This document shows, piece by piece, positions 1 to 64,000 of a stretch of 64,000 nt of DNA. This stretch comes from Candidatus Omnitrophota bacterium (GTDB lineage: Bacteria; Omnitrophota; Gorgyraeia; Tantalellales; Tantalellaceae): contig JBAYES010000002.1 of assembly GCA_041667545.1 (NCBI GenBank), positions 5,035 through 69,034 of the forward strand, written 5' to 3'. Below the pieces are notes generated by a model. That model saw only the letters and a list, made by a program, of their open reading frames with translations. It was not told where the DNA came from and did not search any database. The position numbers were made by a program, and so were the translations under genes. Numbering within the stretch: position 1 is the first letter of the stretch; every line of letters starts with the position of its first letter.

Positions 1-70
1 CCCGGGATCGGCAAAAATTTATGGATTATGTTTCCAATGAGATAAAAGGATTTCGGGAAGAGGACATCTA

Positions 71-757
71 ATGGAGATTATTGTGTCTTTTGGCACGGCT
101 CTATGGCTCGGTATACTTACATCCATAAGTCCATGTCCGCTTGCCACCAATATCGCGGCGGTTTCTTTTCTTTCCAAAAGGATAGTGCATCCTTTTATGG
201 TGTTTTTATCCGCATTGGCCTACACTCTCGGAAGAATGACAGTTTACATCGTGCTCGGATGGGTGATAATAAATTCTCTTTTAAGCGTTCCGGAGGTGGC
301 GAATTTTCTGCAGAAACATATGCTTGCGGCCTTGGGCCCGCTGCTTATAATTACCGGCGCATTTCTGCTGGAATTCATTACGCTAAAATTACCGGGGTTT
401 ACTTTGTCGCATGAACATCATAGTAGGCTTGTGGAATCGGGCGCGCCGGGCGCTTTTCTTCTTGGCATAATTTTCGCCTTGGCGTTTTGTCCCATTTCAG
501 CGGCGTTGTTTTTCGGGAGTCTTATTCCGATGGCTCTCAACGCGAGAGCCGGAGCTGTTTTGCCGGGTGTTTACGGCGTGGGTACCGCGCTTCCCGTTAT
601 GGGGTTTGCTGTGGCTATAGCCATGGGAGCCACGTCTCTGAGCCGCTGGTTCCATAAGATAACAAAGCTTGAATTTTATACGCGCCGGATAACCGGCTGG
701 GTGTTCATCCTGGTCGGCTTATATTATGCGGGAAGGTATCTTTTTAAGCTTTATTAA
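71..757 (+). CDS. CcdA/DsbD-family (DsbD_2-like) polytopic membrane protein
   Basis: 228 aa, multiple TM helices, conserved SISPCPL cysteine motif in TM1 resembling the LSPCVLP motif of the CcdA at 63190; assignment by motif/topology only. Confidence 0.45.
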   Translation: MEIIVSFGTALWLGILTSISPCPLATNIAAVSFLSKRIVHPFMVFLSALAYTLGRMTVYIVLGWVIINSLLSVPEVANFLQKHMLAALGPLLIITGAFLLEFITLKLPGFTLSHEHHSRLVESGAPGAFLLGIIFALAFCPISAALFFGSLIPMALNARAGAVLPGVYGVGTALPVMGFAVAIAMGATSLSRWFHKITKLEFYTRRITGWVFILVGLYYAGRYLFKLY

Positions 758-774
758 CGGATTGGTAGCATTTC

Positions 775-979
775 ACTTTTCCGTGGAAATGTAGCGTCCC
801 CGTCGTCACAAACCCGCCGAAGGCGAGTGAAGGTAACATTTCAGTCTTCCGCAGTAACTCCGCGTTCCATCGCCCGTCGTTGCAAGGAACGAACGAAGTG
901 AGTGACGACGCCCTTCGTCTCGTGGTTGTAGCTATGGCTCAGGATTTCGGCAGACTTGGCATAGGGCCGAAGCAATCTC
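775..979. repeat. family A-related composite repeat (rearranged variant, copy 1)
   Basis: shares modules CCCCGTCGTCAC...CCGAAGG, GGTAACATTTCAGTC.TCCGCAGTAA and GAACGAACGAAGTGAGTGACGA...GCTATGGCTCAGGATTTCGGCAGACTTGGCATAGGGCCGAAGCAATCTC with 5325-5640 in inverted orientation. Confidence 0.55.
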
Positions 980-1055
980 AAAAAAAAATTGACATTTTCT
1001 AATTTTTAGCTATACTCTACTTATCCAATGGGAATAATGTAAAAAGGAGAAAATT

Positions 1056-1496
1056 GTGAAGATATCTTACAAAGGGGATTATTCGCTGAAGGCTATGCTT
1101 GATCTGTCTGAGCATTACGGAATAGAACTTGTAACGAGCCGTGATATGGCAAGAAGAATAGATGCCCCTGTTAAATTTTTAGAGCAGGTCTTGCTGCAGC
1201 TTAAAAAGGGAGGGTTTATAGAAAGCAGGCGGGGGAAAGAAGGGGGATATATGCTTTCCAAGCCTCCGGGTGAAATCTCGGTTGGAGATGTGGTAAGATA
1301 TGTGGACGGGCCTATAGAACCCATCGCCTGTTTGAATTATGAATATGCGGATTGTACCGATATTAAAAGATGTGTTTTAAGAAAGTTGTGGGAAAAAGTT
1401 CACAAAGCGACGACCGAGATAATTGATAACGTAACATTCGAGGATCTGGCAGTTGAGGCGGGAGCCGGAAGCAAGGTACTGTCGTACTCAATATAG
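1056..1496 (+). CDS. Rrf2-family transcriptional regulator (CymR/IscR-like)
   Basis: 146 aa, GTG start after AAGGAG; N-terminal wHTH 'YSLKAMLDL...ISVGDVV' typical of Rrf2; directly upstream of metY-cysK. Confidence 0.75.
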   Translation: MKISYKGDYSLKAMLDLSEHYGIELVTSRDMARRIDAPVKFLEQVLLQLKKGGFIESRRGKEGGYMLSKPPGEISVGDVVRYVDGPIEPIACLNYEYADCTDIKRCVLRKLWEKVHKATTEIIDNVTFEDLAVEAGAGSKVLSYSI

Positions 1497-1534
1497 GGAA
1501 AACGGATAGAAAATTATTTGAAAATGGGATTTGA

Positions 1535-2866
<1,332 letters not shown>

Positions 2867-2911
2867 AAAAATAAAAGGAATAACACCCCCATTTCCAGAC
2901 AGGAGGTTGAT

Positions 2912-3847
2912 ATGAGCAATATCTACAATGATATCACAAAAACAACGGGTAGAACTCCGCTTGTTAAGATAAATGCCATGGCGGAGGGGCTGGGAGCCAC
3001 TATTCTGGCGAAACTTGAATTTTTCAATCCTCTCTCGAGTGTTAAGGACCGGATCGGCGCCGCCATGATCGAATCGGCGGAAAAAGAAGGTAAGCTGGGT
3101 AAAGGTTCCGTGATAATCGAACCTACAAGCGGGAATACCGGGATAGCTCTGGCTTTTGTGGCCGCCGCTAAAGGGTACAGGCTTGTATTGACCATGCCGG
3201 ATACCATGAGCGTAGAGCGCCGTCAGCTTCTGGGCATATTAGGGGCTGAACTTGTTTTGACCGAAGGAGCGAAAGGGATGAAAGGAGCAGTGGAGAAGGC
3301 CGAGGAATTGACCGCGAATACAGCAAATAGCTACATGCCCCAACAGTTCAATAACCCGGCAAATCCCGAAGTACACAGGCGCACAACGGCGGAAGAGATA
3401 TGGCATGATACCTGTGGAAGCGTAGATATATTCATTGCCGGAATAGGTACGGGCGGAACGATAACAGGTGTGGGAGAGGTTTTAAAGGCGCGAAAGCCTT
3501 CTGTCCGGATTATAGGGCTTGAGCCGGAAGATTCACCGGTCCTTTCCGGCGGAAAACCGGGTTCGCATAAGATACAGGGCCTCGGCGCGGGGTTCATTCC
3601 CCGGGTACTGAATCGTGACATCATAGATGAGATAATAACTGTCAGCCATGAAGATGCCGGGGAGACCACAAGAAAACTCGCTAAAACTGATGGTATTTTA
3701 GGCGGGATTTCAAGCGGTGCTGCCGTATGGGCGGCTCTTGAGGTGGCAAAACGTTCCGACTCCAAAGGGAAAACTATTGTTACCGTGCTTCCGAGTTCCG
3801 GGGAGAGATATCTTTCAACGTGGCTTTTTCAGGGAATGAGCGCTTAA
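2912..3847 (+). CDS. cysK: cysteine synthase A (O-acetylserine sulfhydrylase)
   Basis: 311 aa; '[12 protein letters not shown]' and '[10 protein letters not shown]' PLP-fold type II motifs. Confidence 0.85.
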
Positions 3848-3928
3848 GCCCGGAATTAACGGTATGTTCCGCAAAAGGTCTTGAGAGGGGCTTTCATTTT
3901 AGGGTGTCTTGTGGTAGAACATAACTAA

Positions 3929-4588
3929 ATGCGCGCGCAATGTTCGGAAAATAATGCATGCAGGTTATGCGGAGCTGTAAGAGGTCTCTCATCTATCCGT
4001 GGTATGGATGAGAGGAATTACTATTTCTGTGAAAGCTGTTATCTTATCTTTGTTGACAAAGATCAGTTGCCCGATGAAAATGAGGAAAAAGAAAGATATT
4101 TGACGCATAAGAACGGAATTGAATTCAAGGGTTATGTGGAATTTCTAATGCAGGCGGTGGATCCGGCTCTTGAGTTTATGGAAAAAGGTCAGATAGGCCT
4201 TGATTATGGATGCGGCCCGGGACCTGCTATTTCGGAAATATTGAAAGAAAAAGGATATATCTGCGAAAATTTTGACCCTTTTTTTGCCGGACACAAGCTT
4301 GATAAAAAATTCAATTTCATTTTTTCCACAGAAGTGTTCGAACACTTTTTCCGTCCGGGAAAAGAAATTTCCAAGATAAGCTCATTGCTGGAGCCCGGCG
4401 GAATACTGGTGGCAATGACGGAGAGATGGACCAGTTCCGAGCAATTTTCACGGTGGTACTATACAAGAGATAATTCACATGTCTGTTTTTATCACTCAAG
4501 GACATTCGATCATATTTCCGAAAAATTCTTTTTCGAGAAATTATTTGATGATGGAAAGCGGGTGATGATCTTAAGAAAAATGAACTAA
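3929..4588 (+). CDS. class I SAM-dependent methyltransferase with N-terminal Cys4 zinc-ribbon
   Basis: 219 aa; CxxC...CxxC N-terminus, 'LDYGCGPGP' motif I. Confidence 0.55.
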   Translation: MRAQCSENNACRLCGAVRGLSSIRGMDERNYYFCESCYLIFVDKDQLPDENEEKERYLTHKNGIEFKGYVEFLMQAVDPALEFMEKGQIGLDYGCGPGPAISEILKEKGYICENFDPFFAGHKLDKKFNFIFSTEVFEHFFRPGKEISKISSLLEPGGILVAMTERWTSSEQFSRWYYTRDNSHVCFYHSRTFDHISEKFFFEKLFDDGKRVMILRKMN

Positions 4589-4613
4589 AGCCAGAGCCTG
4601 AGGAGGAGAAAAA

Positions 4614-4793
4614 ATGCCGTACATTAATCTGAAGCTTGTGGGCAAGCTTACAAAAGCGCAAAAGTCCAAGATAGCCCGGGAATTTGCCGGCACTCTTTTA
4701 AAAGTTGCCGGTAAGCCTAAGGAGAGTTTGTATCTTGTTATCGACGAAGTTGACGGAAAGAATTGGGCAAAGGGCGATAAATTTTTCGGATAG
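4614..4793 (+). CDS. 4-oxalocrotonate tautomerase-family protein
   Basis: 59 aa (below ORF-track cutoff), AGGAGGAG RBS 6 nt upstream, N-terminal Met-Pro 'MPYINLKL' typical of tautomerase Pro1 enzymes. Confidence 0.5.
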   Translation: MPYINLKLVGKLTKAQKSKIAREFAGTLLKVAGKPKESLYLVIDEVDGKNWAKGDKFFG

Positions 4794-4811
4794 AAAACGT
4801 TTCCGTTGTCT

Positions 4812-4944
4812 GGGGGGACAGGTGTGGGTTTGGATTTGGGACAGATGTAGGTTTGGAACTGGGACGGGTGTGGGATTGGGAACAGGACAGGTGTGGGATC
4901 AAACGAGGGACGGGTGTAAGATTAAACTGAGAACCGTCCCTGAA
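4812..4944 (+). repeat. tandem direct-repeat array (5 x 22-25 bp GGGACAGGTGTGGGTTTGGATT-like) with terminal conserved hairpin; copy 1
   Basis: seen directly; last unit GAGGGACGGGTGTAAGATTAAACTGAGAACCGTCCCTGAA forms GGGACGG/CCGTCCC hairpin; ends 11 nt before ATG of the 84-aa regulator-like ORF. Confidence 0.8.
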
Positions 4945-4955
4945 AAGGAGGGGGA

Positions 4956-5210
4956 ATGAAAAGGCATATTATGATACTTCTGGTGGGGAAAAGGAAAGAG
5001 TCGGCGGACAGGGTGCAGAAGACCCTTACGGGATGGGGGTGTCTTATTAAGACCAGGGTCGGTCTGCATGAAGGTGTCCTCGATGATTGTACCAATACCG
5101 GGCTTATAATGCTCGAGCTTGTGGGAGATGTTAAAAAACATAAGGAGCTCAAAAGGAAATTGGAACTTCTTCCCGGCGTTAATGTTAAACTGGTTACTGT
5201 ATCTCTGTAA
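4956..5210 (+). CDS. small ACT/NikR-C-like protein resembling the TM1266-type putative iron-only hydrogenase system regulator
   Basis: 84 aa; pattern 'IMILLVGKRKES...VQKTL..WG..IKTRVGL....GLIMLELVGD...ELKRKLELLPGVNVKL' matches my recollection of the TIGR03959 family; strong RBS AAAAGGAGGGGG; preceded by tandem-repeat element. Confidence 0.4.
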   Translation: MKRHIMILLVGKRKESADRVQKTLTGWGCLIKTRVGLHEGVLDDCTNTGLIMLELVGDVKKHKELKRKLELLPGVNVKLVTVSL

Positions 5211-5235
5211 CTCTCCTGCCGTTACTCCTCGGAAT

Positions 5236-5670
5236 CTACGGGGACACACTTAGAAGCATGTGCATTTACCCGGTACGGAAATAAGCTTGTACCGGGTAAG
5301 TATATTTTTAAAGTCCACTCATGGGGGGGTAACATCTCAGTCATCTGCAGTAAATTCCTACCCCGTCGTCACGAGGAGCCCCCGAAGGGGGCGACGAAGT
5401 GATCTCAAAATATGAAAATATCTCAGAGAGGGATTGCTTCGTCACTCACTTCGTTCGTTCCTCGCAACGACGGTCGGAGAGGGATTGATTCGGCCCTATG
5501 CCAAGTCTGCCGAAATCCTGAGCCATAGCATTTATCACGATACGAAGGGCTTCACCCGCCTTCGGCGGGTTCGTAAAGACGGGCGTGGGGACGCTACATT
5601 TCTGCGGAGAACTGAAATGTTACCATGGGGGACACTTACGAGCATAATTTTGCACCCGGTACAAGGGTAA
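5236..5670. repeat. family A-related composite repeat (copy 2), bracketed by direct repeats GGGACAC(AC)TTA..AGCAT...CACCCGGTAC
   Basis: inverted copy of the 775-979 modules; flanking imperfect direct repeats at 5241-5296 and 5628-5670 each containing CCCGGTAC...GTACCGGG-type hairpins. Confidence 0.55.
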
Positions 5671-5672
5671 AG

Positions 5673-5690
5673 TTGTGAAAAAAATCACAA
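5673..5690. promoter_or_regulatory. Rex operator (TTGTGAA-N4-ATCACAA) upstream of rex
   Basis: perfect 18-bp palindrome TTGTGAAAAAAATCACAA 69 bp upstream of rex start codon; matches Rex box consensus TTGTGAAnnnnTTCACAA. Confidence 0.7.
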
Positions 5691-5758
5691 AAAATACTTG
5701 CGTCTTAAAATTTTTATGTTAGAATGTCCCTGTTAATGGGAAAAAAGGGGCAATAAAA

Positions 5759-6409
5759 ATGTTTGAAAGAACAATAAATCGTATTTGCGGGTACAAAAAC
5801 GCGCTTTATAGGTTTAAAAAGCTTGGGTTTGTCAGGGTTTTTTCGGATAATCTGTCAGATGCCGTAGGGGTAACGCCTTCACAGGTGCGCAAAGATTTTT
5901 CCATGTTCGCCATTTCCGGGAATAAACGGGGCGGGTATAAGGTAGACGAGCTTTTGGAGAAAATATGTTTTATCCTGGGGAAAGACGATGTATGTAATGT
6001 GGTCGTGGTCGGCGCGGGGAATATAGGTCTTGCTCTTATGAAATACGGAGGTTTCGAAAAAGAGAACATGACCATAAAAGCGGCTTTTGACATAGATCCG
6101 GCAAAATTTTCCGAAAAAGAAAATATACCTGTTTTGCCGCTTTCAGAACTTGCCGTATATGTGAAAAAGGAAGATATTAAAGTGGGCATAATAGCCGTAC
6201 CCGATATTGCCGCTCAGCATGTGGCCGATCTTATGGTTGCGGCGGGGGTGAGGGGTATATTGAATTTCGCGCCGATACTTTTGAGATGCGGCGGCGAGAC
6301 GGTTGTTAAGAACGTTAATCTTGAGCTTGAGCTTGAGAACATAATATATTTTGTCAACGCGCGCGAAAAAAAAGGGACAGTCCTGGAACATGAAACCAAG
6401 CAGCCTTAA
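5759..6409 (+). CDS. rex: redox-sensing transcriptional repressor Rex
   Basis: 216 aa; N-terminal wHTH 'GVTPSQVRKDFSMF', Rossmann 'VVVVGAGNIGLAL' NADH-binding; typical Rex length. Confidence 0.8.
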   Translation: MFERTINRICGYKNALYRFKKLGFVRVFSDNLSDAVGVTPSQVRKDFSMFAISGNKRGGYKVDELLEKICFILGKDDVCNVVVVGAGNIGLALMKYGGFEKENMTIKAAFDIDPAKFSEKENIPVLPLSELAVYVKKEDIKVGIIAVPDIAAQHVADLMVAAGVRGILNFAPILLRCGGETVVKNVNLELELENIIYFVNAREKKGTVLEHETKQP

Positions 6410-8219
6410 GCGGTCGATGATATATAATTTTCTTATTGTTATACTCTTTATGAGTGTCTCCATAGGGGTTCTCGGGTTCAATGTTATACGTAAAGAGATA
6501 ATCGAAAAAGCCCAGCATCGTGTGGATAGTTATATGAAGTCTGCCCGCATACTTTACGAGACTATGATATCTTCCACCGGTAAAGAGCTGAGCCTTTTGA
6601 CCAAGCTCGATGATGTGGAAGAGATAAGGACGAGGGCGGATCTTGACTATCTTCACATTGTTGATAAACAGGATTTTGATAAGCTTAGAAGCGGGATAGC
6701 CCTAAGTTCATTGGATGGGAGCGAGGCGTCCGGAACAAGAATAATATCTTCCCGTGAACTCGAGAAAATGGGAAGGGGCCTGGATGAAAAGCTGAGAACA
6801 GAGGTAATTTCGACCCCGGGGGAGAAAGACTTTGAACCGTATTATCTGGAAGGTGTAATGGCCATGGAATACGCGAGGCCTGTTCTGGACGGAAACGGGA
6901 ACGTTGAAAAAGTGCTTTACGGCGGCAGGATAATAAACGGAAGAAGCGAAGTAGTGGACACGATGAGAGATATCATGTTCGGAGAAGAAGTATATTCAGG
7001 AAAACCTGTCGGCACGGTAACTATTTTTCAGGGAGATGTGCGAATAGCGACCAATGTCGTTAAGAGATCCGGCGACAGAGCCGTGGGAACAAAAGTTTCC
7101 CGGGAAGTTTATGAACATGTCATCGGCTCCGGCAAGAACTGGTCGGACAGGGCGCTTGTTGTTTCCGACTGGTATCTTACGGCATACGAGCCGATAAGGG
7201 ATATAGAGGGCGACATAATAGGAATGCTCTATGTGGGGATACTTGAACGGCCTTTCTTTGACATGGCAAAAAAAGTGTTTCTAATGTTCTTTGCCATAGT
7301 GACGGGTTCTGTTTTTCTGGCCTTGATCATATCGCTACTGCTCGCGGGGTCTTTTGTCAAGCCTGTTAATAGACTTGTTGAAGGAACGGCAAGGATCTCC
7401 AGGGGAGAGCTTGATCACAGGGTCAATGTGGATACGTCCATTGAGGACCTGAGATGGCTCGAAGTCTCGTTCAATGAAATGGCCGAGAGCCTTGAGTCCC
7501 GGAACAATGACCTTGTTCTGGCAAAGGAAAAAAGGGAGGCCCTGAACAAGAGGTATCTTGACCTGATAAGTTTTGTTTCCCATGAGCTTAAGGGCATATT
7601 AGCCTCGACAATACTCAATGCTTACTCGGTCAGGGATGGTTTTTTGGGGATGGTCAATTTTAAACAGCAGAAGGCGCTGGACTCTATAACACGTAACCTT
7701 GATCATCTCGACGCTACCGTAAAGAATTTTCTCAATCTGAGCCGTATTGAGAAAGGGGATATGGGCGTAATTAAAAAACAGGTTTTTCTAAGAGAAGAGG
7801 TTTTCGCGGTGGCTGTTGAGACTTTTTTGAAACAGATATCCGAAAAAGAAATGGAAATAAGGAACAATATACCTGCCGAACTTTCGGTGCCGGCCGACAG
7901 GGATCTTCTGCAGGTGGTAGCGAACAATCTTGTAAGTAATGCCGTTAAATACGGATCGCGCGGGGGAAAAATAGAGATAAATTTTGAAGACAGAGAAGAT
8001 AAATTTAAAATATCGGTGTATAATGACGGAAGGGTTTTGGGAGAAGGCGAGATCAAGAACCTATTTCACAGGTTTTCGCGGTTGGACGCTCCGGAAACAA
8101 AGAACGCTAAAGGCACTGGACTTGGCCTTTTCATTTCCAGGGAAATAGTGGAGAAACACGGCGGGACTATGTACGTGGAGCCGGGCAAGGACGGTAACTC
8201 GTTCGTATTTGAGATATAG
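6390..8219 (+). CDS. sensor histidine kinase (double-Cache periplasmic domain, HAMP, HisKA, HATPase_c)
   Basis: about 610 aa from ATG 6390 (signal/TM 'MIYNFLIVILFMSVSIGVLGF'); second TM then HAMP; H-box 'SHELKGILAS'; C-terminal G-box 'GTGLGLFISREIV'; stop codon TAG is supplied by the first 3 nt of the MITE TIR. Confidence 0.75.
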   Translation: MKPSSLKRSMIYNFLIVILFMSVSIGVLGFNVIRKEIIEKAQHRVDSYMKSARILYETMISSTGKELSLLTKLDDVEEIRTRADLDYLHIVDKQDFDKLRSGIALSSLDGSEASGTRIISSRELEKMGRGLDEKLRTEVISTPGEKDFEPYYLEGVMAMEYARPVLDGNGNVEKVLYGGRIINGRSEVVDTMRDIMFGEEVYSGKPVGTVTIFQGDVRIATNVVKRSGDRAVGTKVSREVYEHVIGSGKNWSDRALVVSDWYLTAYEPIRDIEGDIIGMLYVGILERPFFDMAKKVFLMFFAIVTGSVFLALIISLLLAGSFVKPVNRLVEGTARISRGELDHRVNVDTSIEDLRWLEVSFNEMAESLESRNNDLVLAKEKREALNKRYLDLISFVSHELKGILASTILNAYSVRDGFLGMVNFKQQKALDSITRNLDHLDATVKNFLNLSRIEKGDMGVIKKQVFLREEVFAVAVETFLKQISEKEMEIRNNIPAELSVPADRDLLQVVANNLVSNAVKYGSRGGKIEINFEDREDKFKISVYNDGRVLGEGEIKNLFHRFSRLDAPETKNAKGTGLGLFISREIVEKHGGTMYVEPGKDGNSFVFEI

Positions 8220-8369
8220 GGTTCTGCAAAATAGCGTTTTCACGTCGTTGCGAGGGAGCGAAGCGACCGAAGCAATCTTATAACTTGTTATATTTATTGA
8301 GATTGCTTCGTCACTCACTTCGTTCGTTCCTCGCAAAGACGGTATAAAAGTCCATTTTGCAGAACCCTA
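8217..8369. repeat. MITE-like inverted-repeat element, family A (copy 3)
   Basis: TIRs TAGGGTTCTGCAAAAT / ATTTTGCAGAACCCTA; imperfect 150-bp palindrome with core CGTCGTTGCGAGGGAGCGAAGCGACCGAAGCAATC; flanked by 10-bp direct repeat ATTTGAGATA (8207-8216 and 8370-8379). Confidence 0.75.
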
Positions 8370-8396
8370 ATTTGAGATATATAAAGGAGGTTAAGA

Positions 8397-8753
8397 GTGC
8401 GCACACCTTTAGAGACCATACGAAAGAAAAGGGCGGAAGCCATCAGCAGAATAGTTGGGAAGGGATATCTGTCCACCAAAAGGGTTTATGTGGGAATGGC
8501 TACCTGTGAAATAGCCGCGGGATCGGATGAAGTGATGAAGGTGTTCCAGGACGCCATAAAAGGCGGGCTTTCAGGAGTGTATCTGAGCCAGAAGGGCTGT
8601 GCCGGAAGATGTAACCTTGAGCCTACCGTAGAAGTAGTGGAAACGGGAAAGATCCCGGTCAAGTATGGAAAGATCGATCCGGTACGGGCAAAAGAAATAA
8701 TAGAAAAGCATTTAAAAAGAGGCGAGGTCATAAAAGAGTGGGTCATAAAATAA
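8397..8753 (+). CDS. thioredoxin-like [2Fe-2S] ferredoxin-domain protein (NuoE/HydB-N-terminal-like fold, only 3 Cys)
   Basis: 118 aa, GTG start after AAAGGAGG; 'GMATCEIAAGS...GCAGRCNLEP' resembles the Trx-like 2Fe-2S domain but has only three cysteines. Confidence 0.45.
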   Translation: MRTPLETIRKKRAEAISRIVGKGYLSTKRVYVGMATCEIAAGSDEVMKVFQDAIKGGLSGVYLSQKGCAGRCNLEPTVEVVETGKIPVKYGKIDPVRAKEIIEKHLKRGEVIKEWVIK

Positions 8754-8765
8754 AAAGAGGATGAA

Positions 8766-10580
8766 ATGCCGGAAAAGACAAAAAAAGAATTCCAAAGAAA
8801 AACAATAACATTTTGTAACGGGACCTCATGCATGCAGAAAGGATCCATTGATCTAAAAAATTTACTGCGGCTTGAACTCGAAAAGAGGGGTTTAACTGAG
8901 GATGATGTGCGTATAAACATATCAGGGTGTCTTGGTATGTGCGACAAGGGCCCCCTGATGATAGTCAATCCCGGGTACACGATATACGCCAATCTTAAAG
9001 AAGAGGATATCCCGATAATATTTAAAGAGCATATAGAGGGAGACAGGCCTGTCGCCGAATTTGTTACAGACGCGGACCATCTTTATAACAGGTTTTTCAG
9101 AGTGTTCGGGGATGTGGGCTTTTTCGGAAAACAGATGCGTATAGCACTTAGGAACTGCGGGATAATAGATCCGGAAAGTATAGATGATTATCTTTCTCTC
9201 AGGGGGTATGAGGCCCTGGCCAAGGTCCTTACGGAAATGTCCCCGGACGAGGTAATATCGGCGGTTACTTCTTCGGGGCTGAGGGGGCGCGGAGGTGCCG
9301 GGTTCCCAACCGGACTTAAATGGAAATTTACCAGGGAGGCTGAAGGCATAGAAAAATATGTTATTTGTAATGCCGATGAAGGCGACCCCGGAGCGTTTAT
9401 GGATAGAAGCGCCATAGAGGGGGATCCGCACACCGTTATAGAGGGCATGATAATAGGAGCTTATGCGATTGGGTCAAGCAAAGGTCTAATTTACATAAGG
9501 GCGGAATATCCCCTGGCGATAAAACGGCTGGAGTCGGCCATAAAAGCGGCAAGAGAGAACGGCATGCTGGGAAAGAACATTCTGGGTTCCGATTTTTGCT
9601 TTGATATCGAGATAAAACTCGGAGCGGGGGCCTTTGTTTGCGGGGAAGAGACAGCCCTCATACATTCAATAGAAGGCTCAAGGGGGATGCCTCGGCCAAG
9701 GCCGCCCTTTCCGTCGGTGTCCGGTCTTTTCGGCTGTCCCACTCTGATAAACAACGTTGAGACCTGGGCGAATATACCCGTGATAATAGTGGACGGGCCC
9801 GAATGGTTCAGTTCGGTGGGAACAGAGAAAAGCAAGGGTACAAAGGTTTTCGCGGTCGCGGGAAAGGTGAACAATACAGGCCTTGTGGAAGTGCCCATGG
9901 GAACAACGCTAAGGGAGATAGTTTATGATATTTGCGGAGGTATCCCTGATGATAAAAAGTTCAAAGCGGTGCAGACCGGAGGACCATCCGGAGGATGTCT
10001 TCCCGAAAAATATCTTGATACAAAAATAGATTATGAGTCACTTGCGGCCGCCGGTTCCATAATGGGCTCGGGGGGAATGATAGTGATAGACGAGGATTCG
10101 TGCATGGTAGGGATATCGAAATTTTTTCTTGAGTTCACACAAAGCGAGTCATGCGGAAAATGTACTCCCTGCCGTGAGGGGACTAAAAGGATGCTTGAGA
10201 TACTTACCAGGATCACCGAAGGGAAGGGGGTAGAGGGAGATATACAAAAGCTCGAAAGATTGGGCAACATGATAAAGAAGGCGTCTCTTTGCGGGCTGGG
10301 TCAATCGGCCCCTAATCCTGTTCTTAGCACAATAAAGAATTTCAGGGAAGAATATGAAGAACATATACGTGACAAAAGGTGCAGAGCGGGAGAGTGTAAG
10401 GACCTTCTCGTGTACGAGATAACAGATAAATGTGTGGGATGTACGGCATGTAAAAAGGTCTGCCCGACGGCCGCGATAACGGGAGACGCAAAAAAAATGC
10501 ATGTAATAGACCCCGAGAAATGTGTGAAATGCGGAAAATGTTTTGAAATATGTAAATTCGGCGCCATAACGAGATCGTGA
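8766..10580 (+). CDS. hydB: [FeFe]-hydrogenase NuoF-like flavoprotein subunit (NADH-binding, FMN, Trx-like 2Fe-2S N-domain, 2x[4Fe-4S] C-domain)
   Basis: 604 aa; FMN/NADH motif 'GLRGRGGAGFPTGLKW'; N3 cluster 'ESCGKCTPCREG'; C-terminal 'CVGCTACKKVCP' and 'CVKCGKCFEICKF' ferredoxin motifs. Confidence 0.8.
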   Translation: MPEKTKKEFQRKTITFCNGTSCMQKGSIDLKNLLRLELEKRGLTEDDVRINISGCLGMCDKGPLMIVNPGYTIYANLKEEDIPIIFKEHIEGDRPVAEFVTDADHLYNRFFRVFGDVGFFGKQMRIALRNCGIIDPESIDDYLSLRGYEALAKVLTEMSPDEVISAVTSSGLRGRGGAGFPTGLKWKFTREAEGIEKYVICNADEGDPGAFMDRSAIEGDPHTVIEGMIIGAYAIGSSKGLIYIRAEYPLAIKRLESAIKAARENGMLGKNILGSDFCFDIEIKLGAGAFVCGEETALIHSIEGSRGMPRPRPPFPSVSGLFGCPTLINNVETWANIPVIIVDGPEWFSSVGTEKSKGTKVFAVAGKVNNTGLVEVPMGTTLREIVYDICGGIPDDKKFKAVQTGGPSGGCLPEKYLDTKIDYESLAAAGSIMGSGGMIVIDEDSCMVGISKFFLEFTQSESCGKCTPCREGTKRMLEILTRITEGKGVEGDIQKLERLGNMIKKASLCGLGQSAPNPVLSTIKNFREEYEEHIRDKRCRAGECKDLLVYEITDKCVGCTACKKVCPTAAITGDAKKMHVIDPEKCVKCGKCFEICKFGAITRS

Positions 10581-10588
10581 GGGGAAAA

Positions 10589-12364
10589 ATGAAAGATAAA
10601 ATAAAGATAAATGTTAACGGAAAAGATTATAAAGCCGGGCAAGGACAGACCATCATGCAGGCCCTGGATGATCTGGGGTTCAAGACGCCACGCCTTTGCT
10701 ATCATCCCAAACTTTCAATAGAAGGGGCGTGCAGGGTGTGTATAGTGGAAGTAGAAGGCATGAAAAACTATGTGGCGTCCTGTTCTTTTCCCGTGTCCGA
10801 GGGAATGAAAATAAGAACGAATACCAAAGAGTTGAGGCAGGCGAGAAGGGACATAGTGGAACTTATACTGGATAACCACCCGGAAGACTGCCACACCTGC
10901 GAAAGGGACGGCATTTGCGAGCTTCAGAGACTGGCTTACGCTATGGGCATAAGAAAAAGGCATTTTGAGGGAGAAAGAAAGCATTATGACGAAGATCTTT
11001 CGTCCCCGGCGGTAATAAGGAACCCCGATAAATGTATTCTTTGCGGGAGATGCGTGAGAATATGTTCTGAAATACAGAAGGTGAACGCGTTAAGGTACGC
11101 CCACAGGGGCTTCGGTACGGTGGTCATGCCGGCATACAACATGCCCTTTTCGGAAAGCGTCTGTACGGCCTGCGGGCAGTGCATAAATGTATGTCCGACG
11201 GCGGCATTTCTTGAAAGGAATTACACGCAGGAGCTTTTCGAAAAGCTTAATGATCCTTCGATAATAAAAGTAGCCCAGGTAGCGCCTTCGGTGAGAGCCG
11301 CCATAGGTGAGGCATTCGGATTTCCCCCCGGCACTTCGCATGAGGGAGAGATGGCCGCAGCTCTCCGGCGGCTTGGTTTCGATTATGTTTTCGATACTCA
11401 GTTCTCGGCAGACCTCACTATTATGGAAGAAGCCCACGAGTTCCTGGAAAGGCTTCAGGGTAAAGGGAAACTTCCCATGATAACTTCATGCTCGAGCGCA
11501 TGGATGAAATATATGGAGCAGTTCACTCCGGAACTTATAGACAACGTGTCTACATGCAAATCACCTATGGCCATGATGGGATCTATACTGAAAACCTATT
11601 TTGCCGAAAAAATGAAGATCGATCCGTCAAAAATTTTTACGGCCGCGGTAATGTGCTGTACGGCCAAAAAATATGAAGCTACGCGGCCTGAGATAATGGT
11701 CAACGGGATGAAGCCGGTGGATATTGTCGTAACTACGCGTGAAGCGGCCTGGATGATAAAGTCAGCGGGTATAGATTTTGTCGGGATAAAACCCGAAAAA
11801 TTCGATAATCCTCTGGGAAATTCATCGGGGGCGGGGGCTATTTTCGGTGTTACCGGAGGAGTTATGGAAGCGGCTATCAGAACCGCTTATGAGCTTTATA
11901 CGGGAGAAACGCTGCTTGATATAGAAATAAGCGATATAAGGGGGCTTAAAGGAATTAAAGAAGGGTCTTTGAAAATGGAAGGGAAAGAGATAAGGGTGGC
12001 GGTAGCGCACGGATTGGGTAATGCCTGCGAACTTCTGGAAGTAGTCAAAAAGGATCCGGAAAGATATCACTTCATCGAGATAATGGGCTGCCCCGGAGGA
12101 TGTATAGGAGGGGGCGGACAGCCGTATGCCGGGTCTAATTCCGTGCCGCTTGACGAGGAAGTGCTTAAGAAACGGGCCGAGGCGTTATACAGCCTTGACA
12201 GGTCAAGGACAATACGAAGAAGCCACGATAATCCGGATATCCAGAGGGTATATAAGGAGTTTTTGGGCAGGCCACTGAGCCCCGTGGCGCATAAGACGCT
12301 TCATACGCATTACGCGGCTAAAAAACCCAGAGGGATAGTGCCGAAAGAGTCTATAGCAAGGTAA
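10589..12364 (+). CDS. hydA: [FeFe]-hydrogenase catalytic subunit (M3-type: 2Fe-2S N-domain, His-ligated 4Fe-4S, 2x[4Fe-4S] F-clusters, H-cluster domain) with non-canonical L1/L2 motifs
   Basis: about 591 aa; L3 'EIMGCPGGCIGGGGQP' canonical; L1 'TSCSSAW' (canonical TSCCPxW) and L2 'VMCCTAKKYE' (canonical MPCxxKxxE); F-cluster motifs 'CILCGRCVRICSE', 'CTACGQCINVCP'; aligns throughout with C. pasteurianum CpI from memory. Confidence 0.85.
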   Translation: MKDKIKINVNGKDYKAGQGQTIMQALDDLGFKTPRLCYHPKLSIEGACRVCIVEVEGMKNYVASCSFPVSEGMKIRTNTKELRQARRDIVELILDNHPEDCHTCERDGICELQRLAYAMGIRKRHFEGERKHYDEDLSSPAVIRNPDKCILCGRCVRICSEIQKVNALRYAHRGFGTVVMPAYNMPFSESVCTACGQCINVCPTAAFLERNYTQELFEKLNDPSIIKVAQVAPSVRAAIGEAFGFPPGTSHEGEMAAALRRLGFDYVFDTQFSADLTIMEEAHEFLERLQGKGKLPMITSCSSAWMKYMEQFTPELIDNVSTCKSPMAMMGSILKTYFAEKMKIDPSKIFTAAVMCCTAKKYEATRPEIMVNGMKPVDIVVTTREAAWMIKSAGIDFVGIKPEKFDNPLGNSSGAGAIFGVTGGVMEAAIRTAYELYTGETLLDIEISDIRGLKGIKEGSLKMEGKEIRVAVAHGLGNACELLEVVKKDPERYHFIEIMGCPGGCIGGGGQPYAGSNSVPLDEEVLKKRAEALYSLDRSRTIRRSHDNPDIQRVYKEFLGRPLSPVAHKTLHTHYAAKKPRGIVPKESIAR

Positions 12365-12376
12365 AAGGAGATTAAC

Positions 12377-12877
12377 ATGCTTATAAAGGAAGATGAGGCG
12401 ATAGCCGAACTCAAAGATTACATAGAAAGCAAAAAGGGAAAAGAACACGAGGAAGCGTACCTTATTGATATACTGCACAAGGCGCAGGACCTTTACGGAT
12501 ATCTTAAAAAGGACATTATGGATTTCATCGCCGATGAGATGAATATTCCCACGGCGCACATATGGGGAGTGGCCACCTTTTACCATTACTTTAATCTGAA
12601 ACCCATAGGGAAATATGTGATATCGGTATGTATGGGGACAGCCTGTTATGTAAAGGGCGCGGGTGATGTTCTCGGCGCGATAAAAAAAGAACTTAACCTG
12701 AAAGTGGGGGATACTACCGAAGACGGATTATTTACACTTCAGGAGGCCAGATGCCTGGGAGCCTGCGGACTGGCTCCGGTGGTAATGGTAAACAATAAGA
12801 TACACGGCGGACTTACCGATAGAAAGGTTGTGGAGCTTATCTCGGATTACAGGAACAAAGAAAAGGGTGTGAAATAA
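12377..12877 (+). CDS. hydC: [FeFe]-hydrogenase NuoE-like [2Fe-2S] subunit
   Basis: 166 aa; 'CMGTACYVKGAGDV...CLGACGLAPVVMVN' thioredoxin-like 2Fe-2S motifs of NuoE/HndA. Confidence 0.75.
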   Translation: MLIKEDEAIAELKDYIESKKGKEHEEAYLIDILHKAQDLYGYLKKDIMDFIADEMNIPTAHIWGVATFYHYFNLKPIGKYVISVCMGTACYVKGAGDVLGAIKKELNLKVGDTTEDGLFTLQEARCLGACGLAPVVMVNNKIHGGLTDRKVVELISDYRNKEKGVK

Positions 12878-12883
12878 GATCTG

Positions 12884-14272
12884 ATGAAATATATAGATGA
12901 AAAGAATATCTTCAGGCTTTTGGATAAAGGAAAAGATCCTCCCGATGGGGCCGTAGATGAGGCAATAGATAAAAGTCTGGCGCTCAAAAGGCTTTCTCTT
13001 GAAGAGACCTCATATCTTCTTAACTCACGAAGCAAGCGGGATGTCAGACGGATACTTGAGGCGGCTTCTCTGGTAAAAAGCAGGATATACGGCAGTAGGG
13101 TCGTTATATTCGCCCCTCTCTATATAAACAATACCTGTGTAAATAATTGTTTGTACTGCGCGTTCAGAAAAGACAATATTCTCATAAACCGCCGCCGGCT
13201 CGACATGGAGGATATTGCTAAGGAAACGGTCTCTCTTCTTAAAAGCGGTCATAAAAGGGTGCTCGCGGTCTCATCAGAAAGCGGGAATGAAGGCCTTGCC
13301 GAAGCCCGGTATTACGTTGAGGCCATAAGAACGATGTACGGTCAGGAATATAAGAATAGCAGGATAAGGCGGATAAACATTAACTGCGCCCCTCTTCCGG
13401 AAGAAGGGTTTAAACTTTTAAAGTCTTCCGGCATAGGCACCTACCAGCTTTTTCAGGAAACATACCATGGTGATACATATAAAAAAGTCCATCCTTCGGG
13501 CCCGAAGAGCGACCCCGATAACCGGCTTGACGCTATTGACCGGGCTTTCCGGGCGGGGATAGACGATGTCGGGATAGGGGCCTTATTCGGGCTTTACGAT
13601 CACAAATTCGAGGTGCTGGCTCTTCTTTCTCATGTGGAACATCTGGAAAGGACTTTCGGAGTGGGGCCCCACACCATTTCCGTTCCGAGAATAGAACCGG
13701 CTTTGGGAACAGATATAAATGAAACATCTCCGTACAAAGTTTCGGACGACGATTTTAAAAAATTGGTGGCTGTTCTGCGGCTGGCCGTGCCGTATACGGG
13801 CATAATATTGTCTACACGTGAAACTCCGGAAATGAGGGACGAGCTTTTTCGTCTGGGTATTTCTCAGGTGAGCGCGGCTTCACGTACTTCTCCCGGAGGG
13901 TACTCCGGAGAAAAGGCCGGATCTGAAGGGGCCCAGTTCTTCCTGAGCGATCATCGCAGTCTTGATGAGGTTATAGCAAGCCTGATCGAAAGGGGCGCCA
14001 TACCCAGTTTCTGCACCGCCTGCTACAGGAAGGAGAGAACGGGAGAAACTTTTATGGGTCTTGCAAGACCCGGAACGATAAAGGGAAAATGCGCTCTCAA
14101 TGCCCTTATTACGCTTAAAGAATATCTCAAGGATTTTGCTTCAGAAGAAGTTAAGGAGAAGGGAAACGCTCTTATAGAAAGACTTAAAGAAGAACTCAGC
14201 GATCAGGAGAAAAAACAGCTTGATGAATTTTTTATTCATATAGAGCGAGGGGTCAGAGACGAGCATGTATAA
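12884..14272 (+). CDS. hydG: [FeFe]-hydrogenase H-cluster maturase HydG (radical SAM tyrosine lyase)
   Basis: 462 aa; radical-SAM 'CVNNCLYCAF'; C-terminal CX2CX22C motif 'CTACYRKERTGETFMGLARPGTIKGKC' diagnostic for HydG versus ThiH. Confidence 0.85.
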   Translation: MKYIDEKNIFRLLDKGKDPPDGAVDEAIDKSLALKRLSLEETSYLLNSRSKRDVRRILEAASLVKSRIYGSRVVIFAPLYINNTCVNNCLYCAFRKDNILINRRRLDMEDIAKETVSLLKSGHKRVLAVSSESGNEGLAEARYYVEAIRTMYGQEYKNSRIRRININCAPLPEEGFKLLKSSGIGTYQLFQETYHGDTYKKVHPSGPKSDPDNRLDAIDRAFRAGIDDVGIGALFGLYDHKFEVLALLSHVEHLERTFGVGPHTISVPRIEPALGTDINETSPYKVSDDDFKKLVAVLRLAVPYTGIILSTRETPEMRDELFRLGISQVSAASRTSPGGYSGEKAGSEGAQFFLSDHRSLDEVIASLIERGAIPSFCTACYRKERTGETFMGLARPGTIKGKCALNALITLKEYLKDFASEEVKEKGNALIERLKEELSDQEKKQLDEFFIHIERGVRDEHV

Positions 14273-14310
14273 AAAACGCCGATAGTTCCTGGATTTCCCG
14301 GAACGCTAAA

Positions 14311-14427
14311 GCAGAGCTCTGCGAAACGGATTTTTATCCCGTCGTTGCGAGGGAGCGAAGCGACCGAAGCAATCTCATAATTTGTTATGTATATGAAGAT
14401 GGCTGAACAAATCATATTGCGCAGAAC
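14311..14427. repeat. MITE-like element family A, variant copy 4a
   Basis: contains core CCCGTCGTTGCGAGGGAGCGAAGCGACCGAAGCAATCTCATAATTTGTTATGTATATGAAGATG; ends ...TTGCGCAGAAC. Confidence 0.55.
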
Positions 14428-14443
14428 TTTAGGAACTCTAAAG

Positions 14444-14556
14444 TAGGGTTCTGGGAAATAGCGTTTTCACGTCGTTGCGAGGGAGCGAAGCGACCGAAGC
14501 AATCTCATAATTTGTTATGTTATGTATATGAAGATGACAGAACAAATCGATATTTT
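14444..14556. repeat. MITE-like element family A, variant copy 4b (tandem to 4a)
   Basis: starts TAGGGTTCTGGGAAATAGCGTTTTCACGTCGTTGCGAGGGAGCGAAGCGACCGAAGCAATCTCATAATTTGTTATG...; right end degenerate. Confidence 0.55.
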
Positions 14557-14596
14557 ACATAACCATCGGAATTCTAAAGTTTAAAGGAGGAAGTTG

Positions 14597-14986
14597 ATGC
14601 CTGGAAAAATATTGATAGTTGATGACGATCCCGATTTCCGAGAAGCCATGGCTACCCTGCTTGAAGCGAAAGGATATGATGTTGGAACGGCTTCGGACGG
14701 TGAAGCGGGCCTTGCCAAAGCAAGGGAAATATTGCCCGATATTATTTTGCTGGATGTTATGATGTCGGGTACGACCGAGGGGTTTGATGTGGCCAGAAAA
14801 CTTCATGCCGAAGACAAACTTAAGGACATTCCGGTCGTTATGACGACCGGAATAAGAAAAGATATGAACCTTCCTTTCGGGTTTGAGCCCGACAACGACA
14901 CTTTGCCCGTAAAAGAGGTGCTTGAAAAACCGGTTAAGCCCGAAACCCTTCTCTCAGCGGTAGCAAAACACATAAGAACGGGATGA
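14597..14986 (+). CDS. stand-alone response-regulator receiver (CheY-like REC) protein
   Basis: about 129 aa; 'KILIVDDDPDFREAMATLLEAKGYDV...ILLDVMM' with phospho-acceptor Asp context; no output domain; stop overlaps next start (ATGA). Confidence 0.7.
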   Translation: MPGKILIVDDDPDFREAMATLLEAKGYDVGTASDGEAGLAKAREILPDIILLDVMMSGTTEGFDVARKLHAEDKLKDIPVVMTTGIRKDMNLPFGFEPDNDTLPVKEVLEKPVKPETLLSAVAKHIRTG

Positions 14987-17220
14987 GAAGATACATGCGG
15001 GTAGTTTTAATCTGGTTTTTCTCGGTGTTTTCAGTGTTTTTTGGTTTTCTGTCCGCGGAAGCGCTGGAACTGGTCTCTTTTTCGCAGGAAACAGAGAAAT
15101 ACGGCCTTTTTACCGCTAAATTCCGGACTTCTTATGTAAAGGAAGATCCCGATGATCCCCGGAATATAGATCTTACGGTGGTGTTTGTTTCACCGTCGGG
15201 GGAAGTATCGGAAGTACCCGCTTTCTGCCTGAGTAACAGCAGATCCGAAAAAGTTTCTCTTTGGGAAGTAAGATTTACTCCGGAAGAAGAAGGCGAATTC
15301 TCTTTTTCGGCTAATGCGGCATTGCGCCGCCGGAATGTTTTCAGGGAGTTTTCAGGCGCGCGGTTCAACGTTAAATCTTCCACGATCAAGGGCTTTCTTG
15401 AAAAAAGTCCAAATAATCCCAATTATCTTAAGTTCTCCTCGGGAGAGCCGTTTTTCGGCATAGGCCACAATGTTGCCTGGGTATACAACTCAAATCCTGA
15501 GATATTCGGAAGATATTTTTCTCTTTTGAAAGAAGCCGGCTGTAATATCACGCGTGTATGGATATGTGATTGGTCTTTGCCTCTTGAGTCCGGGAAAACG
15601 GGCAACTATAACCGATCGTCATCTGAAAAAATTGACAGGATACTGGAACTGGCGGAACGTAACGGTATATACATAATGCTCTGCCTTGATACTTACGGAA
15701 GTCTTATGGAAGAATCCGGTATGTGGCGAGAGGGGAAATGGGGCCTGAACCCGTATAATGTGAAGAACGGAGGGCCATGTAAAAAGCCGGAAGATTTTTT
15801 TACAAATAAAGAAGCTGTCCGGCTGTACAAGAACAAACTGAGGTATGTGCTATCGAGATGGGGTTATTCCCCTAACATACTCGCTTTTGAGATATGGAAC
15901 GAATACAATTCTCCTCCTGAATGGACAAAAGAGATGGCCTCTTACCTGAAATCCATGGGAAGAAGCCGAAAACTTGTGACAACAAGTCTCGGATATCCCC
16001 GGGAAAAGGTCTTTGATGAGTCCTCAATATGGAAAATAGACGAAATTGACATTGTAACGCATCATTTTTACGGTAACGGCACGGAGCCGCAACTTGTGAA
16101 TAATCTTTTTCAAAAAAGCCGGGAATTAAAGAGCGGGTACGAAAAACCGTTCATAATATCGGAATTTGGAATAGATTTTTCCAGGAACGACAAGGATTAT
16201 GACATTCGCGGGGAAGGTAAGGCGCTTCACAACAGCATATGGGCATCTGTTTTTTCTGGTGCCGCGGCATCGGCAATGAACTGGTGGCATGATACATATA
16301 TAAGGCCGAAAGATCTTTACCGGCACTATTCGGCGCTTTCTAAGTTCCTTGAAGGCGTAAACTGGGATTCCGGAAAGATAATGTTCCCCGAAGTGAGTCT
16401 TGTGTTTTATCGCGCGGGAGACCTTAAAGGCGGCAAGGCCAGGGATGTTGTTATCCGCCCTTTGGATATATGGACAGTTTCGGGAACGTCGGAATTCGAA
16501 GTTCTGGGGAACGGAGATCTTTCCAAAGGAGGCCTGCCGTTCAAATATCTTCATGGGTCGGAAAAGAAGGATATGATAATAGACCAGATATACAAAGTCG
16601 AATACCCGGAGGAAGGCGGTTTTGTTATAAGGGTAGGCACGGTCAGCCAGGGCGGACATCTTAATGTGTTTGTTAACGACGTAAAGGTTTTAGATAGGGT
16701 ATGTCCGGCGGGGCCGGGTAAAGGCCCCTGGAAAAGAAGCAGGTTCCTGGAAAAGTATAATGTGTACCAGTGCGTATACGACGAGGATATTTTTGTTCCT
16801 GTCCCCGCGGGGAAACACGCCATTCGACTTTCGAATACGGGAGAGGATTGGATAGGGATAGATAAAATAACTCTGAAGAACTATGCCGCTCCGGACATAG
16901 CTGATGCGAGATGCTTGTCCATTAACATAGGCGGGACGCTGATGTTCTGGGTGCAGAACAGAGATTCCAACTGGATGACGGCCTATGAAGGCAGAAAACC
17001 ACATTCTATAAAAGGCGCGTATTTCGAGGTTTATGATCTTTCAGAGAACAGCTATATCCTGGAGATATGGGATACTTATTCGGGAAAAATAATATCTTCG
17101 AAAAAAGCGGAACCATCTTTCGGTAAATTAAGAGTGACCCTCCCCGAATTCCACACCGACCTCGCTTTGAAGCTTACTCCCTCTAAAAAAAGGCTTGACA
17201 GAAATGGCGGGAAGATGTAG
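14983..17220 (+). CDS. secreted glycoside hydrolase family 5-like protein with extra N- and C-terminal beta-sandwich domains
   Basis: 745 aa; signal peptide; TIM-barrel hallmarks 'IWNEYN' (acid/base NE-P-like) and 'FIISEFG' (nucleophile SEFG) typical of GH5/DUF4038. Confidence 0.45.
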   Translation: MRRYMRVVLIWFFSVFSVFFGFLSAEALELVSFSQETEKYGLFTAKFRTSYVKEDPDDPRNIDLTVVFVSPSGEVSEVPAFCLSNSRSEKVSLWEVRFTPEEEGEFSFSANAALRRRNVFREFSGARFNVKSSTIKGFLEKSPNNPNYLKFSSGEPFFGIGHNVAWVYNSNPEIFGRYFSLLKEAGCNITRVWICDWSLPLESGKTGNYNRSSSEKIDRILELAERNGIYIMLCLDTYGSLMEESGMWREGKWGLNPYNVKNGGPCKKPEDFFTNKEAVRLYKNKLRYVLSRWGYSPNILAFEIWNEYNSPPEWTKEMASYLKSMGRSRKLVTTSLGYPREKVFDESSIWKIDEIDIVTHHFYGNGTEPQLVNNLFQKSRELKSGYEKPFIISEFGIDFSRNDKDYDIRGEGKALHNSIWASVFSGAAASAMNWWHDTYIRPKDLYRHYSALSKFLEGVNWDSGKIMFPEVSLVFYRAGDLKGGKARDVVIRPLDIWTVSGTSEFEVLGNGDLSKGGLPFKYLHGSEKKDMIIDQIYKVEYPEEGGFVIRVGTVSQGGHLNVFVNDVKVLDRVCPAGPGKGPWKRSRFLEKYNVYQCVYDEDIFVPVPAGKHAIRLSNTGEDWIGIDKITLKNYAAPDIADARCLSINIGGTLMFWVQNRDSNWMTAYEGRKPHSIKGAYFEVYDLSENSYILEIWDTYSGKIISSKKAEPSFGKLRVTLPEFHTDLALKLTPSKKRLDRNGGKM

Positions 17221-17254
17221 AATTCTTCTTGTAACACACAATGAAGTGTAAAAG

Positions 17255-17290
17255 GGCAGCGGCGTCTCGGCGAGACGCCTTTTTTATTTT
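17255..17290 (+). terminator. rho-independent terminator after GH5-like gene
   Basis: GGCGTCTCggcGAGACGCC stem followed by TTTTTTATTTT. Confidence 0.6.
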
Positions 17291-17379
17291 ACGGGTTTTG
17301 GGATAACGAAGTCCTCGGTCAGGCAAGGTATGCTTGAAAGAGGGCTTTTTTTTTGGATCTTACAGAGATACGGTTTTTA

Positions 17380-17407
17380 TTGATTTACGGTCAGAGAATG
17401 TTAGAAT
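17380..17407 (+). promoter_or_regulatory. candidate sigma70 promoter for glnN
   Basis: TTGATT (17380-85) - 16 nt - TAGAAT (17402-07), 34 nt upstream of glnN ATG. Confidence 0.35.
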
Positions 17408-17440
17408 GGTCTATGTGAAACGATCAAAAGGAGAGTAAAA

Positions 17441-19540
17441 ATGAAAAACTCAGAAAAGAACGGGACATCTTCCATAGCTGATATTTACGGTGTGAATGTT
17501 TTTGGAATAAAGAATATGCGGAATTATCTATCGGATAAAGCGTATAAGTCGCTTCTATCTACGATACGAGAGGCAAAATCCATAGATCCCGGGATAGCCG
17601 ATGAAGTAGCCGACGCGATGAAGTCATGGGCGACGGCAAAAGGGGCTACCCATTTCACCCATTGGTTCCAGCCGCTTACGGGAACAACGGCGGAAAAGCA
17701 CGATTCTTTCATAGATCCCGACAATGACGGCGGAGTGATTTTGAAATTCTCCGGCAGAGAACTCATTAAAGGAGAGCCCGACGCTTCCAGTTTTCCGTCA
17801 GGCGGGTTAAGAGCAACTTTTGAGGCCCGCGGATATACGGCATGGGACCCTACGTCCCCGGCCTTTATTAAGGAAGCAAGTAACGGGGCTACGCTTTGTA
17901 TTCCCACGGCTTTTTATTCTTACCATGGGGACGCTCTTGACAAAAAAACCCCTCTACTAAGATCCATGTCGGCTCTTTCCAGGCAGGTATGCCGTCTTGC
18001 AAAACTTTTTGGGATACCTACTGAAGGTAAGAGGGCTTATCCAACGCTTGGCGCGGAACAGGAGTATTTTCTTATAGATAAGTCGTTCTATGAAGGCAGG
18101 CTTGATCTCATACAGACGGGCAGGACCCTTTTTGGGAGCGCTCCGGCAAAACATCAACAGCTTGAAGACCATTATTTCGGGGCCATAAAACCCCGGATCG
18201 TGGATTTTATGGATGAGGTTGATAGAGAATTATGGAAACTCGGCATACCTGCGAAGACACGCCACAACGAAGTTTGTCCCGCGCAGTTCGAGATCGCTCC
18301 GGTGTACGAGGAACTGAACCTCGCGGTAGACCATAATATGATGACTATGCAGGTGCTCAGGGAAGTTTCCGAACGGCACGGGCTGGTATGCCTTTTGCAT
18401 GAGAAACCTTATGCCGGTGTTAATGGTTCGGGTAAGCACAATAACTGGGCGCTTCTGGGGCCTGACGGAAAGAACTGGCTTACCCCGGGAGATAATCCGC
18501 ATGAGAATGCCATATTCCTTACGATGATATGCGCTCTGATGAAAGGAATAGACACACATGCCGAGATGTTGAGAGCGACGGTAGCTTCCGCCGGGAACGA
18601 CCACAGGCTCGGAGCCAACGAGGCGCCGCCGGCAATAATGTCGATATTTCTCGGCGACCAGCTTAACGATGTGATCGAACAGCTTGAAAAAGGCGCCGCG
18701 AAAAGTTCTAAAAAAGCCGACGCCATAGAAATAGGCGTTGATTCTCTTCCTCCGCTTCCTCGCGATGTTACCGACAGGAACCGCACAAGCCCGTTCGCTT
18801 TTACGGGTAATAAGTTCGAATTCCGGGCGGTAGGATCCAGTCAGAATTGTGCCGGAGCGAACGTCGTGCTGAACACCATAGTGGCCGAGGCCTTGGATGA
18901 TATATGTTCTGAGCTTGAAGCCAAAGTAAAGAACAAAAAAGATTTTAATAAAGTGCTTCAGAGGATCCTTTCGGGTATTGTGAAAAAACACAAGCGGATA
19001 ATCTTTAACGGTGATAATTATACAAAAGAATGGCACCGGGAGGCCAAGAAACGCGGACTTCCCAATCTGAAGAACACTCCTGAATCTTTGTCTAAGGTGA
19101 AAGACAAGAAGAACGTGGAAATGTTCGGGAAATACAAGGTCCTTTCCCGGACGGAACTTTTTTCACGTTATGATATTTACACCGAACAGTATGAGAAAGC
19201 TATTAAAATAGAGGGGGACGTGGCGCTTGCCATGGCAAGAACAATGATAGTTCCCGCGGCCGTAAGATATCAGGGGGAGCTTGCCTCGTCGGTAAAGGGA
19301 ACAGAGAGTCTCGGATGTAAGAACTCAGGAGCTAAAAAACTTTTGAAAAAAGTTTGCGCGCTTTCCGAGGATATACTTGAAGGCATAGACAGGCTTGAAA
19401 AAGCTCTGGGAGGACATTCTTCGGGCGTGATCATAAAGGAAATGAATTTTTTGAGAGAAGCAGTTGACGAGCTTGAGACGGTAATACCTGAAAGCTTGTG
19501 GCCGCTTCCGTCATACGCGGAGATGCTTTTTCTTCTTTAG
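17441..19540 (+). CDS. glnN: glutamine synthetase type III
   Basis: 699 aa, the size of GSIII (GlnN) proteins; catalytic-domain similarity across the protein; nitrogen-gene neighbourhood. Confidence 0.8.
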   Translation: MKNSEKNGTSSIADIYGVNVFGIKNMRNYLSDKAYKSLLSTIREAKSIDPGIADEVADAMKSWATAKGATHFTHWFQPLTGTTAEKHDSFIDPDNDGGVILKFSGRELIKGEPDASSFPSGGLRATFEARGYTAWDPTSPAFIKEASNGATLCIPTAFYSYHGDALDKKTPLLRSMSALSRQVCRLAKLFGIPTEGKRAYPTLGAEQEYFLIDKSFYEGRLDLIQTGRTLFGSAPAKHQQLEDHYFGAIKPRIVDFMDEVDRELWKLGIPAKTRHNEVCPAQFEIAPVYEELNLAVDHNMMTMQVLREVSERHGLVCLLHEKPYAGVNGSGKHNNWALLGPDGKNWLTPGDNPHENAIFLTMICALMKGIDTHAEMLRATVASAGNDHRLGANEAPPAIMSIFLGDQLNDVIEQLEKGAAKSSKKADAIEIGVDSLPPLPRDVTDRNRTSPFAFTGNKFEFRAVGSSQNCAGANVVLNTIVAEALDDICSELEAKVKNKKDFNKVLQRILSGIVKKHKRIIFNGDNYTKEWHREAKKRGLPNLKNTPESLSKVKDKKNVEMFGKYKVLSRTELFSRYDIYTEQYEKAIKIEGDVALAMARTMIVPAAVRYQGELASSVKGTESLGCKNSGAKKLLKKVCALSEDILEGIDRLEKALGGHSSGVIIKEMNFLREAVDELETVIPESLWPLPSYAEMLFLL

Positions 19541-19577
19541 ATAAAGTATTTTAAAAGTTCTGATATAGGAGATCGAA

Positions 19578-20279
19578 ATGCCGGGTTCAACGGAAAAAGA
19601 ATATCTTGCTACACTTACTAAGATAAGCAAGGCCATTACGAGCGATCTTTATCTGGAGGACATACTTAAGCTCCTGGTAAATTTGACGGCCGGGGTAATG
19701 GCGGCCGAAATATGCGCCATATGGCTTATAGACGAAGACACTAAGGAACTTAAAATAAGAGCTACGCAGGCAATGAGTCAGGAGTACCTTAAGGAAAGAT
19801 CCCTCAAAGTAGGTGAAGGGATAGTGGGGCTTGTGGCCGAGGAAAAAAAACCCATAATAATTTCCAATGTTCTTAAGGATGAGAGATATAAAGAGAAGAA
19901 ACTGGCTAAAAAAGAGAACCTTGTGTCCATGTTAAGTGTGCCTATGATGGTCAAAGAAAAGGTGGCAGGTGTGATCAATGTTTATACTACCGAGACATAC
20001 AAATTTTCTAAAAGCGATGTGAACCTTCTCAGCACGGTGGCAAATCAGGCGGCGGCGGCAATACAGAACACGGAGCTTTTGGTGAAGACAAAGGTAATAC
20101 AGGAAGAACTTGAGACGCGGAAAAGGGTGGAAAAGGCCAAAGGGATACTGATGAGGGAACAGGGTATATCCGAAGAAGAGGCCTATAGTCTTATCAGGAA
20201 ATCCAGCATGAACAAGCGTATGTCCATGAAAGAGATAGCGGAAGCGATAATCTTATCTCAGGAAATACGTAAGTGGTAG
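19578..20279 (+). CDS. GAF-ANTAR RNA-binding antitermination regulator
   Basis: 233 aa; N-terminal GAF; C-terminal ANTAR 'ELETRKRVEKAKGILMREQGISEEEAYSLIRKSSMNKRMSMKEIAEAII'. Confidence 0.7.
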   Translation: MPGSTEKEYLATLTKISKAITSDLYLEDILKLLVNLTAGVMAAEICAIWLIDEDTKELKIRATQAMSQEYLKERSLKVGEGIVGLVAEEKKPIIISNVLKDERYKEKKLAKKENLVSMLSVPMMVKEKVAGVINVYTTETYKFSKSDVNLLSTVANQAAAAIQNTELLVKTKVIQEELETRKRVEKAKGILMREQGISEEEAYSLIRKSSMNKRMSMKEIAEAIILSQEIRKW

Positions 20280-20293
20280 AAGCGGAAGGGAAA

Positions 20294-20450
20294 GGCCCGG
20301 CCATGATGCCGGGGAAGCGTAGATGCTTTATTGTGCGAGGTAATGACCGGCGAAGAAGATATCGGGCCGGATAGATCAAAAAAGATCAAATAGTTCAGGG
20401 CTATGACGCCCTTCTTGAGCAGAGGAATGCCAGGGAGGGCGTTTCTTTTT
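20294..20450 (+). promoter_or_regulatory. candidate ANTAR-type leader: two NAUGAN hexaloop hairpins, the second overlapping an intrinsic terminator
   Basis: hairpin 1 CCCGGC-CAUGAU-GCCGGG (20296-20313); hairpin 2 AGGGC-UAUGAC-GCCCU (20398-20413) whose 3' half GACGCCCT is the 5' arm of terminator stem (pairs with AGGGCGT 20436-42) followed by TTCTTTTT. Confidence 0.35.
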
Positions 20451-20541
20451 GCGAGCGGAGAGGGAAGGGGTAAGAGGTAAGAGGCAAGGGGGAAGAGGTA
20501 AGGGGGGAGCGGGATGTGTTATAAAAAACGAGGAGGGAGAT

Positions 20542-21405
20542 ATGAAAAAAGTGAAGATAAGAAAGACGGCGTTGATGGTGGTTTTTATAATGGCGGCGGC
20601 AGGGTTATTTGCCGTTCCATCTTTCGCGTTATTTGACGTAGAAGGCGGATGGCTCCCGGAAAAGGCGGAAGATATGCCCGAGATCTCGGCAAGCCAGGCT
20701 TTTTTCACCAAGTATATCTGGAGAGGATGGAATTTAGGGGATGAGCCGGTCATGCAGAACGATGTAACTTTATCATGGTATGGCCTGAGTTTTAACTTCT
20801 GGACGAATTACAGCCTTAATAACGATAAGGAAAAAGATTCCGGAAGATATCAGGAATTCACCGAGATAGATTACACGATAAGTTACGGTTTTAACGTGGG
20901 AGAGGCGGCGGAATTCTTTTCAGTCGATATGCCTGAAGCACTGCGTCCGATCGGGATCTCGGGAGGCTACATTTACTATACCTTCCCTAATGTGGACTGG
21001 AACGATAAATTCTTTGACAGCCACGAGATCTTTCTGGGCGTTTCGTACGACACTTTTCTCTCGCCCGAGTTCACGTGGTACTGGGACGTGGGAAGAGGTA
21101 AAGGCAACTCTGACGGAGGCGGGAATGGGTCATACTTTGAGTTCGGTATAAGCCATACGGTCGATCTTGGCGAAACCGGCGCATCCGCCACCTTAGGCAT
21201 GACAACGGGAATAATAAACGAACAGTGGACAGACAAAACGGGGTTGGGGGATATGGTGTTCTCTCTGGGCGTGGATATTCCTTTACTGAACTATTTTACG
21301 GTAACTCCAAGCGTTGCTTATTCCGTTGTCCCGGACAGAGATGTTTACAACGATAACTCGTCCAATGAATTTTTCGGCGGGATAACTGTAAGTTTCAGCT
21401 ATTAA
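20542..21405 (+). CDS. outer-membrane beta-barrel protein (porin-like), first gene of amtB-glnK cluster
   Basis: about 288 aa from ATG 20542 (RBS AGGAGGGAG); signal peptide 'MKKVKIRKTALMVVFIMAAAGLFAVPSFA'; alternating amphipathic strands; C-terminal 'VSFSY' aromatic terminus. Confidence 0.45.
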   Translation: MKKVKIRKTALMVVFIMAAAGLFAVPSFALFDVEGGWLPEKAEDMPEISASQAFFTKYIWRGWNLGDEPVMQNDVTLSWYGLSFNFWTNYSLNNDKEKDSGRYQEFTEIDYTISYGFNVGEAAEFFSVDMPEALRPIGISGGYIYYTFPNVDWNDKFFDSHEIFLGVSYDTFLSPEFTWYWDVGRGKGNSDGGGNGSYFEFGISHTVDLGETGASATLGMTTGIINEQWTDKTGLGDMVFSLGVDIPLLNYFTVTPSVAYSVVPDRDVYNDNSSNEFFGGITVSFSY

Positions 21406-21427
21406 GGACCGGATCTAACGATAAGAG

Positions 21428-21580
21428 TAGAGTTCTGCAAAATAGCTGTTTCACGTCGTTGCGAGGGAGCGAAGCGACCAAAGCAATCCTATATCTTATT
21501 GTATTTATTGAGATTGTTTTGTCACTCACTTTGTTCGTTCCTCGTAAAGACGGAATAAAAGTCTATTTTGCAGAACCCTA
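21428..21580. repeat. MITE-like inverted-repeat element, family A (copy 5)
   Basis: TIRs TAGAGTTCTGCAAAAT / ATTTTGCAGAACCCTA; flanked by perfect 10-bp direct repeat ACGATAAGAG (21418-27 and 21581-90). Confidence 0.75.
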
Positions 21581-21606
21581 ACGATAAGAGAACAAAGGAG
21601 GTCAAA

Positions 21607-22944
21607 ATGAGAATCATTATAAGAGCGTTAAAGATCCTCCCGCTGATATTTTTGTCAACCGCTATGACTGTTTCGGCAGAAGAGCCTACGGCGGCTACGA
21701 ATGCCGTGGCTATCGACACGATCTGGATACTGATGGCGGCTTTTCTGGTGTTTTTCATGCAAGCGGGATTTGCAATGGTCGAAACGGGATTTACGAGAGC
21801 GAAGAATGCCTGCAACATAATGATGAAGAATCTTATGGATTTCGCCGTGGGTTCGGTAGCGTTTTGGGCGGTGGGCTTCGGCATTATGTTCGGGGCTTCG
21901 GCTTTCGGTGTTTTCGGAACGAGCGGTTTCTTCCTGTCCACCGGAGATCCTTCCACAAGCGAGGGTTTGTGGCAGTACGCCTTCTGGATGTTCCAGGCGG
22001 TTTTCGCGGCAACCGCCGCTACAATAGTTTCCGGAGCTATGGCTGAAAGGACAAAGTTCAAATCCTATATGGCATATAGCGCCGTCATAACGGCCTTGAT
22101 ATATCCTGTGGTTGGACATTGGATATGGGGAGATGGTTGGCTGTCCGCAAAAGGAATGATAGATTTCGCGGGTTCTACAGTAGTTCATTCAACAGGGGGT
22201 TGGGCGGCTTTGGCCGGAGCCATACTTTTGGGGCCTCGTATAGGAAAATATTCTCCCGACGGTTCCTCGAACGCTATTACGGGCCATAATATTCCGCTTG
22301 CCTCATTGGGTGTATTCATATTGTGGTTCGGCTGGTTCGGTTTTAATGCCGGAAGTACAACTTCCGGAACGGATCTAAGTATCGCGACAATAGCCGTGAC
22401 GACTAATCTCGCGGCCGCCGCGGGATCCATCAGCGCGATGATATTCGTATGGTTCAAATTCGGGAAACCGGACATAAGTATGTCTTTGAACGGGGCTCTT
22501 GCCGGCCTTGTGGGTATAACCGCGGGATGCGCCAATGTTTCCCCTTCGAGCGCTCTCATGATAGGAGCGGTATCCGGGATACTTGTTGTTATAAGCGTTG
22601 AGTTCCTTGACAAGGTACTAAAGATAGATGATCCCGTTGGCGCTGTTTCGGTTCATGGGGTCTGCGGAGCCTGGGGAACTCTTGCTGTGGGACTTTTCGC
22701 CCAGGAAACATTCGGCGGAGTGAACGGCCTCTTTCACGGGGGAGGGATGACACAGTTCATTACCCAGCTTACCGGTGTGGTAAGTGTTTTCGCGTGGGTG
22801 TTCACTTCCGCGTTTATCGTCTTCTATGTTATCAAGGTTGTCATGGGACTCAGGGCCTCCGATGAAGAACAGCTCAAGGGGCTCGATATATGCGAGCATG
22901 GTATGGAGGCGTATTCCGGGTTCCAGACCTTTATGACACAGTAG
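21607..22944 (+). CDS. amtB: ammonium transporter
   Basis: about 445 aa from ATG 21607 with signal peptide; Amt signature 'DFAGSTVVHSTGGWAALAGAILLGPRIGKY', 11 TM helices. Confidence 0.85.
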   Translation: MRIIIRALKILPLIFLSTAMTVSAEEPTAATNAVAIDTIWILMAAFLVFFMQAGFAMVETGFTRAKNACNIMMKNLMDFAVGSVAFWAVGFGIMFGASAFGVFGTSGFFLSTGDPSTSEGLWQYAFWMFQAVFAATAATIVSGAMAERTKFKSYMAYSAVITALIYPVVGHWIWGDGWLSAKGMIDFAGSTVVHSTGGWAALAGAILLGPRIGKYSPDGSSNAITGHNIPLASLGVFILWFGWFGFNAGSTTSGTDLSIATIAVTTNLAAAAGSISAMIFVWFKFGKPDISMSLNGALAGLVGITAGCANVSPSSALMIGAVSGILVVISVEFLDKVLKIDDPVGAVSVHGVCGAWGTLAVGLFAQETFGGVNGLFHGGGMTQFITQLTGVVSVFAWVFTSAFIVFYVIKVVMGLRASDEEQLKGLDICEHGMEAYSGFQTFMTQ

Positions 22945-23118
22945 GATTGGCGCCGCGTTTTACATTGGCGTCGAGAACGAAAAGTAATAAGTAAAAGTAG
23001 AAAGAAGAAAAGCGGAAGATATATGAGGAGAACGAGAAATGACGTTTTGAAGTCGTCCTGAGGGTCCTGCCAAACCTGAGAGGCAGCTAAGGGAGGGGCC
23101 GATGGCTAAGGAAAAACT

Positions 23119-23316
23119 TAGGGTTATGCAAAATAGCGTTTTCACGTCGTTGCGAGGGAGCGAAGCGACCGAAGCAATCTTGTAACTTGTTATATTTATT
23201 GAGATTGCTTCGGCCTTCAACCATGCTCAGGACGAAATCCTGAGCGAAGCGAAGGGCTTCGTTACTCACTTCGTTCCTCGCAAAGACGTTATAAAAGTCC
23301 ATTTTGAAGAACTCTA
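23119..23316. repeat. MITE-like inverted-repeat element, family A (long variant, copy 6)
   Basis: TAGGGTTATGCAAAAT...CCATTTTGAAGAACTCTA; flanking direct repeat AGGAAAAACT (23109-18 and 23318-27, 1-nt offset). Confidence 0.65.
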
Positions 23317-23343
23317 AAGGAAAAACTAAAAAAGGAGGTTGAG

Positions 23344-24696
23344 ATGTACGTTCTTAAATGGTTTAGGAGGATGGTGATCGGTTTGCCGGCGGCTATACTG
23401 GCTATGTCGGGGTCTTTGGCGCAAGCCAGTCCCGCCGCTGATGTGGGCGGTTATGCATTGATTTCCGGTATAGATACCATGTGGGTGCTTATAGCGGCTT
23501 TTATGGTCTTTATAATGCAGGCCGGTTTCGGTATGCTGGAGGCAGGCCTTATAAGGACCAAGAATACCTGTAATGTGCTTATGAACAATTTTCTGGATTT
23601 CTGTATGGCATCGATGGGATTTTTTATTTTCGGATATGCCATAATGTTCGGTACGGGAAACGGGTTCATGGGGTTTACGGGATTTATGCTCATAGGCGCC
23701 GCGCATGAAGGGAGTATCCCTCTTGAGGCGGCATGGCTTTTTCATGCCGTTTTCTGCGGAGCGGCCGCGACCATCGTAGCGGGAGGAATAGCAGAGAGAA
23801 TGAAGTTCAAATGTTATCTTATATATTCTTTTCTGATATCCGCTACGATATATCCTATAGTAGGACATTGGGTTTGGGGAGGAGGATGGCTTGCCGAGAT
23901 GGGGTTCGGTGATTTCGCAGGATCTACAGTTGTCCACGCTGTCGGCGGTACGGCCGCACTTGTGGGCACGGCCATTTTGGGGCCGAGAATAGGTAAGTTC
24001 AACAAGGACGGCTCAGCTAATGCCATAGAAGGGCATTCAATGGCGCTTGCCTCGCTTGGGGCACTTATACTATGGTTCGCGTGGTTCGGATTCAATCCCG
24101 GATCAACTTTGGCGGTAGGTGACGGTAGTTTGATAGCGAAAGTCGCTGTTAACACAAATCTCGCGGCGGCCGCGGGAGGGCTTGTAGCTATGTTCTTCGC
24201 GTGGAAAAAGTTCGGGAAACCGGATCTTTCAATGACTATGAACGGGGCTCTTGCGGGGCTTGTGGCCGTAACAGCTCCCTGCGCGTTCGTTCTTCCGTAC
24301 GAATCGATAATAATAGGAGGAGTAGGCGGAATAATAGTTGTTCTGGGAACCGTGTTCCTCGATAAGATACACATCGATGATCCTGTGGGAGCGGTTCCGG
24401 TACATATGATGAACGGTATATGGGGGACGCTTGCTGTGGGGCTTTTCGGGCAAGAAGCATTAGGGCTTGCACGAGACGGCCTCTTTCATGGCGGCGGGTT
24501 TACTCAGCTTGGGGTTCAGGCCTTGGGAGCCTTGGCCGTAGTGCTTTTTGTCGGAGCGGGTATGACCGTCATATTCAAAACAATAGACCTGGCTATGGGG
24601 CTGAGAGTGTCCAGGGAAGAAGAGCTTAAGGGGTTGGATATAAGCGAACATGGTATGGAAGCTTATGCGGGATTCCAGATATTCACTACAAAGTAG
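23344..24696 (+). CDS. amtB: ammonium transporter (second paralogue)
   Basis: 450 aa; 'DFAGSTVVHAVGGTAALVGTAILGPRIGKF'; RBS AAAAGGAGG. Confidence 0.85.
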   Translation: MYVLKWFRRMVIGLPAAILAMSGSLAQASPAADVGGYALISGIDTMWVLIAAFMVFIMQAGFGMLEAGLIRTKNTCNVLMNNFLDFCMASMGFFIFGYAIMFGTGNGFMGFTGFMLIGAAHEGSIPLEAAWLFHAVFCGAAATIVAGGIAERMKFKCYLIYSFLISATIYPIVGHWVWGGGWLAEMGFGDFAGSTVVHAVGGTAALVGTAILGPRIGKFNKDGSANAIEGHSMALASLGALILWFAWFGFNPGSTLAVGDGSLIAKVAVNTNLAAAAGGLVAMFFAWKKFGKPDLSMTMNGALAGLVAVTAPCAFVLPYESIIIGGVGGIIVVLGTVFLDKIHIDDPVGAVPVHMMNGIWGTLAVGLFGQEALGLARDGLFHGGGFTQLGVQALGALAVVLFVGAGMTVIFKTIDLAMGLRVSREEELKGLDISEHGMEAYAGFQIFTTK

Positions 24697-24748
24697 ATCC
24701 CGGGGGTTTAGTGTATAAGTGAAAGAGGGTAATGCGATGAAGGATATG

Positions 24749-24900
24749 AGAGTTCTGCAAAATAGTTGGTTCACGTCGTTGCGAGGGAGCGAAGCGACCG
24801 AAGCAATCCTATATCTTATTGTATTTATTGAGATTGCTTCGTCACTCACTTTGTTCGTTCCTCGCAAAGACGGAATAAAAGTCTATTTCTCATAGCCCTA
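24749..24900. repeat. MITE-like element family A (copy 7, degenerate right TIR)
   Basis: AGAGTTCTGCAAAATAGTTGGTTCACGTCGTTGCGAGGGAGCGAAGCGACCGAAGCAATC...GTCTATTTCTCATAGCCCTA. Confidence 0.6.
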
Positions 24901-24927
24901 TAAAAGGACATAAATAAGGAGGGGAAA

Positions 24928-25269
24928 ATGAAACTTATAGTAGCCATGATACAGCCGCATAAACTGCCGGATGTAAAAGAGGCCCTTTTCGCGGCGGATG
25001 TTCACAAAATGACCGTTACTAACGCTCTTGGATGCGGACAGCAGAAAGGTTTCACGGAGACATACAGAGGAGTAATACACGAAGTGAACCTGCTAAAGAA
25101 GATACGCATAGAGATAGCTGTGAACGAAGATTTTGTGAGGCCGACGGTAGACGCTATAATAAAAGGCGCTCGCACCGGGAAGATAGGCGATGGGAAAATA
25201 CTCGTGATGGATCTTGCCGAGTGCATCAGGATCCGAACCGGAGAAACCGGCAGAGAAGCCATAGGGTGA
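24928..25269 (+). CDS. glnK: nitrogen regulatory protein P-II
   Basis: 113 aa; T-loop '[14 protein letters not shown]' with conserved Tyr; immediately downstream of amtB. Confidence 0.85.
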
Positions 25270-25312
25270 GGCGCCATGCGGGTGTATTTGTCTTCGATTT
25301 TCGAATATCAGT

Positions 25313-25466
25313 AAGGACGGGTTCTTTTGTATGCTTTCTCGCTTGTTTTAACCGCCTCTTCGGGGGCGAAAAAGCTGGCTTTAAGACGGAAAACGGCACG
25401 AACAAGCGAACTTTTTCTCGGTTAAAAAGGCTTCAAAAACATGCAAAAGACCCCGTCCTGAGAGCA
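25313..25466 (+). other. about 150-nt extended imperfect hairpin (long-range inverted repeat AGGACGGGTTCTTTTG / CAAAAGACCCCGTCCT) in glnK-carA intergenic region
   Basis: outer stem about 15 bp, inner pairings CTCGCTTGTT/AACAAGCGAA and CGCC-tcttcg-GGGGCG seen directly in sequence; no coding potential. Confidence 0.3.
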
Positions 25467-25678
25467 TCAACGCCAACTCGTAAAGAATACATCCGAATTG
25501 TGGGCAAAAAGTGATTAAAAAGTCTTGAATTTTTACTGGAACGAGTATATTATGGAAATGGCTCTAATGAGAGAAAAACCGGCTCAGCGCCGAACCGGGG
25601 ACGACAAAGAAGTTGTTATCGAGGGCAGTCTATTTTTTTGTCAGGTAAGGCAAAGTTATTTGGGAGAGGTTTTTTATC

Positions 25679-26767
25679 ATGAAAGCCGCGGTGGTTCTTG
25701 AAGACGGAAAGATATTTGAGGGCAAACTTTTCGGAGACATTAGGAGGAAATGTGTTTCCGGGGAAGTGGTGTTCAATACAAGTATCTCGGGTTATCAGGA
25801 AATAATCACCGATCCTTCCTATAGAGGTCAGATAGTAACAATGACCTATCCTCTCATCGGAAATTACGGCATTAATACTGAAGACGCGGAATCCAACAGA
25901 GCTCATGTGGAAGGCCTTATTATCAGGGAACTTTGCGACGTTCCCAGTAATTACAGGGCAACGGATTCTCTGGACGGTTACTTTAAAAAGAACGGTATAT
26001 TAGGCATAACCGGAGTTGACACACGCGCTCTTACAAGGCATATACGTTTGAGCGGTTCCATGAAAGGTGTAATAACCGGGGATATATCTTCACTTGAGAC
26101 CATTGGGGGAGAAGCCCGCAAAGTGCCCGATATATCCGGCAGGGATATTGTCAAAGAGGTCACATCAAAAGAAAGATCCGTATGGAATGACCGGGGGCAT
26201 CTTCATATCTCCGTTCTGGATTGCGGGGTTAAGTATAATATCCTGAGGAATCTCTCGGAACGGGGATGCAGGCTGACGGTTCTGCCCGCTAAGACGGGAT
26301 CCCGGGAAATTCTTGAGCTCGATCCGGATGGAGTGCTTCTTTCCAACGGCCCCGGTGATCCCGAAGGGGCGGGGTATGTTCATAGGACAGTACGGGGCAT
26401 TCTTGGCAAAGTGCCTATATTCGGGATATGTCTCGGGCATCAGATGATGGGACTTGCTTTGGGCGGAAAAACATACAAGCTTAAGTTCGGACATCATGGC
26501 GGGAACCATCCCGTAAAAGATCTGAAGACGGGCAGAGTCAGTATAACAAGTCAGAACCACTGTTTTTGCGTAGACCACGATTCATTGAGCGGCAAGGGAG
26601 CGGAGATAACCCATATGAACCTTAACGATAATACCGTTGAGGGAATGGAGAATGAGGAACTGAAATTTTTCAGCGTACAGTTCCATCCCGAAGCGGGCCC
26701 CGGCCCTTATGACGCTGAATATCTGTTCGATAAATTCGTCCAAATGGCCGGAGATCATAAAAAATAA
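25679..26767 (+). CDS. carA: carbamoyl-phosphate synthase small (glutaminase) subunit
   Basis: 362 aa; '[10 protein letters not shown]' start typical of CarA; class-I GATase 'GICLGHQ' catalytic Cys. Confidence 0.85.
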
Positions 26768-26774
26768 AGGAAAC

Positions 26775-29700
26775 ATGCCGAAACGAAACGATATAAAAAG
26801 CATTCTGATAATAGGGGCGGGCCCGATAGTAATAAGTCAGGCCTGTGAATTTGATTACTCGGGCAGTCAGGCCTGCAAGGTCCTAAGGCAGGAAGGGTTC
26901 AGGGTAATACTTGTAAATTCTAACCCGGCCACTATAATGACCGATCCCGAAATGGCCGACAGGACCTATATTGAACCGGTGACCCCGGAAACCGTGGCTA
27001 AAGTAATAGAAAAAGAACGTCCTGACGCTTTACTGCCTACGCTTGGCGGGCAGACCGGGCTTAATACGGCAATGAAATTGTATGAAACGAAAGTGCTCGA
27101 AAAATTCAATGTTAAGATGATAGGGGCAGATTACGACGTTATAAAAAAAGCGGAAGACCGGGAGATTTTTAAAGAGGCCATGGTGAAGATAGGCCTGGAT
27201 GTGCCGCTGAGCCGTATAGCGCGCAGTATGTCTGAAGCCATGGCCGCGTCATCGGAAATGGGTTTTCCCGTTATCGTGAGGCCAAGCTTTACGCTTGGAG
27301 GGACAGGCGGAGGGATAGCCCGTAACGAAAAAGAGTTCAGGGATATAGTGTCGGTGGGACTTCGTAACAGTATGACAAGCGAGGTGCTTATAGAAGAATC
27401 CATCCTGGGCTGGAAGGAATATGAGCTCGAACTTATGCGCGATGAGAAAGATAATGTGGTAGTCGTATGTTCCATAGAGAATCTCGATCCCATGGGAGTT
27501 CATACGGGAGACAGCATAACGGTAGCCCCTCAGCAAACGCTTTCCGACAGAGAATACCAGAAAATGCGCACAGCAAGCATAGAAGTAATGAGGGAAATAG
27601 GGGTAAGGACGGGAGGGTCCAACGTGCAATTTGCCGTTGACCCCGCGAGCGGCAGAATGGTGGTAATAGAAATGAACCCGAGGGTTTCGCGTTCATCGGC
27701 ACTTGCCAGCAAAGCTACGGGATTCCCCATAGCGAAGTTTGCCGCCAAGCTCGCCGTGGGATATACGCTTGATGAAATATCCAACGATATAACAAGGACC
27801 ACCCCGGCTTGTTTTGAGCCTACGCTCGATTATTGCGTGGTGAAGATACCGAGGTTCACTTTCGAGAAATTTAAACTTGCCGATACAACTCTGGGGATCT
27901 CCATGAAATCTGTCGGTGAGACCATGGCCATAGGAAGGACATTCAAAGAAGCGCTTCAAAAAGGTTTGAGAGGCCTTGAAACGGGAAAAGCCGGGCTGGA
28001 CTGGTCGCCAAAAGATATGCCGCGGGGAGAGGACGATCTTGACAAATTCCTGGAGCGTCCCAATGCCGAGAGGATCTATCATTTGAAAGAAGCTTTTAAC
28101 AGAGGTTACACCGTTGAAAAGGTATTCGCGCTCTCGAAAATAGATCCGTGGTTTCTGAGGAATATAAGAGATATGGCCGTTTTTGAGAAAGAACTCCGCA
28201 ATTTTTTGAAACCCGGATCCCTTGAAGATATTACAAAAGGCGATGAGATATCTGAAATGGTCCGTGAAGCAAAAAGGCATGGGTTTAGCGATAAACAGCT
28301 CTCGATAATGGCGGGAGTTCAAGAAAATGTGTTCAGAGAGGCCCGTAAGGAAGCGGGCATAATTCCCGTTTATAAGCTTGTCGATACGTGTTCTGCGGAA
28401 TTCGAGTCCTATACTCCGTATTTTTATTCCTGTTACGATGATGAATGCGAGGCTCTGCGGTCGGATAGGAAAAAGATAATGATACTCGGAGGGGGGCCTA
28501 ACAGGATAGGGCAGGGAATAGAGTTCGATTACTGCTGCTGCCACGCTTCTTTCGCGCTTAAAGAAATGGGTTTTGAGACAATAATGGTGAACTCGAACCC
28601 CGAGACTGTATCAACCGATTACGATACGTCCGATAAACTGTATTTTGAGCCGCTTACATTTGAAGACGTAATGAACATAATAGACGCCGAAAGGCCCGAT
28701 GGGGTTATAGTTCAGTTCGGAGGGCAGACACCTTTGAACCTCGCCCAGAAACTTATGGACCATGGTGTCCCCATAATAGGCACTTCGGTTAAGTCTATCG
28801 CTCTCGCCGAAGACAGGGAAAAATTCAAGGCATTGCTGAATACACTGAAGCTTAAACAGCCGGCTAACGATACGGCGAATTCCCCGGAAGAAGCGGCCGG
28901 GAAGGCCGGGACTATCGGGTATCCGGTTGTGGTAAGGCCGTCTTATGTTCTTGGCGGAAGAGCCATGAGAATAGTTTATGATGAAGGCTCTCTTGAGGAA
29001 TTCATGCGGGAAGCCGTGGATGTTTCTCCGGGGCATCCGGTACTGCTCGATAAATTCCTCCAGAACGCCATAGAGGTGGATGTTGACGCTGTTTCAGACG
29101 GCAAAAAGGTTATTGTAGCCGGCATAATGGAACATATAGAAGAAGCCGGGATACATTCGGGGGATTCGGCCTGTGTGCTTCCGCCGCATACCATATCCGA
29201 TGAGGTGGTCGCGGAAATAAAACGGCAGACGGAGCTTTTGGCCACGGGCCTTGAGATCAAGGGCCTGATGAATGTCCAATTCGCCGTTCAGGGCCGGGAA
29301 GTATACATTCTTGAGGTTAACCCCAGGGCTTCACGAACCGTGCCTTTCGTTTCAAAGACCCTGGGCATTCCTCTCGCCAAAGTTGCGGCTAAAATAATGG
29401 CCGGAGCTTTCCTTGAAGACATTTCTGTCCCTGAAGATCCGATGAGAGGAGTAACGTATACAAGCGTAAAAGAATCGGTCCTGCCGTTCTCGAGATTTTC
29501 AGGCGTAGACATACTTTTGGGCCCCGAGATGATGTCTACGGGAGAGGTCATGGGTATATCGGAAGGTTTTGGTACTGCCTTCGCCAAGGCCCAGTCGGGA
29601 GCGGGCTGTATTCTTCCGGCCCGTGGAAAGGTCTTTATTTCAGTACAGGATGCCGATAAGAGAAATATAGTTTTTATAGCGAAGAAACTTAAAGACATGG

Positions 29701-30032
29701 GTTTTAAAATAGTAGCTACCAGCGGGACCGCAAAAATATTGAAAAATAACAATATAAGCGTTGAGGTCCTGCAAAAAATGCACGAAGGGTCTCCTAACGT
29801 GCTTGACGCGATCGAGAACGGAGATATAGCGCTTATAGTCAATACTACCTGCGGAAAGGAACCGCATAAAGACGGGGCGGTGATACGTTCCACCGCCGTG
29901 ACAAGGGGAATACCGTGCATTACTACTTTGGCGGGGGCGCAGGCTTCCATAAACGGAATGGAATCAATGATATCCGGAGAGGAAACAGTTAAGTCCATAC
30001 AGGAATATTATGAAACTATCTCGGGGAGATAA
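26775..30032 (+). CDS. carB: carbamoyl-phosphate synthase large subunit
   Basis: about 1085 aa; two ATP-grasp repeats, oligomerisation and MGS-like domains; '[21 protein letters not shown]' start. Confidence 0.9.
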
Positions 30033-31404
30033 AAAAGAATATTGCGGGATCTTCGGAATATCAGGACATGATATGGCCGTTGATCTTACTTATCTCGGCC
30101 TGTATTCCCTCCAGCACCGCGGGGAGGAGTCATGCGGTATAGCGGTTTCATCCGGGAGGAATATTAAGCAGATAACGGGGATGGGTCTGGTCCCGGAAGT
30201 TCTCGCCCCTAAGAAGCTGAAGGGGCTCAAGGGTCGTACAGCAATAGGGCATGTAAGATATTCAACTACAGGTTCGAGCATATTACGTAATGCCCAACCC
30301 TTTCTCATAAACCACAGCAAGTTCTCCGTATCCATCGCCCATAATGGGAACCTTACAAACGCTGAAAAATTGCGGCGCTGCATGGAAAAAGACGGGTCTA
30401 TTTTTCAAAGTACCATGGATTCAGAGATAATACTCCACCTCATGGTAAGATCCGAAAAAAAGACTTTCGAAGACAGGATCATTGATGCCATATCGCAATG
30501 CGAGGGGGCTTTCAGTTTACTTTTTCTTTGTGAAGGGAAGATCGTGGGGGTAAGGGACCCTTACGGATTCAGGCCGCTTTGTATAGGAAGGAAAGGTTCT
30601 TCATATGTGCTGGCCAGCGAAACATGTTCTTTGGACATTATTGACGCTGAATATTTAAGGGACGTAGAGCCGGGAGAAATAGTGGTGATAGACCCATCCG
30701 GGATAAAGAGCATAAAGCCTTTCGATAAAAAAAGACCCGCCCAATGCGTTTTCGAATTCATATATTTTTCAAGGCCCGACAGTATTATCTTTGGCGACAG
30801 TGTGTACAGGGTGAGAAAGGACCTGGGAAGGCAGCTGGCTCGTGAGTTTCCCGTTCCCGCTGATATGGTCATATCTATTCCGGATTCCGGGAATTACGCG
30901 GCTTTAGGTTATTCCGAAGAGAGCGGGCTGCCTTTTGAGTTCGGAATTGTCAGGAACCATTATATCGGGCGCACATTTATACAGCCGTCACCCGAGATGA
31001 GAAGGCATGGTGTTAAAATAAAGCTCAACCCGATAAGGTCTGTCCTTAAAGGAAAACGAGTTGTGGTAGTGGAAGATTCCATAGTAAGAGGAACGACTAC
31101 AAGCGGACGTGTGAAAGAGATACGTGAGGCGGGAGCCAGCGAGATACATATGCGCATAAGCTGCCCGCCCATAAAATACCCTTGTTTCTACGGCATAGAT
31201 TTTCCGTCGCGAAAAGAGCTCATAGCTAATGAGTTCGGGGACATCGACGAAATAGCCCGGGAAATAGGAGTAGACAGTCTAAAATATTTGAGCATGGAGG
31301 GGATGTTGTCGGCTATAGGGGACGATATCTTCTGCGCGGCTTGTTTTAACGGGGTTTATCCGTCAAAAATAAAAAAGAAAGCGATGAAACAGGCATTTGA
31401 GTGA
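30010..31404 (+). CDS. purF: amidophosphoribosyltransferase (glutamine PRPP amidotransferase) with 11-residue propeptide
   Basis: 464 aa; 'CGIFGI' N-terminal nucleophile Cys preceded by 11 aa '[11 protein letters not shown]' (same propeptide length as B. subtilis PurF); C-terminal PRTase motif. Confidence 0.85.
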
Positions 31405-31428
31405 GATCTCATCGCGCGGAAGGTGAAA

Positions 31429-33033
31429 ATGGCAAAGTACATATACGTTACGGGAGGGGTTGTATCAAGCCTGGGAAAGGGTATAGCGTCGGCCTCCATA
31501 GGAAAGATATTGGAATGGGCGGGGTACAGCGTTTCAATAGTTAAATGCGATCCGTATATAAACGTGGATCCCGGGACCATGAACCCATATCAGCATGGGG
31601 AGGTCTATGTAACTGATGACGGCGCAGAGACCGATCTTGATCTAGGGCATTATTATCGCTACACGCGTTCGCTCCTTTCTAAAATAAACAATGTGACCAC
31701 GGGTAAGGTGTATCAAAACGTCATAAACAAAGAGCGACGGGGAGATTTTTTAGGGGATACGGTCCAGGTCATACCGCATATTACCAATGAGATAAAATCT
31801 CAGATACGCCAAGTTGAGAGGGAACACAAGTCGGATATTATCCTTGTTGAGATCGGAGGGACCGCGGGAGATATCGAAAGCCTTCCTTTTCTGGAAGCCA
31901 TAAGGCAGATGAAGAACGAGCTCCCATCGGATGGTTCGGTGAATATACACCTCACGCTTCTGCCCTTTATAAGATCCGCCGGAGAGGTAAAAACCAAGCC
32001 CACACAGCATTCCGTAGGAAAGTTGAGAGAAATAGGAATACAACCCGAGATACTAATGGTCAGGACTGAAAAACCGCTTGATAGGTCTTCACGATCGAAA
32101 ATATCCCTTTTCTGTAACGTCAGAGAGAGATGTGTTATAGAGGCAAGGGATGTCGATGATATATACGAGATACCGCTGAAATTCAAAGAAAGCGGTCTTG
32201 ACGGCATAATAATGAAGTTCCTGAACATCAAGAAAAAAAGGTCTTATAGTGATCCAAAATGGCGCAAAATTGTAAGCGTCTCGAAACAGGTAAAGAAAAA
32301 GGTAAAGATCGGCATAGTCGGAAAATACATAACTTTGCAGGACGCGTATAAGTCCATAGACGAGTCCCTCAGGCATGCCGCTATAGCGAACGGTTTAAAG
32401 CTTGATCTTGTAAAGATAGAATCGGATGACCTTGATAAAGCGGGCAATAGCCGCTTGAAAAAGATATTTTCCGGAGTTTCCGGAATACTTGTTCCGGGTG
32501 GTTTTGGAACGAGGGGAATAGAGGGTAAAATGGCCGCGGTGAGATACGCCAGGGAGAATGCCGTGCCGTATTTTGGTATATGTCTCGGAATGCAGGTAGC
32601 CGTAATAGAATTCGCCAGGAACGTATGCGGACTTAAAGGAGCGTACTCTACCGAGTTTGACGATAAAACTCCTTATCCTGTGATCTCTCTTCTTTCGGAG
32701 CAGAAAGATGTTGAGGATATGGGAGGAACAATGAGGCTGGGAGCGTACAGATGCGATCTTGCCGGAGGAAGCCGGGCGAGAAGGGCGTATAAGTCCGGCT
32801 TTGTCATGGAAAGACATAGGCATCGTTATGAGTTTAACGGAAAGTACAAAGAAATTTTCAAAGATAAAGGTATGCGATTTAGCGGGATACACCCTAAGGG
32901 TAAACTTGTAGAGATAGTTGAAATTGAGGAGCACCCCTGGTTCGTAGCCGTACAATTTCACCCCGAGTTCAGATCCCGCCCCGATGAACCACATCCCTTA
33001 TTCAGGGACTTTATCGCCGCCGCGGGAAAATGA
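31429..33033 (+). CDS. pyrG: CTP synthase
   Basis: 534 aa; 'KYIFVTGGVVSSLGKGI' start; C-terminal GATase 'GICLGMQ'. Confidence 0.9.
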   Translation: MAKYIYVTGGVVSSLGKGIASASIGKILEWAGYSVSIVKCDPYINVDPGTMNPYQHGEVYVTDDGAETDLDLGHYYRYTRSLLSKINNVTTGKVYQNVINKERRGDFLGDTVQVIPHITNEIKSQIRQVEREHKSDIILVEIGGTAGDIESLPFLEAIRQMKNELPSDGSVNIHLTLLPFIRSAGEVKTKPTQHSVGKLREIGIQPEILMVRTEKPLDRSSRSKISLFCNVRERCVIEARDVDDIYEIPLKFKESGLDGIIMKFLNIKKKRSYSDPKWRKIVSVSKQVKKKVKIGIVGKYITLQDAYKSIDESLRHAAIANGLKLDLVKIESDDLDKAGNSRLKKIFSGVSGILVPGGFGTRGIEGKMAAVRYARENAVPYFGICLGMQVAVIEFARNVCGLKGAYSTEFDDKTPYPVISLLSEQKDVEDMGGTMRLGAYRCDLAGGSRARRAYKSGFVMERHRHRYEFNGKYKEIFKDKGMRFSGIHPKGKLVEIVEIEEHPWFVAVQFHPEFRSRPDEPHPLFRDFIAAAGK

Positions 33034-33133
33034 CATTAAAGTAGACCCGAGCATGTTGCTAAAATTTTCATTGACAGAATGTGCTCGAGGGTGTTAAAAT
33101 TATTTAGACAAAGAAGTTGATCGAAGGCTATGA

Positions 33134-33167
33134 GGCCCCCGGATTTGTAGAAGGGGGCTTTTATTTT
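33134..33167 (+). terminator. rho-independent terminator after pyrG
   Basis: GCCCCC-ggatttgtagaa-GGGGGC followed by TTTTATTTT. Confidence 0.6.
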
Positions 33168-33330
33168 GTGGCCGATCTATAACAGGCAAAGATGCCCTTT
33201 CAGGATCGAAAGATTTCTGTGAGGGCGTTTTTTTTGAGATAAGATGCACATTTTGGAGGCAAAAACTGCACAAGCAGGGGTTATTGTTCGATAAGATACC
33301 AGATATAGTGAACCCCTCCGGAGAGTTGTA

Positions 33331-33543
33331 ATGGAAAAACTGGACAGGATGCTCCTTACTATCGGGAGAGGCAAAGTGTATAATAGGATAATTGCTGAAA
33401 CAGAAAAAGAACTTATAGAGGCAGCTCTGATGAAGGCATTCGGGAACCAGTCAATAGCATCAAAAATACTCGGGATTAACAGGAATACCATGAGGGCAAA
33501 GATAAGGAAACTAAATATAGATCCCGCGAACTTCAGGATATAG
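33331..33543 (+). CDS. small Fis-type helix-turn-helix DNA-binding protein
   Basis: 70 aa; C-terminal 'NQSIASKILGINRNTMRAKIRKL' matches Fis/NtrC-C-terminal HTH; sits directly upstream of the tandem-repeat element and gltB. Confidence 0.5.
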   Translation: MEKLDRMLLTIGRGKVYNRIIAETEKELIEAALMKAFGNQSIASKILGINRNTMRAKIRKLNIDPANFRI

Positions 33544-33550
33544 GGATCCA

Positions 33551-33725
33551 GGGACGGTTCTCATTTTGAACCTACACCTGTCCCTATGTTTTGGGGGACA
33601 GGTGTAGGTTCAAGGAAAGGACAGGTGTAGGTTCAAGGAAAGGACAGGTGTAGGTTCAAGTTGGGGACAGGTGTAGGTTCAAATCGAGGGACGGGTGTAG
33701 GATTAGATTCAGAACCGTCCCTGAA
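33551..33725 (+). repeat. tandem direct-repeat array (5 x about 23 bp GGACAGGTGTAGGTTCAAGGAAA-like) with terminal conserved hairpin, bounded by inverted repeat GGGACGGTTC...GAACCGTCCC; copy 2
   Basis: seen directly; left arm AACCTACACCTGTCCC (33569-84) is exact reverse complement of the repeat-unit core; final unit GGGACGGGTGTAGGATTAGATTCAGAACCGTCCCTGAA about 90% identical to 4905-4944; ends 10 nt before gltB ATG. Confidence 0.8.
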
Positions 33726-33735
33726 CCGGAGTGAT

Positions 33736-36700
33736 ATGAGAGGACATTTTCCTGAAAAACAAGGTTTGTATGATCCGGCTTTTGAGAAAGATAGCTGCGG
33801 GGTGGGGTTTGTCTGCGATATGAAGGGCAGAAAGTCCCATGATGTTATCAGTAAGGGGCTGGAAGTGCTTGAAAGGATGGGCCACAGGGGCGCGGTAGGG
33901 GCCGACCCGAGAACCGGTGACGGCGCCGGCATTCTTATTCAAATACCACACGGGTTTTTTGTAAAGAGGTTACGGGAGCAAGGACTGTCTCTCCCCGACC
34001 CCGGAGAATATGGCGCGGGGCTTATTTTTATGCCGCGGGATCCGGATTGCAGAAAAAGATGTGAGACCATTCTGCAGGACGAGATACTTAGGGAAGGGCA
34101 GATCTTTCTTGGGTGGAGAGATGTTCCCGTGGATGAATCCATGATAGGGGAAGTTGCGAAGAGCAAGCAGCCGGTAATTAAACAGATCTTTATAGGCAGG
34201 GGAGGATCTTGCCGCGACCAGGGATCTTTTGAACGTAAACTTTATGTCATAAGGAAAGTGGCGGAAAAAAAGGTGAGTTCTTCCGACATCCCCGGAAAAG
34301 ATTTCTTCTATATAACGGATCTTTCCTCGAAAAAGATAACTTATAAAGGGCTGCTCATGCCGGAACAAGTTCCGGAATATTTTCCGGATCTTAAGGATGA
34401 GGACACGGTAAGCGCTCTTGCTCTTGTACATTCCAGGTATAGTACCAACACTTTTCCCACCTGGGATCTTGCCCAGCCATTCAGGTATCTTGCCCATAAC
34501 GGGGAGATAAATACACTTAGAGGTAACATAAACTGGTTTCGTTCGGGAGAGAGGCTTCTGGCTTCTTCCCTTTTTGGGAACGATATCGCCAAAATAAAAC
34601 CTGTAATAGTAGAAGGCGGAAGCGATTCGGCATCCATAGATAATGTGCTGGAACTCCTGGTGCTGGGGGGAAGGTCTTTGCCGCATGCTTTGATGATGCT
34701 TGTTCCGGAAGCGTGGGAACATAATGCCGGGATGAAAAAAGAGATCCGGGATTTTTATGCCTATCACGCTTGTATTATGGAGCCATGGGATGGACCGGCG
34801 GCCATAGCCTTTACAGACGGGACAGATATCGGCGCTCTTCTCGACAGGAACGGTCTAAGGCCCGCCAGATATCTTATAACCCGAGATGATCTTGTTGTGA
34901 TGTCTTCAGAAGTGGGAGTTCTTGACCTGGATCCTGCCGAAATAAAATATTCGAGCAGGCTTGAGCCCGGAAAGATATTGTTCATAGATACTGCCAGGCA
35001 AAGGGTAGTTAGCGATGATGAGATAAAAAATGAGCTTTCCGCGAAGAAACCTTATGGCGAATGGCTGAATGAAAACCTTGTGGGATTAGAGGATCTGCCT
35101 TCGGCCGTGGTCACGTCAAAGAGAACATCTGATGTTTTTAAAATGCTCAGATGTTTCGGATATTCCAGGGAAGATCTTAATGCTATCCTCAAGCCCATGG
35201 CCGAGGAGGGCAAGGAACCTGTGGGGTCGATGGGGAATGATTCTCCGCATGCTTTTCTTTCAAAAAGGCCGCAGCTTGTTTTCGATCATTTCAAACAACT
35301 TTTCGCGCAGGTGACCAACCCGGCCATAGATCCCATAAGAGAAGACATTGTCATGAGTATGGAAACATTTGCCGGAACAGGAAGTAATATCCTGACGGAA
35401 AGTCCGGATCATTGCCGTAAGCTGAGTATCCCGGACCCCATATTGACCAATAGCGGCCTTGACAAAATAAAATATGTTAACACCGAAGGGTTTAAGACTA
35501 AGACCGTTCATATGTTCTTTGACCCCGTGCGTGAAGGTGATTTTGTAAAAGCTCTGGAGCGAATATGTTATGAGGGAGCTTATGCCGTTGAGGAGGGATA
35601 TAACTTTCTTGTGCTGAGCGACAGGGGCGTAAACTCGGAGAAAGCCGTGCTGCCTTCTCTTCTTGCGTTAAGCGCTCTTCACCAGCATCTTGTCTCAATG
35701 TCCATACGTACACAGATAAGCATAATTGTGGAAAGCGCCGAACCCAGAGAAGTAAATCACTTTGCTCTTCTTCTGGCTTATGGAGCTGACGCGATCAATC
35801 CCTATCTTGCTTATGAAGCCATAGAAGAAATGACCCGGAGCGGTAAGTTATCTTGCGGTAAGGAGAAAGCGGTAGAGAATTATCGTAAGGCGGTGGGGGG
35901 AGGTATACTAAAAATACTTTCAAAGATGGGAATATCTACTCTGCGCAGTTACAAGGGCGCGCAGATATTCGAGGCATTAGGGCTCGGGAAAGAGTTGGTG
36001 GATGCCTATTTCACAAATACCGTATCCCGTATAGGGGGAGTAGGCCTGGAGGGAATAAGAAAAGACGCGGTCTTACGGCACGAAGCCGCTTTTTCCGGGT
36101 TTGCGGACGGAGGCTACACGGCTTTAGATACCGGAGGGATATATCAGTGGAAACGCGACGGTGAGTTCCATTTGTGGAATCCCGAAAGCATAGCTCTTTT
36201 GCAGGATTCCGTAAGAAAAGGCAGCTACGATGTATACAAAAAATTTGCCGCTCTCATAGACGATCAGTCTGAAAATCCCACAACTATAAGAAGTCTTTTC
36301 AGTTTTGTGGAAAGAAGATCGATACCCATAGAAGAAGTGGAGCCTGTGGAAAATATACTCAGAAGATTTGCCACAGGAGCCATGAGTTACGGATCCATAA
36401 GCCGGAACGCCCATGAGACCATAGCTATCGCCATGAACCGCATAAAGGGGAAGTCAAATACAGGAGAAGGGGGAGAGGATCCCGCGAGGTTCGTTCCTCT
36501 TCCTAACGGGGATTCCCGGAAAAGCGCGATAAAACAGGTTGCCTCCGGAAGGTTCGGAGTTACGGCTAATTATCTGATAAACGCCGACGAGATACAGATA
36601 AAAATATCGCAGGGAGCGAAGCCGGGAGAGGGAGGCCAGCTTCCCGGGCATAAAGTAAGCGCTATTATAGCGAGAACAAGGTATACCACGCAGGGAGTTA

Positions 36701-38265
36701 CGCTTATTTCGCCGCCCCCTCATCACGACATCTATTCCATCGAAGATCTCGCCCAGCTCATATTCGATCTTAAAAGCGTTAATCCAAAGGCCAGGGTGAG
36801 TGTAAAACTTGTTTCAGAAGTGGGAGTGGGGACCATAGCGGCAGGCGTGGCAAAAGGGCACGCGGATATGATACTTATATCGGGCGCCGATGGGGGAACG
36901 GGCGCTTCGCCGCGTACATCAATACGTCATGCCGGCCTCCCGTGGGAACTTGGCCTTTCCGAAACTCACCAGACCCTTGCGCTTAATAATTTAAGGGACA
37001 GGGTGAAACTTCAGACAGACGGCCAGATGAGAACCGGCAGGGACGTGGCCTTGGCCGCCATTCTTGGAGCGGAAGAATTCGGGTTCTGCACGGCGGTTCT
37101 TATAACACTTGGCTGTGTGATGCTTAGGCATTGCCATCTCAACAACTGTTCTGTGGGTGTGGCCACGCAGGATGAACTTTTGGAAAAAAGGTTCACGGGC
37201 AGGCCGGAATATGTGGTTAATTATATGAATTTTGTAGCAATGCATCTAAGGGAAATAATGGCGTCTCTGGGGGTCAGGAAACTGGACGACATGGTGGGAA
37301 TGACGGACCTTATCGGGATAAATAAAGGGATCCTGCCGGAAAAAGCGGAAAATACCGATCTTTCCGGAATACTTTACCGCCCTGATGTGACTGTGGACTT
37401 TTCAGGCTCCCGCAAAACAGAAGTTGAGAATGATAACAGAAACAGGCTGGATCAAGAGATCATCAGGGTTTCGGAAGACGCGATAGATAGAGGCACTCCC
37501 GTGTCCGCGCAGTATCACATACGTAATTATGACAGGGCGGTCGGAGCGCGTTTAAGCGGCCGGGTGTGCGCGGATAGGGGAGAGCAAGGGTTGTCCGAAG
37601 ATACTATAAAGTGCCGTTTTGACGGATTCGCCGGACAGAGTTTCGGGGCTTTTCTGGCGAGAGGGATAACTTTCGAGCTTGCGGGCATGGCAAACGATTA
37701 TGTGGGTAAGAGCCTTTCCGGAGGGAAGATCATCATCTTTCCCGGCAAGGGCGCGACATATGTTCCGGAAGATAATGTGATAATCGGGAACACCTGTTTT
37801 TACGGGGCTGTGGCGGGAGAGGCGTATATAAGAGGCAGGGCCGGAGAAAGATTCTGCGTGAGGAATTCAGGGCTTTACGCGGTTGTTGAGGGAGTGGGAG
37901 ACCATGGCTGCGAGTACATGACGGGAGGAAGAGTAGTTGTTCTTGGAAAGACCGGAAGGAATTTCGCGGCCGGGATGTCCGGAGGGATAGCCTACATATA
38001 CGATAAAGATCACGATTTTTCCGAAAAATGCAACAGAAGCATGGTAGAGATAGAGACCCTTACCGATGAAGACAGGAACCTCGTATCCGAACTTGTGGGA
38101 AATCATCATCGAAACACGCTTAGCAAAGTCGCCGAAAGAATACTTGAGAATTTTAGTGAAGAGATAACAAGATTCATCAAAGTTATGCCCATAGAATATA
38201 AGAGAGTTCTGGGAGCCAAAGAGATGGAAGAAAAAATGGGTCTCGGGGAGGTGTCGGATGGGTGA
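33736..38265 (+). CDS. gltB: glutamate synthase large subunit
   Basis: about 1509 aa; N-terminal amidotransferase 'CGVGFV' nucleophile, FMN/3Fe-4S central domains, C-terminal GXXG repeats. Confidence 0.9.
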   Translation: MRGHFPEKQGLYDPAFEKDSCGVGFVCDMKGRKSHDVISKGLEVLERMGHRGAVGADPRTGDGAGILIQIPHGFFVKRLREQGLSLPDPGEYGAGLIFMPRDPDCRKRCETILQDEILREGQIFLGWRDVPVDESMIGEVAKSKQPVIKQIFIGRGGSCRDQGSFERKLYVIRKVAEKKVSSSDIPGKDFFYITDLSSKKITYKGLLMPEQVPEYFPDLKDEDTVSALALVHSRYSTNTFPTWDLAQPFRYLAHNGEINTLRGNINWFRSGERLLASSLFGNDIAKIKPVIVEGGSDSASIDNVLELLVLGGRSLPHALMMLVPEAWEHNAGMKKEIRDFYAYHACIMEPWDGPAAIAFTDGTDIGALLDRNGLRPARYLITRDDLVVMSSEVGVLDLDPAEIKYSSRLEPGKILFIDTARQRVVSDDEIKNELSAKKPYGEWLNENLVGLEDLPSAVVTSKRTSDVFKMLRCFGYSREDLNAILKPMAEEGKEPVGSMGNDSPHAFLSKRPQLVFDHFKQLFAQVTNPAIDPIREDIVMSMETFAGTGSNILTESPDHCRKLSIPDPILTNSGLDKIKYVNTEGFKTKTVHMFFDPVREGDFVKALERICYEGAYAVEEGYNFLVLSDRGVNSEKAVLPSLLALSALHQHLVSMSIRTQISIIVESAEPREVNHFALLLAYGADAINPYLAYEAIEEMTRSGKLSCGKEKAVENYRKAVGGGILKILSKMGISTLRSYKGAQIFEALGLGKELVDAYFTNTVSRIGGVGLEGIRKDAVLRHEAAFSGFADGGYTALDTGGIYQWKRDGEFHLWNPESIALLQDSVRKGSYDVYKKFAALIDDQSENPTTIRSLFSFVERRSIPIEEVEPVENILRRFATGAMSYGSISRNAHETIAIAMNRIKGKSNTGEGGEDPARFVPLPNGDSRKSAIKQVASGRFGVTANYLINADEIQIKISQGAKPGEGGQLPGHKVSAIIARTRYTTQGVTLISPPPHHDIYSIEDLAQLIFDLKSVNPKARVSVKLVSEVGVGTIAAGVAKGHADMILISGADGGTGASPRTSIRHAGLPWELGLSETHQTLALNNLRDRVKLQTDGQMRTGRDVALAAILGAEEFGFCTAVLITLGCVMLRHCHLNNCSVGVATQDELLEKRFTGRPEYVVNYMNFVAMHLREIMASLGVRKLDDMVGMTDLIGINKGILPEKAENTDLSGILYRPDVTVDFSGSRKTEVENDNRNRLDQEIIRVSEDAIDRGTPVSAQYHIRNYDRAVGARLSGRVCADRGEQGLSEDTIKCRFDGFAGQSFGAFLARGITFELAGMANDYVGKSLSGGKIIIFPGKGATYVPEDNVIIGNTCFYGAVAGEAYIRGRAGERFCVRNSGLYAVVEGVGDHGCEYMTGGRVVVLGKTGRNFAAGMSGGIAYIYDKDHDFSEKCNRSMVEIETLTDEDRNLVSELVGNHHRNTLSKVAERILENFSEEITRFIKVMPIEYKRVLGAKEMEEKMGLGEVSDG

Positions 38266-39703
38266 TGTAAGAGGATTCCTGAAGGTAAGAAGAAAAGAAG
38301 CGGCTTACCGGCCCGTCTGCGAAAGGGTGAAAGATTTCGAGGAGGTTGCCGTGCCCACTCCGCCGAAGGATGCGGAGTATCAGGCATCGAGATGCATGGA
38401 TTGCGGAGTGCCCTTCTGCCACTGGGGATGCCCCATAGGCAACTATATTCCCGAATGGAATGATATGATGTTCAAACAAGACTGGGAAAACGCTTTCAAA
38501 ATGCTTGCCTCTACGAATAATTTCCCCGAAATAACAGGCCGTATATGCCCGGCCGCGTGCGAACAGGCGTGTGTATTGGGAATAAACGATGAGCCCGTGA
38601 CGATAAGGGAGAACGAGCTTTCCATAATAGAGAAAGCGTTCGGTTCTGGTATGGTCAAGCCGAATATTCCCGAAAGGCGGACCGGAAAAAAGATAAGCAT
38701 TATAGGTTCGGGCCCGGCCGGGCTGGCTTGCGCTGACCAACTTAACAGGGCGGGACACAGCGTAACTGTTTACGAAAAAGACGACCGCCCCGGGGGTCTT
38801 TTAAGGTACGGGATACCCAATTTTAAGCTGGATAAAAAAATCCTTAATAGACGCATAGACCTTATGGCCGCCGAAGAGGTAAAATTCATTTCCGGTGTTG
38901 AGGTGGGAAAAGACATGACGTTGGACGATATCATGCGTAAAAGCGATGCCGTATGCCTTGCTCCGGGCTCAGGCCGCCCCAGGGACATAGATATAGAGGG
39001 CCGTGAGCTCGAAGGCATACATTTCGCGATGGATTATCTTACGCAGGGCAACAGGATAGCGGCGGGAGAGGCTATAGACCCGCGGGAAGCCATATCGGCT
39101 AAAGGCAAGAAAGTGGTGGTCATAGGCGGAGGCGATACGGGTTCTGACTGTGTGGGTACCGCTAACAGACAGAACGCCGAATGCGTAGTCCAGATAGAAC
39201 TTATGCCAAAGCCGGGCGAATGCCGCAGTGAGGATCATCCCTGGCCCATGTACCCCACTCTTTTAAAGACATCATCAAGTCATGAAGAGGGCGTTACCCG
39301 GGACTGGTCGGTATTTACTAAGAGATTTACGGGTTCGGAAGGGAAAATAGAAAAACTTGAATGTGCCAGGATCGAGTTTTCGCGGGAAGGCAAAGATAAA
39401 TGCCCGGTCATGAAAGAAGTGAAAAATAGCGGCTTTTGTATAGACGCGGACCTTGTTATAATAGCGGCGGGTTTTTTGTGCCCGATCACGGAAAAACTTT
39501 TATCAGGGGTAAGGGTTGACCTTGATAACAGGGGGAATATAAAGACCGATGCCAATATGATGACGGGCGCTGAGAGAGTTTTTTCCGCCGGGGACGGGCG
39601 ACGCGGACAGTCTTTGGTAGTATGGGCTATTTCCGAGGGCAGGAGATGCGCTCATAGCATAGATAAGTTCTTGATGGGAAAAAGTTTTTTGCCTGTTATG
39701 TAA
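38258..39703 (+). CDS. gltD: glutamate synthase small (NADPH) subunit
   Basis: 481 aa; N-terminal Cys-rich Fe-S 'CMDCGVPFCHWGCP', two Rossmann dinucleotide motifs 'IIGSGPAGLACA', 'VVVIGGGDTGSDC'. Confidence 0.85.
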   Translation: MGDVRGFLKVRRKEAAYRPVCERVKDFEEVAVPTPPKDAEYQASRCMDCGVPFCHWGCPIGNYIPEWNDMMFKQDWENAFKMLASTNNFPEITGRICPAACEQACVLGINDEPVTIRENELSIIEKAFGSGMVKPNIPERRTGKKISIIGSGPAGLACADQLNRAGHSVTVYEKDDRPGGLLRYGIPNFKLDKKILNRRIDLMAAEEVKFISGVEVGKDMTLDDIMRKSDAVCLAPGSGRPRDIDIEGRELEGIHFAMDYLTQGNRIAAGEAIDPREAISAKGKKVVVIGGGDTGSDCVGTANRQNAECVVQIELMPKPGECRSEDHPWPMYPTLLKTSSSHEEGVTRDWSVFTKRFTGSEGKIEKLECARIEFSREGKDKCPVMKEVKNSGFCIDADLVIIAAGFLCPITEKLLSGVRVDLDNRGNIKTDANMMTGAERVFSAGDGRRGQSLVVWAISEGRRCAHSIDKFLMGKSFLPVM

Positions 39704-39767
39704 AAAGGCGGGATGTTTTATAAATTTTATCAGAACCCTATTTAAAAGAGCTTTCAGGAGGGAATAA

Positions 39768-42359
39768 ATGGTAAGTACGGGATTTAAGAAACTCGACGAT
39801 GTTCTAACGGGATTGCGAATAGGGGATAATGTTGTCTGGCAGGTGGACGATATAAAAGAATACATGGAGTACGTTACTGCTTTTGTGACTGAATCACTCG
39901 CTGCCGGGAAGAAGGTGGTGTACATGAGGTTTGCCGCGCATCCGCAGCTCGTGAAACCCGCCCCGGGAGTTTCAGTTTATGAACTCGATTCGAACGAAGG
40001 GTTCGAAAGTTTTTCCACCGAGGTGAATGCCATAATAACACGGGAAGGAATAGGCGCGCATTATGTTTTTGATAGTCTTTCGGACCTTCTGCCGGCATGG
40101 GCTACGGATCTGATGATAGGTAACTTTTTTATGGTGACATGCCCTTACCTTTACGAACTTGACACTATAGCTTATTTTGCGCTGATTCGTAATTACCATT
40201 CATATAAGACCATAGCCAGGATACGCGAGACTACCCAGCTTTTGATAGATGTCTACGATTGTAACGGCGAATATTATGTGCATCCGCTAAAGGTGTGGAA
40301 CAGGTATTCCCCGACCATGTTCCTGCCCCATCTAAAGCAAGGGGATAAGTTCACGCCTATTACCGACAGCGTAGAGGCCACAAAAGCTCTTTGTTACATG
40401 AAAAATCCCGTAGCCGAAGGCGGTAAAAGGAATCTTGATTACTGGGACAGGCTTTTCATGAAAGGAGAAGAACTTTTATCTTCTAATGCTCCTATGGCGG
40501 AACGCAGGAACATGGTGGAGTTATTTTCGAATGTAATGATCTCAAAAGACCCTAAAATACTGGCCCTTGTAGAAGAGAATTTCTCTCTCGAGGACCTGGT
40601 TGAGGTGAAATCCCGTATGATAGGAACGGGTATAATAGGCGGGAAAGCGGTTGGTATGCTTCTTGCCAGAAAACTCTTATCGAAAAACAGGGAATTGAAG
40701 TGGGAAGAATGGTCCGAGCCTCACGATTCTTTTTATATAGGTTCGGATGTTTTTTACAGTTACATAGTGCAGAACGGGTGGTGGAAATTAAGGATCGAGC
40801 AAAAAACGGAACAAGGTTATTTTGACGCGGCGAAAGTTTTGGGGGAGAAAATGCTTCACGGAAAATTCCCCGAGGAAATAAGAGAACAGTTCCAGAGGAT
40901 AATGGAGTATTTTGGACAGTCGCCCATTATTGTAAGGTCGTCAAGCTTACTTGAGGACGGTTTCGGCAACGCTTTTGCCGGTAAATACGACAGTTTTTTT
41001 CTGTCGAATCAGGGGTCTCCGGAAGAAAGGTTCATTAAATTCATCGAGGCCGTAAGACGGATATATGCCAGTACGATGAGCGAGGACGCTCTGGTTTACA
41101 GAAGACAAAGGGGTTTAGATAATCTGGATGAACAAATGGCCCTTCTGGTACAGAGAGTTTCGGGGGCTTATCACGGGAATTATTTTTTCCCGGATATAGC
41201 GGGGGTAGGTATTTCTTACAATACCTACGTGTGGAACAAGGACATGTCTCCGGAGGCCGGTATGGTGCGTGTAGTCGCGGGGCTCGGCACAAGAGCGGTT
41301 AACAGGGTAGAAGGAGATTACCCCAGAATTGCGGCTCTTGACAGGCCTCTTCTGAGGCCGAATAGCGGGAGAGACGACATCGTGAAATATTCACAGCGTG
41401 AAGTGGATGTTATTAATATAAGCAAGAACGAGTTCGAGACCATATCCCTTGAGGAAGCCTCTTCCCAGGATGTAGATTACCTCATGGATGAGGTGGCAAT
41501 ACGAGATCATGAGGGAATGCGGCTTTTATCCGAAAGAGGCATAGAACGAAATGAAGCTCCGTGGGTGATAACTTTCGACAAGTTTTTTTCCGAAGGTGAT
41601 TTTATCGGCAACATTAAAAAATTGATGAAGACATTGGAAAAAGGCTATAGCTATCCCGTAGACATAGAATTTACGATCAATTTCTCAGATCATGGAAAGT
41701 ATAGGGTAAATCTGCTGCAATGCAGGCCGCTGCAAACCAGAGGGCTTGGTAAAAAAGTTTCCATTCCTGCAGATATAAAGAAAGAAAATATTATGTTTTC
41801 ATCCGCCGGCTGTTTTTTAGGTGGAAATGTGTCGCAGAACATATATAGGATCATATATGTGGATCCCGAAAAATATGTAGCTCTCAACGAAAGCGATAAA
41901 TACGATGTGGCTCGCGCCGTTGGGAAGCTCAACAGAAAAATACAGGACAGGAACAAGACCCCAACTCTTCTTCTTGGGCCCGGAAGGTGGGGTACGTCAA
42001 CTCCGTCTCTAGGTGTTCCCGTGAGTTTTTCAGAGATAAACAACATGGCCGTTCTGGGAGAGATATCTTTTGCTGGCGGGAACCTTGTTCCGGAACTATC
42101 GTTCGGCACTCATTTTTTTCAGGATCTTGTGGAAACAGAGATATTTTATGTGGCGATATTTCCCGAGAGATCTGAAAGTTATTATAATAAAACGTGGACG
42201 GGGGAGCTGAAAGATACTTTCTCCGAGGAACTTCCGGATTATTCCAAGTACAGCGGGATCATAAGTGTTTACGATGTAAAAGAGCGCGGGCTAAAAATAC
42301 TTTCCGACATGATGGCGCAGAAGATGGTGTGTTACAATTCCGTCGGAACAAAATCTTGA
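39768..42359 (+). CDS. PEP-synthase/PPDK N-terminal-like ATP-grasp (PPDK_N) domain protein with degenerate KaiC/RecA-like N-domain and uncharacterised C-domain
   Basis: 863 aa; central 'IIVRSSSLLEDGFGNAFAGKYDSFF' matches the PPDK_N nucleotide-binding signature; N-terminus 'TGFKKLDDVLTGLRIGDNVVWQVD' resembles KaiC/RadA fold without Walker A; no phospho-His or PEP-utilising domains. Confidence 0.45.
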   Translation: MVSTGFKKLDDVLTGLRIGDNVVWQVDDIKEYMEYVTAFVTESLAAGKKVVYMRFAAHPQLVKPAPGVSVYELDSNEGFESFSTEVNAIITREGIGAHYVFDSLSDLLPAWATDLMIGNFFMVTCPYLYELDTIAYFALIRNYHSYKTIARIRETTQLLIDVYDCNGEYYVHPLKVWNRYSPTMFLPHLKQGDKFTPITDSVEATKALCYMKNPVAEGGKRNLDYWDRLFMKGEELLSSNAPMAERRNMVELFSNVMISKDPKILALVEENFSLEDLVEVKSRMIGTGIIGGKAVGMLLARKLLSKNRELKWEEWSEPHDSFYIGSDVFYSYIVQNGWWKLRIEQKTEQGYFDAAKVLGEKMLHGKFPEEIREQFQRIMEYFGQSPIIVRSSSLLEDGFGNAFAGKYDSFFLSNQGSPEERFIKFIEAVRRIYASTMSEDALVYRRQRGLDNLDEQMALLVQRVSGAYHGNYFFPDIAGVGISYNTYVWNKDMSPEAGMVRVVAGLGTRAVNRVEGDYPRIAALDRPLLRPNSGRDDIVKYSQREVDVINISKNEFETISLEEASSQDVDYLMDEVAIRDHEGMRLLSERGIERNEAPWVITFDKFFSEGDFIGNIKKLMKTLEKGYSYPVDIEFTINFSDHGKYRVNLLQCRPLQTRGLGKKVSIPADIKKENIMFSSAGCFLGGNVSQNIYRIIYVDPEKYVALNESDKYDVARAVGKLNRKIQDRNKTPTLLLGPGRWGTSTPSLGVPVSFSEINNMAVLGEISFAGGNLVPELSFGTHFFQDLVETEIFYVAIFPERSESYYNKTWTGELKDTFSEELPDYSKYSGIISVYDVKERGLKILSDMMAQKMVCYNSVGTKS

Positions 42360-42509
42360 ACTATGTAATACAGTTGGCGTGCGGGGCGGAGCTTCTCTTA
42401 TAGAGTGCGGCCGGCTTTAGGATTATCAAATTCTCTTGCCTTATATGTATGTTTTGGTAAAATATGTCTGTTAGGATTGGCTTTTAAAACGGGAAAACAG
42501 GGAGGGATA

Positions 42510-42935
42510 ATGAAAAAAAACTTTAAATCGGCAGTACTTCTATTATCTGCTCTTACGTTCCTTTCCGGGTGCGCGTCAACCGGTTCCAAAGAAACAGGCA
42601 TTTTAAAAAATCGTATGAGCGCCTTAGAAGAAAGACAGGACGCTCTTGAGGCAAGAACAAGGGCTGTTTCAACGGATACAACATATGTTTCTGCTATTGA
42701 GAGGCCGGCGCTCACGGCGGCAACCTCGACTTCCCGGAAATCCGCGCCTGAAATGACAAAGCGAGAACTTCAGACAGCTTTAAAGAACGCGGGTTATTAT
42801 GACGGCGCAATAGACGGCAAGATCGGGCCAAAAACGCGCAAGGCCATAACCGATTTTCAGGCGGCTAATAAGCTGAAAGTTGACGGAATAGTGGGGCTCG
42901 AAACACGCTCGGAATTGTCGAGATATCTGAAATAA
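42510..42935 (+). CDS. lipoprotein with C-terminal peptidoglycan-binding (PG_binding_1) domain
   Basis: about 141 aa from ATG 42510; lipobox 'LSGCAS'; 'LQTALKNAGYYDGAIDGKIGPKTRKAITDFQAANKLKVDGIVGLETRSEL'. Confidence 0.5.
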   Translation: MKKNFKSAVLLLSALTFLSGCASTGSKETGILKNRMSALEERQDALEARTRAVSTDTTYVSAIERPALTAATSTSRKSAPEMTKRELQTALKNAGYYDGAIDGKIGPKTRKAITDFQAANKLKVDGIVGLETRSELSRYLK

Positions 42936-43002
42936 CAAGGGTTGAACCTTTGTGTTGGAAAAGCAATAAAGAGATAGTTTTACATGTTTCCGGCACTTTC
43001 GC

Positions 43003-43056
43003 GGGTCGTTGCGAGGAGCCCTGCACCGGAGCGAAGCGACTGGTACAGGGCGACGC
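43003..43056. repeat. fragment related to family A core (CGTTGCGAGGAGCC...GAGCGAAGCGAC)
   Basis: partial match to core CGTCGTTGCGAGGGAGCGAAGCGACC with an inserted hairpin GCCCTGCACC...; no TIRs. Confidence 0.3.
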
Positions 43057-43080
43057 GGCAATATAGAGAAAGATTTTTTC

Positions 43081-43109
43081 TTGACTCCCGGGTAATAAAG
43101 TAAGATAAT
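43081..43109 (+). promoter_or_regulatory. candidate sigma70 promoter upstream of nfnAB
   Basis: TTGACT - 17 nt - GATAAT. Confidence 0.4.
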
Positions 43110-43300
43110 CGTTCAAGGTCGGAAATGAACAAAGACGTTCATCCTCGCTGTAATACTATGGGAGGGGAACGCCTTTTTTTTTATCTGGATTGATAGATAT
43201 TAAGGCATTTTTTGGCCGCTGTTTAATCAGCTGAGAATGGCATAGATGATAATAATGAGATCAGTGGACTTAAGGACATAACAAAAAAGTGAGATGCGAA

Positions 43301-44143
43301 ATGCACAGGATAGTATTAAAAAAACAATTAAACTCCGAGATATCACTCGTGGAATTTGAGGCCCGGGACCTTGCTCTGGCCGCTGAGCCGGGTCAATTCG
43401 TTATATTGAGGGTCGACGAGAAGGGCGAACGTTTCCCCCTTACGATATATGACTTTGACCGGGCGAAGGGAACGATAACGGTGGTATGCCAGGCAGTCGG
43501 CGTAAGTACAAAAAAATTATGCGCTTTGAAAGAGGGAGAAGCCATACTTGATGCGGCTGGTCCGCTGGGACATGCTTCAAATGTAAAGGATATCGGCAAG
43601 GTCATCTGTATAGGAGGAGGAGTAGGGACAGCAGAGGCGTATCCTATAGCCCGCGCCATGAAGCGATCAGGCAATGATGTCACGGTAATAATAGGCGCCA
43701 GAAATGAGGAACTTGTTATCTGCGAAAAAGAGATCAGAGAGTTTTGCGATAAGGTCCATGTCACTACCGATGACGGGTCTTACGGCAGGAAAGGTTTTGT
43801 TACCGATGTGCTTAAAGAACTGATAGAGAAGGAAAAGTATGACCTGGTATTTGCCATAGGCCCGGTTCCCATGATGAAAAAGGTAGCGGAGGTAACCCGC
43901 GAGAAAGACATAAAAACCATGGTTTCACTGAACTCTATAATGATAGACGGAACCGGCATGTGCGGCGGATGCAGGCTTAAGTACGGGGGAAAATCAAGCT
44001 TTGCGTGTGTGGACGGTCCGGAATTTGACGCGAGTTTAGTGGATTTTGACGATCTTATGAAAAGAGGGGTCCGCTACAAGGACAAAGAAAAAAAAGCGAT
44101 GGATCATTACGGCGAAAGATGCCGTATCGGCCTTGACAATTAA
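43301..44143 (+). CDS. nfnA: NfnA / sulfide dehydrogenase beta-like subunit (FAD/NAD ferredoxin-NADP reductase fold with 2Fe-2S)
   Basis: about 280 aa from ATG 43301 (ORF track begins at GTG 43289); 'PGQFVILR' FAD-binding, C-terminal 'GTGMCGGCRL' 2Fe-2S motif characteristic of PyrK/NfnA family. Confidence 0.7.
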   Translation: MHRIVLKKQLNSEISLVEFEARDLALAAEPGQFVILRVDEKGERFPLTIYDFDRAKGTITVVCQAVGVSTKKLCALKEGEAILDAAGPLGHASNVKDIGKVICIGGGVGTAEAYPIARAMKRSGNDVTVIIGARNEELVICEKEIREFCDKVHVTTDDGSYGRKGFVTDVLKELIEKEKYDLVFAIGPVPMMKKVAEVTREKDIKTMVSLNSIMIDGTGMCGGCRLKYGGKSSFACVDGPEFDASLVDFDDLMKRGVRYKDKEKKAMDHYGERCRIGLDN

Positions 44144-45573
44144 TGTTTACGGAGAAAATGAAAATGACTGAAAAGGTAAAAATGAGAGAACGACCGGCTG
44201 GAAAAAGGACAAAAGATTTCGGCGAAGTGCCGTATGGCTATAGCGAAGAAGAAGCCGTGGCAGAAGCTTCAAGATGCCTGGGGTGTAAGACAGCTCCCTG
44301 CGTAAGCGGTTGTCCGGCCGAGGTAGACATTCCCGCGTTTATAAGGCTTATAAAGGAAAGAAAGTTTGATGAAGCGATAGCGGTCATAAAAAAGACCAAC
44401 ACTCTTCCTGCGGTCTGCGGAAGGGTATGTCCCCAGGAAGACCAATGCGAAAAGAAATGTGTTCTTGCGAAAACCGGGAACCCCATAGATATAGGGTCTC
44501 TTGAAAGATTTGCAGCCGATCATGAAGCCCGAGAGACCGGGGTTTCATCCGAGGGGGCAGCGGCAAATTCCAAAACCAAGGGAGTAAAAGTGGCTGTTAT
44601 CGGATCAGGACCGGCCGGACTTACGGCGGCGGCTGATCTGGCGGGAATGGGATACAGCGTTACGGTATTCGAGGGTCTGCACGCGCCCGGGGGAGTCCTT
44701 ACGTACGGTATTCCCGAATTCAGGCTTCCAAAAGAAATAGTAATGCGTGAGGTGGACGACATAAAGGCTCTCGGAGTGGATATAAAGTATAATTACGTCA
44801 TAGGTAAGATCAAGACCATAGAAGGCCTTAGAAAAGAGGGCTTTAAGGCATTTTTTATCTGTACCGGCGCGGGCCTTCCGAATTTTATGGGTATTGAAGG
44901 CGAGAATCTCTCGGGCGTCTATTCGGCCAATGAGTTTTTGACCCGGGTTAATCTCATGAAAGCGTATGATTTTCCAAGATATGATACTCCCGTAAATGTA
45001 GGATCCAAGGTGGCGGTCATAGGCGCCGGTAATGTGGCTTTGGATTCGGCCAGATGCGCTCTTCGTCTCGGAGCGGAAAAGGTTTATATAGTATACCGCA
45101 GGACCGAACAGGAAATGCCCGCGAGGCTGGATGAAATACATCATGCAAAGGAAGAAGGGATAGAGTTCCATCTTCTTACGACGCCCGTGGAAATAAAAGG
45201 CGACGAAAAAGGGGATATAACCGGCATGATCTGCATTAAAAATTCTCTGGGAGAGCCTGACGATAGCGGAAGAAGAAGGCCTGTTCCCATTAAATCTTCG
45301 GAATTCGAGATGGATGTCGACACCGTAATAGTAGCTATCGGCAACGGGCCGAACCCTCTTCTTCTTAAGACCGTCGAAGGGTTGGAGTTGAACAAATGGG
45401 GAAACATTAAGGCCGATGAGGAAGGCAGAACATCGGTTAAAGATATTTTCGCCGGGGGCGACATAGTGACGGGAGCCGCAACCGTAATAGCGGCCATGGG
45501 AGCGGGTAAAAAAGCGGCCCGTGTCATAGACAAGTATCTTTCAGCGGAAGATGCAAAAAACAAGACAGTTTAA
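44143..45573 (+). CDS. nfnB: NfnB / GltD-like NADPH oxidoreductase subunit (2x[4Fe-4S], FAD, NADPH)
   Basis: 476 aa (start ambiguous among four in-frame ATGs 44143-44182); 'CLGCKTAPCVSGCPAEVDIP', 'VAVIGSGPAGLTAA', 'VAVIGAGNVALD'. Confidence 0.75.
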   Translation: MFTEKMKMTEKVKMRERPAGKRTKDFGEVPYGYSEEEAVAEASRCLGCKTAPCVSGCPAEVDIPAFIRLIKERKFDEAIAVIKKTNTLPAVCGRVCPQEDQCEKKCVLAKTGNPIDIGSLERFAADHEARETGVSSEGAAANSKTKGVKVAVIGSGPAGLTAAADLAGMGYSVTVFEGLHAPGGVLTYGIPEFRLPKEIVMREVDDIKALGVDIKYNYVIGKIKTIEGLRKEGFKAFFICTGAGLPNFMGIEGENLSGVYSANEFLTRVNLMKAYDFPRYDTPVNVGSKVAVIGAGNVALDSARCALRLGAEKVYIVYRRTEQEMPARLDEIHHAKEEGIEFHLLTTPVEIKGDEKGDITGMICIKNSLGEPDDSGRRRPVPIKSSEFEMDVDTVIVAIGNGPNPLLLKTVEGLELNKWGNIKADEEGRTSVKDIFAGGDIVTGAATVIAAMGAGKKAARVIDKYLSAEDAKNKTV

Positions 45574-45590
45574 AAAACCGGAGGTGTTAG

Positions 45591-46928
<1,338 letters not shown>

Positions 46929-46952
46929 TCTGACCGTACAATAGACGAGTAA

Positions 46953-47004
46953 CCGGCGCGAATACCGATACAATGGTTTTGAAAACATGCGGTATTCGCG
47001 CCGG
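46953..47004 (+). terminator. long hairpin after gdhA (possible terminator, weak U-tract)
   Basis: 15-bp perfect stem CCGGCGCGAATACCG...CGGTATTCGCGCCGG followed by GTTTCAT. Confidence 0.4.
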
Positions 47005-47044
47005 GTTTCATGAAATAAGTTTAGCTTTGTATTTACACATCCCG

Positions 47045-47073
47045 ATTGACAGGCTGCTTGCCATGTGGTGTAA
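47045..47073 (+). promoter_or_regulatory. sigma70 promoter of thi operon
   Basis: TTGACA - 17 nt - TGgTGTAAT (extended -10). Confidence 0.6.
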
Positions 47074-47084
47074 TGTAAACGTAC

Positions 47085-47232
47085 ATCCGGGGAGGGCGTA
47101 GGACGCTCTGAGAGTTCCGCCGGCAAGCGGATTACCCGTATGACCTGAACTGTCCCGATGTTCCGGGGCAGGCCGAGACGACTGTAAGTACGTTTCGGAC
47201 TGGGTAATGCCAGCGTAGGGAGAGTGGGAAAA
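47085..47232 (+). ncRNA. TPP (thiamine pyrophosphate) riboswitch, THI-box
   Basis: CUGAGA...UACCCGUAUGACCUGA...GGGUAAUGCCAGCGUAGGGA conserved THI-element segments; followed by terminator; precedes thiE-thiS-thiG-thiH-thiF. Confidence 0.75.
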
Positions 47233-47237
47233 ACTTT

Positions 47238-47272
47238 TAAAACCTCATGCGCTTGCATGAGGTTTTTTGTTG
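47238..47272 (+). terminator. riboswitch expression-platform terminator
   Basis: CCTCATGC-gctt-GCATGAGG followed by TTTTTTGTT. Confidence 0.7.
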
Positions 47273-47372
47273 GAACGGCGGACGCGGGGACAAGATCTCA
47301 ACATTCGCCTTGGGAACGTTAAGATCTTGTCCTGAAGATGCGGGTGAAGCAAGAAATATGTAATATCCGCGT

Positions 47373-48239
47373 ATGAGGTGTGAGTTGAAGAGGAAAGTAT
47401 TTAAAGAAAATAGTCTGTATCTTGTTACGGGAGAGGAGTGTTCGGCAGGGAGGACGACTTTGGAGGTTGTCGGGGCGGCTATACGCGGCGGGGTCGACGT
47501 TGTTCAGATGAGGGAGAAGCATCTTTCGCCGAAAGAACTAAGGGAACTTGGTACGCGTCTTTCTGAGTTATGCGCGAAGAACGATGTTATGTTCATAGTA
47601 AATGACGATCCCTGTATAGCGAAAGAAGTGGGCGCGGATGGCGTGCATCTGGGGCAGGAAGATATTAAGAACTGGAGCCTGTCCTCGGCGCGGGAATTTG
47701 TTGGGCAGGACGGTATTATAGGCATTTCCACGCATTCTGTAGAGGAAGCCGCCGCCGCGTCTTCGGGCGACTCGGATTATATAGCTTTCGGGCCGGTGTT
47801 TCCCACAAAGACAAAAGATTATTTCATAGGTACGCGCGGTATTCCCGAGGTATTACGCATAAGCAGTAAGCCGGTTGTCTTTATCGGAGGCATATGTTCG
47901 GACAATATTGACGAGCTTTTTTCTCTGGGCGCCCGGAATATAGCCATGATAAGGCACATAACAGCCGCACCCGACATTGAATCAAGAGTAAGAGGGATAA
48001 AGCAGCGAATGATCTTGTCGGGCGGGACGAAAGCGCGGGCAAATGTGAGTATAAACGGAAAAACCGAGATCCTCGAGGGAAGGATAAGCATAGAAAAATT
48101 TATCGGAATAAAAGGGCTTATCCCAGAGCATGTAGTTATTGAACATAACAGCGCGATAGTCCCGAGAGAAAAATGGAATGAAGTTTTTTTGTCAGGCGGG
48201 GATAATGTTGAAATAGTCAGTTTTGTAGGCGGAGGTTAA
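47373..48239 (+). CDS. thiE: thiamine-phosphate synthase fused in frame to sulfur-carrier ThiS (ends -GG)
   Basis: 288 aa; N-terminal about 215 aa ThiE TIM barrel; last about 68 aa '[10 protein letters not shown]...[27 protein letters not shown]' is a ThiS/MoaD fold with C-terminal Gly-Gly; no stop between them (an internal GTG at about 48043 could also initiate a separate ThiS). Confidence 0.7.
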
Positions 48240-48240
48240 A

Positions 48241-49029
48241 GTGGAAGATATTCTTGAAATAGGCGGCGCCAGGCTTGAAAGCAGGTTCTTTCTTGGTACG
48301 GGAAAATTCCCGAGAAAGTCAATGGTACGCGAGGTCATAGACCGGTCCGGCGCCCAGGTAGTGACCGTGGCTTTGCGGAGAGTTGACATCGGGTCCGAGG
48401 ATGAGAACATATTGGACTATATACCCGAAAACCGCGTGATAATGGCTAATACTTCAGGTGCAAGAACAGCTGAAGAGGCCATAAGGATAGCGCGTCTTGC
48501 CAGGGCTTCAGGATGCGGCAACTGGATAAAGATAGAGGTCATCCCGGATAACAAATACCTGCTTCCAGATAATTCCGAAACTCTTAAGGCCACAGAAGCG
48601 CTTGTGAAAGAAGGATTCACGGTACTGCCGTACATGAACCCTGACCTTATTTATGCTGTTAAAATGGCCAAAGCCGGAGCCGCGGCGGTCATGCCTTTAG
48701 GGGCTCTTATCGGAAGTAACAGGGGGTTCAGGACGCAGGAAATAGTAAGAGTGATGATAAAGGAACTGGAAGTCCCCGTGATAGTAGATGCCGGAATAGG
48801 GCGGCCATCCGACGCGGCAAAATGCATGGAACTTGGAGCCGGCGCGGTTCTTGTGAATACGGCGCTTGTAACATCGCAAGATCCGGTAGTTATGGCCGAA
48901 GCTTTCGCTCTGGCAGTAAGAGCAGGGAGGCTTTCATATCTTTCAGGACGGCCTGAAGCGGTGTATACGGCCTCCGCGTCCTCTCCGTTCACGGGCCTTC
49001 TCAGAAAAATAGCCAATGAAGAAAAGTGA
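48241..49029 (+). CDS. thiG: thiazole synthase
   Basis: 262 aa; 'GTGKFPRK...VTVALRRVD' ThiG TIM-barrel, Lys Schiff-base region. Confidence 0.8.
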
Positions 49030-50131
49030 AACCTTTTATCAGTTCTTAGCAAAGCATAAGCATAGTTTTTTCGCTCCGCCGCGAGAGGGAGACTTTGACG
49101 GGGCCGCGGTTTCCGCCGTTATGTCGGAAGACATTGATCTCGGGGGATTTTGGGCTCTCGTCAATTCCACCTCAGATGATGTTGTGGAAAAAGCGGCTTT
49201 AAGGGCACATGAACTTACCATACGGAATTTCGGCAGAGTTATCCATTTATATACCCCTATGTATCTTTCAAATTTCTGTGATAATGAATGTGTATATTGC
49301 GGGTTCAAAAAAGGTAATACTATCCAAAGAAAAACTCTCACTATGGATGAAGTGAGGCGTGAGTCTGAATACATATATTCCAAGGGATTCAGAAACATAC
49401 TGATATTGACTGGCGGGGCAAGAGGCGCGGCTCCCATAGATTACATAAAGTCCTGTGTGAAGATCCTCAGGGAGAGGTTCAGCTCTATTTCTATTGAGGT
49501 ATACGAGCTTACTACGGACGAGTATCGCGAACTTATAGACGAAGGGGTCGATGGGCTTGTTATATATCAGGAGGTTTATGATGAGGATATATACCGGAAG
49601 GTCCATCTTTCGGGAGCCAAGCAGAATTATGAGTTCAGGCTATCCGCTCCCGAAAGAGCTCTTTCCGCGGGAATGCGGACAGTCAGCATAGGGGCATTGC
49701 TTGGTTTGGGAGAGTGGAAAAGCGAGGGTTTTTTTACGGCCCTTCATGCTTCTTATCTTGAGAAAATGTTCCCTTCCGCGGAAATAAGTATTTCAGTTCC
49801 CAGGATAAGACCGCAGGTTTCTTCCTTTAAACCGTATTCGGAAGTGTCAGACAAAGATCTTGTAAGGATAGTAACATCTTTAAGGGTATTCCTGCCCAGG
49901 GTAGGGATAACGCTTTCTACGCGTGAGAGGGCGTATCTCAGGGATATTCTTCTTTCTGTAGGCGTAACGCGAATGTCCGCCGGATCGACTACGTGCGTGG
50001 GAGGGCATACGGTTAAAAAAGAGGAATGCCGGGCGGAACAATTTGAGATATCGGACATAAGAGACCTTAATGAGATAAAGGACATGCTTAGAAATAAGGG
50101 GTATCAGCCCGTTCTCAAGGATTGGACATAG
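49016..50131 (+). CDS. thiH: 2-iminoacetate synthase (radical SAM tyrosine lyase)
   Basis: 371 aa; '[12 protein letters not shown]' radical-SAM motif; no HydG-type C-terminal CX2CX22C; thi operon context. Confidence 0.75.
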
Positions 50132-50156
50132 TTCTCGGTAATAAAATCGGAGTAAT

Positions 50157-50777
50157 ATGAATTTATTCGAGATGGAACTGGAAATAAAATTCGGCAAGAC
50201 ATATCTTGAGAAACTTTGCGGTGTAAAGGTCGGTATCGCCGGCGCCGGTGGATTGGGGTCTAACTGCGCCGCGAATCTTGTAAGATGCGGTTTTAAGAGA
50301 TTTGTAATAGCGGATTTCGATGTCGTGGAGTTCTCAAATATGAACAGGCAGTTCTATTTTTATGATCAGGCCGGCCAAAAAAAAGTGGAAGCGCTTAAAA
50401 CCAACCTTCTTAAGATAAATCCTGATCTTGAAATAGATGTTCTGCATACATTAATCACCGGCGAAAATGTCCGAGAGATATTTTTGGAATGTGAAGTGGT
50501 GGTAGAGGCTTTTGATAAAGCGGGATCTAAAAAAATGATAGTCGAGGCCTTCATGGGACGGGAAAAATTTGTTGTTTCGGCATCGGGCCTTGGCGGGATA
50601 GGCAGGACCGACGAGATAAGGAGCCGGAGGGTGGGGAATAACCTGGTTATTGTAGGGGACCTTGTTTCGGATTCCGCGAACAGTCTTCCGGTATCTCCCA
50701 GAGTGAACATCGCCGCCGCGAAACAGGCGGATGCGGTGCTCGAATACGTTCTTGCCCGGCCCGATGCGAAGGCCTGA
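50157..50777 (+). CDS. thiF: ThiS/MoaD adenylyltransferase (E1-like)
   Basis: 206 aa; 'VGIAGAGGLGSNCAANLVRCG' nucleotide-binding motif of ThiF/MoeB. Confidence 0.7.
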   Translation: MNLFEMELEIKFGKTYLEKLCGVKVGIAGAGGLGSNCAANLVRCGFKRFVIADFDVVEFSNMNRQFYFYDQAGQKKVEALKTNLLKINPDLEIDVLHTLITGENVREIFLECEVVVEAFDKAGSKKMIVEAFMGREKFVVSASGLGGIGRTDEIRSRRVGNNLVIVGDLVSDSANSLPVSPRVNIAAAKQADAVLEYVLARPDAKA

Positions 50778-50798
50778 AAGTGACAGGGGAGTTTATTT

Positions 50799-51794
50799 AT
50801 GAAAGCCATATGTTCCTTTTCCGGAGGGCTCGACAGCATGCTCGCAGCGAAGATCATCCTTAATGAAGGCATTGAAGTGGAGGGGGTATACTTCAGGACC
50901 GGGTTCGGAGGATGCGGAGAAAAGGAAAGCGCTCTTCCAGTAAAGAAAAGGGCGGAAAGTATAGGCATTAAACTTACCGTGGCGGATGTCGGGCAGGACC
51001 TTCTTAAAATAATCAGATCTCCCCGTTTCGGGTTCGGCAGGAACATGAACCCCTGCATGGACTGCCATGCTTTATTTTTTAAAAAGTGCGCGGAATATAT
51101 GAAAAAGCTCGGCGGGTCCTTTGTAATTACGGGCGAGGTACTGGGAGAAAGGCCGATGTCTCAGCGTAAACGGGCCATGCGTGAAATAGATGAGTTCACG
51201 GGGCTCGGAGGGCTTGTCTTAAGGCCTCTTTCCGCGAAGCTTCTGGAAGAGACCGTTCCCGAAAAAAAGAAATGGGTAAAAAGAGAAAAACTTTTCGGGA
51301 TAAGCGGCCGGTCCCGTAAGCCCCAGAGGATGCTTGCCGAAAAGCTTGGGATAGGATCCTATCCCAATTCCGCCGGTGGATGCCTGCTTACTCAAAAAGA
51401 TTTCTCCAGAAAGCTTAAGGACCTTATGGAGAATAAAACCAAAATAACGGTCGGGGATATATCCGCGTTAAGATCGGGGCGTCATTTCAGGCTGTCCGGC
51501 GGAGCCAAGTTCGTCGCGGGCCGTGACAAAAAAGAGAATTCAAACATCCTTGAAAACGCCTCTAAAGGCGACGTGTGTTTTATGACCGTTGATATCCCCG
51601 GACCCGCCGGTGTCCTTTCGGGCAAGGCGGGGAAAAGCGATAAGAAAGCGGCGGCGGATATAATCGCGGCATATAGTGACGCATACGAAGGCGATATAGT
51701 AAAAATGCGGGAAAGAAAAGGGGGTCGCGGAGCCTGGCGGGAGTTACATGTCGAAGCCGGTCCGAAAAGAAAAGTCAGGCAGTTCCTGGTTTGA
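50799..51794 (+). CDS. PP-loop ATP pyrophosphatase family protein (ThiI/LarE-like sulfur-transfer enzyme)
   Basis: 331 aa; 'CSFSGGLDS' PP-loop; 'NPCMDCH' Cys motif; downstream of thiF. Confidence 0.45.
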   Translation: MKAICSFSGGLDSMLAAKIILNEGIEVEGVYFRTGFGGCGEKESALPVKKRAESIGIKLTVADVGQDLLKIIRSPRFGFGRNMNPCMDCHALFFKKCAEYMKKLGGSFVITGEVLGERPMSQRKRAMREIDEFTGLGGLVLRPLSAKLLEETVPEKKKWVKREKLFGISGRSRKPQRMLAEKLGIGSYPNSAGGCLLTQKDFSRKLKDLMENKTKITVGDISALRSGRHFRLSGGAKFVAGRDKKENSNILENASKGDVCFMTVDIPGPAGVLSGKAGKSDKKAAADIIAAYSDAYEGDIVKMRERKGGRGAWRELHVEAGPKRKVRQFLV

Positions 51795-51990
51795 GGGGGG
51801 GGGAATAAGTACTTACTCCCAGCAGGAGGGCTTGTGTATTTTTTCGCTGGTTTTACCCTGGATTTTGCAGAGGCAAAATCCACCCGAAGGGCCGTGAAAC
51901 GGGGGATCCCAAAATTTTTCAAAATTTTGGGGAACATACCTCTGGCATCGGACGGGGACACAAAAGTTGGCTCTAAGGCAGTTGATATAT

Positions 51991-52103
51991 GCGGACGAGC
52001 GAGCGGGCATGGTCCCCTATGGCACGGGCCATAGGGGGAGCGAGCGAGTCCGTCGAGCGCAAGCGTCCCTCGCAGGGAATATCGGACCCTTGCGCTCAGG
52101 GGT
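51991..52103. repeat. family B repeat, short copy
   Basis: GACGAGCGAGCGGGCATGGTCC...GGGAGCGAGCGAGTCCGTCGAGCGCAAGCGTCCCTCGCAGGGAA shared with 53520-53660. Confidence 0.6.
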
Positions 52104-52177
52104 GCTTTTTGTGTGGATAAAGTCTTTATTTTTGGAAGTCATTAAGCTATTTGTTGTTGGAGAGGAATAGATCAAAG

Positions 52178-53239
52178 ATGGATATTGAGCGTATTTTTGA
52201 CAAAATAGACAAAGATTCCGGGCTTACGGCCGGCGAGGTGGAGTTTCTGCTTACGGCCGACGGAGATGAAGTTGAAGCGCTTTACGGTAAAGCCGACAGT
52301 GTGCGGCGGGATAACATGGGAGATGATGTATATCTCAGAGGAATAGTGGAGTTCTCTAATTTCTGCGTTAAAAATTGTTTCTATTGCGGGATATATTCCT
52401 CTAATAAGAAGGTTAAGAGATATCGCATTCCGGATGAAGAGATACTGGATGTCTGCCGTGAGATGGAAAAAAGAGGCCAGACCACGGTTGTTCTGCAGTC
52501 GGGAGAAGACCCCTTCTACACGAAAGAAAAAATGGGAAAACTGATACGGACTATAAAAAGTGAAACAACTCTTGCCGTTACGCTGTCCGTGGGAGAAAGG
52601 GACAGAGAAACGTACGGTTACTGGAAAGATAGCGGTATGGATAGATACCTTTTACGGTTCGAGACATCGGACGAGACATTGTTCAAGGCCTGTCACCCCG
52701 ATGCCGATCTTGCCGGGAGGTTAACATGTCTCAAAGATCTCAAAGAACTTGGAGTTCAGACAGGTTCGGGTTTTCTTATAGGCCTGCCTGATGCGACCAT
52801 CGCGCAGCTTGCCCGCGATATCCTTTTTTGCACGGAACTTGAGCTCGACATGATCGGCGTCGGGCCATTCATCCCTCATGGGGATACAAGATTTAATTCT
52901 CTTCACAACACTTTCGGTAAAGATATATTTTTCAAGACGGTCGCGATACTGCGGCTTTTGAATAAAACGGCTCATATTCCGGCGACAACGGCTTTTGACG
53001 CAGTGGATCCCGAAGGAAGGAACCTTCTTCTTTTAAGGGGATGTAATGTTTTTATGCCGAACTCAACACCGGTAAAATACAGGGAACATTACCTGCTTTA
53101 TCCGGGTAAACCTTGTGTCGACGAGAGCGCCGAAGACTGTTCCGCCTGTGTTCTTGGAAGGATATCCGCGCTCGGTAGAAAGATAGGCAAAGGCCCGGGC
53201 CATTCGATCCGCGCCGGTCACAGTTCGTCTCTCGAATAG
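52178..53239 (+). CDS. hydE: [FeFe]-hydrogenase H-cluster maturase HydE (radical SAM)
   Basis: about 353 aa; near-collinear match to T. maritima HydE from memory: 'IVEFSNFCVKNCFYCG', 'YRIP', 'VLQSGEDP', 'AVTLSVGE', 'YLLRFET', 'DMIGVGPFIPH', 'IPATTAF', 'YPGKPCV', 'LGRK'. Confidence 0.8.
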   Translation: MDIERIFDKIDKDSGLTAGEVEFLLTADGDEVEALYGKADSVRRDNMGDDVYLRGIVEFSNFCVKNCFYCGIYSSNKKVKRYRIPDEEILDVCREMEKRGQTTVVLQSGEDPFYTKEKMGKLIRTIKSETTLAVTLSVGERDRETYGYWKDSGMDRYLLRFETSDETLFKACHPDADLAGRLTCLKDLKELGVQTGSGFLIGLPDATIAQLARDILFCTELELDMIGVGPFIPHGDTRFNSLHNTFGKDIFFKTVAILRLLNKTAHIPATTAFDAVDPEGRNLLLLRGCNVFMPNSTPVKYREHYLLYPGKPCVDESAEDCSACVLGRISALGRKIGKGPGHSIRAGHSSSLE

Positions 53240-53271
53240 ACAGGGTACTTAATATTCCAGGTGCCGCTATT

Positions 53272-53675
53272 CGCCGCAAGGACCTGGGCTTCCCTGCGAA
53301 ACGACACGATGGGTCTGATATGTCCCTTCCGGGGACGTTCGCCCGGCTCCAGCGGCCGGGCTCACTCCACGTTGAGCTGTTTTACCCCTCGCTCTTTCTC
53401 TGTAAGCTTGCTAAAGGTTCGCTCGGGGACCGATCTAAAACAAGCTCACCGAGGCCCCGTCCGGGACATATCAGCCCCATCGTTCGCCGCAAGGGCCTGG
53501 GATTCCCGGAGAGGGCGTTGGACGAGCGAGCGGGCATGGTCCACGCTGTGTCCTGAGCGAAACCGAGCGAAGGGAGGGCACGGGCCCTCGTGGGAGCGAG
53601 CGAGTCCGTCGAGCGCAGATTTTCTCGCTGGGAAAATCAAGCGTCCCTCGCAGGGAAGCCCAGGTCCTTGCGGCG
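53272..53675. repeat. family B composite nested inverted-repeat element
   Basis: perfect 28-bp TIRs CGCCGCAAGGACCTGGGCTTCCCTGCGA (53272-99) / TCGCAGGGAAGCCCAGGTCCTTGCGGCG (53648-75); inner 15-16-bp inverted repeat GGGTCTGATATGTCCC (53311-26) / GGGACATATCAGCCCC (53463-78); internal duplication of the left TIR region at 53482-53515. Confidence 0.7.
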
Positions 53676-53779
53676 GGGTGGGTTACAAAAATTTGTTCGT
53701 AGGGATGTTTGTGTTATAATGTTTTTAGGGGAAAGTGAATTTTAGGGTCACTGTTCCGGAAATGAAAGGTCGTTAGAAT

Positions 53780-54985
53780 ATGGAAAAGAAGAACATATAT
53801 ATGGATTACAATGCCACAACCCCTCTTCATCCCGAGGTGAAGAAGGCAATGGCGGAAGCTATGGATGTGTACGGCAACCCGTCGAGTCTTCACTGGTTCG
53901 GGAGGAAGGCCAAGGGGATGATAGAATCGGCTCGCAGAAAGGTGGCCGACCTTATAGGCGCATCGCATGATGAGATAATTTTTGTAGGAAGCGGTTCCGA
54001 AGCGAACAATACGGTGCTTTCCATCTTTTCCTGCCATCCTAAAGGATGTGACGGATGCAGGCAGGGCCGTAATGAGATAGTTACTACGTCCATAGAACAC
54101 CCATGCATAATGGAAACGTCTAAATGTTTGGAGATAAAGGGCACTCCCGTTAAATATCTCAGGGTAGACTCGTACGGTAAAGTTGATATGAACGATCTTG
54201 CCGGTTCCATAGGCAACAGGACGGGCCTTGTTTCCGTGATGATGGCCAACAATGAAATAGGCACTTTGCAGGATATAAAGGCAATAGCCGAAGTGGCGCA
54301 TGACAGGGGAGCGCTTTTTCATACGGATGCTGTCCAGGCCGTAGGTAAGATACCCGTTAATGTAAAGGAACTTGACGTGGATTTTCTGACCATATCAGCG
54401 CATAAGATATACGGCCCTAAGGGGGTCGGAGCGCTTTATGTAAGAAAAGGGGTTCCTTTCTGCCCGATGATCCGCGGCGGGCATCAAGAAATGGGAAGAA
54501 GAGCGGGAACAGAGAACACACTGGGAATACTGGGCCTTGGCGCGGCTTCCGATCTGAGAATAAGGGAGATGGCCGAAGAGGAGAAACGGCTTTTAAAACT
54601 GAAAGCCATAATAAGGAAAGGGATAGAAAATAATGTGCCGGATGTTGTTTTCAATGGTCACCCGGAAGACTGTCTTCCGGGTACTTTAAATGTTTCTTTT
54701 GTGGGAGCGGAAGGCGAGTCGGTGCTTCTGGCTCTGGATCTTGAGGGGATATCCGTTTCTACCGGGTCGGCTTGCGCGTCCGGAGCGCTTGATCCGTCGC
54801 ATGTCCTTCTGGCAACGGGGCTTGATGTGGCGCTTGCGCATGACTCTATAAGGGTCAGCCTCGGCAGGGAAAATACAGAGGAAGATGCTGAAAAGTTCGT
54901 GGGCACTATTGCTTCTTGTGTGGGAAGAATAAGGGACATTTCGACAGCGTACGGAAAAAAAGGTCAAAATAAGCTGGAAACTTAA
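53780..54985 (+). CDS. nifS: cysteine desulfurase (NifS/IscS)
   Basis: 401 aa; 'MDYNATTPLHPEV', PLP-Lys 'SAHKIYGPKGVGALY', 'GSACASG' active-site Cys. Confidence 0.85.
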   Translation: MEKKNIYMDYNATTPLHPEVKKAMAEAMDVYGNPSSLHWFGRKAKGMIESARRKVADLIGASHDEIIFVGSGSEANNTVLSIFSCHPKGCDGCRQGRNEIVTTSIEHPCIMETSKCLEIKGTPVKYLRVDSYGKVDMNDLAGSIGNRTGLVSVMMANNEIGTLQDIKAIAEVAHDRGALFHTDAVQAVGKIPVNVKELDVDFLTISAHKIYGPKGVGALYVRKGVPFCPMIRGGHQEMGRRAGTENTLGILGLGAASDLRIREMAEEEKRLLKLKAIIRKGIENNVPDVVFNGHPEDCLPGTLNVSFVGAEGESVLLALDLEGISVSTGSACASGALDPSHVLLATGLDVALAHDSIRVSLGRENTEEDAEKFVGTIASCVGRIRDISTAYGKKGQNKLET

Positions 54986-55002
54986 AGGGAAGGGCGAGTT
55001 CT

Positions 55003-55614
55003 ATGGACTGGGCTTATACGGAAAAAGTGAAAGATCATTTTATGAACCCGAGGAACATACTTGGGGACGAAAACCCCGACGGATATGACGGAAAAGGGAT
55101 GGTAGGGAATATTAAATGCGGAGATCAAATGCTCATGGTAATAAAGGTAGATCCGGCGGAGGGAACGATCTCGGAGTGCAAATGGAAAACATACGGATGC
55201 GCCAGCGCGATAGCGTCTACATCTGTACTTTCCGAAATGGTAATAGGAATGAAGCTCGAGGATGCCTATCACATATCGCCCAAAGAGATAACTTCTGAGC
55301 TTGGAGAACTTCCCGAGCATAAGATACACTGTTCGGTCCTGGGTGATAAAGCCCTCAGAGAAGCCATAAACGATTATTACAGAAGAAGCGGAAAAAGTGA
55401 AAAGATAGAAGAAGAAAAAGCGCGGATAATATGCCAGTGTATGAGTGTTACAGATCATGAAATAGAAGAAGCGGTCCTGGAAGGAGCCCGGACATATCTG
55501 GAACTTCAGGAGCATACAAAGCTTGGTACCGTGTGCGGGCAGTGCAAGGAAGAAGCGCAAAAACTTTTGGCTGAGTATTCGCAAAAGCATTTCGGTAAAC
55601 AGGGAGATATCTGA
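55003..55614 (+). CDS. nifU: NifU (IscU-like scaffold N-domain plus BFD-like [2Fe-2S] domain)
   Basis: 203 aa; 'GNIKCGD', 'YGCASAIAS', 'HCSVLG' scaffold cysteines; 'CQCMSVTDHEIEEAV...CGQCKEE' BFD-like domain. Confidence 0.8.
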   Translation: MDWAYTEKVKDHFMNPRNILGDENPDGYDGKGMVGNIKCGDQMLMVIKVDPAEGTISECKWKTYGCASAIASTSVLSEMVIGMKLEDAYHISPKEITSELGELPEHKIHCSVLGDKALREAINDYYRRSGKSEKIEEEKARIICQCMSVTDHEIEEAVLEGARTYLELQEHTKLGTVCGQCKEEAQKLLAEYSQKHFGKQGDI

Positions 55615-55616
55615 GA

Positions 55617-56075
55617 ATGAAAATACAGCTCTTTACGGTATGGCTTCTTCCGTTAATAGTTCTTGGAGGAATGTTCTTTCCGCCTCTCGGATACCTGGTA
55701 TTTTTCATGATGCTTTTTTTTCTGCCGTTCTCTTATTTCAGGGGCAGGCAATGGTGCGGAAAGATCTGTCCGAGAGGAGCTTTCCTTGACATTTTATTAT
55801 CCCGGTTAAGCGGAAAAGCTAAAGTGCCAGGCTTCATGCATAAGAACTGGTTCAAGTTAACCGTGTTTTGTTCGTTCATGATATTCTTCATCTCCCAATT
55901 TGTAGTTTCCGAGAAAAATTTTAATTCTTTTGGATTTGTTTTTGTAAGGATGTGCCTTCTTTCCACTCTTGTTGCTGTTACCCTTGGAATCCCTTTTCAC
56001 CAGAGGACCTGGTGCGTTTTTTGCCCTATGGGATTTCTGCAGTCAAAGATAAGGGCGCTTAATAAAAGGAAGTGA
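55617..56075 (+). CDS. small polytopic membrane protein with CGKICP and CVFCPMG motifs
   Basis: 152 aa; about 4 TM helices; two CxxCP motifs; function unknown. Confidence 0.35.
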   Translation: MKIQLFTVWLLPLIVLGGMFFPPLGYLVFFMMLFFLPFSYFRGRQWCGKICPRGAFLDILLSRLSGKAKVPGFMHKNWFKLTVFCSFMIFFISQFVVSEKNFNSFGFVFVRMCLLSTLVAVTLGIPFHQRTWCVFCPMGFLQSKIRALNKRK

Positions 56076-56099
56076 TCATTGTTCTGATAACAAAAGAAC

Positions 56100-56127
56100 T
56101 TGACAAATGAGATAGAAATGGTATCAT
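56100..56127 (+). promoter_or_regulatory. candidate sigma70 promoter for small Cys-rich ORF
   Basis: TTGACA - 16 nt - TATCAT. Confidence 0.4.
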
Positions 56128-56182
56128 TATAGAAAGTCAGGTGGAAAATACAAAAAAGGAACGACAACCAGAAGGAGGCGGT

Positions 56183-56266
56183 ATGAATATTGTTGTAAGA
56201 TATATGCTGCGTCCGGTGGCCCATTGTAAAGAAGGCTGCTGTACGTGGTCCCGGGCAAGACGGTAA
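56183..56266 (+). CDS. 27-aa cysteine-rich small ORF with own RBS, promoter and terminator
   Basis: GAAGGAGG 6 nt upstream of ATG; 'MNIVVRYMLRPVAHCKEGCCTWSRARR'; followed by 13-bp perfect hairpin terminator. Confidence 0.3.
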   Translation: MNIVVRYMLRPVAHCKEGCCTWSRARR

Positions 56267-56281
56267 ACTGCCTGTCGCCAA

Positions 56282-56325
56282 AGTACCGCCGGGGCGGCGG
56301 GAAAGAGCCCCGGCGGTACTTTTGG
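56282..56325 (+). terminator. hairpin terminator after small ORF
   Basis: AGTACCGCCGGGG-cggcgggaaagag-CCCCGGCGGTACT followed by TTTGG. Confidence 0.5.
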
Positions 56326-56373
56326 AGCAACGGATACCGGAAAAGATGAAGATAATACTTAGTGGATGATTTT

Positions 56374-56587
56374 TAGAGTTCTGCAGAATGGACTTTTATA
56401 ACGTTTTTACGAGGAATGAACGAAGTGAGTGACGAAGCCCTTCGTATCGTGATAAATGCTATGGCTCAGGATTTAGGCAGAGTTAGTAAATAGCCGAAGC
56501 AATTTCAATAAAGATGACAAGTTATAAGATTGCTTCGGGCGCTTCGCTCCCTCGCAACGACGTAAAAACGATATTTCGCAGAACCCA
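56374..56587. repeat. MITE-like element family A (long variant, copy 8)
   Basis: TAGAGTTCTGCAGAAT...ATATTTCGCAGAACCCA; flanking direct repeat GGATGATTTT / GGATGGTTTT (1 mismatch). Confidence 0.7.
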
Positions 56588-56614
56588 GGATGGTTTTAAA
56601 AAAGGAGAAGAATA

Positions 56615-56752
56615 ATGGATAAATATGTTTGCCTGGTGTGCGGTTATATTTATGATCCCGCCCAAAACGACGGAGTTTCCTTCCAGGATCTTCCGGAAAA
56701 CTGGGTTTGTCCGGAGTGCGGTGTTGGGAAAGACCAGTTTGAAAAAGCATGA
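56615..56752 (+). CDS. rubredoxin
   Basis: 45 aa (below ORF-track cutoff); 'CLVCGYIYD...[14 protein letters not shown]' two CxxCG knuckles; RBS AAAGGAG. Confidence 0.75.
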
Positions 56753-56777
56753 AGACGCGTGAAAGCAAAAAGGGGAG

Positions 56778-57287
56778 ATGGATATGATAGATAAGAAGAT
56801 GGTGAAGGGGATAACAAGACAGATAAACAGAGAAATATATTCGGGATATTTTTATCTCGCTATGGCTTCTTATGCCCAGGACGCGGGGCTTGCAGGTGTA
56901 GCCAATTGGTTCAATATACAGCTTCAGGAAGAGCTTGGACACGCGAGAAAGTTGTACGCCTATCTTCAGCAGCGGAACGTGAGGGTCATGCTGGAAGGTA
57001 TAGAGAGCCCTCCTCAGGATTTCTCTTCAATTACGGATCTTTTCAAGCAAACGCTTGAGCATGAGAAAAAAGTTACGGCCATGATAACCGATCTTATAAA
57101 TATGGCCATAGAACAAAAGGACAGGGCTACGGAGATAATGCTGCAGTGGTTCGTTACAGAACAGGTAGAAGAAGAAGCCAGCGTTCAGGAGATACTTCAA
57201 AAACTGAAAGTTTTCGGGGAAAAGGGAGATGCTCTTCTTATGATAGACAGGGAACTTGCCGGAAGAACTTCTTCATCTTCGGCGTAG
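56778..57287 (+). CDS. ftnA: non-heme ferritin
   Basis: 169 aa (start may be ATG 56784); ferroxidase residues 'REIYSGYFYLAMASY...EELGHARKLYAYLQ'. Confidence 0.75.
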   Translation: MDMIDKKMVKGITRQINREIYSGYFYLAMASYAQDAGLAGVANWFNIQLQEELGHARKLYAYLQQRNVRVMLEGIESPPQDFSSITDLFKQTLEHEKKVTAMITDLINMAIEQKDRATEIMLQWFVTEQVEEEASVQEILQKLKVFGEKGDALLMIDRELAGRTSSSSA

Positions 57288-57311
57288 GAATAGCGTATAA
57301 GGGAGCGCAAA

Positions 57312-58472
57312 ATGAGACAGGTAAAGTTAAAGGAAGACATATACTGGGTAGGGGGTATAGACTGGGATCTCAGGAATTTTCATGGGTATTCAACTGAAAG
57401 AGGGTCTACATACAACTCGTATCTCATTATTGACGAAAAAAAAGTTCTTGTAGATACCGTGAAAAGCCATTTTTTCGCGGAGATGGCGGAGAGAGCGGGA
57501 AAGATAGCGGACCTTTCGGAAATAGATTATGTTGTTTCAAGCCACACAGAGATGGACCATTCCGGGAGCCTTCCCGAGATAATGAAGCTTTGTCCCGGTG
57601 CTACGATCATAACTTCGCCTAACGGAGAGAAAGCGCTCAAAAAACATTACCGCCACAGTTGGAAAACTAAGGTCGTTAATACCGGAGACAAGGTAAACAT
57701 AGGGAAGAGAGACCTTCAGTTCATTCTTATGCCTATGGTACATTGGCCCGATTCGATGGCGACTTATATTGAGAAAGACAAACTTCTTTTCCCCAACGAC
57801 GCTTTTGGACAGCACATCGCGTCTACGGAAAGATTCGATTCGGAAATGGAATGGGATGTTATAAGGAGTGAGGCGGCGAAGTATTATGCGAATATTGTAA
57901 TGCCTTACGGGGCTCAGGTAACTAAGGCCCTGGATGCTGTGTCAAAGCTTGATGTCGATACGATAGCTCCAAGCCATGGAATAATATGGCGGGAGCATAT
58001 AGGTAAAATAATAGAGCTGTACAGGGAATGGTCTGCAAATATAACACAGAAAAAAGCGGTTATAGTTTACGATACAATGTGGCATTCCACAGAGAAGATC
58101 GCCGGGGCCGTGTTCCGAGCTTTTGATGAGAGCGGCATAAAAGCGATTCCCATGAATCTCGCTTCAAATCATATATCGGATATTATCACGGAAATACTTA
58201 CGGCAAGATATATATGCGTAGGGTCTTCTACTCTGAATAACGGTCTATTGCCGCAGGCCGCGGCTTTTTTAACTTACATGAAGGGACTCGCGCCGAAGAA
58301 CAGGAAGGCTCTTGCTTTCGGATCTTACGGCTGGGGAGGGCAGAGTATCGATCAGATAGACGAGGTACTTAAATCCTGCGGGTTTGAGACATTTGAAAAA
58401 ATAAAGATACAATGGGTGCCGTCCGGGGAAGAACTTGCAGATATAAAACAGCGTGTAACTTCGTATATATAG
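57312..58472 (+). CDS. fprA: flavodiiron protein (A-type flavoprotein; rubredoxin:oxygen/NO oxidoreductase)
   Basis: 386 aa; metallo-beta-lactamase di-iron motif 'SHTEMDHSG', C-terminal flavodoxin domain. Confidence 0.8.
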   Translation: MRQVKLKEDIYWVGGIDWDLRNFHGYSTERGSTYNSYLIIDEKKVLVDTVKSHFFAEMAERAGKIADLSEIDYVVSSHTEMDHSGSLPEIMKLCPGATIITSPNGEKALKKHYRHSWKTKVVNTGDKVNIGKRDLQFILMPMVHWPDSMATYIEKDKLLFPNDAFGQHIASTERFDSEMEWDVIRSEAAKYYANIVMPYGAQVTKALDAVSKLDVDTIAPSHGIIWREHIGKIIELYREWSANITQKKAVIVYDTMWHSTEKIAGAVFRAFDESGIKAIPMNLASNHISDIITEILTARYICVGSSTLNNGLLPQAAAFLTYMKGLAPKNRKALAFGSYGWGGQSIDQIDEVLKSCGFETFEKIKIQWVPSGEELADIKQRVTSYI

Positions 58473-58684
58473 AGTTCTGCGAAATGAATTTTTATACCGT
58501 CTTTGCGAGGAACGAACGAAGTGAGTGACGAAGCCCTTCGTATCGTGATAAAGGCTATGACTCAGGATTCCGCCAGACGTAATAAAAGGGCGGAGCAATC
58601 TTAAAATATATAATAAGTTATGAGGTTGCTTCGGTCGCTTCGCTCCCTCGCAATGACGTGGAATCGCTCTTTCGCAGAACCCTA
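58470..58684. repeat. MITE-like element family A (long variant, copy 9)
   Basis: TAGAGTTCTGCGAAAT...CTTTCGCAGAACCCTA; flanking CGTATAT(A/C) partial direct repeat. Confidence 0.7.
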
Positions 58685-58709
58685 CGTATATCAAAAAAGG
58701 AGGGGAATT

Positions 58710-59087
58710 ATGACTAAATTAAGACAGCTTTACAGATGCAATGTATGCGGGAATGTGGTAGAGGTGCTTAACGAAGGGGCGCCTGATCTTCATTGCTGCG
58801 GAGAGGCTATGAAGGAACTTGAGGCCAGAACCCGGGATGAGGGGCTCGAAAAGCATGTGCCGGTCGTGGAAGAGAAGGGAAACGGAATAATCGTCAAGGT
58901 CGGAAGCGTAGCGCACCCTATGGAAGAAAAACACTATATAAAATTTATAGAGGTAATGACGAAAGATAAGGTAATGAAGGCCGAACTCAAGCCGGGAGAT
59001 AGCCCCGAAGCGGAATTCCCGGTAGGAAAACAGGATCTCACTGGTGTTAGAGAGTTCTGTAATATTCATATGCTCTGGAAAGCGTAG
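58710..59087 (+). CDS. dfx: desulfoferrodoxin (2Fe superoxide reductase)
   Basis: about 125 aa from ATG 58710 (RBS AAAGGAGGGG); N-terminal desulforedoxin 'CNVCGNVV...LHCCGE', centre II 'HVPV' and 'CNIHMLW'. Confidence 0.75.
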   Translation: MTKLRQLYRCNVCGNVVEVLNEGAPDLHCCGEAMKELEARTRDEGLEKHVPVVEEKGNGIIVKVGSVAHPMEEKHYIKFIEVMTKDKVMKAELKPGDSPEAEFPVGKQDLTGVREFCNIHMLWKA

Positions 59088-59152
59088 ACAGGGCAAGTTA
59101 TTAACAGCGAGAAGATCACAAAAAACACAGGATCAAACCGAAAGGAGAAGAG

Positions 59153-59728
59153 ATGGCAAGTTTAAAAGGAACAAGGACAGAAAAGAACCTTCTTGCGGCT
59201 TTCGCGGGAGAATCTCAGGCGAGGAACAGGTATACGTATTTTGCCGGAGTGGCCAAAAAGGCGGGGTATGAACAAATAGCCGCGGTATTTCTTGAGACCG
59301 CCGATAACGAAAAAGAACATGCCAAAATGTTCTTCAAACATCTTGAGGGAGGAGAAGTTGAGATAACCGCGAGCTATCCGGCGGGTAAAATCGGCGATAC
59401 CTCAGAAAATCTTCTCGCGGCGGCCGACGGTGAAAAAATGGAATGGACTTCCATCTATAAGGATTTTGAAGCCGTTGCCAAAGAGGAAGGATTTGACAAC
59501 GTGGCCGAGACCTTCCATGAAATAGCCGAAGTAGAAGAGGAACATGAAAAGAGGTACAGGACTCTTCTAAAGAACCTGAAAGAGGGGAAAGTATTTGTAA
59601 GAGACAATGACGTTAAATGGCATTGCCGCAATTGCGGTTATGTGCATGAGGGCAAGGAGGCTCCTAAGGTGTGCCCGGCATGCAAGCACCCGCAGGCGCA
59701 TTACGAAATACTCGCTGAAAACTATTGA
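59153..59728 (+). CDS. rbr: rubrerythrin
   Basis: 191 aa; di-iron ferritin-like 'EKNLLAAFAGESQARNRY', C-terminal rubredoxin-like 'CRNCGYVHEG...CPACKH'. Confidence 0.8.
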   Translation: MASLKGTRTEKNLLAAFAGESQARNRYTYFAGVAKKAGYEQIAAVFLETADNEKEHAKMFFKHLEGGEVEITASYPAGKIGDTSENLLAAADGEKMEWTSIYKDFEAVAKEEGFDNVAETFHEIAEVEEEHEKRYRTLLKNLKEGKVFVRDNDVKWHCRNCGYVHEGKEAPKVCPACKHPQAHYEILAENY

Positions 59729-59767
59729 TAGTCGATATGGTATCGTAAAGTTTTGAGGAAGGTGAAT

Positions 59768-60247
59768 ATGGCAAAAATATTTTCGGCATGTGAAATAATA
59801 GAAATGGGGATACAGATAGAAAAGAACGGCAAGAGGTTTTACGAAAAACTGGCGGAACTGGCCGAAGATGAGCATGCGGAAAAGGCATTACGGTCTCTGG
59901 CAGCCGCGGAGGAAGATCATGTAAAAGTTTTCAGGGATATTTTTAAAGCTTCATGCGCTTATGATCCCGAAGGGGCGTATCCGGAAGAATATTTCTCTTA
60001 CATGAGAAGCCTTGCGTCGCAATACGTATTCACAAAAGAAGGGGAGGGAGAAAAGGCCGCTTCGCTTCTTAAAACGTACAGCCAGGGTATTTTCCTGGGG
60101 ATATCTTTTGAAAAGGATTCGATACTTTTCTACGAGGAAATGAAAAAATTCGTTCCTGCATCAGAAAGGGAAAAGATAGATATTCTCATAGAGAATGAAA
60201 AGGAGCATCTAAATGTTCTTGTAAGAATGAAGGAGGATCAAAAATGA
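59768..60247 (+). CDS. ferritin-like/rubrerythrin-like di-iron domain protein
   Basis: about 159 aa from ATG 59768; E-x-x-H motifs 'EDEHAEKALRSLAAAEEDH'; start refined to ATG after GAGGAAGGTG. Confidence 0.4.
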   Translation: MAKIFSACEIIEMGIQIEKNGKRFYEKLAELAEDEHAEKALRSLAAAEEDHVKVFRDIFKASCAYDPEGAYPEEYFSYMRSLASQYVFTKEGEGEKAASLLKTYSQGIFLGISFEKDSILFYEEMKKFVPASEREKIDILIENEKEHLNVLVRMKEDQK

Positions 60248-60477
60248 AAAATGTGAAGGTATATTCCACGCCCACCTGCCCCTATTGTATAAAGGTAAAA
60301 AGGTTTCTTGAAGAATCCGGGGTGGAGTATGAGGAAAAGGACGTGGCTTCCGATAAGGATGCAGCGGATGAAGCCGTTAAAAAATCCGGGCAGATGGGGG
60401 TTCCGGTTATCGATATCGAAGGCGAGATAATTGTGGGTTTTGATAAAGATGCCATCACCTCGGCCTTAGGGCTATAA
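60244..60477 (+). CDS. glutaredoxin-like small redox protein (CPYC active site)
   Basis: 77 aa; 'VKVYSTPTCPYCIKVKRFLEESGVEYEEKDV'. Confidence 0.6.
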   Translation: MKNVKVYSTPTCPYCIKVKRFLEESGVEYEEKDVASDKDAADEAVKKSGQMGVPVIDIEGEIIVGFDKDAITSALGL

Positions 60478-60501
60478 AAGCTATAGCGGGGGAACGATTA
60501 A

Positions 60502-61422
60502 GTGGACAAGCTTTATGATCTCATAATAGTGGGCGCGGGGCCGGCGGGGATAACGGCAAGTGTTTATGCCGCCAGAAAGAGAATGGCCTTGAAGGTGCTT
60601 ACAGAGGACATAGGCGGCCAGACTGTGTGGAGCGGGGACATAGAGAATTATACCGGATACCAGTTCATAAGCGGTGTGGATCTCGCTGGGAAGTTCGAAG
60701 AACATATTAAACAGTATTCCATAGAAGTGGGAGAGGAAGAGCCGGTAGTAGCCATAAAGAAGAAAGGTACGAAGATACATACTTTTACGGACAAGGGTGA
60801 GTATGTCTCGAAAACATTGATAGTAGCTTCCGGGAAAAGGTCTAAGGAGCTGAATGTACCGGGAGAAAAAGAGTTCAGACAGAGGGGCCTTGCGTATTGC
60901 GCCACATGCGACGGCCCTCTTTTTTCAGATAAAGATGTAGCTGTTATAGGAGGCGGTAATTCGGCTCTTGAGTCGGCAATACAGCTCTCGCGCATAGCTA
61001 AGACCGTGCACATAATAAATATAGCTCCCAAGCTTACAGGGGATGCCATAATGGTAGAAAAACTGGAAAAAGACCCTAAAGTGTCTATAATGAACGAAAG
61101 CAGGGTAACGGCCGTAAAAGGCGACAAGTTCGTGTCCGGCATCGATATAGAGAGTTCCGGAGAAAGTCAGGTTTTACGGGTTCAAGGGGTTTTTGTGGAA
61201 ATCGGCCTTTCCCCTAACACGAAGTTTGAAAGCGAGATCGAGCTGAATGATCTGGGAGAAATAAAGGTAAATAACCGCAACGAGACCAATATTCCCGGGG
61301 TGTTCGCGTCGGGCGATGTTACCGACGTTCCGGAGAAACAGATAATAATTGCCGCCGGGGAAGGGGCAAAAGCCGCTTTAAGCGCGTTTAACTACATATC
61401 GAGGGCCGTAGAATGGTCCTGA
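60502..61422 (+). CDS. trxB: thioredoxin-disulfide reductase-like FAD/NAD(P)H oxidoreductase
   Basis: 306 aa; 'YDLIIVGAGPAGITASVYAARK', redox 'CATCDG', second Rossmann 'VAVIGGGNSALE'. Confidence 0.75.
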   Translation: MDKLYDLIIVGAGPAGITASVYAARKRMALKVLTEDIGGQTVWSGDIENYTGYQFISGVDLAGKFEEHIKQYSIEVGEEEPVVAIKKKGTKIHTFTDKGEYVSKTLIVASGKRSKELNVPGEKEFRQRGLAYCATCDGPLFSDKDVAVIGGGNSALESAIQLSRIAKTVHIINIAPKLTGDAIMVEKLEKDPKVSIMNESRVTAVKGDKFVSGIDIESSGESQVLRVQGVFVEIGLSPNTKFESEIELNDLGEIKVNNRNETNIPGVFASGDVTDVPEKQIIIAAGEGAKAALSAFNYISRAVEWS

Positions 61423-62090
61423 CCGCGGCTAAAAATGAAAAGATCTTCTATGTGTCCGGGATAAAAAATCTTGTCAGGGAATATGCTGAACGAGGGCCGG
61501 CCATAAGGAAAAGATTACGTGATTTTGTAAAGGTATGGGACCTGCCAGATGAAAAGATCTTTTCGGAACTGTGTTTTTGCATATGTACCCCGCAGTCTAA
61601 AGCCGTGTATTGCGACAAGGCCGTTAAGGGCCTCGAAAAAAGCGGCCAGCTTTTTACAGGCGGTATCGAAGAAATACGGAACGGCCTTACTGCTGTGCGG
61701 TTCCCCAACAACAAAGCGCGTTACATATTTTCTGCCAGAGAATCTTTTTCCGTATCCGGACGCGTTGAGATAAAGAAAACGATAAATACCGCTGATATTC
61801 CCGGGACACGGGATGATCTTGTAAGGAAAGTAAAAGGTATAGGATATAAAGAGGCAAGTCACTTTCTTCGGAATATCGGTCATGGCGGGGATCTTGCTAT
61901 TCTTGATGTTCACATAATAAAGAACATGGTACGCTACGGACTTCTTGATAGAACGCCTTCATGTATATCAAAGTCCTGTTATCTGGAAATGGAAGAGAGC
62001 CTGAAAAGGTTTTCCGTGAAAGTCGGGATACCCATGGGTGAGCTTGATATACTTTTCTGGTCCATAGAGACCGGAGTGATATTCAAGTAA
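61413..62090 (+). CDS. 8-oxoguanine DNA glycosylase/AP lyase (Ogg2-type HhH-GPD)
   Basis: 225 aa; HhH 'VKGIGYKEASHFLRNIGHGGDLAILDVHI' with catalytic Lys/Asp spacing. Confidence 0.55.
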   Translation: MVLTAAKNEKIFYVSGIKNLVREYAERGPAIRKRLRDFVKVWDLPDEKIFSELCFCICTPQSKAVYCDKAVKGLEKSGQLFTGGIEEIRNGLTAVRFPNNKARYIFSARESFSVSGRVEIKKTINTADIPGTRDDLVRKVKGIGYKEASHFLRNIGHGGDLAILDVHIIKNMVRYGLLDRTPSCISKSCYLEMEESLKRFSVKVGIPMGELDILFWSIETGVIFK

Positions 62091-62104
62091 GCGGGGAGAA
62101 AAAA

Positions 62105-63175
62105 GTGGGGATTATAACCGGAATCTTTGAAGCTTCATATGATCTTTTCAGAAGGATGGCGCCGTTCCTTCTCTTCGGGTATTTTTTTGCCGGCATGCTG
62201 CATGTTTTTCTGAAAAAAGGCGCGATTTTCTCGCATTTGGGGAAGAATGATCTAAAGTCCGTTATTAAGGCGTCGCTTTTCGGGGTTCCTCTTCCTCTTT
62301 GTTCCTGCGCTGTCATTCCGGCGGCAATGTCCTTGAGAAAAGAAGGGGCTTCCAAAGGTGCGGTTCTGTCTTTTCTTATCTCTACTCCTACTACCGGGGT
62401 GGATTCTATATTTGCCACTTATTCCCTTCTCGGGGCTTTTTTCGCTGTTTATAGAGTTATCGCGTCTTTTATCACGGGGATATTTTCAGGCACTCTTGCG
62501 AACTTATTTTTAAAAAAGGACGATGGGGGGCAATTATCGGCCGACGTTAAATGCGGGGCATGCGGGAGCGATATCGAAAAAAAGACCGCCAAGAGCGTTA
62601 CTGGACGTATAAAAGAGGTTTTCAGATATGCGTATATTGACCTTCTGAAAGACACGGGCCCGTCCTTATTGCTGGGAATATTTCTGGGAGGAGCCATATC
62701 TTTTCTTATGCCCAAAGAACTTGTAGAGACGCATCTGGGATCCGGTATTCTGCCCATGGCGGTAATGCTGGCCGCAGGACTTCCCATGTATGTGTGCGCA
62801 ACGGCCTCCATTCCCATAGCAGCCGCACTTGTGGCTAAAGGGCTTGCTCCCGGAGCCGCATTCGTGTTCCTGGTGGCGGGTCCGGCTACAAATATCGTTA
62901 CGATGTCCGTTGTAGCTAAAAGCATGGGGAAGAAAGCCCTTGCAATATATTTGGTTTCAATTATTTTTTGCGCGGTCTCCATGGGGGCGGGGCTTGATAT
63001 GTTCTGGGAGCATTCAGGACTTAACGAGGCCTTCTTTCTTCCGCATCATGAGGCGGGATCTTCCCCCGGATGGACGGGTTCAGCGGCGGGTCTTATACTA
63101 TTTGCTCTCATCGCAAAAGATCTTTTAAACCGTTTATTTTCGTTTCTAAGAGCGCATATAAAAACACAGGAATAG
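62105..63175 (+). CDS. predicted permease (DUF318/ArsP-like) with cytoplasmic CxxC loop
   Basis: 356 aa; about 8 TM; 'PLPLCSCAVIPAAMSL' and 'CGACGS'. Confidence 0.45.
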   Translation: MGIITGIFEASYDLFRRMAPFLLFGYFFAGMLHVFLKKGAIFSHLGKNDLKSVIKASLFGVPLPLCSCAVIPAAMSLRKEGASKGAVLSFLISTPTTGVDSIFATYSLLGAFFAVYRVIASFITGIFSGTLANLFLKKDDGGQLSADVKCGACGSDIEKKTAKSVTGRIKEVFRYAYIDLLKDTGPSLLLGIFLGGAISFLMPKELVETHLGSGILPMAVMLAAGLPMYVCATASIPIAAALVAKGLAPGAAFVFLVAGPATNIVTMSVVAKSMGKKALAIYLVSIIFCAVSMGAGLDMFWEHSGLNEAFFLPHHEAGSSPGWTGSAAGLILFALIAKDLLNRLFSFLRAHIKTQE

Positions 63176-63189
63176 AAGGGAGATAAAAT

Positions 63190-63909
63190 ATGCAGGATCT
63201 GTCGTTCGGGGTAGCGTTCCTTGCCGGGATTTTCTCTTTTCTCTCGCCTTGCGTTCTGCCTCTTGTCCCCGGCTACATTTCTTTTGTTTCCGGGGTATCT
63301 TTTGATGAACTGAAAGGCAGTCTATCCGGAAGAAGAACAATGTGGCGCTCGGTCACGATGTCCGTTTTTTTCGTATTAGGCTTTTCTATGGTCTTCGTGG
63401 CGCTTGGCGCTACGGCAACATCTTTGGGGCAGGTGCTCACGCGGCATATACATATTTTTACCAGGGCCGCTGGAATACTCATAATAGTTCTGGGAGTACA
63501 TCTTTCGGGAATAGTCCGCATTCCCATTCTGGAACATTATAAGAAAATGGAAGTTTCTCCTCGGCGCCGCGGGATTCTGGGAGCTCTTTTTGTGGGGTTT
63601 GCCTTTGCTTTCGGGTGGTCGCCCTGTGTCGGGCCCCTTCTCGGCGGCATTCTCGCTGTCGCGGCCACAGAGAATACCGTTATACGTGGAATAATGCTTC
63701 TTTCGGCATATTCCCTGGGTCTCGGGATACCGTTCATTCTTACAGCTTTTGCCATAGGCACTTTTATGCGGTTTTTTGAGAAATACAGGAGATTCATAAG
63801 GCGGGGCGAGATCGTCGCGGGTATATTTTTGATCGTGGTTGGGGCGCTTATCTTTTTAGACAAGCTAAGCGCGGTGACATATTCAATACAGAGCCTTTTC
63901 ACGGGATAA
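63190..63909 (+). CDS. ccdA: cytochrome c-type biogenesis protein CcdA (DsbD transmembrane domain)
   Basis: 239 aa; 'FLSPCVLPLVPGYISF' and second 'SPCVGPLLG' cysteine motifs. Confidence 0.7.
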   Translation: MQDLSFGVAFLAGIFSFLSPCVLPLVPGYISFVSGVSFDELKGSLSGRRTMWRSVTMSVFFVLGFSMVFVALGATATSLGQVLTRHIHIFTRAAGILIIVLGVHLSGIVRIPILEHYKKMEVSPRRRGILGALFVGFAFAFGWSPCVGPLLGGILAVAATENTVIRGIMLLSAYSLGLGIPFILTAFAIGTFMRFFEKYRRFIRRGEIVAGIFLIVVGALIFLDKLSAVTYSIQSLFTG

Positions 63910-63930
63910 GTTGTTTGGGTTTCATCATAA

Positions 63931-64000
63931 TAGGGTTCTGAAAAATGTCGTTTTCACGTCGTTGCGAGGGAGCGAAGCGACCTAAGTCCTTCGTCCCGCG
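63931..64000. repeat. MITE-like element family A (copy 10, truncated by window end)
   Basis: TAGGGTTCTGAAAAATGTCGTTTTCACGTCGTTGCGAGGGAGCGAAGCGACC... Confidence 0.6.

What the first reader, a model, noticed from the sequence alone, without database searches (positions are those of the whole stretch)
5673..14986. [FeFe]-hydrogenase operon bracketed by Rex (with auto-operator), a Cache sensor kinase and an orphan receiver domain
Gene order is Rex operator (TTGTGAAAAAAATCACAA), rex, Cache-HAMP histidine kinase, (MITE), small 2Fe-2S protein, hydB, hydA, hydC, hydG, (two MITE variants), lone REC domain translationally coupled to a secreted GH5-like protein. The MITE TSD shows the kinase stop originally overlapped the hydrogenase operon RBS, so kinase and hydrogenase were co-transcribed. 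An extracytoplasmic Cache sensor and a single-domain CheY-like partner bracketing a hydrogenase, plus Rex, point to layered control of H2 metabolism by NADH/NAD+ and by an external ligand. The REC-GH5 translational coupling (ATGA overlap) is odd and unexplained.
Basis: partly seen in the sequence, partly recalled or inferred. Interest (0 to 1): 0.5.

Follow-up and report, generated by a model that had tools for sequence, protein, structure and literature searches.

The report
Rex and formate-type kinase hydrogenase cassette
An Omnitrophota bacterium's hydrogen-producing enzyme genes sit inside a regulatory cassette conserved across many phyla (a redox repressor, a membrane sensor kinase whose pocket matches known formate sensors, and a small receiver protein that in sister systems is fused to a hydrogenase subunit), which suggests hydrogen metabolism is tuned both by cell redox state and by outside formate.

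Summary
The order is Rex box (5673-5690), rex, Cache-HAMP kinase, MITE, small thioredoxin-like ferredoxin (HydD/BfuD), hydB, hydA, hydC, hydG, two tandem MITE variants, lone receiver (REC), secreted GH5-like protein.

In 80 species-level genomes that carry the kinase:
- rex is adjacent in 69/77;
- the small ferredoxin is next in 71/75;
- hydB and hydA lie downstream in 55/55;
- an orthologous REC (53-76% identity) closes the cluster in 40/43.

Rex boxes concentrate upstream of rex: 45 of 54 hits in 1.3 Mb.

Two new results sharpen the mechanism.
1. The kinase's periplasmic domain carries the experimentally defined formate-binding residues (R-x2-T-x12-T plus Tyr), all invariant. Its only sequence-detectable PDB relatives are two formate-bound Cache domains.
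2. A sister cassette encodes a REC-HydC fusion protein (more than 115 protein clusters), which points to direct action of the receiver on the hydrogenase.

The REC-GH5 link is confined to close relatives and is probably incidental. No paper in the searched library describes this cassette. I call it a new variant of a known kind and score interest about 0.7.

The parts
4956..5210 (+). 84-aa CPF_0552-family protein, a distant relative of the TM1266 'iron-only hydrogenase system putative regulator'. It is a likely accessory gene and lies outside the finding's coordinates.
   Evidence: NF052672 scores 96.3 bits against a cut-off of 85; TIGR03959 is weak at E 1.6e-4. The same family sits between REC and hydF in Ca. 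Velamenicoccus archaeovorus (L007 20127-20381). An 84-aa gene is also upstream of rex in L003.
5264..5301 (+). Intrinsic-terminator-like hairpin that ends the upstream unit.
   Evidence: 15-pair stem followed by a T-run.
5484..5661 (+). Remnant of a long MITE variant just upstream of the promoter.
   Evidence: Local alignment to the long copy at about 56330-56640 on the minus strand. Further core-like sequence lies at about 5365-5475.
5673..5690 (.). Rex operator TTGTGAAAAAAATCACAA. It overlaps or abuts the candidate promoter ATCACA-16-TAAAAT at 5684-5711.
   Evidence: One mismatch to the consensus and unique in the window at that stringency. The same or a near-identical box lies 35-240 nt upstream of rex in 43/81 loci. 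45 of 54 boxes in 1.3 Mb of related loci lie upstream of rex. Promoter scan.
5759..6409 (+). rex, the redox-sensing repressor.
   Evidence: Pfam PF06971 + PF02629. NCBIfam NF003996, 221 bits against 138.
6390..8219 (+). Sensor histidine kinase: TM1, a bimodular periplasmic sensor whose C-terminal module is a formate-type sCache_3_3, TM2, HAMP, HisKA (H398), HATPase_c.
   Evidence: Pfam; hydropathy. AF2 model of aa 34-296 has pLDDT 88. Top Foldseek hits are the formate-bound domains 8PY0 and 8PY1, which are also the only profile hits in the PDB. R218, T221, T234, Y266 and Y281 are invariant in 120 cluster representatives and 84 loci.
8219..8369 (.). MITE insertion with terminal inverted repeats GGGTTCTGCAAAAT/ATTTTGCAGAACCC, flanked by a 12-bp target duplication (8207-8218 and 8370-8381). 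It truncates the kinase by 4 codons and separates it from the hydD ribosome-binding site.
   Evidence: The RNA hairpin folds at -74.7 kcal/mol, z -7.8.
8397..8753 (+). 118-aa thioredoxin-like ferredoxin-fold protein (HydD/BfuD-type small subunit) with 3 Cys.
   Evidence: PDB phmmer hits. Weak PF01257 hit at E 0.015. It keeps 70-88% identity in most BAC-order loci, including those labelled as other phyla. BfuD is reported for this hydrogenase sub-type in V. archaeovorus (PMC11406978).
8766..10580 (+). hydB, the NuoF-like subunit: N-terminal 2Fe-2S domain, FMN/NADH site, C-terminal 2x[4Fe-4S] domain.
   Evidence: Pfam.
10589..12364 (+). hydA, the H-cluster subunit of a HydABC-type [FeFe] hydrogenase.
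   Evidence: NF040763, 828 bits against 765. Best PDB match is T. kivui bifurcating HydA1 8a6t_A, E 2e-180.
12377..12877 (+). hydC, the NuoE-like [2Fe-2S] subunit.
   Evidence: PF01257, E 1.9e-50.
12884..14272 (+). hydG, a radical-SAM H-cluster maturase.
   Evidence: TIGR03955, 488 bits against 312.
14300..14580 (.). Two tandem copies of a MITE variant (14300-14444 and 14432-14580), each bounded by GGAACNCTAAAGT. They occupy the position where relative L003 carries hydF.
14597..14986 (+). Stand-alone receiver domain with an intact phospho-acceptor site (D10-D12, D54, T85, K112). It carries the family signature GIRKxMNLPFGFEPD..LPVK.VLEKP.
   Evidence: Pfam; family alignment. Orthologues at 53-76% identity lie at the 3' end of the cassette in 40/43 loci. 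The top 120 homologues are all single-domain.
14983..17220 (+). Secreted DUF5060 + GH5-like protein. It is a lineage-specific passenger at the 3' end of the unit; an alternative start is at 14995.
   Evidence: Pfam. Present after REC only in L003-L005. Start-codon comparison.
17261..17279 (+). Intrinsic-terminator-like hairpin GGCGTCTCGGCGAGACGCC followed by T6. It is the first convincing + strand terminator after the rex promoter.
52151..53239 (+). hydE maturase, unlinked and 38 kb downstream. hydF is not in the window.
   Evidence: TIGR03956, 334 bits against 255. tblastn with hydE and hydF queries.

Best explanation
The window carries one copy of a widely distributed, probably horizontally mobile regulatory-plus-catalytic cassette for a HydABC-type (NuoEF-linked, electron-bifurcating-type) [FeFe] hydrogenase. 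I propose control on two levels.

(1) Transcription. Rex binds the 18-bp operator at the cassette promoter and represses rex, the kinase, hydDBAC, hydG and REC when NADH/NAD+ is low. NADH releases it. This is inferred from the conserved box position and the known Rex mechanism.

(2) Signal. The membrane kinase senses periplasmic formate, or a ligand of that size, through a sCache_3_3-type module. It autophosphorylates on H398 and transfers phosphate to D54 of the lone receiver. This is inferred from motifs, fold and strict co-occurrence.

(3) Output. The receiver has no DNA-binding domain. It acts by protein-protein contact on the hydrogenase complex, most likely at or near HydC, and tunes activity or direction. 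This is inferred from natural REC-HydC fusions in sister cassettes.

In this genome a MITE has split the ancestral kinase/hydD translational coupling. The GH5 gene is a lineage-specific add-on.

Sub-confidences:
- functional Rex + two-component + hydrogenase unit: about 0.85;
- formate as the ligand: about 0.55;
- direct action of REC on the hydrogenase: about 0.45.
For: Synteny
- rex-kinase-hydD-hydB-hydA-hydC-(maturases)-REC is found in relatives with 73%, 57% and 49% kinase identity, including the complete genome of Ca. Velamenicoccus archaeovorus, and in a 7.5-Mb genome, probably planctomycete by its similarity to the Sedimentisphaerales/Phycisphaerae loci.
- In 80 species genomes: rex adjacent 69/77, hydD next 71/75, hydB + hydA downstream 55/55, REC at 50% identity or more downstream 40/43.
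- The regulator pair also brackets two other HydABC gene orders and sub-types (L071, L077, L079, L081). The regulators therefore track the enzyme class rather than one operon.

Rex
- 45 of 54 boxes with at most 2 mismatches in 1.3 Mb lie within 320 nt upstream of rex.

Co-transcription
- The kinase's last codons encode the hydD ribosome-binding site in MITE-free relatives.
- There is no convincing + strand terminator between 5301 and 17261.

Formate
- The AF2 model has pLDDT 88.
- The best Foldseek PDB hits are the formate complexes 8PY0 and 8PY1. They are also the only hits of the sensor profile against all PDB sequences.
- R218-x2-T221-x12-T234 reproduces PacF R142/T145/T158, and Y266 corresponds to Y167 of R3. 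These residues define formate binding experimentally (PMC11804620), and the marker was confirmed independently on a Roseburia sCache_3_3 receptor (PMC11844446).
- All of these residues are 100% conserved in 120 + 84 sequences.
- Physiology fits. [quoted passage not shown]

Output
- L071 encodes a 297-aa REC + NuoE/HydC fusion directly after the kinase.
- More than 115 protein clusters have both domains.
- Their context is rex-kinase-[REC-HydC]-(hydD)-hydB-hydA-REC.
- The fused REC keeps Asp (110/119), Thr and Lys.
- The free REC has a highly conserved beta4-alpha4-beta5 face.
- No other REC was detected in the 64 kb window by tblastn with the cassette REC.
Against: - Nothing here is experimental for this system.
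- The pocket-floor Phe (F182 in R3, F175 in R6), which the authors say limits the pocket to formate, is an invariant Tyr (Y281) in this family. I could not map the T105/T100 equivalent.
- The sensor is only 20-23% identical to the solved formate binders. It also has an extra N-terminal module that they lack.
- The fused REC is a paralogue, about 54% identical to the free REC. Cassettes with the fusion still keep a free REC, so the free REC may have a different partner, such as Rex, or may act as a phosphate sink.
- A DNA-binding response regulator elsewhere in the genome cannot be excluded from a 64 kb window.
- In Planctomycetota an OmpR-type regulator and a second kinase follow REC.
- The Rex box is degenerate (3-5 mismatches) in many planctomycete loci.
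- The taxon labels of many MAGs are unreliable.
Confidence: 0.6

Rival explanations
1. The kinase-REC pair feeds back on Rex or on transcription. Phosphorylated REC would bind Rex, or an unlinked DNA-binding regulator, and change operator occupancy. Both inputs would then converge on the promoter rather than on the enzyme.
For: - rex and the kinase are almost always adjacent and often overlap: 20 nt in the window, and adjacent in 69/77 loci.
- Cassettes with a REC-HydC fusion still retain a free REC, so the free REC may have a separate job.
- Planctomycete loci place an OmpR-type regulator right after REC.
Against: - No Rex-REC fusion and no DNA-binding domain was seen among the top 120 REC homologues.
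- The only fusion partner found for this REC clade is HydC.
- The OmpR-type neighbour has its own kinase and is confined to one phylum.
Confidence: 0.2
2. REC is only a phosphate sink or phosphatase substitute for a kinase whose true output regulator is encoded elsewhere. Its position at the end of the hydrogenase operon would ensure co-expression and nothing more.
For: - The H-box is HELKG. Gly replaces the Thr/Asn that supports phosphatase activity in HisKA kinases (my own knowledge of the E/DxxT/N motif; residue counts). A sink could therefore be useful.
- Single-domain receivers often act as sinks (general knowledge).
Against: - REC is 53-76% identical among loci labelled as many different phyla and has a strongly conserved alpha4-beta5 surface, which argues for a conserved protein partner.
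- Covalent fusion of a functional REC to HydC in more than 115 clusters is not expected of a sink.
- No DNA-binding regulator is consistently linked.
Confidence: 0.12
3. The sensor binds something other than formate, for example another small anion or carboxylate, or a ligand of the extra N-terminal module. The R/T/T/Y residues would be retained for that other ligand.
For: - F182 is replaced by an invariant Tyr.
- An additional ~110-aa module precedes the sCache_3_3 core.
- Identity to the solved formate binders is only 20-23%.
Against: - The key Arg salt bridge, both Thr and the H-bonding Tyr are invariant.
- The authors propose this pattern as a marker of formate binding, and it held in a second study.
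- No other PDB sequence is detectable with the sensor profile.
Confidence: 0.35
4. REC and the GH5-like protein form a functional pair, with translational coupling linking polysaccharide degradation to H2 metabolism.
For: - ATGA overlap in the window.
- REC-GH5 adjacency with 2-8 nt gaps in L003-L005.
- They share the terminator at 17261.
Against: - GH5 follows REC only in the closest relatives and in none of the 80 species loci.
- Elsewhere REC is followed by hydF, a TM1266-like gene, hydE, ribosomal genes or another two-component system.
- The overlap is not conserved, and a second ATG at 14995 is equally plausible.
Confidence: 0.05

Closest known systems
Sub-type III 'BAC-order' BfuABC(D) group A3 [FeFe] hydrogenase clusters (PMC11406978, 2024)
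   Same: Same gene order, hydB-hydA-hydC with a small BfuD/HydD gene in front. That paper names Ca. Velamenicoccus archaeovorus and Anaerohalosphaera as carriers. The V. archaeovorus locus is L007/L012 here.
   Different: The paper does not contain the terms 'Rex' or 'response regulator'. The bracketing rex, Cache kinase and REC are not described there.
Rex-controlled fermentation and hydrogenase operons of Firmicutes and Thermotogae (Rex regulon reconstructions; consensus TTGTGAAnnnnTTCACAA)
   Same: An 18-bp palindromic operator at the promoter, a Rex protein with winged-helix and Rossmann domains, and autoregulation. The consensus and regulon knowledge come from memory of Ravcheev et al. 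2012, which the library does not hold.
   Different: Here rex is translationally linked to a sensor kinase, and the operon ends with a receiver. That adds a second, extracellular input.
Formate chemoreceptors PacF, Atu0526, R3 and R6 (Cache_3-Cache_2 / sCache_3_3; PMC11804620) and Roseburia D1 (PMC11844446)
   Same: Same Pfam family (sCache_3_3, E 3e-33). Same Arg/Thr/Thr/Tyr pocket residues. They are the closest solved structures.
   Different: The output is a histidine kinase, not a chemoreceptor. An extra N-terminal module is present. The pocket-floor Phe is Tyr. Binding is untested.
H2-sensing regulation of [NiFe] hydrogenases (HoxBC/HupUV with HoxJ/HupT kinase and HoxA/HupR) and putative sensory [FeFe] hydrogenases (HydS, group C) next to A3 clusters
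   Same: Dedicated signal-transduction proteins are encoded with hydrogenase genes. Group C sensory hydrogenases adjacent to A3 clusters are noted in PMC11406978. The NiFe systems are from my own knowledge.
   Different: Those systems sense H2 with a hydrogenase-like sensor and act through DNA-binding regulators or Ser/Thr phosphorylation. This one has an extracytoplasmic Cache sensor, no hydrogenase-like sensor and no DNA-binding output.
Thermoanaerobacter / Clostridium thermocellum hydC-[HATPase-only 'histidine kinase-like' gene]-hydD-hydB-hydA operons
   Same: A kinase-family gene sits immediately upstream of the small HydD-type gene inside a HydABC operon. This is recalled from memory (Soboh et al. 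2004 and genome annotations) and was not tested here.
   Different: Those proteins are short, cytoplasmic and lack sensor, HAMP and HisKA domains, and no receiver is linked. Homology to the C-terminus of this kinase was not checked.

Membership tests
Rex redox-sensing repressor and its operator | N-terminal winged-helix DNA-binding domain plus C-terminal Rossmann NAD(H)-binding domain | tested here: met
   PF06971 + PF02629. NF003996 scores 221 bits against 138. GxGxxG (VVVGAGNIG) is visible in the translation.
Rex redox-sensing repressor and its operator | 18-bp inverted repeat TTGTGAAnnnnTTCACAA at a regulated promoter | tested here: met
   One mismatch, unique in the window. Position conserved upstream of rex in relatives: 45 of 54 hits in 1.3 Mb.
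Rex redox-sensing repressor and its operator | NADH-sensitive DNA binding | not testable with these tools
   Needs EMSA with NADH and NAD+.
HydABC / Bfu-type electron-bifurcating [FeFe] hydrogenase (group A3) | HydA with H-cluster domain plus N-terminal Fe-S domains; NuoF-like HydB with FMN/NADH site, N-terminal 2Fe-2S and C-terminal 2x[4Fe-4S]; NuoE-like HydC | tested here: met
   Pfam domain sets. HydA is closest to T. kivui and A. woodii bifurcating HydA1, E 2e-180 and 5e-162. NF040763 is above its cut-off.
HydABC / Bfu-type electron-bifurcating [FeFe] hydrogenase (group A3) | Canonical H-cluster motifs L1 TSCCPxW, L2 MPCxxK, L3 CxxGCxxGGGQP | tested here: inconclusive
   L3 is canonical. 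L1 is TSCSSAW and L2 is MCCTAKK, conserved in 62 loci. A. woodii HydA1 (7q4v_A), an active enzyme, also has Ser at the fourth L1 position.
HydABC / Bfu-type electron-bifurcating [FeFe] hydrogenase (group A3) | Coupled NADH + ferredoxin dependence (bifurcation/confurcation) | not testable with these tools
   Enzyme assay needed.
Formate-binding Cache domains (sCache_3_3 / distal module of Cache_3-Cache_2) | Match to the sCache_3_3 / Cache_3-Cache_2 profiles and an sCache alpha/beta fold | tested here: met
   PF17202 E 3.2e-33 and PF17201 E 4.5e-21. AF2 pLDDT 88. Top Foldseek hits 8PY0 and 8PY1.
Formate-binding Cache domains (sCache_3_3 / distal module of Cache_3-Cache_2) | Arg (PacF R142) salt bridge, Thr145, Thr158 and Tyr (R3 Y167) | tested here: met
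   R218, T221, T234 and Y266 align to these residues with identical spacing. They are 100% conserved.
Formate-binding Cache domains (sCache_3_3 / distal module of Cache_3-Cache_2) | Pocket-floor Phe (R3 F182 / R6 F175) that excludes larger ligands | tested here: not met
   The aligned residue is an invariant Tyr, Y281. The effect on specificity is unknown.
Formate-binding Cache domains (sCache_3_3 / distal module of Cache_3-Cache_2) | Measured formate binding | not testable with these tools
   ITC or thermal shift needed.
Classical two-component system (HisKA kinase + receiver) | Kinase with H-box His, N and G boxes; receiver with acidic pocket, phospho-Asp, Thr/Ser and Lys | tested here: met
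   HisKA + HATPase_c. H398 is invariant. REC has D10-12, D54, T85 and K112 conserved.
Classical two-component system (HisKA kinase + receiver) | Cognate pairing (phosphotransfer specificity) | tested here: inconclusive
   Only co-occurrence: 40/43 loci, and no other REC detected in the window by tblastn. Phosphotransfer profiling is needed.
Classical two-component system (HisKA kinase + receiver) | DNA-binding or enzymatic output domain on the regulator | tested here: not met
   REC is single-domain in the window and in the top 120 homologues. The only fusion found is to HydC.
MITE (non-autonomous inverted-repeat element) | Short element, terminal inverted repeats, target-site duplication, multiple copies, no transposase | tested here: met
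   About 150 bp, terminal repeats GGGTTCTGCAAAAT, 12-13-bp duplications at two sites (8207-8218/8370-8381 and at the 21454 copy). 8 core copies against 0 expected. An empty site is seen in relatives.

The most novel reading that the evidence does not exclude
An extracellular formate signal would be relayed by a Cache histidine kinase to a receiver domain that works as a dissociable subunit of the electron-bifurcating HydABC hydrogenase, and as a covalent one in sister systems. It would dock at HydC and gate electron flow or direction after translation. That would be the first two-component system shown to regulate a bifurcating redox enzyme directly, layered on NADH-responsive Rex repression.
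Probability: 0.35. Interest if true: 0.85.

Novelty: new variant of a known kind. Interest (0 to 1): 0.7.

Why it matters
HydABC-type hydrogenases set the H2 and redox balance of fermenters, acetogens and syntrophs. Their regulation beyond Rex and putative H2-sensing HydS proteins is largely unknown.

A cassette found in at least 221 species-level genomes couples this enzyme to a probable formate sensor and to a receiver that can be fused to HydC. It gives a concrete, testable route by which cells could coordinate the two main interspecies electron carriers, H2 and formate.

It also suggests post-translational control of an electron-bifurcating complex. Finally, it assigns a likely ligand and physiological role to a large orphan kinase family (more than 1,500 database hits).

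Tried and rejected
- Exact look-up of the 595-aa HydA ORF found nothing, because gene callers start at ATG 10589. HydC worked instead.
- My first Rex-box pattern had the wrong spacer length and missed the site. I corrected it.
- The Rex regulon paper PMC3294762 is not held, so the consensus is cited from memory.
- Literature searches combining Rex, histidine kinase, response regulator, Cache, receiver domain, HydC, formate sensing and Omnitrophota with hydrogenase terms returned either nothing or papers with no description of this cassette or of the REC-HydC fusion.
- Pfam gives no significant hit for the 118-aa protein, only PF01257 at E 0.015. PDB sequence search resolved the fold.
- hydF was sought in the window with two queries and not found.
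- I looked for a second Rex box inside the cassette and found none in the window. Boxes are rare inside cassettes of relatives.
- I considered and rejected a functional REC-GH5 pair, because GH5 is absent from all 80 species loci.
- I considered that the REC resembles DVU0259/DivK-type regulators, but the match is 65 bits against a cut-off of 160, so it is not a member.
- I did not run a second structure prediction on the REC-HydC fusion. The tool returns no inter-domain error map, so it could not show docking.

Full report
**Observation**

- rex, 5759-6409: NF003996, 221 bits against a cut-off of 138.
- Sensor kinase, 6390-8219: sCache_3_3, HAMP, HisKA, HATPase_c. Two hydrophobic segments flank a ~260-aa external region.
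- 118-aa protein, 8397-8753.
- hydB, 8766-10580: NuoF-like, with an N-terminal 2Fe-2S domain and a C-terminal 2x[4Fe-4S] domain.
- hydA, 10589-12364: NF040763, 828 bits against 765.
- hydC, 12377-12877.
- hydG, 12884-14272: TIGR03955, 488 bits against 312.
- Stand-alone receiver, 14597-14986.
- DUF5060 + GH5 protein, 14983-17220.

The box TTGTGAAAAAAATCACAA at 5673-5690 is the only match with at most 1 mismatch to the Rex consensus in the window. It overlaps a candidate promoter.

The 118-aa protein has no Pfam hit above threshold. It matches the N-terminal thioredoxin-like ferredoxin domain of NfnB and HoxF-type subunits and Aquifex Fd4. It has only three cysteines, so cluster binding is unproven.

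The source organism is a Candidatus Omnitrophota MAG. The identical REC protein carries that NCBI name. Identical DNA is present in two public assemblies.

**The MITE claims**

The repeat core occurs 8 times in the window against 0 expected.

The copy between the kinase and the 118-aa gene spans 8219-8369. It has terminal inverted repeats and a 12-bp duplication, ATTTGAGATATA, on both sides. The kinase stop codon TAG (8217-8219) borrows its G from the element.

Removing the element and one duplicate gives ...FEIYKGG*, with TAA 2 nt before the GTG start and the AAAGGAGG ribosome-binding site inside the last kinase codons. MITE-free relatives have exactly this arrangement: L003 ends ...FEITKGG* and L011 ends ...FEICKGG*.

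As RNA the element folds into a -74.7 kcal/mol hairpin (z -7.8) without a U-tract.

Two tandem variant copies, 14300-14444 and 14432-14580, lie between hydG and REC. Relative L003 carries hydF at that position.

The only convincing + strand terminators are at 5264-5301, before the promoter, and at 17261-17279, after GH5. That is consistent with one long transcription unit.

**Conservation**

The kinase family is large: 1,554 hits at E of 1e-20 or better, with full-length identity of 46-50% among the listed hits, whose few source names are Omnitrophota, Sedimentisphaerales or unclassified bacteria.

Neighbourhoods of homologues at 73%, 57% and 49% identity all show rex-kinase-118aa-hydB-hydA-hydC-(maturases)-REC. 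One of them is the complete genome of Ca. Velamenicoccus archaeovorus. A 7.5-Mb genome, probably planctomycete, shows the same order.

A scan of one genome per species found 221 genomes with a relative. I tabulated the best 80, labelled Omnitrophota, Planctomycetota, Auribacterota, Bacillota, Spirochaetales, Synergistia, Vulcanimicrobiota, Fibrobacterota and Raymondbacteria. Many MAG labels are unreliable. The counts are:

| Feature relative to the kinase | Loci with it / loci with enough DNA |
|---|---|
| rex adjacent | 69/77 |
| 118-aa gene next | 71/75 |
| hydB + hydA downstream | 55/55 |
| REC at 50% identity or more downstream | 40/43 |

The receiver is 53-76% identical among these loci, far above the level of typical paralogues. 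It has an intact phospho-acceptor site and a strongly conserved beta4-alpha4-beta5 signature.

Rex boxes with at most 2 mismatches are concentrated upstream of rex: 45 of 54 hits in 1.3 Mb. Planctomycete loci carry a degenerate variant at a fixed position.

In L071, L077, L079 and L081 the same rex-kinase...REC bracket encloses other HydABC gene orders and sub-types. The regulators therefore follow the enzyme class.

GH5 follows REC only in the closest relatives, L003-L005, and in none of the 80 species loci. The ATGA overlap is not conserved, and a second ATG at 14995 is equally plausible.

**What the kinase senses**

An AlphaFold2 model of residues 34-296 (pLDDT 88, pTM 0.87) shows three parts: a long N-terminal helix, a first alpha/beta module, and a canonical Cache module that matches sCache_3_3.

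The best Foldseek matches in the PDB are the sensor domains of the Oscillibacter ruminantium and Asticcacaulis benevestitus chemoreceptors in complex with formate, 8PY0 and 8PY1. A profile of the sensor finds only these two entries among all PDB sequences, at E 3e-8 and 5e-6.

The paper that solved them (PMC11804620) shows that Cache_3-Cache_2 and sCache_3_3 domains bind formate specifically. Binding uses an Arg salt bridge (PacF R142), T145, T158 and a Tyr, over a Phe floor. The authors propose the pattern as a marker. A second study confirmed the marker on a Roseburia receptor.

In this kinase R218-x2-T221-x12-T234 has the same spacing, and Y266 aligns to the H-bonding Tyr. The floor Phe is Tyr (Y281). 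All five residues are invariant in 120 cluster representatives and 84 loci.

I therefore predict a formate sensor, or a sensor for a ligand of formate size, with a probability of about 0.55.

Physiology fits. [quoted passage not shown] They carry A3 [FeFe] hydrogenases for redox balance (PMC10066038).

**What the receiver does**

REC has no output domain, and neither do its top 120 homologues.

In L071 the gene after the kinase encodes a 297-aa protein with Response_reg (10-127) fused to the NuoE/HydC thioredoxin-like domain (147-286). More than 115 protein clusters share this architecture. Their context is rex-kinase-[REC-HydC]-(hydD)-hydB-hydA-REC. The fused receiver keeps Asp in 110 of 119 sequences, along with Thr and Lys.

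By Rosetta-stone logic this places a phosphorylatable receiver of the same clade on the hydrogenase itself. The best-supported output is therefore a direct protein-level effect on HydABC at or near HydC.

This step is inferred. The free REC could instead address Rex or serve as a phosphate sink. The H-box reads HELKG and lacks the Thr/Asn usually needed for phosphatase activity (the motif knowledge is my own).

**Comparison with known systems**

The hydrogenase corresponds to the 'sub-type III, BAC-order' BfuABC with BfuD, described in 2024 and noted in V. archaeovorus (PMC11406978). That paper mentions neither Rex nor response regulators.

Rex control of hydrogenase operons is established in Firmicutes and Thermotogae (from memory; the paper is not held).

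H2-sensing systems for [NiFe] enzymes and HydS-type sensory [FeFe] hydrogenases are analogous in purpose. They differ in sensor type and in output.

Nine literature searches found no description of a Rex + Cache kinase + receiver cassette or of REC-HydC fusions.

**Verdict**

This is a new variant of a known kind: a two-component system joined to Rex control of a HydABC hydrogenase, with a specific candidate ligand and a candidate direct enzymatic target. Interest 0.7.

Noticed in passing
window 4956-5210 (+); L007 20127-20381; L090 13340-13591: An 84-aa CPF_0552-family protein (NF052672, 96 bits against 85) lies just upstream of the Rex promoter. It is distantly related to the TM1266 'iron-only hydrogenase system putative regulator' and to the NikR C-terminal fold. 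The same family sits between REC and hydF in V. archaeovorus, and a true TM1266-family member occupies that position in an Auribacterota locus.
   Followed up: partly
window 11483-11503 (HydA residues 299-305) and 11651-11671 (residues 355-361): The HydA H-cluster motifs deviate from the textbook forms. L1 is TSCSSAW rather than TSCCPxW, and L2 is MCCTAKK rather than MPCxxK. Both are conserved in about 62 BAC-order loci. The paralogous hydrogenases in L053, L059, L060, L079 and L081 have TSCSPGW/MPCxAKK, and A. woodii HydA1 has TSCSPGW/MPCTAKK. The extra Cys in L2 alongside the lost Cys in L1 may mean altered ligation or proton relay. This is unexplained.
   Followed up: partly
L071 11860-12753; L089 8001-8882; L090 8001-8894; P0121-P0240: There is a large family of REC-NuoE/HydC fusion proteins (about 290 aa), mostly annotated only as 'NADH-quinone oxidoreductase subunit E'. 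They occur in Omnitrophota and Auribacterota, usually right after the rex-Cache kinase pair. In L091 the fusion occurs without the kinase and its REC match is weak.
   Followed up: yes
window 8219-8369, 14300-14580, 21430-21590, 23120-23330, 24750-24910, 56330-56640 (-), 58450-58700 (-), 5365-5661: A MITE family with short (~150 bp) and long variants has 12-13-bp target duplications and a very stable hairpin. Most copies sit 10-30 nt upstream of the ribosome-binding site of a + strand gene, inside operons. The insertion preference and any effect on polarity or mRNA stability are unknown.
   Followed up: partly
window 7581-7595 (kinase H-box, residues 398-402): The phospho-acceptor box reads SHELKGIL. 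Gly (116/120) stands where HisKA kinases usually have the Thr/Asn needed for phosphatase activity. The kinase may be mono-functional, which would bear on the phosphate-sink idea.
   Followed up: no
window 52151-53239 (+): hydE (TIGR03956, 334 bits against 255) lies 38 kb from the cluster. hydF is absent from the window, whereas relative L003 has hydF between hydG and REC, exactly where the tandem MITEs now sit.
   Followed up: partly
L088 19806-21863 and about 12 other planctomycete loci (second REC hit about 1 kb after REC): In Planctomycetota the cassette is followed by an OmpR-family regulator and a HAMP/HisKA kinase. This second, lineage-specific two-component system might supply transcriptional output there.
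   Followed up: no
L079 10001-21830: In a Raymondbacteria MAG a single rex-kinase pair precedes two HydABC operons in tandem. The first is in CBA order and the second is the hydD-BAC type.
   Followed up: no
window 17441-45573: Downstream lies a nitrogen-assimilation block: type III glutamine synthetase, a GAF-ANTAR regulator, two ammonium transporters separated by MITEs, carbamoyl-phosphate synthase, CTP synthase and large plus small glutamate synthase. A pair at 43289-45573 has NfnAB-like domains. Ammonium transporters and P-II genes also lie upstream of rex in V. archaeovorus.
   Followed up: no
window 1388-1405: A weaker Rex-like box, GTGGGAAAAAGTTCACAA (2 mismatches), lies about 170 nt upstream of the Cys/Met-metabolism PLP enzyme gene at 1577. 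It may be chance.
   Followed up: no

What the first reader, a model, noticed from the sequence alone, without database searches (positions are those of the whole stretch)
8217..8369. Abundant MITE-like element (family A) with defined TIRs and 10-bp target-site duplications, at least 10 copies in 64 kb
Copies at 8217, 21428, 23119, 24749, 56374, 58470, 63931 (plus variants at 775, 5236, 14311 and 14444) share TIRs TAG(G/A)GTTCTGCAAAAT / ATTTTGCAGAACCCTA. They also share a conserved core CGTCGTTGCGAGGGAGCGAAGCGACCGAAGCAATC folded into an imperfect 150-215-bp palindrome. Four copies are flanked by different direct repeats of about 10 bp: ATTTGAGATA, ACGATAAGAG, AGGAAAAACT and GGATG(A/G)TTTT. That is the signature of transposition with 10-bp TSDs, not of a conserved regulatory hairpin. 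The copy at 8217 inserted inside the last codons of the histidine kinase and donates its TAG stop. Without it the ORF would read ...EIYKGG and stop inside the RBS of the hydrogenase operon. Density is about one copy per 6-7 kb, and all copies are intergenic and sit next to stop codons.
Basis: seen in the sequence. Interest (0 to 1): 0.72.

Follow-up and report, generated by a model that had tools for sequence, protein, structure and literature searches.

The report
Mobile hairpin element homing to ribosome-binding sites
The repeat is a real miniature transposon (no gene of its own) that has jumped many times in this Omnitrophota genome, and it and its relatives in several bacterial phyla insert at a fixed spot just upstream of a gene's ribosome-binding site.

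Summary
Window 8217-8369 is a 153-bp near-palindrome with 16-bp terminal inverted repeats (TAGGGTTCTGCAAAAT) and a perfect 10-bp target duplication (ATTTGAGATA). The window holds seven such copies plus two tandem short variants.

Mobility is supported. Related Omnitrophota contigs have empty sites for four window copies. The histidine kinase has lost the 4-residue xKGG tail that its orthologues keep.

Three further points emerged:
- **Wider distribution.** The same ends bound 64-353-bp elements in Calditrichia, KSB1, Nitrospira, Cytophagia and several metagenomes.
- **Fixed insertion site.** In 50 of 64 elements an AGGAG/GGAGG motif starts 13-18 nt outside one end (background 1.8%). In all 21 with a perfect duplication plus a GGAG 12-21 nt outside one end, the GGAG offset equals duplication length plus 6. 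One junction is therefore fixed 6 nt upstream of GGAG, and the stagger varies from 8 to 12 bp.
- **Repeated hits.** The same site was hit independently in two lineages, and twice in tandem at 14312-14567.

No transposase-bearing parent element was found, and no matching published family. Verdict: a real MITE, and a new variant of a known kind because of its Shine-Dalgarno-anchored targeting.

The parts
6390..8219 (+). Cache/HAMP histidine kinase gene. Its last 4 codons were displaced by the insertion, and its stop codon TAG (8217-8219) is the first three bases of the element.
   Evidence: Pfam domains. Gene call of 609 aa on identical contig L001. Orthologues end in ..EIxKGG.
8207..8216 (.). 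Left copy of the 10-bp target-site duplication, ATTTGAGATA.
   Evidence: The sequence is present once (ATTCGAGATA) in the empty site of L003.
8217..8369 (+). Family A element of 153 bp. It has 16-bp terminal inverted repeats (TAGGGTTCTGCAAAAT / ATTTTGCAGAACCCTA). Its two 65-70-nt arms form a long imperfect hairpin.
   Evidence: Fold energy is -42.8 kcal/mol as DNA and -73.9 as RNA, with z about -10.
8370..8379 (.). Right copy of the target-site duplication, ATTTGAGATA.
8383..8390 (+). AAAGGAGG Shine-Dalgarno of the first hydrogenase-operon gene (GTG start at 8397). GGAG starts 6 nt after the duplication.
   Evidence: The motif is already present in the empty site of L003.
21428..21580 (+). Family A copy of 153 bp. 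Duplication ACGATAAGAG at 21418-21427 and 21581-21590. GGAGG at 21597-21601 and amtB1 ATG at 21607.
   Evidence: Empty site in L157 (tgACGATAGAGcaacaaaggagg).
23119..23316 (+). Family A copy of 198 bp carrying an extra internal module of about 45 bp. The 11-bp duplication AAGGAAAAACT lies at 23108-23118 and 23317-23327. GGAGG at 23334 and amtB2 ATG at 23344.
   Evidence: Empty sites in L155 and L157.
24748..24900 (+). Older family A copy with mutated ends (GAGAG.., ..CATAGCCCTA) and a decayed duplication, upstream of glnB (ATG 24928).
   Evidence: Empty sites in L155, L157 and L158.
56374..56587 (-). Long (214-bp) family A variant in the opposite orientation. Duplication GGATGATTTT / GGATGGTTTT at 56364-56373 and 56588-56597.
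58470..58684 (-). Long (215-bp) family A variant in the opposite orientation. The 8-bp duplication is CGTATATA / CGTATATC. GGAG starts 14 nt after the element.
63931..64000 (+). Family A copy cut off by the end of the window.
14312..14567 (+). Two tandem short variants (14312-14431 and 14444-14567). They are bounded and separated by three copies of GGAAYKCTAAAG (14300-14311, 14432-14443, 14568-14579). They lie upstream of AGGAGG 14585-14590, which belongs to a response-regulator gene.
   Evidence: This is read as two hits on the same target.

Best explanation
**What it is.** Family A is a non-autonomous DNA transposon (a MITE) of an Omnitrophota bacterium. It is 153-215 bp long, has no gene, and has 16-bp terminal inverted repeats followed by a conserved T-run and a subterminal hairpin on each arm.

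**How it moves (inferred).** A transposase encoded elsewhere, not identified here, moves it. Insertion makes a staggered cut that is repaired into an 8-12-bp duplication.

**Target choice (shown as a pattern, mechanism inferred).** The insertion machinery reads an A-rich stretch followed by GGAGG, which is the DNA of a Shine-Dalgarno site.
- One junction lies exactly 6 bp upstream of GGAG.
- The other junction falls 8-12 bp further upstream.
- Either end of the element can face the motif.
- The motif and the duplicated bases stay intact on the gene side. The downstream gene therefore keeps its ribosome-binding site, and the upstream gene loses at most a few codons. Here the kinase lost 4 and gained the element's TAG as its stop.
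- The target survives insertion, so the same site can be hit again.

**After insertion (inferred, not tested).** The element is co-transcribed inside operons as a long hairpin. It has no terminator-like T-run and no promoter consensus.

**My confidence by step.** It is a mobile MITE: 0.95. The position rule reflects target recognition rather than selection: 0.8. The enzyme is a classical DDE transposase: 0.6.
For: **Element anatomy.**
- Terminal repeats and core are far above chance.
- Duplications differ between copies and abut the ends.

**Mobility.**
- Empty sites exist in relatives for four window copies, each with the motif already in place.
- The kinase tail is truncated compared with its orthologues.
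- The same occupied site appears in independent ENA and JGI assemblies.

**Wider distribution.** The same ends with their own duplications occur in Calditrichia (7 contigs), KSB1, Nitrospira, Cytophagia, Omnitrophota and several metagenomes.

**Target rule.**
- 50 of 64 elements have AGGAG/GGAGG starting 13-18 nt from one end, against 1.8% of control positions. Binomial p is about 1e-74, and no motif starts between 19 and 47 nt.
- GGAG offset equals duplication length plus 6 in 21 of 21 elements that have a perfect duplication and a GGAG 12-21 nt outside one end. The best duplication length equals the predicted one in 39 of 51 overall.
- At least five motif-adjacent insertions have no gene start behind the motif: L085, L100, L119, L152 and L153.
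- There is no bias in which end faces the motif (read off the listing).

**Repeated hits on one site.**
- The L005 copy sits in the same 10-bp target as 8217 but is inverted. It is closer to a paralogue (90.2%) than to 8217 (86.3%). Copy 8217 is itself 95% identical to its paralogues.
- L155 has a separate, decayed, reversed copy at the amtB1 junction.
- A tandem pair lies at 14312-14567.
Against: - No full-length element with these ends and a transposase gene was found in 91 fetched loci or in the window. The enzyme and the way it reads the target are therefore unknown.
- A stagger that varies from 8 to 12 bp with one fixed edge is unusual for a rigid DDE transpososome.
- 14 of 64 elements lack the motif at the canonical offset, although several of these have degenerate versions (AAGGTG, AAGGGA) there.
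- All evidence is comparative. No transposition event was observed.
- The element sample came from one exact-match pattern, so divergent relatives are unsampled.
Confidence: 0.8

Rival explanations
1. The elements are MITEs, but insertion is random or merely prefers A/T-rich DNA. On this view selection produces the closeness to the ribosome-binding site: only insertions that spare both neighbouring genes survive, or a hairpin at that distance benefits expression.
For: - These genomes are compact and most intergenic spacers are short.
- 38 of 52 motif-adjacent insertions sit in front of real gene starts.
- The duplicated bases are weakly A/T-rich.
Against: - Selection would give a broad distribution bounded on one side. 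It would not give a 13-18 nt window with nothing from 19 to 47 nt.
- Selection does not predict the exact relation between GGAG offset and duplication length, seen in 21 of 21 cases.
- Several insertions sit next to motifs that start no gene.
- Copy 8217 truncated a gene rather than avoiding it.
- Control positions outside long ORFs have the motif nearby only 8% of the time.
Confidence: 0.1
2. The element is a conserved REP-like regulatory or structural hairpin inherited vertically. On this view it is not mobile, and the flanking repeats are coincidental.
For: - It forms a very stable hairpin.
- It is always intergenic.
- Its internal hairpin modules recur without these ends in cyanobacterial, Hymenobacter and Treponema replicons.
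Against: - Each copy has its own duplication of host sequence.
- Relatives have empty sites carrying the target once.
- Orientation differs at one and the same site.
- Paralogues are more alike than the copies at the shared site.
Confidence: 0.03
3. The elements are mobile but are not moved by a cut-and-paste DDE transposase. On this view a nick fixed by the motif, followed by a loosely placed second-strand cut, inserts a hairpin DNA or RNA copy. This resembles target-primed insertion, or a guide-based enzyme that pairs with the motif.
For: - One junction is invariant and the other varies over 5 positions. That is the pattern of a nick-first mechanism.
- No transposase partner was found despite two whole-collection scans.
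- The elements are dominated by hairpins that covary in sequence between lineages.
Against: - Perfect 16-bp terminal inverted repeats conserved across phyla are the hallmark of transposase binding sites.
- There is no poly-A or other retro-element mark.
- Either orientation is used, which fits a symmetric two-end complex.
- Variable duplications are reported for some IS families. This rests on my recollection of the ISfinder tables and was not tested here.
Confidence: 0.1
4. The two copies at the same site in the window and in L005 are one inherited insertion that later inverted in place by recombination between its own inverted repeats. On this view they are not two independent insertions.
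For: - The 10-bp target is identical in both.
- 86% identity is about what unconstrained DNA would show between genomes whose flanks are 88-94% identical.
- Long inverted repeats can promote inversion.
Against: - Copy 8217 is 95% identical to paralogues at other loci, and the L005 copy is closest to a different paralogue. This points to separate, later insertions.
- Other sites also show repeated use.
Confidence: 0.2

Closest known systems
Nezha MITE of Anabaena/Nostoc (proposed partner ISNpu3)
   Same: - Both are short (about 130-170 bp) hairpin-forming elements with terminal inverted repeats.
- The published template copy has a 10-bp direct repeat.
- Empty and filled sites are seen between relatives.
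Sources: PMC3184786, PMC6042816.
   Different: - The exact end pattern used here hit no locus titled as cyanobacterial among the 21 returned by the scan of 185,579 species genomes, so the ends are probably different.
- The papers I could read mention no link to ribosome-binding sites.
- The Nezha sequence itself could not be fetched.
Chunjie MITE of Geobacter uraniireducens
   Same: - Size of 178-235 bp, with a very stable hairpin.
- A 9-bp direct repeat.
[quoted passage not shown]
Sources: PMC3184786, PMC10969869.
   Different: - It has 21-bp ends.
- No Geobacter hit to the end pattern.
- The original paper is not held, so its sequence and insertion context could not be compared.
IS elements with safe-site targeting: IS1397/ISKpn1 and IS621 into REP sequences, Tn7 at attTn7
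   Same: The logic is the same. A recurrent, harmless, recognisable sequence is used as the landing site (PMC3184786 for the REP-targeting IS; Tn7 from general knowledge).
   Different: - The target here is the Shine-Dalgarno motif, present in front of most genes.
- Orientation is free.
- The duplication is 8-12 bp with one fixed edge.
Correia/NEMIS, ERIC and RUP (classical bacterial MITEs)
   Same: All are small, gene-less, hairpin-forming elements with terminal inverted repeats. They are intergenic and co-transcribed with neighbouring genes.
   Different: - They duplicate TA rather than 8-12 bp (ERIC stated in PMC3184786; Correia and RUP from my own knowledge).
- Their end sequences are unrelated.
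- No fixed distance to ribosome-binding sites is described for them.
IS4-family subgroups (IS231, ISH8, IS4Sa) and the ISAs1 family, as possible parents
   Same: By my recollection of the ISfinder tables, these make 8-12-bp or 8-10-bp duplications of variable length. ISAs1 ends start with CAGGG, compared with TAGGG here.
   Different: - The E. coli H-repeat (ISAs1 family) ends, read here, are not convincingly similar.
- No ORF with the IS4 Y-R-E-K signature lies in any fetched locus.
- The link is a lead, not a result.

Membership tests
MITE (non-autonomous bacterial DNA transposon) | Short (under about 600 bp) with no transposase gene | tested here: met
   Window copies are 153-215 bp, with two short tandem variants of 120-124 bp; related elements are 64-353 bp. 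They are too short for a transposase.
MITE (non-autonomous bacterial DNA transposon) | Terminal inverted repeats | tested here: met
   A 16-bp TAGRGTTCTGCRAAAT sits at both ends. It has 12 window matches against 0.08 expected.
MITE (non-autonomous bacterial DNA transposon) | Flanking target-site duplications that differ between copies | tested here: met
   23 elements have perfect duplications of 8-12 bp, each with a different sequence.
MITE (non-autonomous bacterial DNA transposon) | Many dispersed copies | tested here: met
   The 64-kb window holds 7 copies plus 2 tandem variants. Dozens more occur in related metagenome contigs.
MITE (non-autonomous bacterial DNA transposon) | Presence/absence differences at orthologous sites | tested here: met
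   Empty sites were found in L003, L155, L157 and L158.
MITE (non-autonomous bacterial DNA transposon) | An autonomous IS with the same ends | tested here: inconclusive
   None was found in the genome, metagenome or viral scans, nor in any fetched locus. Only exact-pattern scans were possible.
REP / BIME / REPIN | Short palindromic units without terminal inverted repeats or target duplication | tested here: not met
   Family A has both defined ends and duplications.
IS200/IS605-derived palindromic elements (PATE) | No terminal inverted repeats, no duplication, insertion next to a fixed tetra- or pentanucleotide | tested here: not met
   Inverted ends and 8-12-bp duplications are present. The defining features as listed come from my own knowledge.
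Nezha / Chunjie | Shared end sequence with the published family | tested here: inconclusive
   No cyanobacterial or Geobacter genome matched the exact end pattern. The published sequences could not be read, so this test is indirect.
Known RNA family (Rfam) | Match to a curated covariance model | tested here: not met
   There was no match at gathering score in the window. The only match was a chance-level hit at E = 0.33.
Correia / ERIC / RUP type MITEs | TA target duplication | tested here: not met
   Duplications here are 8-12 bp of arbitrary sequence.

The most novel reading that the evidence does not exclude
A superfamily of transposable elements spread across bacterial phyla uses the Shine-Dalgarno sequence as a homing signal with single-nucleotide precision. 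One junction always lies 6 bp upstream of GGAG, and the second cut is placed loosely 8-12 bp away. The enzyme is still unidentified, and its way of reading the target (protein contacts, or pairing with a guide) has no described precedent.
Probability: 0.4. Interest if true: 0.85.

Novelty: new variant of a known kind. Interest (0 to 1): 0.7.

Why it matters
- **A new safe-site strategy.** If the position rule reflects target recognition, this is a landing strategy not described before. The landing pad is the ribosome-binding site, a motif found in front of most genes. That would explain how a genome with almost no spare DNA tolerates one insertion every 6-7 kb, even inside operons.
- **A concrete experimental lead.** The enzyme to look for places DNA at a fixed distance from AGGAGG. 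That would be useful for inserting sequences just upstream of genes.
- **Consequences for annotation.** These elements break assemblies, create spurious small ORFs, change gene ends (as with the kinase here), and may separate cistrons that were translationally coupled.
- **Element evolution.** The shared hairpin modules in elements with different ends raise the question of how such modules spread.

Tried and rejected
**Search for the autonomous parent element. All attempts were negative.**
- I scanned genome contigs and metagenome contigs for the end pattern plus T-run. All real hits were short elements or solo ends.
- I scanned viral contigs. Only chance hits came back.
- I looked for inverted end pairs 0.6-3.5 kb apart.
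- I looked for multi-copy ORFs.
- I looked for the IS4 Y-R-E-K signature.
- I looked for solo ends with a correctly placed motif. Two leads were followed and dropped: L114 runs into an smc gene, and L142 appears to run into the 3' end of another gene (my reading).
- Two further ORF leads were also unrelated: a plant AP2 gene in L097 and FabH in L096/L073.

**Candidate parent families.**
- I read the ends of the E. coli H-repeat (ISAs1 family) directly. They are not convincingly similar.
- I checked Synechocystis pSYSG for IS4Sa-type elements. No transposase is listed there.

**Annotated records.**
- BLAST of family A against plasmids found nothing.
- BLAST of a panel of related elements found only internal hairpin modules, without the ends.

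**Literature.**
- The end sequence as a text string was not found.
- Omnitrophica plus MITE gave nothing.
- Searches for ribosome-binding-site targeting by IS elements or MITEs gave nothing relevant.
- The Chunjie paper is not held.

**Other readings rejected.**
- RNA gene: no Rfam match.
- Terminator or promoter: no consensus match.
- Selection on the hairpin within family A: too little variation among young copies to tell.
Full report
**1.

Window 8217-8369 is 153 bp long. It starts with TAGGGTTCTGCAAAAT and ends with the exact reverse complement. ATTTGAGATA lies immediately on both sides. The end pattern occurs 12 times in the window against 0.08 expected from shuffles. The 35-nt core occurs 8 times against 0 expected.

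BLAST of the element against the window gives these copies:

| Copy | Length | Strand | Note |
|---|---|---|---|
| 8217-8369 | 153 bp | + | the finding |
| 21428-21580 | 153 bp | + | |
| 23119-23316 | 198 bp | + | extra internal piece |
| 24748-24900 | 153 bp | + | decayed ends |
| 56374-56587 | 214 bp | - | long variant |
| 58470-58684 | 215 bp | - | long variant |
| 63931 onward | cut | + | cut by the window end |

At 14312-14567 there are two tandem short variants separated by three copies of GGAAYKCTAAAG. The pieces at about 775-980 and 5328-5624 are a different family. That family has other ends (GGTAACATYTCAGT) and a 7-8-bp duplication, and it shares only internal hairpin modules with family A.

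**2. Host and context**

The neighbouring genes are a Cache/HAMP histidine kinase, an [FeFe]-hydrogenase operon, two amtB genes and glnB. The closest homologues are from Candidatus Omnitrophota. One window protein is NCBI MFA6635602.1, from an Omnitrophota MAG contig of 96 kb. An independent ENA assembly (L001) has the same insertion base for base. In a Logan assembly, contigs L002 and L006 end within about 60 nt of the element site, as expected if the assembly broke at a dispersed repeat.

**3. The copies were inserted**

Each copy is flanked by its own duplication of host sequence.

The kinase ORF ends at the element's first three bases (TAG). Without the element it would read ..FEIYKGG and stop just after the ribosome-binding site. 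The five closest orthologues that lack the truncation end in ..EI(T/C/L/R/V)KGG.

Empty sites in relatives:
- **Kinase/hydrogenase junction.** L003 (73% identical kinase) is syntenic and has the site empty, with ATTCGAGATA once followed by ACTAAAGGAGG.
- **287-aa gene to amtB1.** L157 is empty (tgACGATAGAGcaacaaaggagg).
- **amtB1 to amtB2.** L155 and L157 are empty.
- **amtB2 to glnB.** L155, L157 and L158 are empty.

In every empty site the AGGAGG motif is already there. It therefore belongs to the target, not to the element.

**4. The ends define a family that crosses phyla**

I scanned one genome per species (185,579 species) for TAGRGTTCTGCRAAATNNNNTTTT. This returned 21 loci. The metagenome scan returned 70.

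After discarding chance single hits, elements of 64-353 bp with these ends and their own duplications are found in the following:
- a Calditrichia MAG (7 contigs)
- a KSB1 MAG
- a Nitrospira MAG
- a Cytophagia MAG
- unclassified bacteria
- metagenomes Ga0172377 (family A itself), SDBV01 and Ga0190284

A second Omnitrophota MAG (L079) carries only a solo end.

The first 35 nt or so are conserved: the 16-nt end, 4 nt, a T-run, then GTCAT. The interior differs between lineages but always holds a small hairpin on each arm. The hairpin stems covary: ATTGC/GCAAT, ATTCC/GGAAT, ATTTC/GAAAT, ATCCT/AGGAT. By a strict test, 28 of 128 arms show this, against 1.7 in shuffles.

The same hairpin modules also occur without these ends. 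They are found in cyanobacterial plasmids, a Hymenobacter plasmid and Treponema saccharophilum replicons, and in the window's second element family.

**5. Insertion position is fixed relative to the ribosome-binding site**

The elements were collected by their ends alone, not by their surroundings.

- **Motif distance.** In 50 of 64, an AGGAG or GGAGG starts 13-18 nt outside one end. Control positions in the same loci show this 1.8% of the time, giving a binomial p of about 1e-74. No motif starts between 19 and 47 nt.
- **Target consensus.** The consensus is the duplicated bases (weakly A/T-rich), then two free bases, then AAA(A/G)GGAGG.
- **Exact rule.** In all 21 elements with a perfect duplication and a GGAG 12-21 nt outside one end, the GGAG offset equals the duplication length plus 6. 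The lengths are 8 (n=1), 9 (n=8), 10 (n=7), 11 (n=4) and 12 (n=1). When decayed duplications are included, the best-matching length equals the predicted one in 39 of 51.

So one junction is always 6 bp upstream of GGAG, and the other lies 8-12 bp further upstream.

The window copies obey the rule:

| Copy | Duplication length |
|---|---|
| 8217 | 10 |
| 21428 | 10 |
| 23119 | 11 |
| 56374 | 10 |
| 58470 | 8 |
| 14444 | 12 |

Either end of the element can face the motif, roughly 11 against 9 among elements whose two ends differ (read off the listing).

**6. Recognition rather than selection**

- 38 of 52 motifs are followed by a gene start. At least five are not (L085, L100, L119, L152, L153), yet the spacing is the same.
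- Selection for harmless insertions would give a broad, one-sided distribution. It would not give an exact relation with the duplication length.
- The same sites are used repeatedly. L005 (91% identical kinase) has an element in the same 10-bp target as 8217 but inverted. That copy is 90.2% identical to a paralogue and 86.3% to 8217. Copy 8217 is itself 95% identical to paralogues elsewhere.
- L155 carries a separate, decayed, reversed copy at the amtB1 junction.
- The tandem pair at 14312-14567 shares its middle repeat. This is expected if the target survives each insertion.

**7. What the element does once inserted**

It folds into a long hairpin: -42.8 kcal/mol as DNA and -73.9 as RNA, with z about -10. 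It has no match in Rfam, no terminator-like T-run and no promoter consensus.

Copies are 83-95% identical and show little compensatory change, as expected for fairly young copies.

Transcription through the element and any processing of the hairpin are inferences. The visible effects are a changed gene end and the separation of a kinase stop codon that used to overlap the next gene's ribosome-binding site.

**8. The missing partner**

No element with these ends carries a transposase gene in the window or in any fetched locus. The checks were:
- end pairs 0.6-3.5 kb apart
- multi-copy ORFs
- the IS4 signature
- solo ends with a correctly placed motif

The leads I followed turned out to be unrelated genes.

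Duplications of 8-12 bp recall IS4-family subgroups and ISAs1. That rests on my recollection of the ISfinder tables. The one ISAs1-family element I could read (the E. coli H-repeat) does not have similar ends. The variable stagger with one fixed edge leaves room for a less conventional enzyme.

**9. Comparison with known elements**

By every structural test this is a MITE; only the autonomous-partner criterion is left open.
- It is not a REP or REPIN.
- It is not an IS200/IS605-derived palindrome.
- It is not of the Correia, ERIC or RUP type, which make TA duplications (ERIC stated in PMC3184786; Correia and RUP from my own knowledge).

[quoted passage not shown] No cyanobacterial or Geobacter genome matched the end pattern, and their sequences could not be read here.

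Text searches found neither the end sequence nor any report of an IS or MITE that targets ribosome-binding sites. The library lacks most subscription journals, so absence there is weak evidence.

**10. Verdict**

The element itself is an ordinary kind of thing. What lifts it is the position rule and the spread of the ends across phyla. I rate it a new variant of a known kind, with interest 0.7.

The main uncertainty is the unknown transposase. With it goes the question of whether the rule comes from direct reading of the motif.

Noticed in passing
window 53272-53675: A G+C-rich intergenic stretch of about 404 nt is closed by a perfect 28-bp stem and holds a second 29-nt inverted repeat inside. 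The RNA fold is -233 kcal/mol with z = -9.1. There is no Rfam match at gathering score or at E<=1. It may be an undescribed structured RNA or nested palindromic elements.
   Followed up: partly
window 5328-5624 and 775-980: A second MITE-like family has different ends (GGTAACATYTCAGT...) and a 7-8-bp duplication (ATGGGGG). It contains the same internal hairpin module as the right arm of family A and is not next to a ribosome-binding site.
   Followed up: partly
window 33549-33723: A stretch bounded by inverted repeats (CAGGGACGGTTCT...AGAACCGTCCCTG) is made of 4-5 tandem 23-bp units (GGACAGGTGTAGGTTCAAGGAAA). It lies just upstream of the large glutamate-synthase-like ORF. It could be a third element or an array of regulator binding sites.
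   Followed up: no
window 14272-14597 versus L003 17764-19060: In relative L003 the hydrogenase maturase gene hydF lies between hydG and the response regulator. In the window hydF is absent at this place, and the tandem element pair sits there instead. I did not determine whether hydF is elsewhere in the genome.
   Followed up: no
L159 (Fischerella AP018300), L161 (Nostoc punctiforme NC_010630), L160 (Hymenobacter CP014770), L162/L163 (Treponema saccharophilum): The internal hairpin modules (GTCATTGCGA...CACTTCGTTCC...CTCGCAATGAC and relatives) occur on their own, without the TAGAGTTCTGCAAAAT ends, in distant phyla. The modules therefore seem to spread or be reused independently of the element ends.
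   Followed up: partly
L105 2067-2234, L107 776-1001, L108 3953-4174: Some family A copies have the small GCGAAGC hairpin replaced, at the same position, by a different perfect hairpin (CCCTGTACCGTACGGTACAGGG). This is a module swap inside otherwise similar copies.
   Followed up: no
L104 2638-2790: One copy has the motif at the canonical distance on both sides (CTCCT 15 nt to the left, AGGAG 15 nt to the right). This hints that the ideal target may be symmetric, with one half-site being enough.
   Followed up: no

What the first reader, a model, noticed from the sequence alone, without database searches (positions are those of the whole stretch)
10589..12364. HydA carries non-canonical H-cluster motifs: L1 TSCSSAW and L2 MCCTAKK, with a canonical L3
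Alignment to CpI (from memory) is collinear. The [4Fe-4S]H-ligating Cys of TSCCPxW (CpI C300) is Ser here, and the proton-transfer Cys (C299) is kept. The Pro of MPC is replaced by an extra Cys (MCC). A further Cys appears in 'NVSTCKSP', where CpI has 'NLSSAKSP' with Ala at that position. L3 (EIMGCPGGCIGGGGQP) is intact. The subunit context (NuoF-like HydB, NuoE-like HydC, N-terminal 2Fe-2S plus F-clusters) is that of trimeric, putatively electron-bifurcating enzymes, which normally carry canonical motifs. Ser-for-Cys in L1 together with an extra Cys in L2 is, as far as I recall, associated with the poorly characterised Group B [FeFe] hydrogenases. This could be a catalytically unusual enzyme, for example with rewired cluster ligation or proton transfer.
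Basis: partly seen in the sequence, partly recalled or inferred. Interest (0 to 1): 0.62.

Follow-up and report, generated by a model that had tools for sequence, protein, structure and literature searches.

The report
Serine-type bifurcating hydrogenase, extra-cysteine variant
This is the catalytic subunit of an ordinary three-subunit, electron-bifurcating [FeFe] hydrogenase: its cysteine-to-serine change at the iron-sulfur cluster is a known natural variant already seen in the solved Acetobacterium woodii enzyme, and only the coupled extra cysteine next to another cluster ligand (MCC) appears undescribed.

Summary
HydA (10589-12364, +) reads TSCSSAW (L1), NVSTCKSP, MCCTAKK (L2) and a canonical L3. 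It is collinear with CpI, T. kivui and A. woodii HydA.

- It is not Group B. Group B is defined by TSCCCP, and the protein fails NCBIfam's B1 model (155 bits, cutoff 450). It passes group A (497 vs 406) and "A6" (828 vs 765).
- Ser for the L1 cluster cysteine is known. It occurs in about 16-20% of [FeFe] hydrogenases and in the cryo-EM structure of the bifurcating A. woodii HydABC, which has normal FTIR signatures and activity.
- Cys321 is not special. About half of canonical enzymes have it.

What is left is a sub-variant on the Ser background: Pro301/Gly302 become Ser(Ala)/Ala and Pro354 becomes Cys. It is invariant in 120/120 closest proteins and defines a well-supported clade (Omnitrophota, Planctomycetota and others). 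The three positions switched together at least twice.

The proton pathway, HydB, HydC, HydG and HydE are all intact. Modest interest.

The parts
10589..12364 (+). HydA, catalytic subunit of an M3-type [FeFe] hydrogenase: N-terminal [2Fe-2S] domain, F-clusters and H-domain
   Evidence: The ORF is intact. Best PDB hits are 8a6t_A (E 2e-180) and 7q4v_A (E 5e-162). NCBIfam scores: NF040763 827.8 bits (cutoff 765) and TIGR02512 497.2 (cutoff 405.95). Foldseek top hits for the AF2 model are 8a6t_A and 7q4w_A.
11483..11503 (+). L1 motif TSCSSAW. Window C301 is the proton-transfer Cys (CpI C299). Window S302 replaces the cubane ligand CpI C300. Window S303/A304 replace CpI P301/G302.
   Evidence: T299, S300, C301, S302, A304 and W305 are invariant, and S303 is at least 90% conserved, among the query plus 60 homologs.
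11543..11566 (+). NVSTCKSP segment. Window S321 is the proton-pathway Ser (CpI S319). Window C323 corresponds to CpI A321. The next residue, M327, corresponds to CpI Q325.
   Evidence: Cys at this position is also present in 52% of canonical enzymes. It is Ala or Thr in some MCC-clade members.
11651..11671 (+). L2 motif MCCTAKK. Window C356 replaces CpI P354. Window C357 is the cubane ligand (CpI C355). Window M355 and K360 correspond to CpI M353 and K358.
   Evidence: C356 and C357 are invariant in the query plus 60 homologs. Cys354 occurs only together with Ser300 and a non-Pro residue at 301.
12077..12124 (+). L3 motif EIMGCPGGCIGGGGQP, canonical. Window C501 and C505 correspond to CpI C499 and the bridging C503.
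8766..10580 (+). HydB, a NuoF-like flavoprotein with an N-terminal [2Fe-2S] domain and a C-terminal 2x[4Fe-4S] domain. It carries the GGPSG motif at 9978-9992.
   Evidence: It aligns full-length with A. woodii HydB 7q4v_B at E 3.6e-249. GGPSG is the marker of bifurcating beta subunits in PMC7311640, located.
12377..12877 (+). HydC, a NuoE-like [2Fe-2S] subunit
   Evidence: NCBIfam NuoE/HoxE family hits, E 1e-40 to 7e-53. It lies next to HydA in the relatives.
8397..8753 (+). 118-aa ORF with weak thioredoxin-like ferredoxin similarity and only three Cys, conserved immediately upstream of HydB
   Evidence: Only a weak NCBIfam 2Fe-2S ferredoxin hit (E 2.4e-6) and no Pfam hit. Homologs sit upstream of HydB in most MCC and MPC loci.
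12884..14272 (+). HydG, radical-SAM H-cluster maturase
   Evidence: TIGR03955 488.3 bits, cutoff 312.15.
52151..53239 (+). HydE, radical-SAM H-cluster maturase, about 38 kb downstream of HydG
   Evidence: TIGR03956 333.7 bits, cutoff 254.6.
5759..6409 (+). Rex redox-sensing repressor, conserved upstream of the operon
   Evidence: NF003996 221 bits, cutoff 138. Synteny.
6351..8219 (+). Sensor histidine kinase, conserved between Rex and the hydrogenase genes in the MCC clade
   Evidence: Histidine kinase family hits. Synteny.
14594..14986 (+). Single-domain response regulator, conserved downstream of the operon
   Evidence: ORF. Homologs lie downstream of HydC or HydG/HydE in most MCC loci.

Best explanation
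The gene encodes the H2-activating subunit of a HydABC-type (Bfu family), NAD(H)- and ferredoxin-linked, electron-bifurcating/confurcating [FeFe] hydrogenase of Group A. It belongs to the same Ser-in-L1 lineage as A. woodii HydA1.

Shown here:
- The catalytic machinery is complete. The proton-transfer Cys and the Glu/Ser/Glu/Arg pathway are present, as are the residues matching CpI Met353, Lys358, Met497 and Phe417, three of the four canonical cubane cysteines including the bridging one, HydB, HydC, and the maturases HydG and HydE.
- The fourth cubane ligand position is Ser.

Inferred:
- As modelled in A. woodii, this Ser most likely still provides the fourth (oxygen) ligand to [4Fe-4S]H.
- The clade-specific, coupled replacement of the two prolines that flank the L1 and L2 ligands (P301 to S/A with G302 to A, and P354 to C) most likely retunes the second sphere of the serine-ligated cubane. 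It adds backbone N-H groups and a thiol next to the cluster, which could stabilise it or adjust its potential.
- The enzyme is expected to be an active, bidirectional hydrogenase under Rex and two-component redox control.
For: - **Identity and architecture.** The HydB GGPSG bifurcation marker is present.
- **Ser is tolerated in nature.** A. woodii Ser301 is described as the ligand of cluster A1, with typical FTIR signatures and activity. Ser occurs in about 20% of sequences according to the literature and in 16% of 152 diverse representatives here.
- **Ser can suffice without an extra Cys.** Five of the 25 Ser300 representatives have neither Cys321 nor Cys354.
- **Position 300 stays constrained.** It is only ever Cys or Ser in the 154-sequence set. 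It remains invariantly Ser across the MCC clade, down to 53% identity. This argues that Ser keeps a role even when Cys354 is present.
- **The three positions are coupled.** Cys354 occurs only with Ser300 and a non-Pro residue at 301. L032 and L035, nested inside the MCC clade (100/100 bootstraps with motif columns removed), have SPGW and MPC together. Only 8 positions co-switch in them, and the flanking sequence remains MCC-clade-like, so block recombination is excluded.
- **The system looks functional.** Maturases are present and the operon is conserved.
Against: - No coordinates were available, so the geometry of Ser302, Cys356 and Cys323 (window numbering) relative to the cubane site was not measured.
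- AF2 confidence dips to about 67 in the block that contains most of L1.
- Engineered Cys-to-Ser at this position in CrHydA1 (C115S) lost the cluster and all activity. Ser ligation therefore needs a permissive context, and an invariant extra Cys next door is a natural candidate for a real ligand.
- The A. woodii Ser ligation was assigned from a cryo-EM map. I did not check its resolution, and it has not been confirmed spectroscopically.
- NCBI's family name ("NADH-dependent") suggests a non-bifurcating function, although the HydB features argue otherwise.
Confidence: 0.55

Rival explanations
1. Tandem-cysteine ligation. In the MCC clade the new Cys354 (window C356) has taken over as the fourth thiolate ligand of [4Fe-4S]H, so that adjacent Cys354 and Cys355 both bind the cubane. 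Ser300 is then only a hydrogen-bonding neighbour.
For: - Cys354 is invariant in every MCC-clade protein examined, and it appears only where Cys300 is missing.
- Pro (CCN) to Cys (TGY) needs two nucleotide changes, yet it is fixed throughout the clade.
- It co-switches with the two residues that follow the lost ligand.
- Engineered C115S in CrHydA1 cannot hold the cluster, so a compensating thiolate would be useful.
- From my own knowledge: adjacent cysteines do ligate one [4Fe-4S] cluster in complex I cluster N2.
Against: - Ser300 stays strictly conserved in the clade. If it were released from ligation, drift to Ala, Gly or Thr would be expected.
- Many Ser300 enzymes, including the active A. 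woodii enzyme, have Pro354 and need no such ligand.
- The geometry was not tested.
Confidence: 0.27
2. Cys321 (window C323, in NVSTCKSP) is the replacement ligand for the lost Cys300.
For: Cys321 is enriched among Ser300 proteins: 20/25 against 66/127 in canonical ones (odds ratio 3.7, Fisher p = 0.014, with no correction for phylogeny).
Against: - Half of the canonical, all-Cys enzymes also have Cys321.
- Five of the 25 Ser300 representatives lack it.
- MCC-clade members exist with Ala321 (L031, L036 and six of the 120 proteins) or Thr321 (P0122).
Confidence: 0.05
3. One reading: a Group B-like or otherwise catalytically aberrant, sensory or non-functional hydrogenase.
For: It has non-canonical L1 and L2 strings.
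Against: - The Group B signature is TSCCCP, and the protein scores far below the B1 model cutoff.
- It nests with T. kivui and A. woodii HydA in the tree.
- The proton pathway and second-sphere residues are intact.
- It has no PAS or other sensory domain, and it sits in an operon with HydB, HydC and HydG.
Confidence: 0.03
4. A non-bifurcating, NADH-only hydrogenase, as NCBI's family name "NADH-dependent [FeFe] hydrogenase, group A6" implies.
For: HydA exceeds the NF040763 cutoff.
Against: - HydB carries GGPSG, the N-terminal [2Fe-2S] domain and the C-terminal 2x[4Fe-4S] domain. It aligns end to end with the bifurcating A. woodii HydB.
- The A. woodii and T. kivui HydA proteins are the closest solved relatives.
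Confidence: 0.1

Closest known systems
Acetobacterium woodii HydA1 of the electron-bifurcating HydABC(D) complex (PDB 7Q4V/7Q4W; Katsyv et al. 2023, PMC10021017)
   Same: - M3 domain architecture with HydB and HydC partners. HydB is the best PDB hit, at E 3.6e-249.
- Ser replaces the L1 cubane cysteine (TSCS...), and there is a Cys at CpI position 321.
- The proton pathway and L3 are intact.
   Different: - A. woodii keeps Pro301/Gly302 (TSCSPGW) and Pro354 (MPC). The window protein has Ser/Ala (TSCSSAW) and Cys354 (MCC), plus Met instead of Gln at CpI position 325.
- H-domain identity is about 48%.
- Gene order differs. The window has Fdx-like, HydB, HydA, HydC. The Bacillota MPC-type relatives have HydC, Fdx-like, HydB, HydA.
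Thermoanaerobacter kivui HydA1 (PDB 8A6T), canonical bifurcating HydABC
   Same: It is the best sequence and fold match (E 2e-180; Foldseek rank 1), with the same architecture and partners.
   Different: T. kivui has the fully canonical TSCCPSW / MPC motifs and Ala321.
Group B [FeFe] hydrogenases (for example C. pasteurianum CpIII)
   Same: An additional cysteine lies close to an H-cluster ligand.
   Different: - The extra Cys of Group B is in L1 (TSCCCP), and all four canonical ligands are kept.
- Group B enzymes are M2-type and, according to NCBIfam's B1 model name, monomeric.
- The window protein fails the B1 model (154.7 bits against a cutoff of 450).
Engineered CrHydA1 C115S, the L1 ligand Cys changed to Ser (Kertess et al. 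2017, PMC5855289)
   Same: The same residue change at the same ligand position.
   Different: The engineered variant loses most of the [4Fe-4S] cluster and is inactive. The natural Ser lineage is widespread, and in A. woodii it is active, which implies a permissive context.

Membership tests
Group A [FeFe] hydrogenase | Score above the curated cutoff of NCBIfam TIGR02512 (FeFe_hydrog_A) | tested here: met
   497.2 bits against a cutoff of 405.95.
NCBIfam NF040763, "NADH-dependent [FeFe] hydrogenase, group A6" | Score above the curated cutoff (765 bits) over the full-length model | tested here: met
   827.8 bits, model positions 1-571 of 571. Several close homologs carry this name in NCBI.
Canonical H-cluster motif set (Vignais L1/L2/L3) | L1 TSCCPxW | tested here: not met
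   The sequence is TSCSSAW, so the second Cys and the Pro are both replaced.
Canonical H-cluster motif set (Vignais L1/L2/L3) | L2 MPCxxKxxE | tested here: not met
   The sequence is MCCTAKKYE, with Pro replaced by Cys.
Canonical H-cluster motif set (Vignais L1/L2/L3) | L3 ExMxCxxGCxxGGGQP | tested here: met
   The sequence is EIMGCPGGCIGGGGQP.
Catalytically competent Group A enzyme | Proton-transfer pathway residues (CpI C299, E279, S319, E282, R286) and second-sphere residues (M353, K358, F417, M497) | tested here: met
   Window residues C301, E281, S321, E284, R288, M355, K360, F419 and M499 occupy the aligned positions.
Catalytically competent Group A enzyme | H2 evolution or uptake activity, and the FTIR signature of the H-cluster | not testable with these tools
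   This needs expression and spectroscopy.
Ser-in-L1 lineage (A. woodii HydA1 type) | Ser at the L1 cubane-ligand position, with the proton-transfer Cys retained | tested here: met
   The sequence reads TSC-S. All 78 genomic relatives share this state.
Ser-in-L1 lineage (A. woodii HydA1 type) | Pro301/Gly302 and Pro354 flanking the ligands (TSCSPGW / MPC) | tested here: not met
   The window has Ser, Ala and Cys at these positions.
Group B [FeFe] hydrogenase | Three adjacent cysteines in L1 (TSCCCP) | tested here: not met
   The criterion comes from PMC12138974. The window has TSCSS.
Group B [FeFe] hydrogenase | Score above the cutoff of NCBIfam TIGR04105 (FeFe_hydrog_B1) | tested here: not met
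   154.7 bits against a cutoff of 450.
Electron-bifurcating HydABC (Bfu family) | Adjacent NuoF-like HydB with FMN/NAD(H) module, N-terminal [2Fe-2S] domain and C-terminal 2x[4Fe-4S] domain | tested here: met
   Domain hits, and a full-length alignment to A. woodii HydB at E 3.6e-249.
Electron-bifurcating HydABC (Bfu family) | GGPSG motif in the HydB SLBB region, absent from NADH-only enzymes (Losey et al. 2020) | tested here: met
   The motif lies at HydB residues 405-409, nt 9978-9992.
Electron-bifurcating HydABC (Bfu family) | Adjacent NuoE-like HydC | tested here: met
   12377-12877, NuoE/HoxE family hits.
Electron-bifurcating HydABC (Bfu family) | Coupled NAD(P)+ and ferredoxin reduction by H2 | not testable with these tools
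   This needs a biochemical assay.
Ligation of [4Fe-4S]H in this variant | Which four side chains surround the cubane site (window Ser302 O-gamma, Cys356, Cys323, Cys357, Cys501, Cys505) | not testable with these tools
   An AF2 model was built, but its coordinates cannot be read.

The most novel reading that the evidence does not exclude
In this clade the H-cluster cubane is bound by two adjacent cysteines of L2 (Cys354 and Cys355) instead of one Cys from L1 and one from L2. That would be a relocated, tandem-cysteine ligation of [4Fe-4S]H, reminiscent of cluster N2 of complex I. Ser300 would be retained as a hydrogen-bond partner. The arrangement might allow redox- or proton-linked ligand exchange that tunes the bias of a bifurcating hydrogenase.
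Probability: 0.27. Interest if true: 0.6.

Novelty: new variant of a known kind. Interest (0 to 1): 0.36.

Why it matters
- **A natural experiment on cluster ligation.** The H-cluster is usually described as having an all-cysteine-ligated cubane. Nature repeatedly swaps one ligand for Ser, while the same swap engineered into CrHydA1 destroys the cluster. The MCC/SSAW clade shows which residues co-evolve with the non-Cys ligand: positions 301, 302 and 354 change together. That gives a short, specific list of mutations to test for stabilising or tuning a serine-ligated, or relocated-cysteine, [4Fe-4S]H.

- **A practical point for surveys.** Surveys that keep only sequences with canonical L1/L2/L3 strings would discard this whole clade. 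One such filter is described for HytA in PMC6085437. The clade appears to be the main bifurcating-type hydrogenase lineage in Omnitrophota and anaerobic Planctomycetota, so H2 metabolism in those groups would be under-counted.

- **No new enzyme class.** The finding does not point to a new kind of enzyme.

Tried and rejected
- **Frame or assembly error: rejected.** The ORF is intact, and the motifs are identical in 120/120 close homologs and about 38 independent genomes.
- **Group B membership: rejected**.
- **Cys321 as a specific compensator: rejected as a general rule**.
- **Block recombination as the cause of the joint L1/L2 switch in L032 and L035: rejected.** The sequence between and around the motifs stays MCC-clade-like (0.72-0.83 identity to the MCC-clade consensus, against 0.45-0.61 to the MPC-type consensus).
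- **Literature search for the motif strings: only noise.** TSCSP, TSCSS, MCCxxK and similar returned nothing useful. A search for G302S found no paper in the library. I therefore found no description of the MCC variant, but the library is incomplete. For example, Winkler 2013, Calusinska 2010 and the paper behind the CpI G302S structure 7QHF were not retrieved or read.
- **AF2 model: no geometry.** I built a model hoping to measure Cys/Ser distances, but coordinates are not exposed. The Foldseek result only confirms the fold.
- **Correction to an earlier extraction.** I first listed L029 as an MPC exception. L029 in fact holds two HydA paralogs, and its close (75%) match is MCC-type.
- **Tree quality.** The trees are neighbour-joining on BLOSUM distances with 100 bootstraps. 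No maximum-likelihood analysis was possible.
Full report
**1. Observation**

The region 10589-12364 (+) translates without interruption into a 591-aa protein; the ORF list offers an alternative GTG start at 10577.
- TSCSSAW at 11483-11503
- NVSTCKSP at 11543-11566
- MCCTAKK at 11651-11671
- EIMGCPGGCIGGGGQP at 12077-12124

A phmmer search of PDB sequences aligns the protein collinearly with three enzymes:

| Enzyme | L1 | Position 319-324 segment | L2 |
|---|---|---|---|
| T. kivui HydA1 (8a6t_A, E 2e-180) | FTSCCPSW | NISTARSP | VMPCIGKK |
| A. woodii HydA1 (7q4v_A, E 5e-162) | ITSCSPGW | LSSCKSP | IMPCTAKK |
| CpI | FTSCCPGW | NLSSAKSP | VMPCTSKK |

In CpI numbering (window residue number minus 2) the protein keeps C299 and carries C300S, P301S, G302A, A321C, Q325M and P354C. 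It keeps C355, C499 and C503.

The residues matching the CpI proton pathway (E279, S319, E282, R286) and the second sphere (M353, K358, F417, M497) are all in place.

**2. Not an artefact**

- The 120 best database hits (76-90% identity; Omnitrophota, Planctomycetota, Spirochaetales, Margulisiibacteriota) all read TSCS[S/A]AW and xCC with an intact L3.
- A scan of GTDB species genomes returned 80 loci. About 38 of them, at 72% identity or more, carry the same signature.

**3. What the literature says**

- **Group B.** Group B (CpIII) is defined by an extra cysteine in L1 (TSCCCP), not by Ser-for-Cys or MCC (PMC12138974).
[quoted passage not shown] The enzyme is an active, bifurcating hydrogenase (PMC10021017).
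- **CrHydA1 mutagenesis.** Kertess et al. mutated the equivalent CrHydA1 residue. This is C115 in their numbering, and its neighbour C114 is the proton-transfer Cys. C115S, C115D and C115A lose most of the [4Fe-4S] cluster and all activity. [quoted passage not shown]

The Cys-to-Ser change in L1 is therefore a known, common natural variant.

**4. Family placement**

- NCBIfam places the protein above the curated cutoffs of the group A model (497.2 vs 405.95) and of NF040763, "NADH-dependent [FeFe] hydrogenase, group A6" (827.8 vs 765). It falls far below the B1 model (154.7 vs 450).
- HydB (8766-10580) aligns end to end with A. woodii HydB (E 3.6e-249). It has the N-terminal [2Fe-2S] domain and the C-terminal 2x[4Fe-4S] domain. 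It also has the GGPSG motif that Losey et al. found only in bifurcating beta subunits.
- HydC (12377-12877) and HydG (12884-14272) follow HydA. HydE lies at 52151-53239.
- In the MCC clade the gene order is Rex, histidine kinase, small Fdx-like ORF, HydB, HydA, HydC, then HydG/HydE in some loci, then a response regulator. This order is conserved.
- An AF2 model (H-domain pLDDT about 80-96) matches 8a6t_A and 7q4w_A best.

**5. How the variant positions behave across the family**

I tabulated the key positions in 150 representatives of 50%-identity clusters, plus the query and three reference sequences.

- **Position 300.** It is Cys in 127 and Ser in 25 (16%), and nothing else.
- **Position 321.** Cys321 occurs in 66/127 canonical and 20/25 Ser300 proteins (odds ratio 3.7, p = 0.014, not corrected for phylogeny). 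Five Ser300 proteins have neither Cys321 nor Cys354. Cys321 is therefore not a dedicated replacement ligand, and Ser300 can stand alone.
- **Position 354.** Cys354 occurs only with Ser300 and a non-proline residue at 301.
- **Genomic relatives.** All 78 have Ser300. The Bacillota proteins at about 50% identity are TSCSPGW/MPC, like A. woodii. The window's clade is TSCS[S/A]AW/MCC.
- **Ser300 codons.** TCN is used in 74 genes and AGY in 8, in two separate groups. These codon families are two steps apart, but each is one step from Cys (TGY). Together with the interleaving of Cys300 and Ser300 tips in the tree, this suggests that the Cys-Ser exchange has happened repeatedly.

**6. The coupled switch**

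- In a neighbour-joining tree the MCC proteins form one clade. Its deepest members are L039 (Marinamargulisbacteria, 57% identity to the query) and P0122 (a HydA-HydC fusion with Thr321).
- L032 and L035 sit inside this clade but read TSCSPGW/MPC. With all motif columns removed, they group with the main MCC clade to the exclusion of L039 and P0122 in 100 of 100 bootstraps.
- Only eight positions differ between L032/L035 and the MCC consensus at 90% or greater conservation. Four of them are CpI positions 232, 301, 302 and 354; the other four are window residues 306, 307, 311 and 362.
- The sequence between and around the motifs stays MCC-like, so a recombined block is excluded.
- Positions 301, 302 and 354 have therefore changed together at least twice, which indicates functional coupling around the cubane.

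**7. Mechanism**

Shown:
- A complete catalytic and maturation apparatus.
- Three canonical cubane cysteines plus Ser at the fourth position.
- A bifurcating-type HydB and HydC.

Inferred, best reading (about 0.55):
- Ser remains the fourth ligand, as assigned in A. woodii.
- Ser stays invariant across the whole MCC clade, which would not be expected if it had been made redundant.
- The loss of the two flanking prolines and the gain of Cys354 then act as a second-sphere retuning. New backbone N-H groups and a thiol are placed next to an oxygen-ligated cubane.

Main rival (about 0.27):
- Cys354 itself ligates, giving tandem Cys354/Cys355 coordination.
- Its invariance, its restriction to the Ser300 background and the instability of engineered C115S all fit this reading.

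**8. Verdict**

The finding is real, but its most striking element, Ser for the cluster cysteine in a bifurcating enzyme, is already published and structurally documented. The Group B link is wrong.

The remaining novelty is the MCC/SSAW sub-variant and its coupled evolution. I found no description of it in the searchable library. It is a new variant of a known kind, of modest interest. It is useful mainly as a guide for mutagenesis and as a caution for motif-based hydrogenase surveys.

Noticed in passing
L029:~2013-3800 and L029:6001-7761: The Candidatus Raymondbacteria locus carries two HydA paralogs flanking one Fdx-like/HydB pair. The upstream copy is TSCSPGW/MPC (47% identity to the query). 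The downstream copy is TSCSSAW/MCC (75%). Both variants therefore coexist in one operon.
   Followed up: partly
P0122 (773 aa): This is a natural HydA-HydC fusion protein. It has TSCSAAW, Thr at CpI position 321, and MCC. It is one of the deepest members of the MCC clade.
   Followed up: partly
window:8397-8753 (+): A 118-aa ORF with only three cysteines has no Pfam hit and only a weak match to thioredoxin-like 2Fe-2S ferredoxin (E 2.4e-6). It is nevertheless conserved directly upstream of HydB in most MCC and MPC loci. It may correspond to the small extra subunit of Hnd- or HydABCD-type complexes, but I did not test that.
   Followed up: partly
window:5759-8219 and 14594-14986 (+): Rex, a sensor histidine kinase and a single-domain response regulator bracket the hydrogenase genes. 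This arrangement is conserved in the MCC clade but not in the Bacillota relatives. The listed ORFs for Rex (ends 6409) and the kinase (TTG start at 6351) overlap by 59 nt.
   Followed up: partly
window:52151-53239 (+) versus 12884-14272 (+): HydE lies about 38 kb from HydG in this window, whereas many relatives have HydG and HydE adjacent, downstream of HydC. No HydF was seen among the ORFs I scanned.
   Followed up: partly
P0121 (4122 aa): This 4122-aa predicted protein has seven separate matches to the H-domain (2062 bits in total). It is either a giant multi-hydrogenase fusion or a gene-calling or assembly artefact.
   Followed up: no
P0039: One MCC-clade protein reads ICC instead of MCC. 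The Met that contacts the bridging CO in CpI (M353) is replaced by Ile.
   Followed up: no
L041-L043, L054, L048, L052, L061, L073: The Ser that replaces the L1 cluster cysteine is encoded by AGY in these Bacillota genes and by TCN everywhere else. This suggests independent Cys-to-Ser events.
   Followed up: partly
window:17441-46928 (+): This stretch is a long block of nitrogen-assimilation and nucleotide-synthesis genes. Pfam confirms an amidotransferase, CTP synthase, large and small glutamate synthase subunits, and glutamate dehydrogenase. By eye from the translations it also contains a 699-aa glutamine synthetase-like ORF, two AmtB-like ORFs with a PII-like ORF, and CarA/CarB. An NfnAB-like or sulfide-dehydrogenase-like pair lies at 43289-45573.
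   Followed up: no
window:57312-58472 (+): A flavodiiron (flavorubredoxin-like) protein sits here, consistent with an O2/NO-detoxifying strict anaerobe. A thioredoxin-reductase-like gene lies at 60502-61422.
   Followed up: no
PDB entries 7qhf, 8cjy: Crystal structures exist of CpI variants G302S and S357T. These residues flank the L1 and L2 cubane ligands, and position 302 is one of the co-switching positions here. The associated paper was not in the searchable library.
   Followed up: partly
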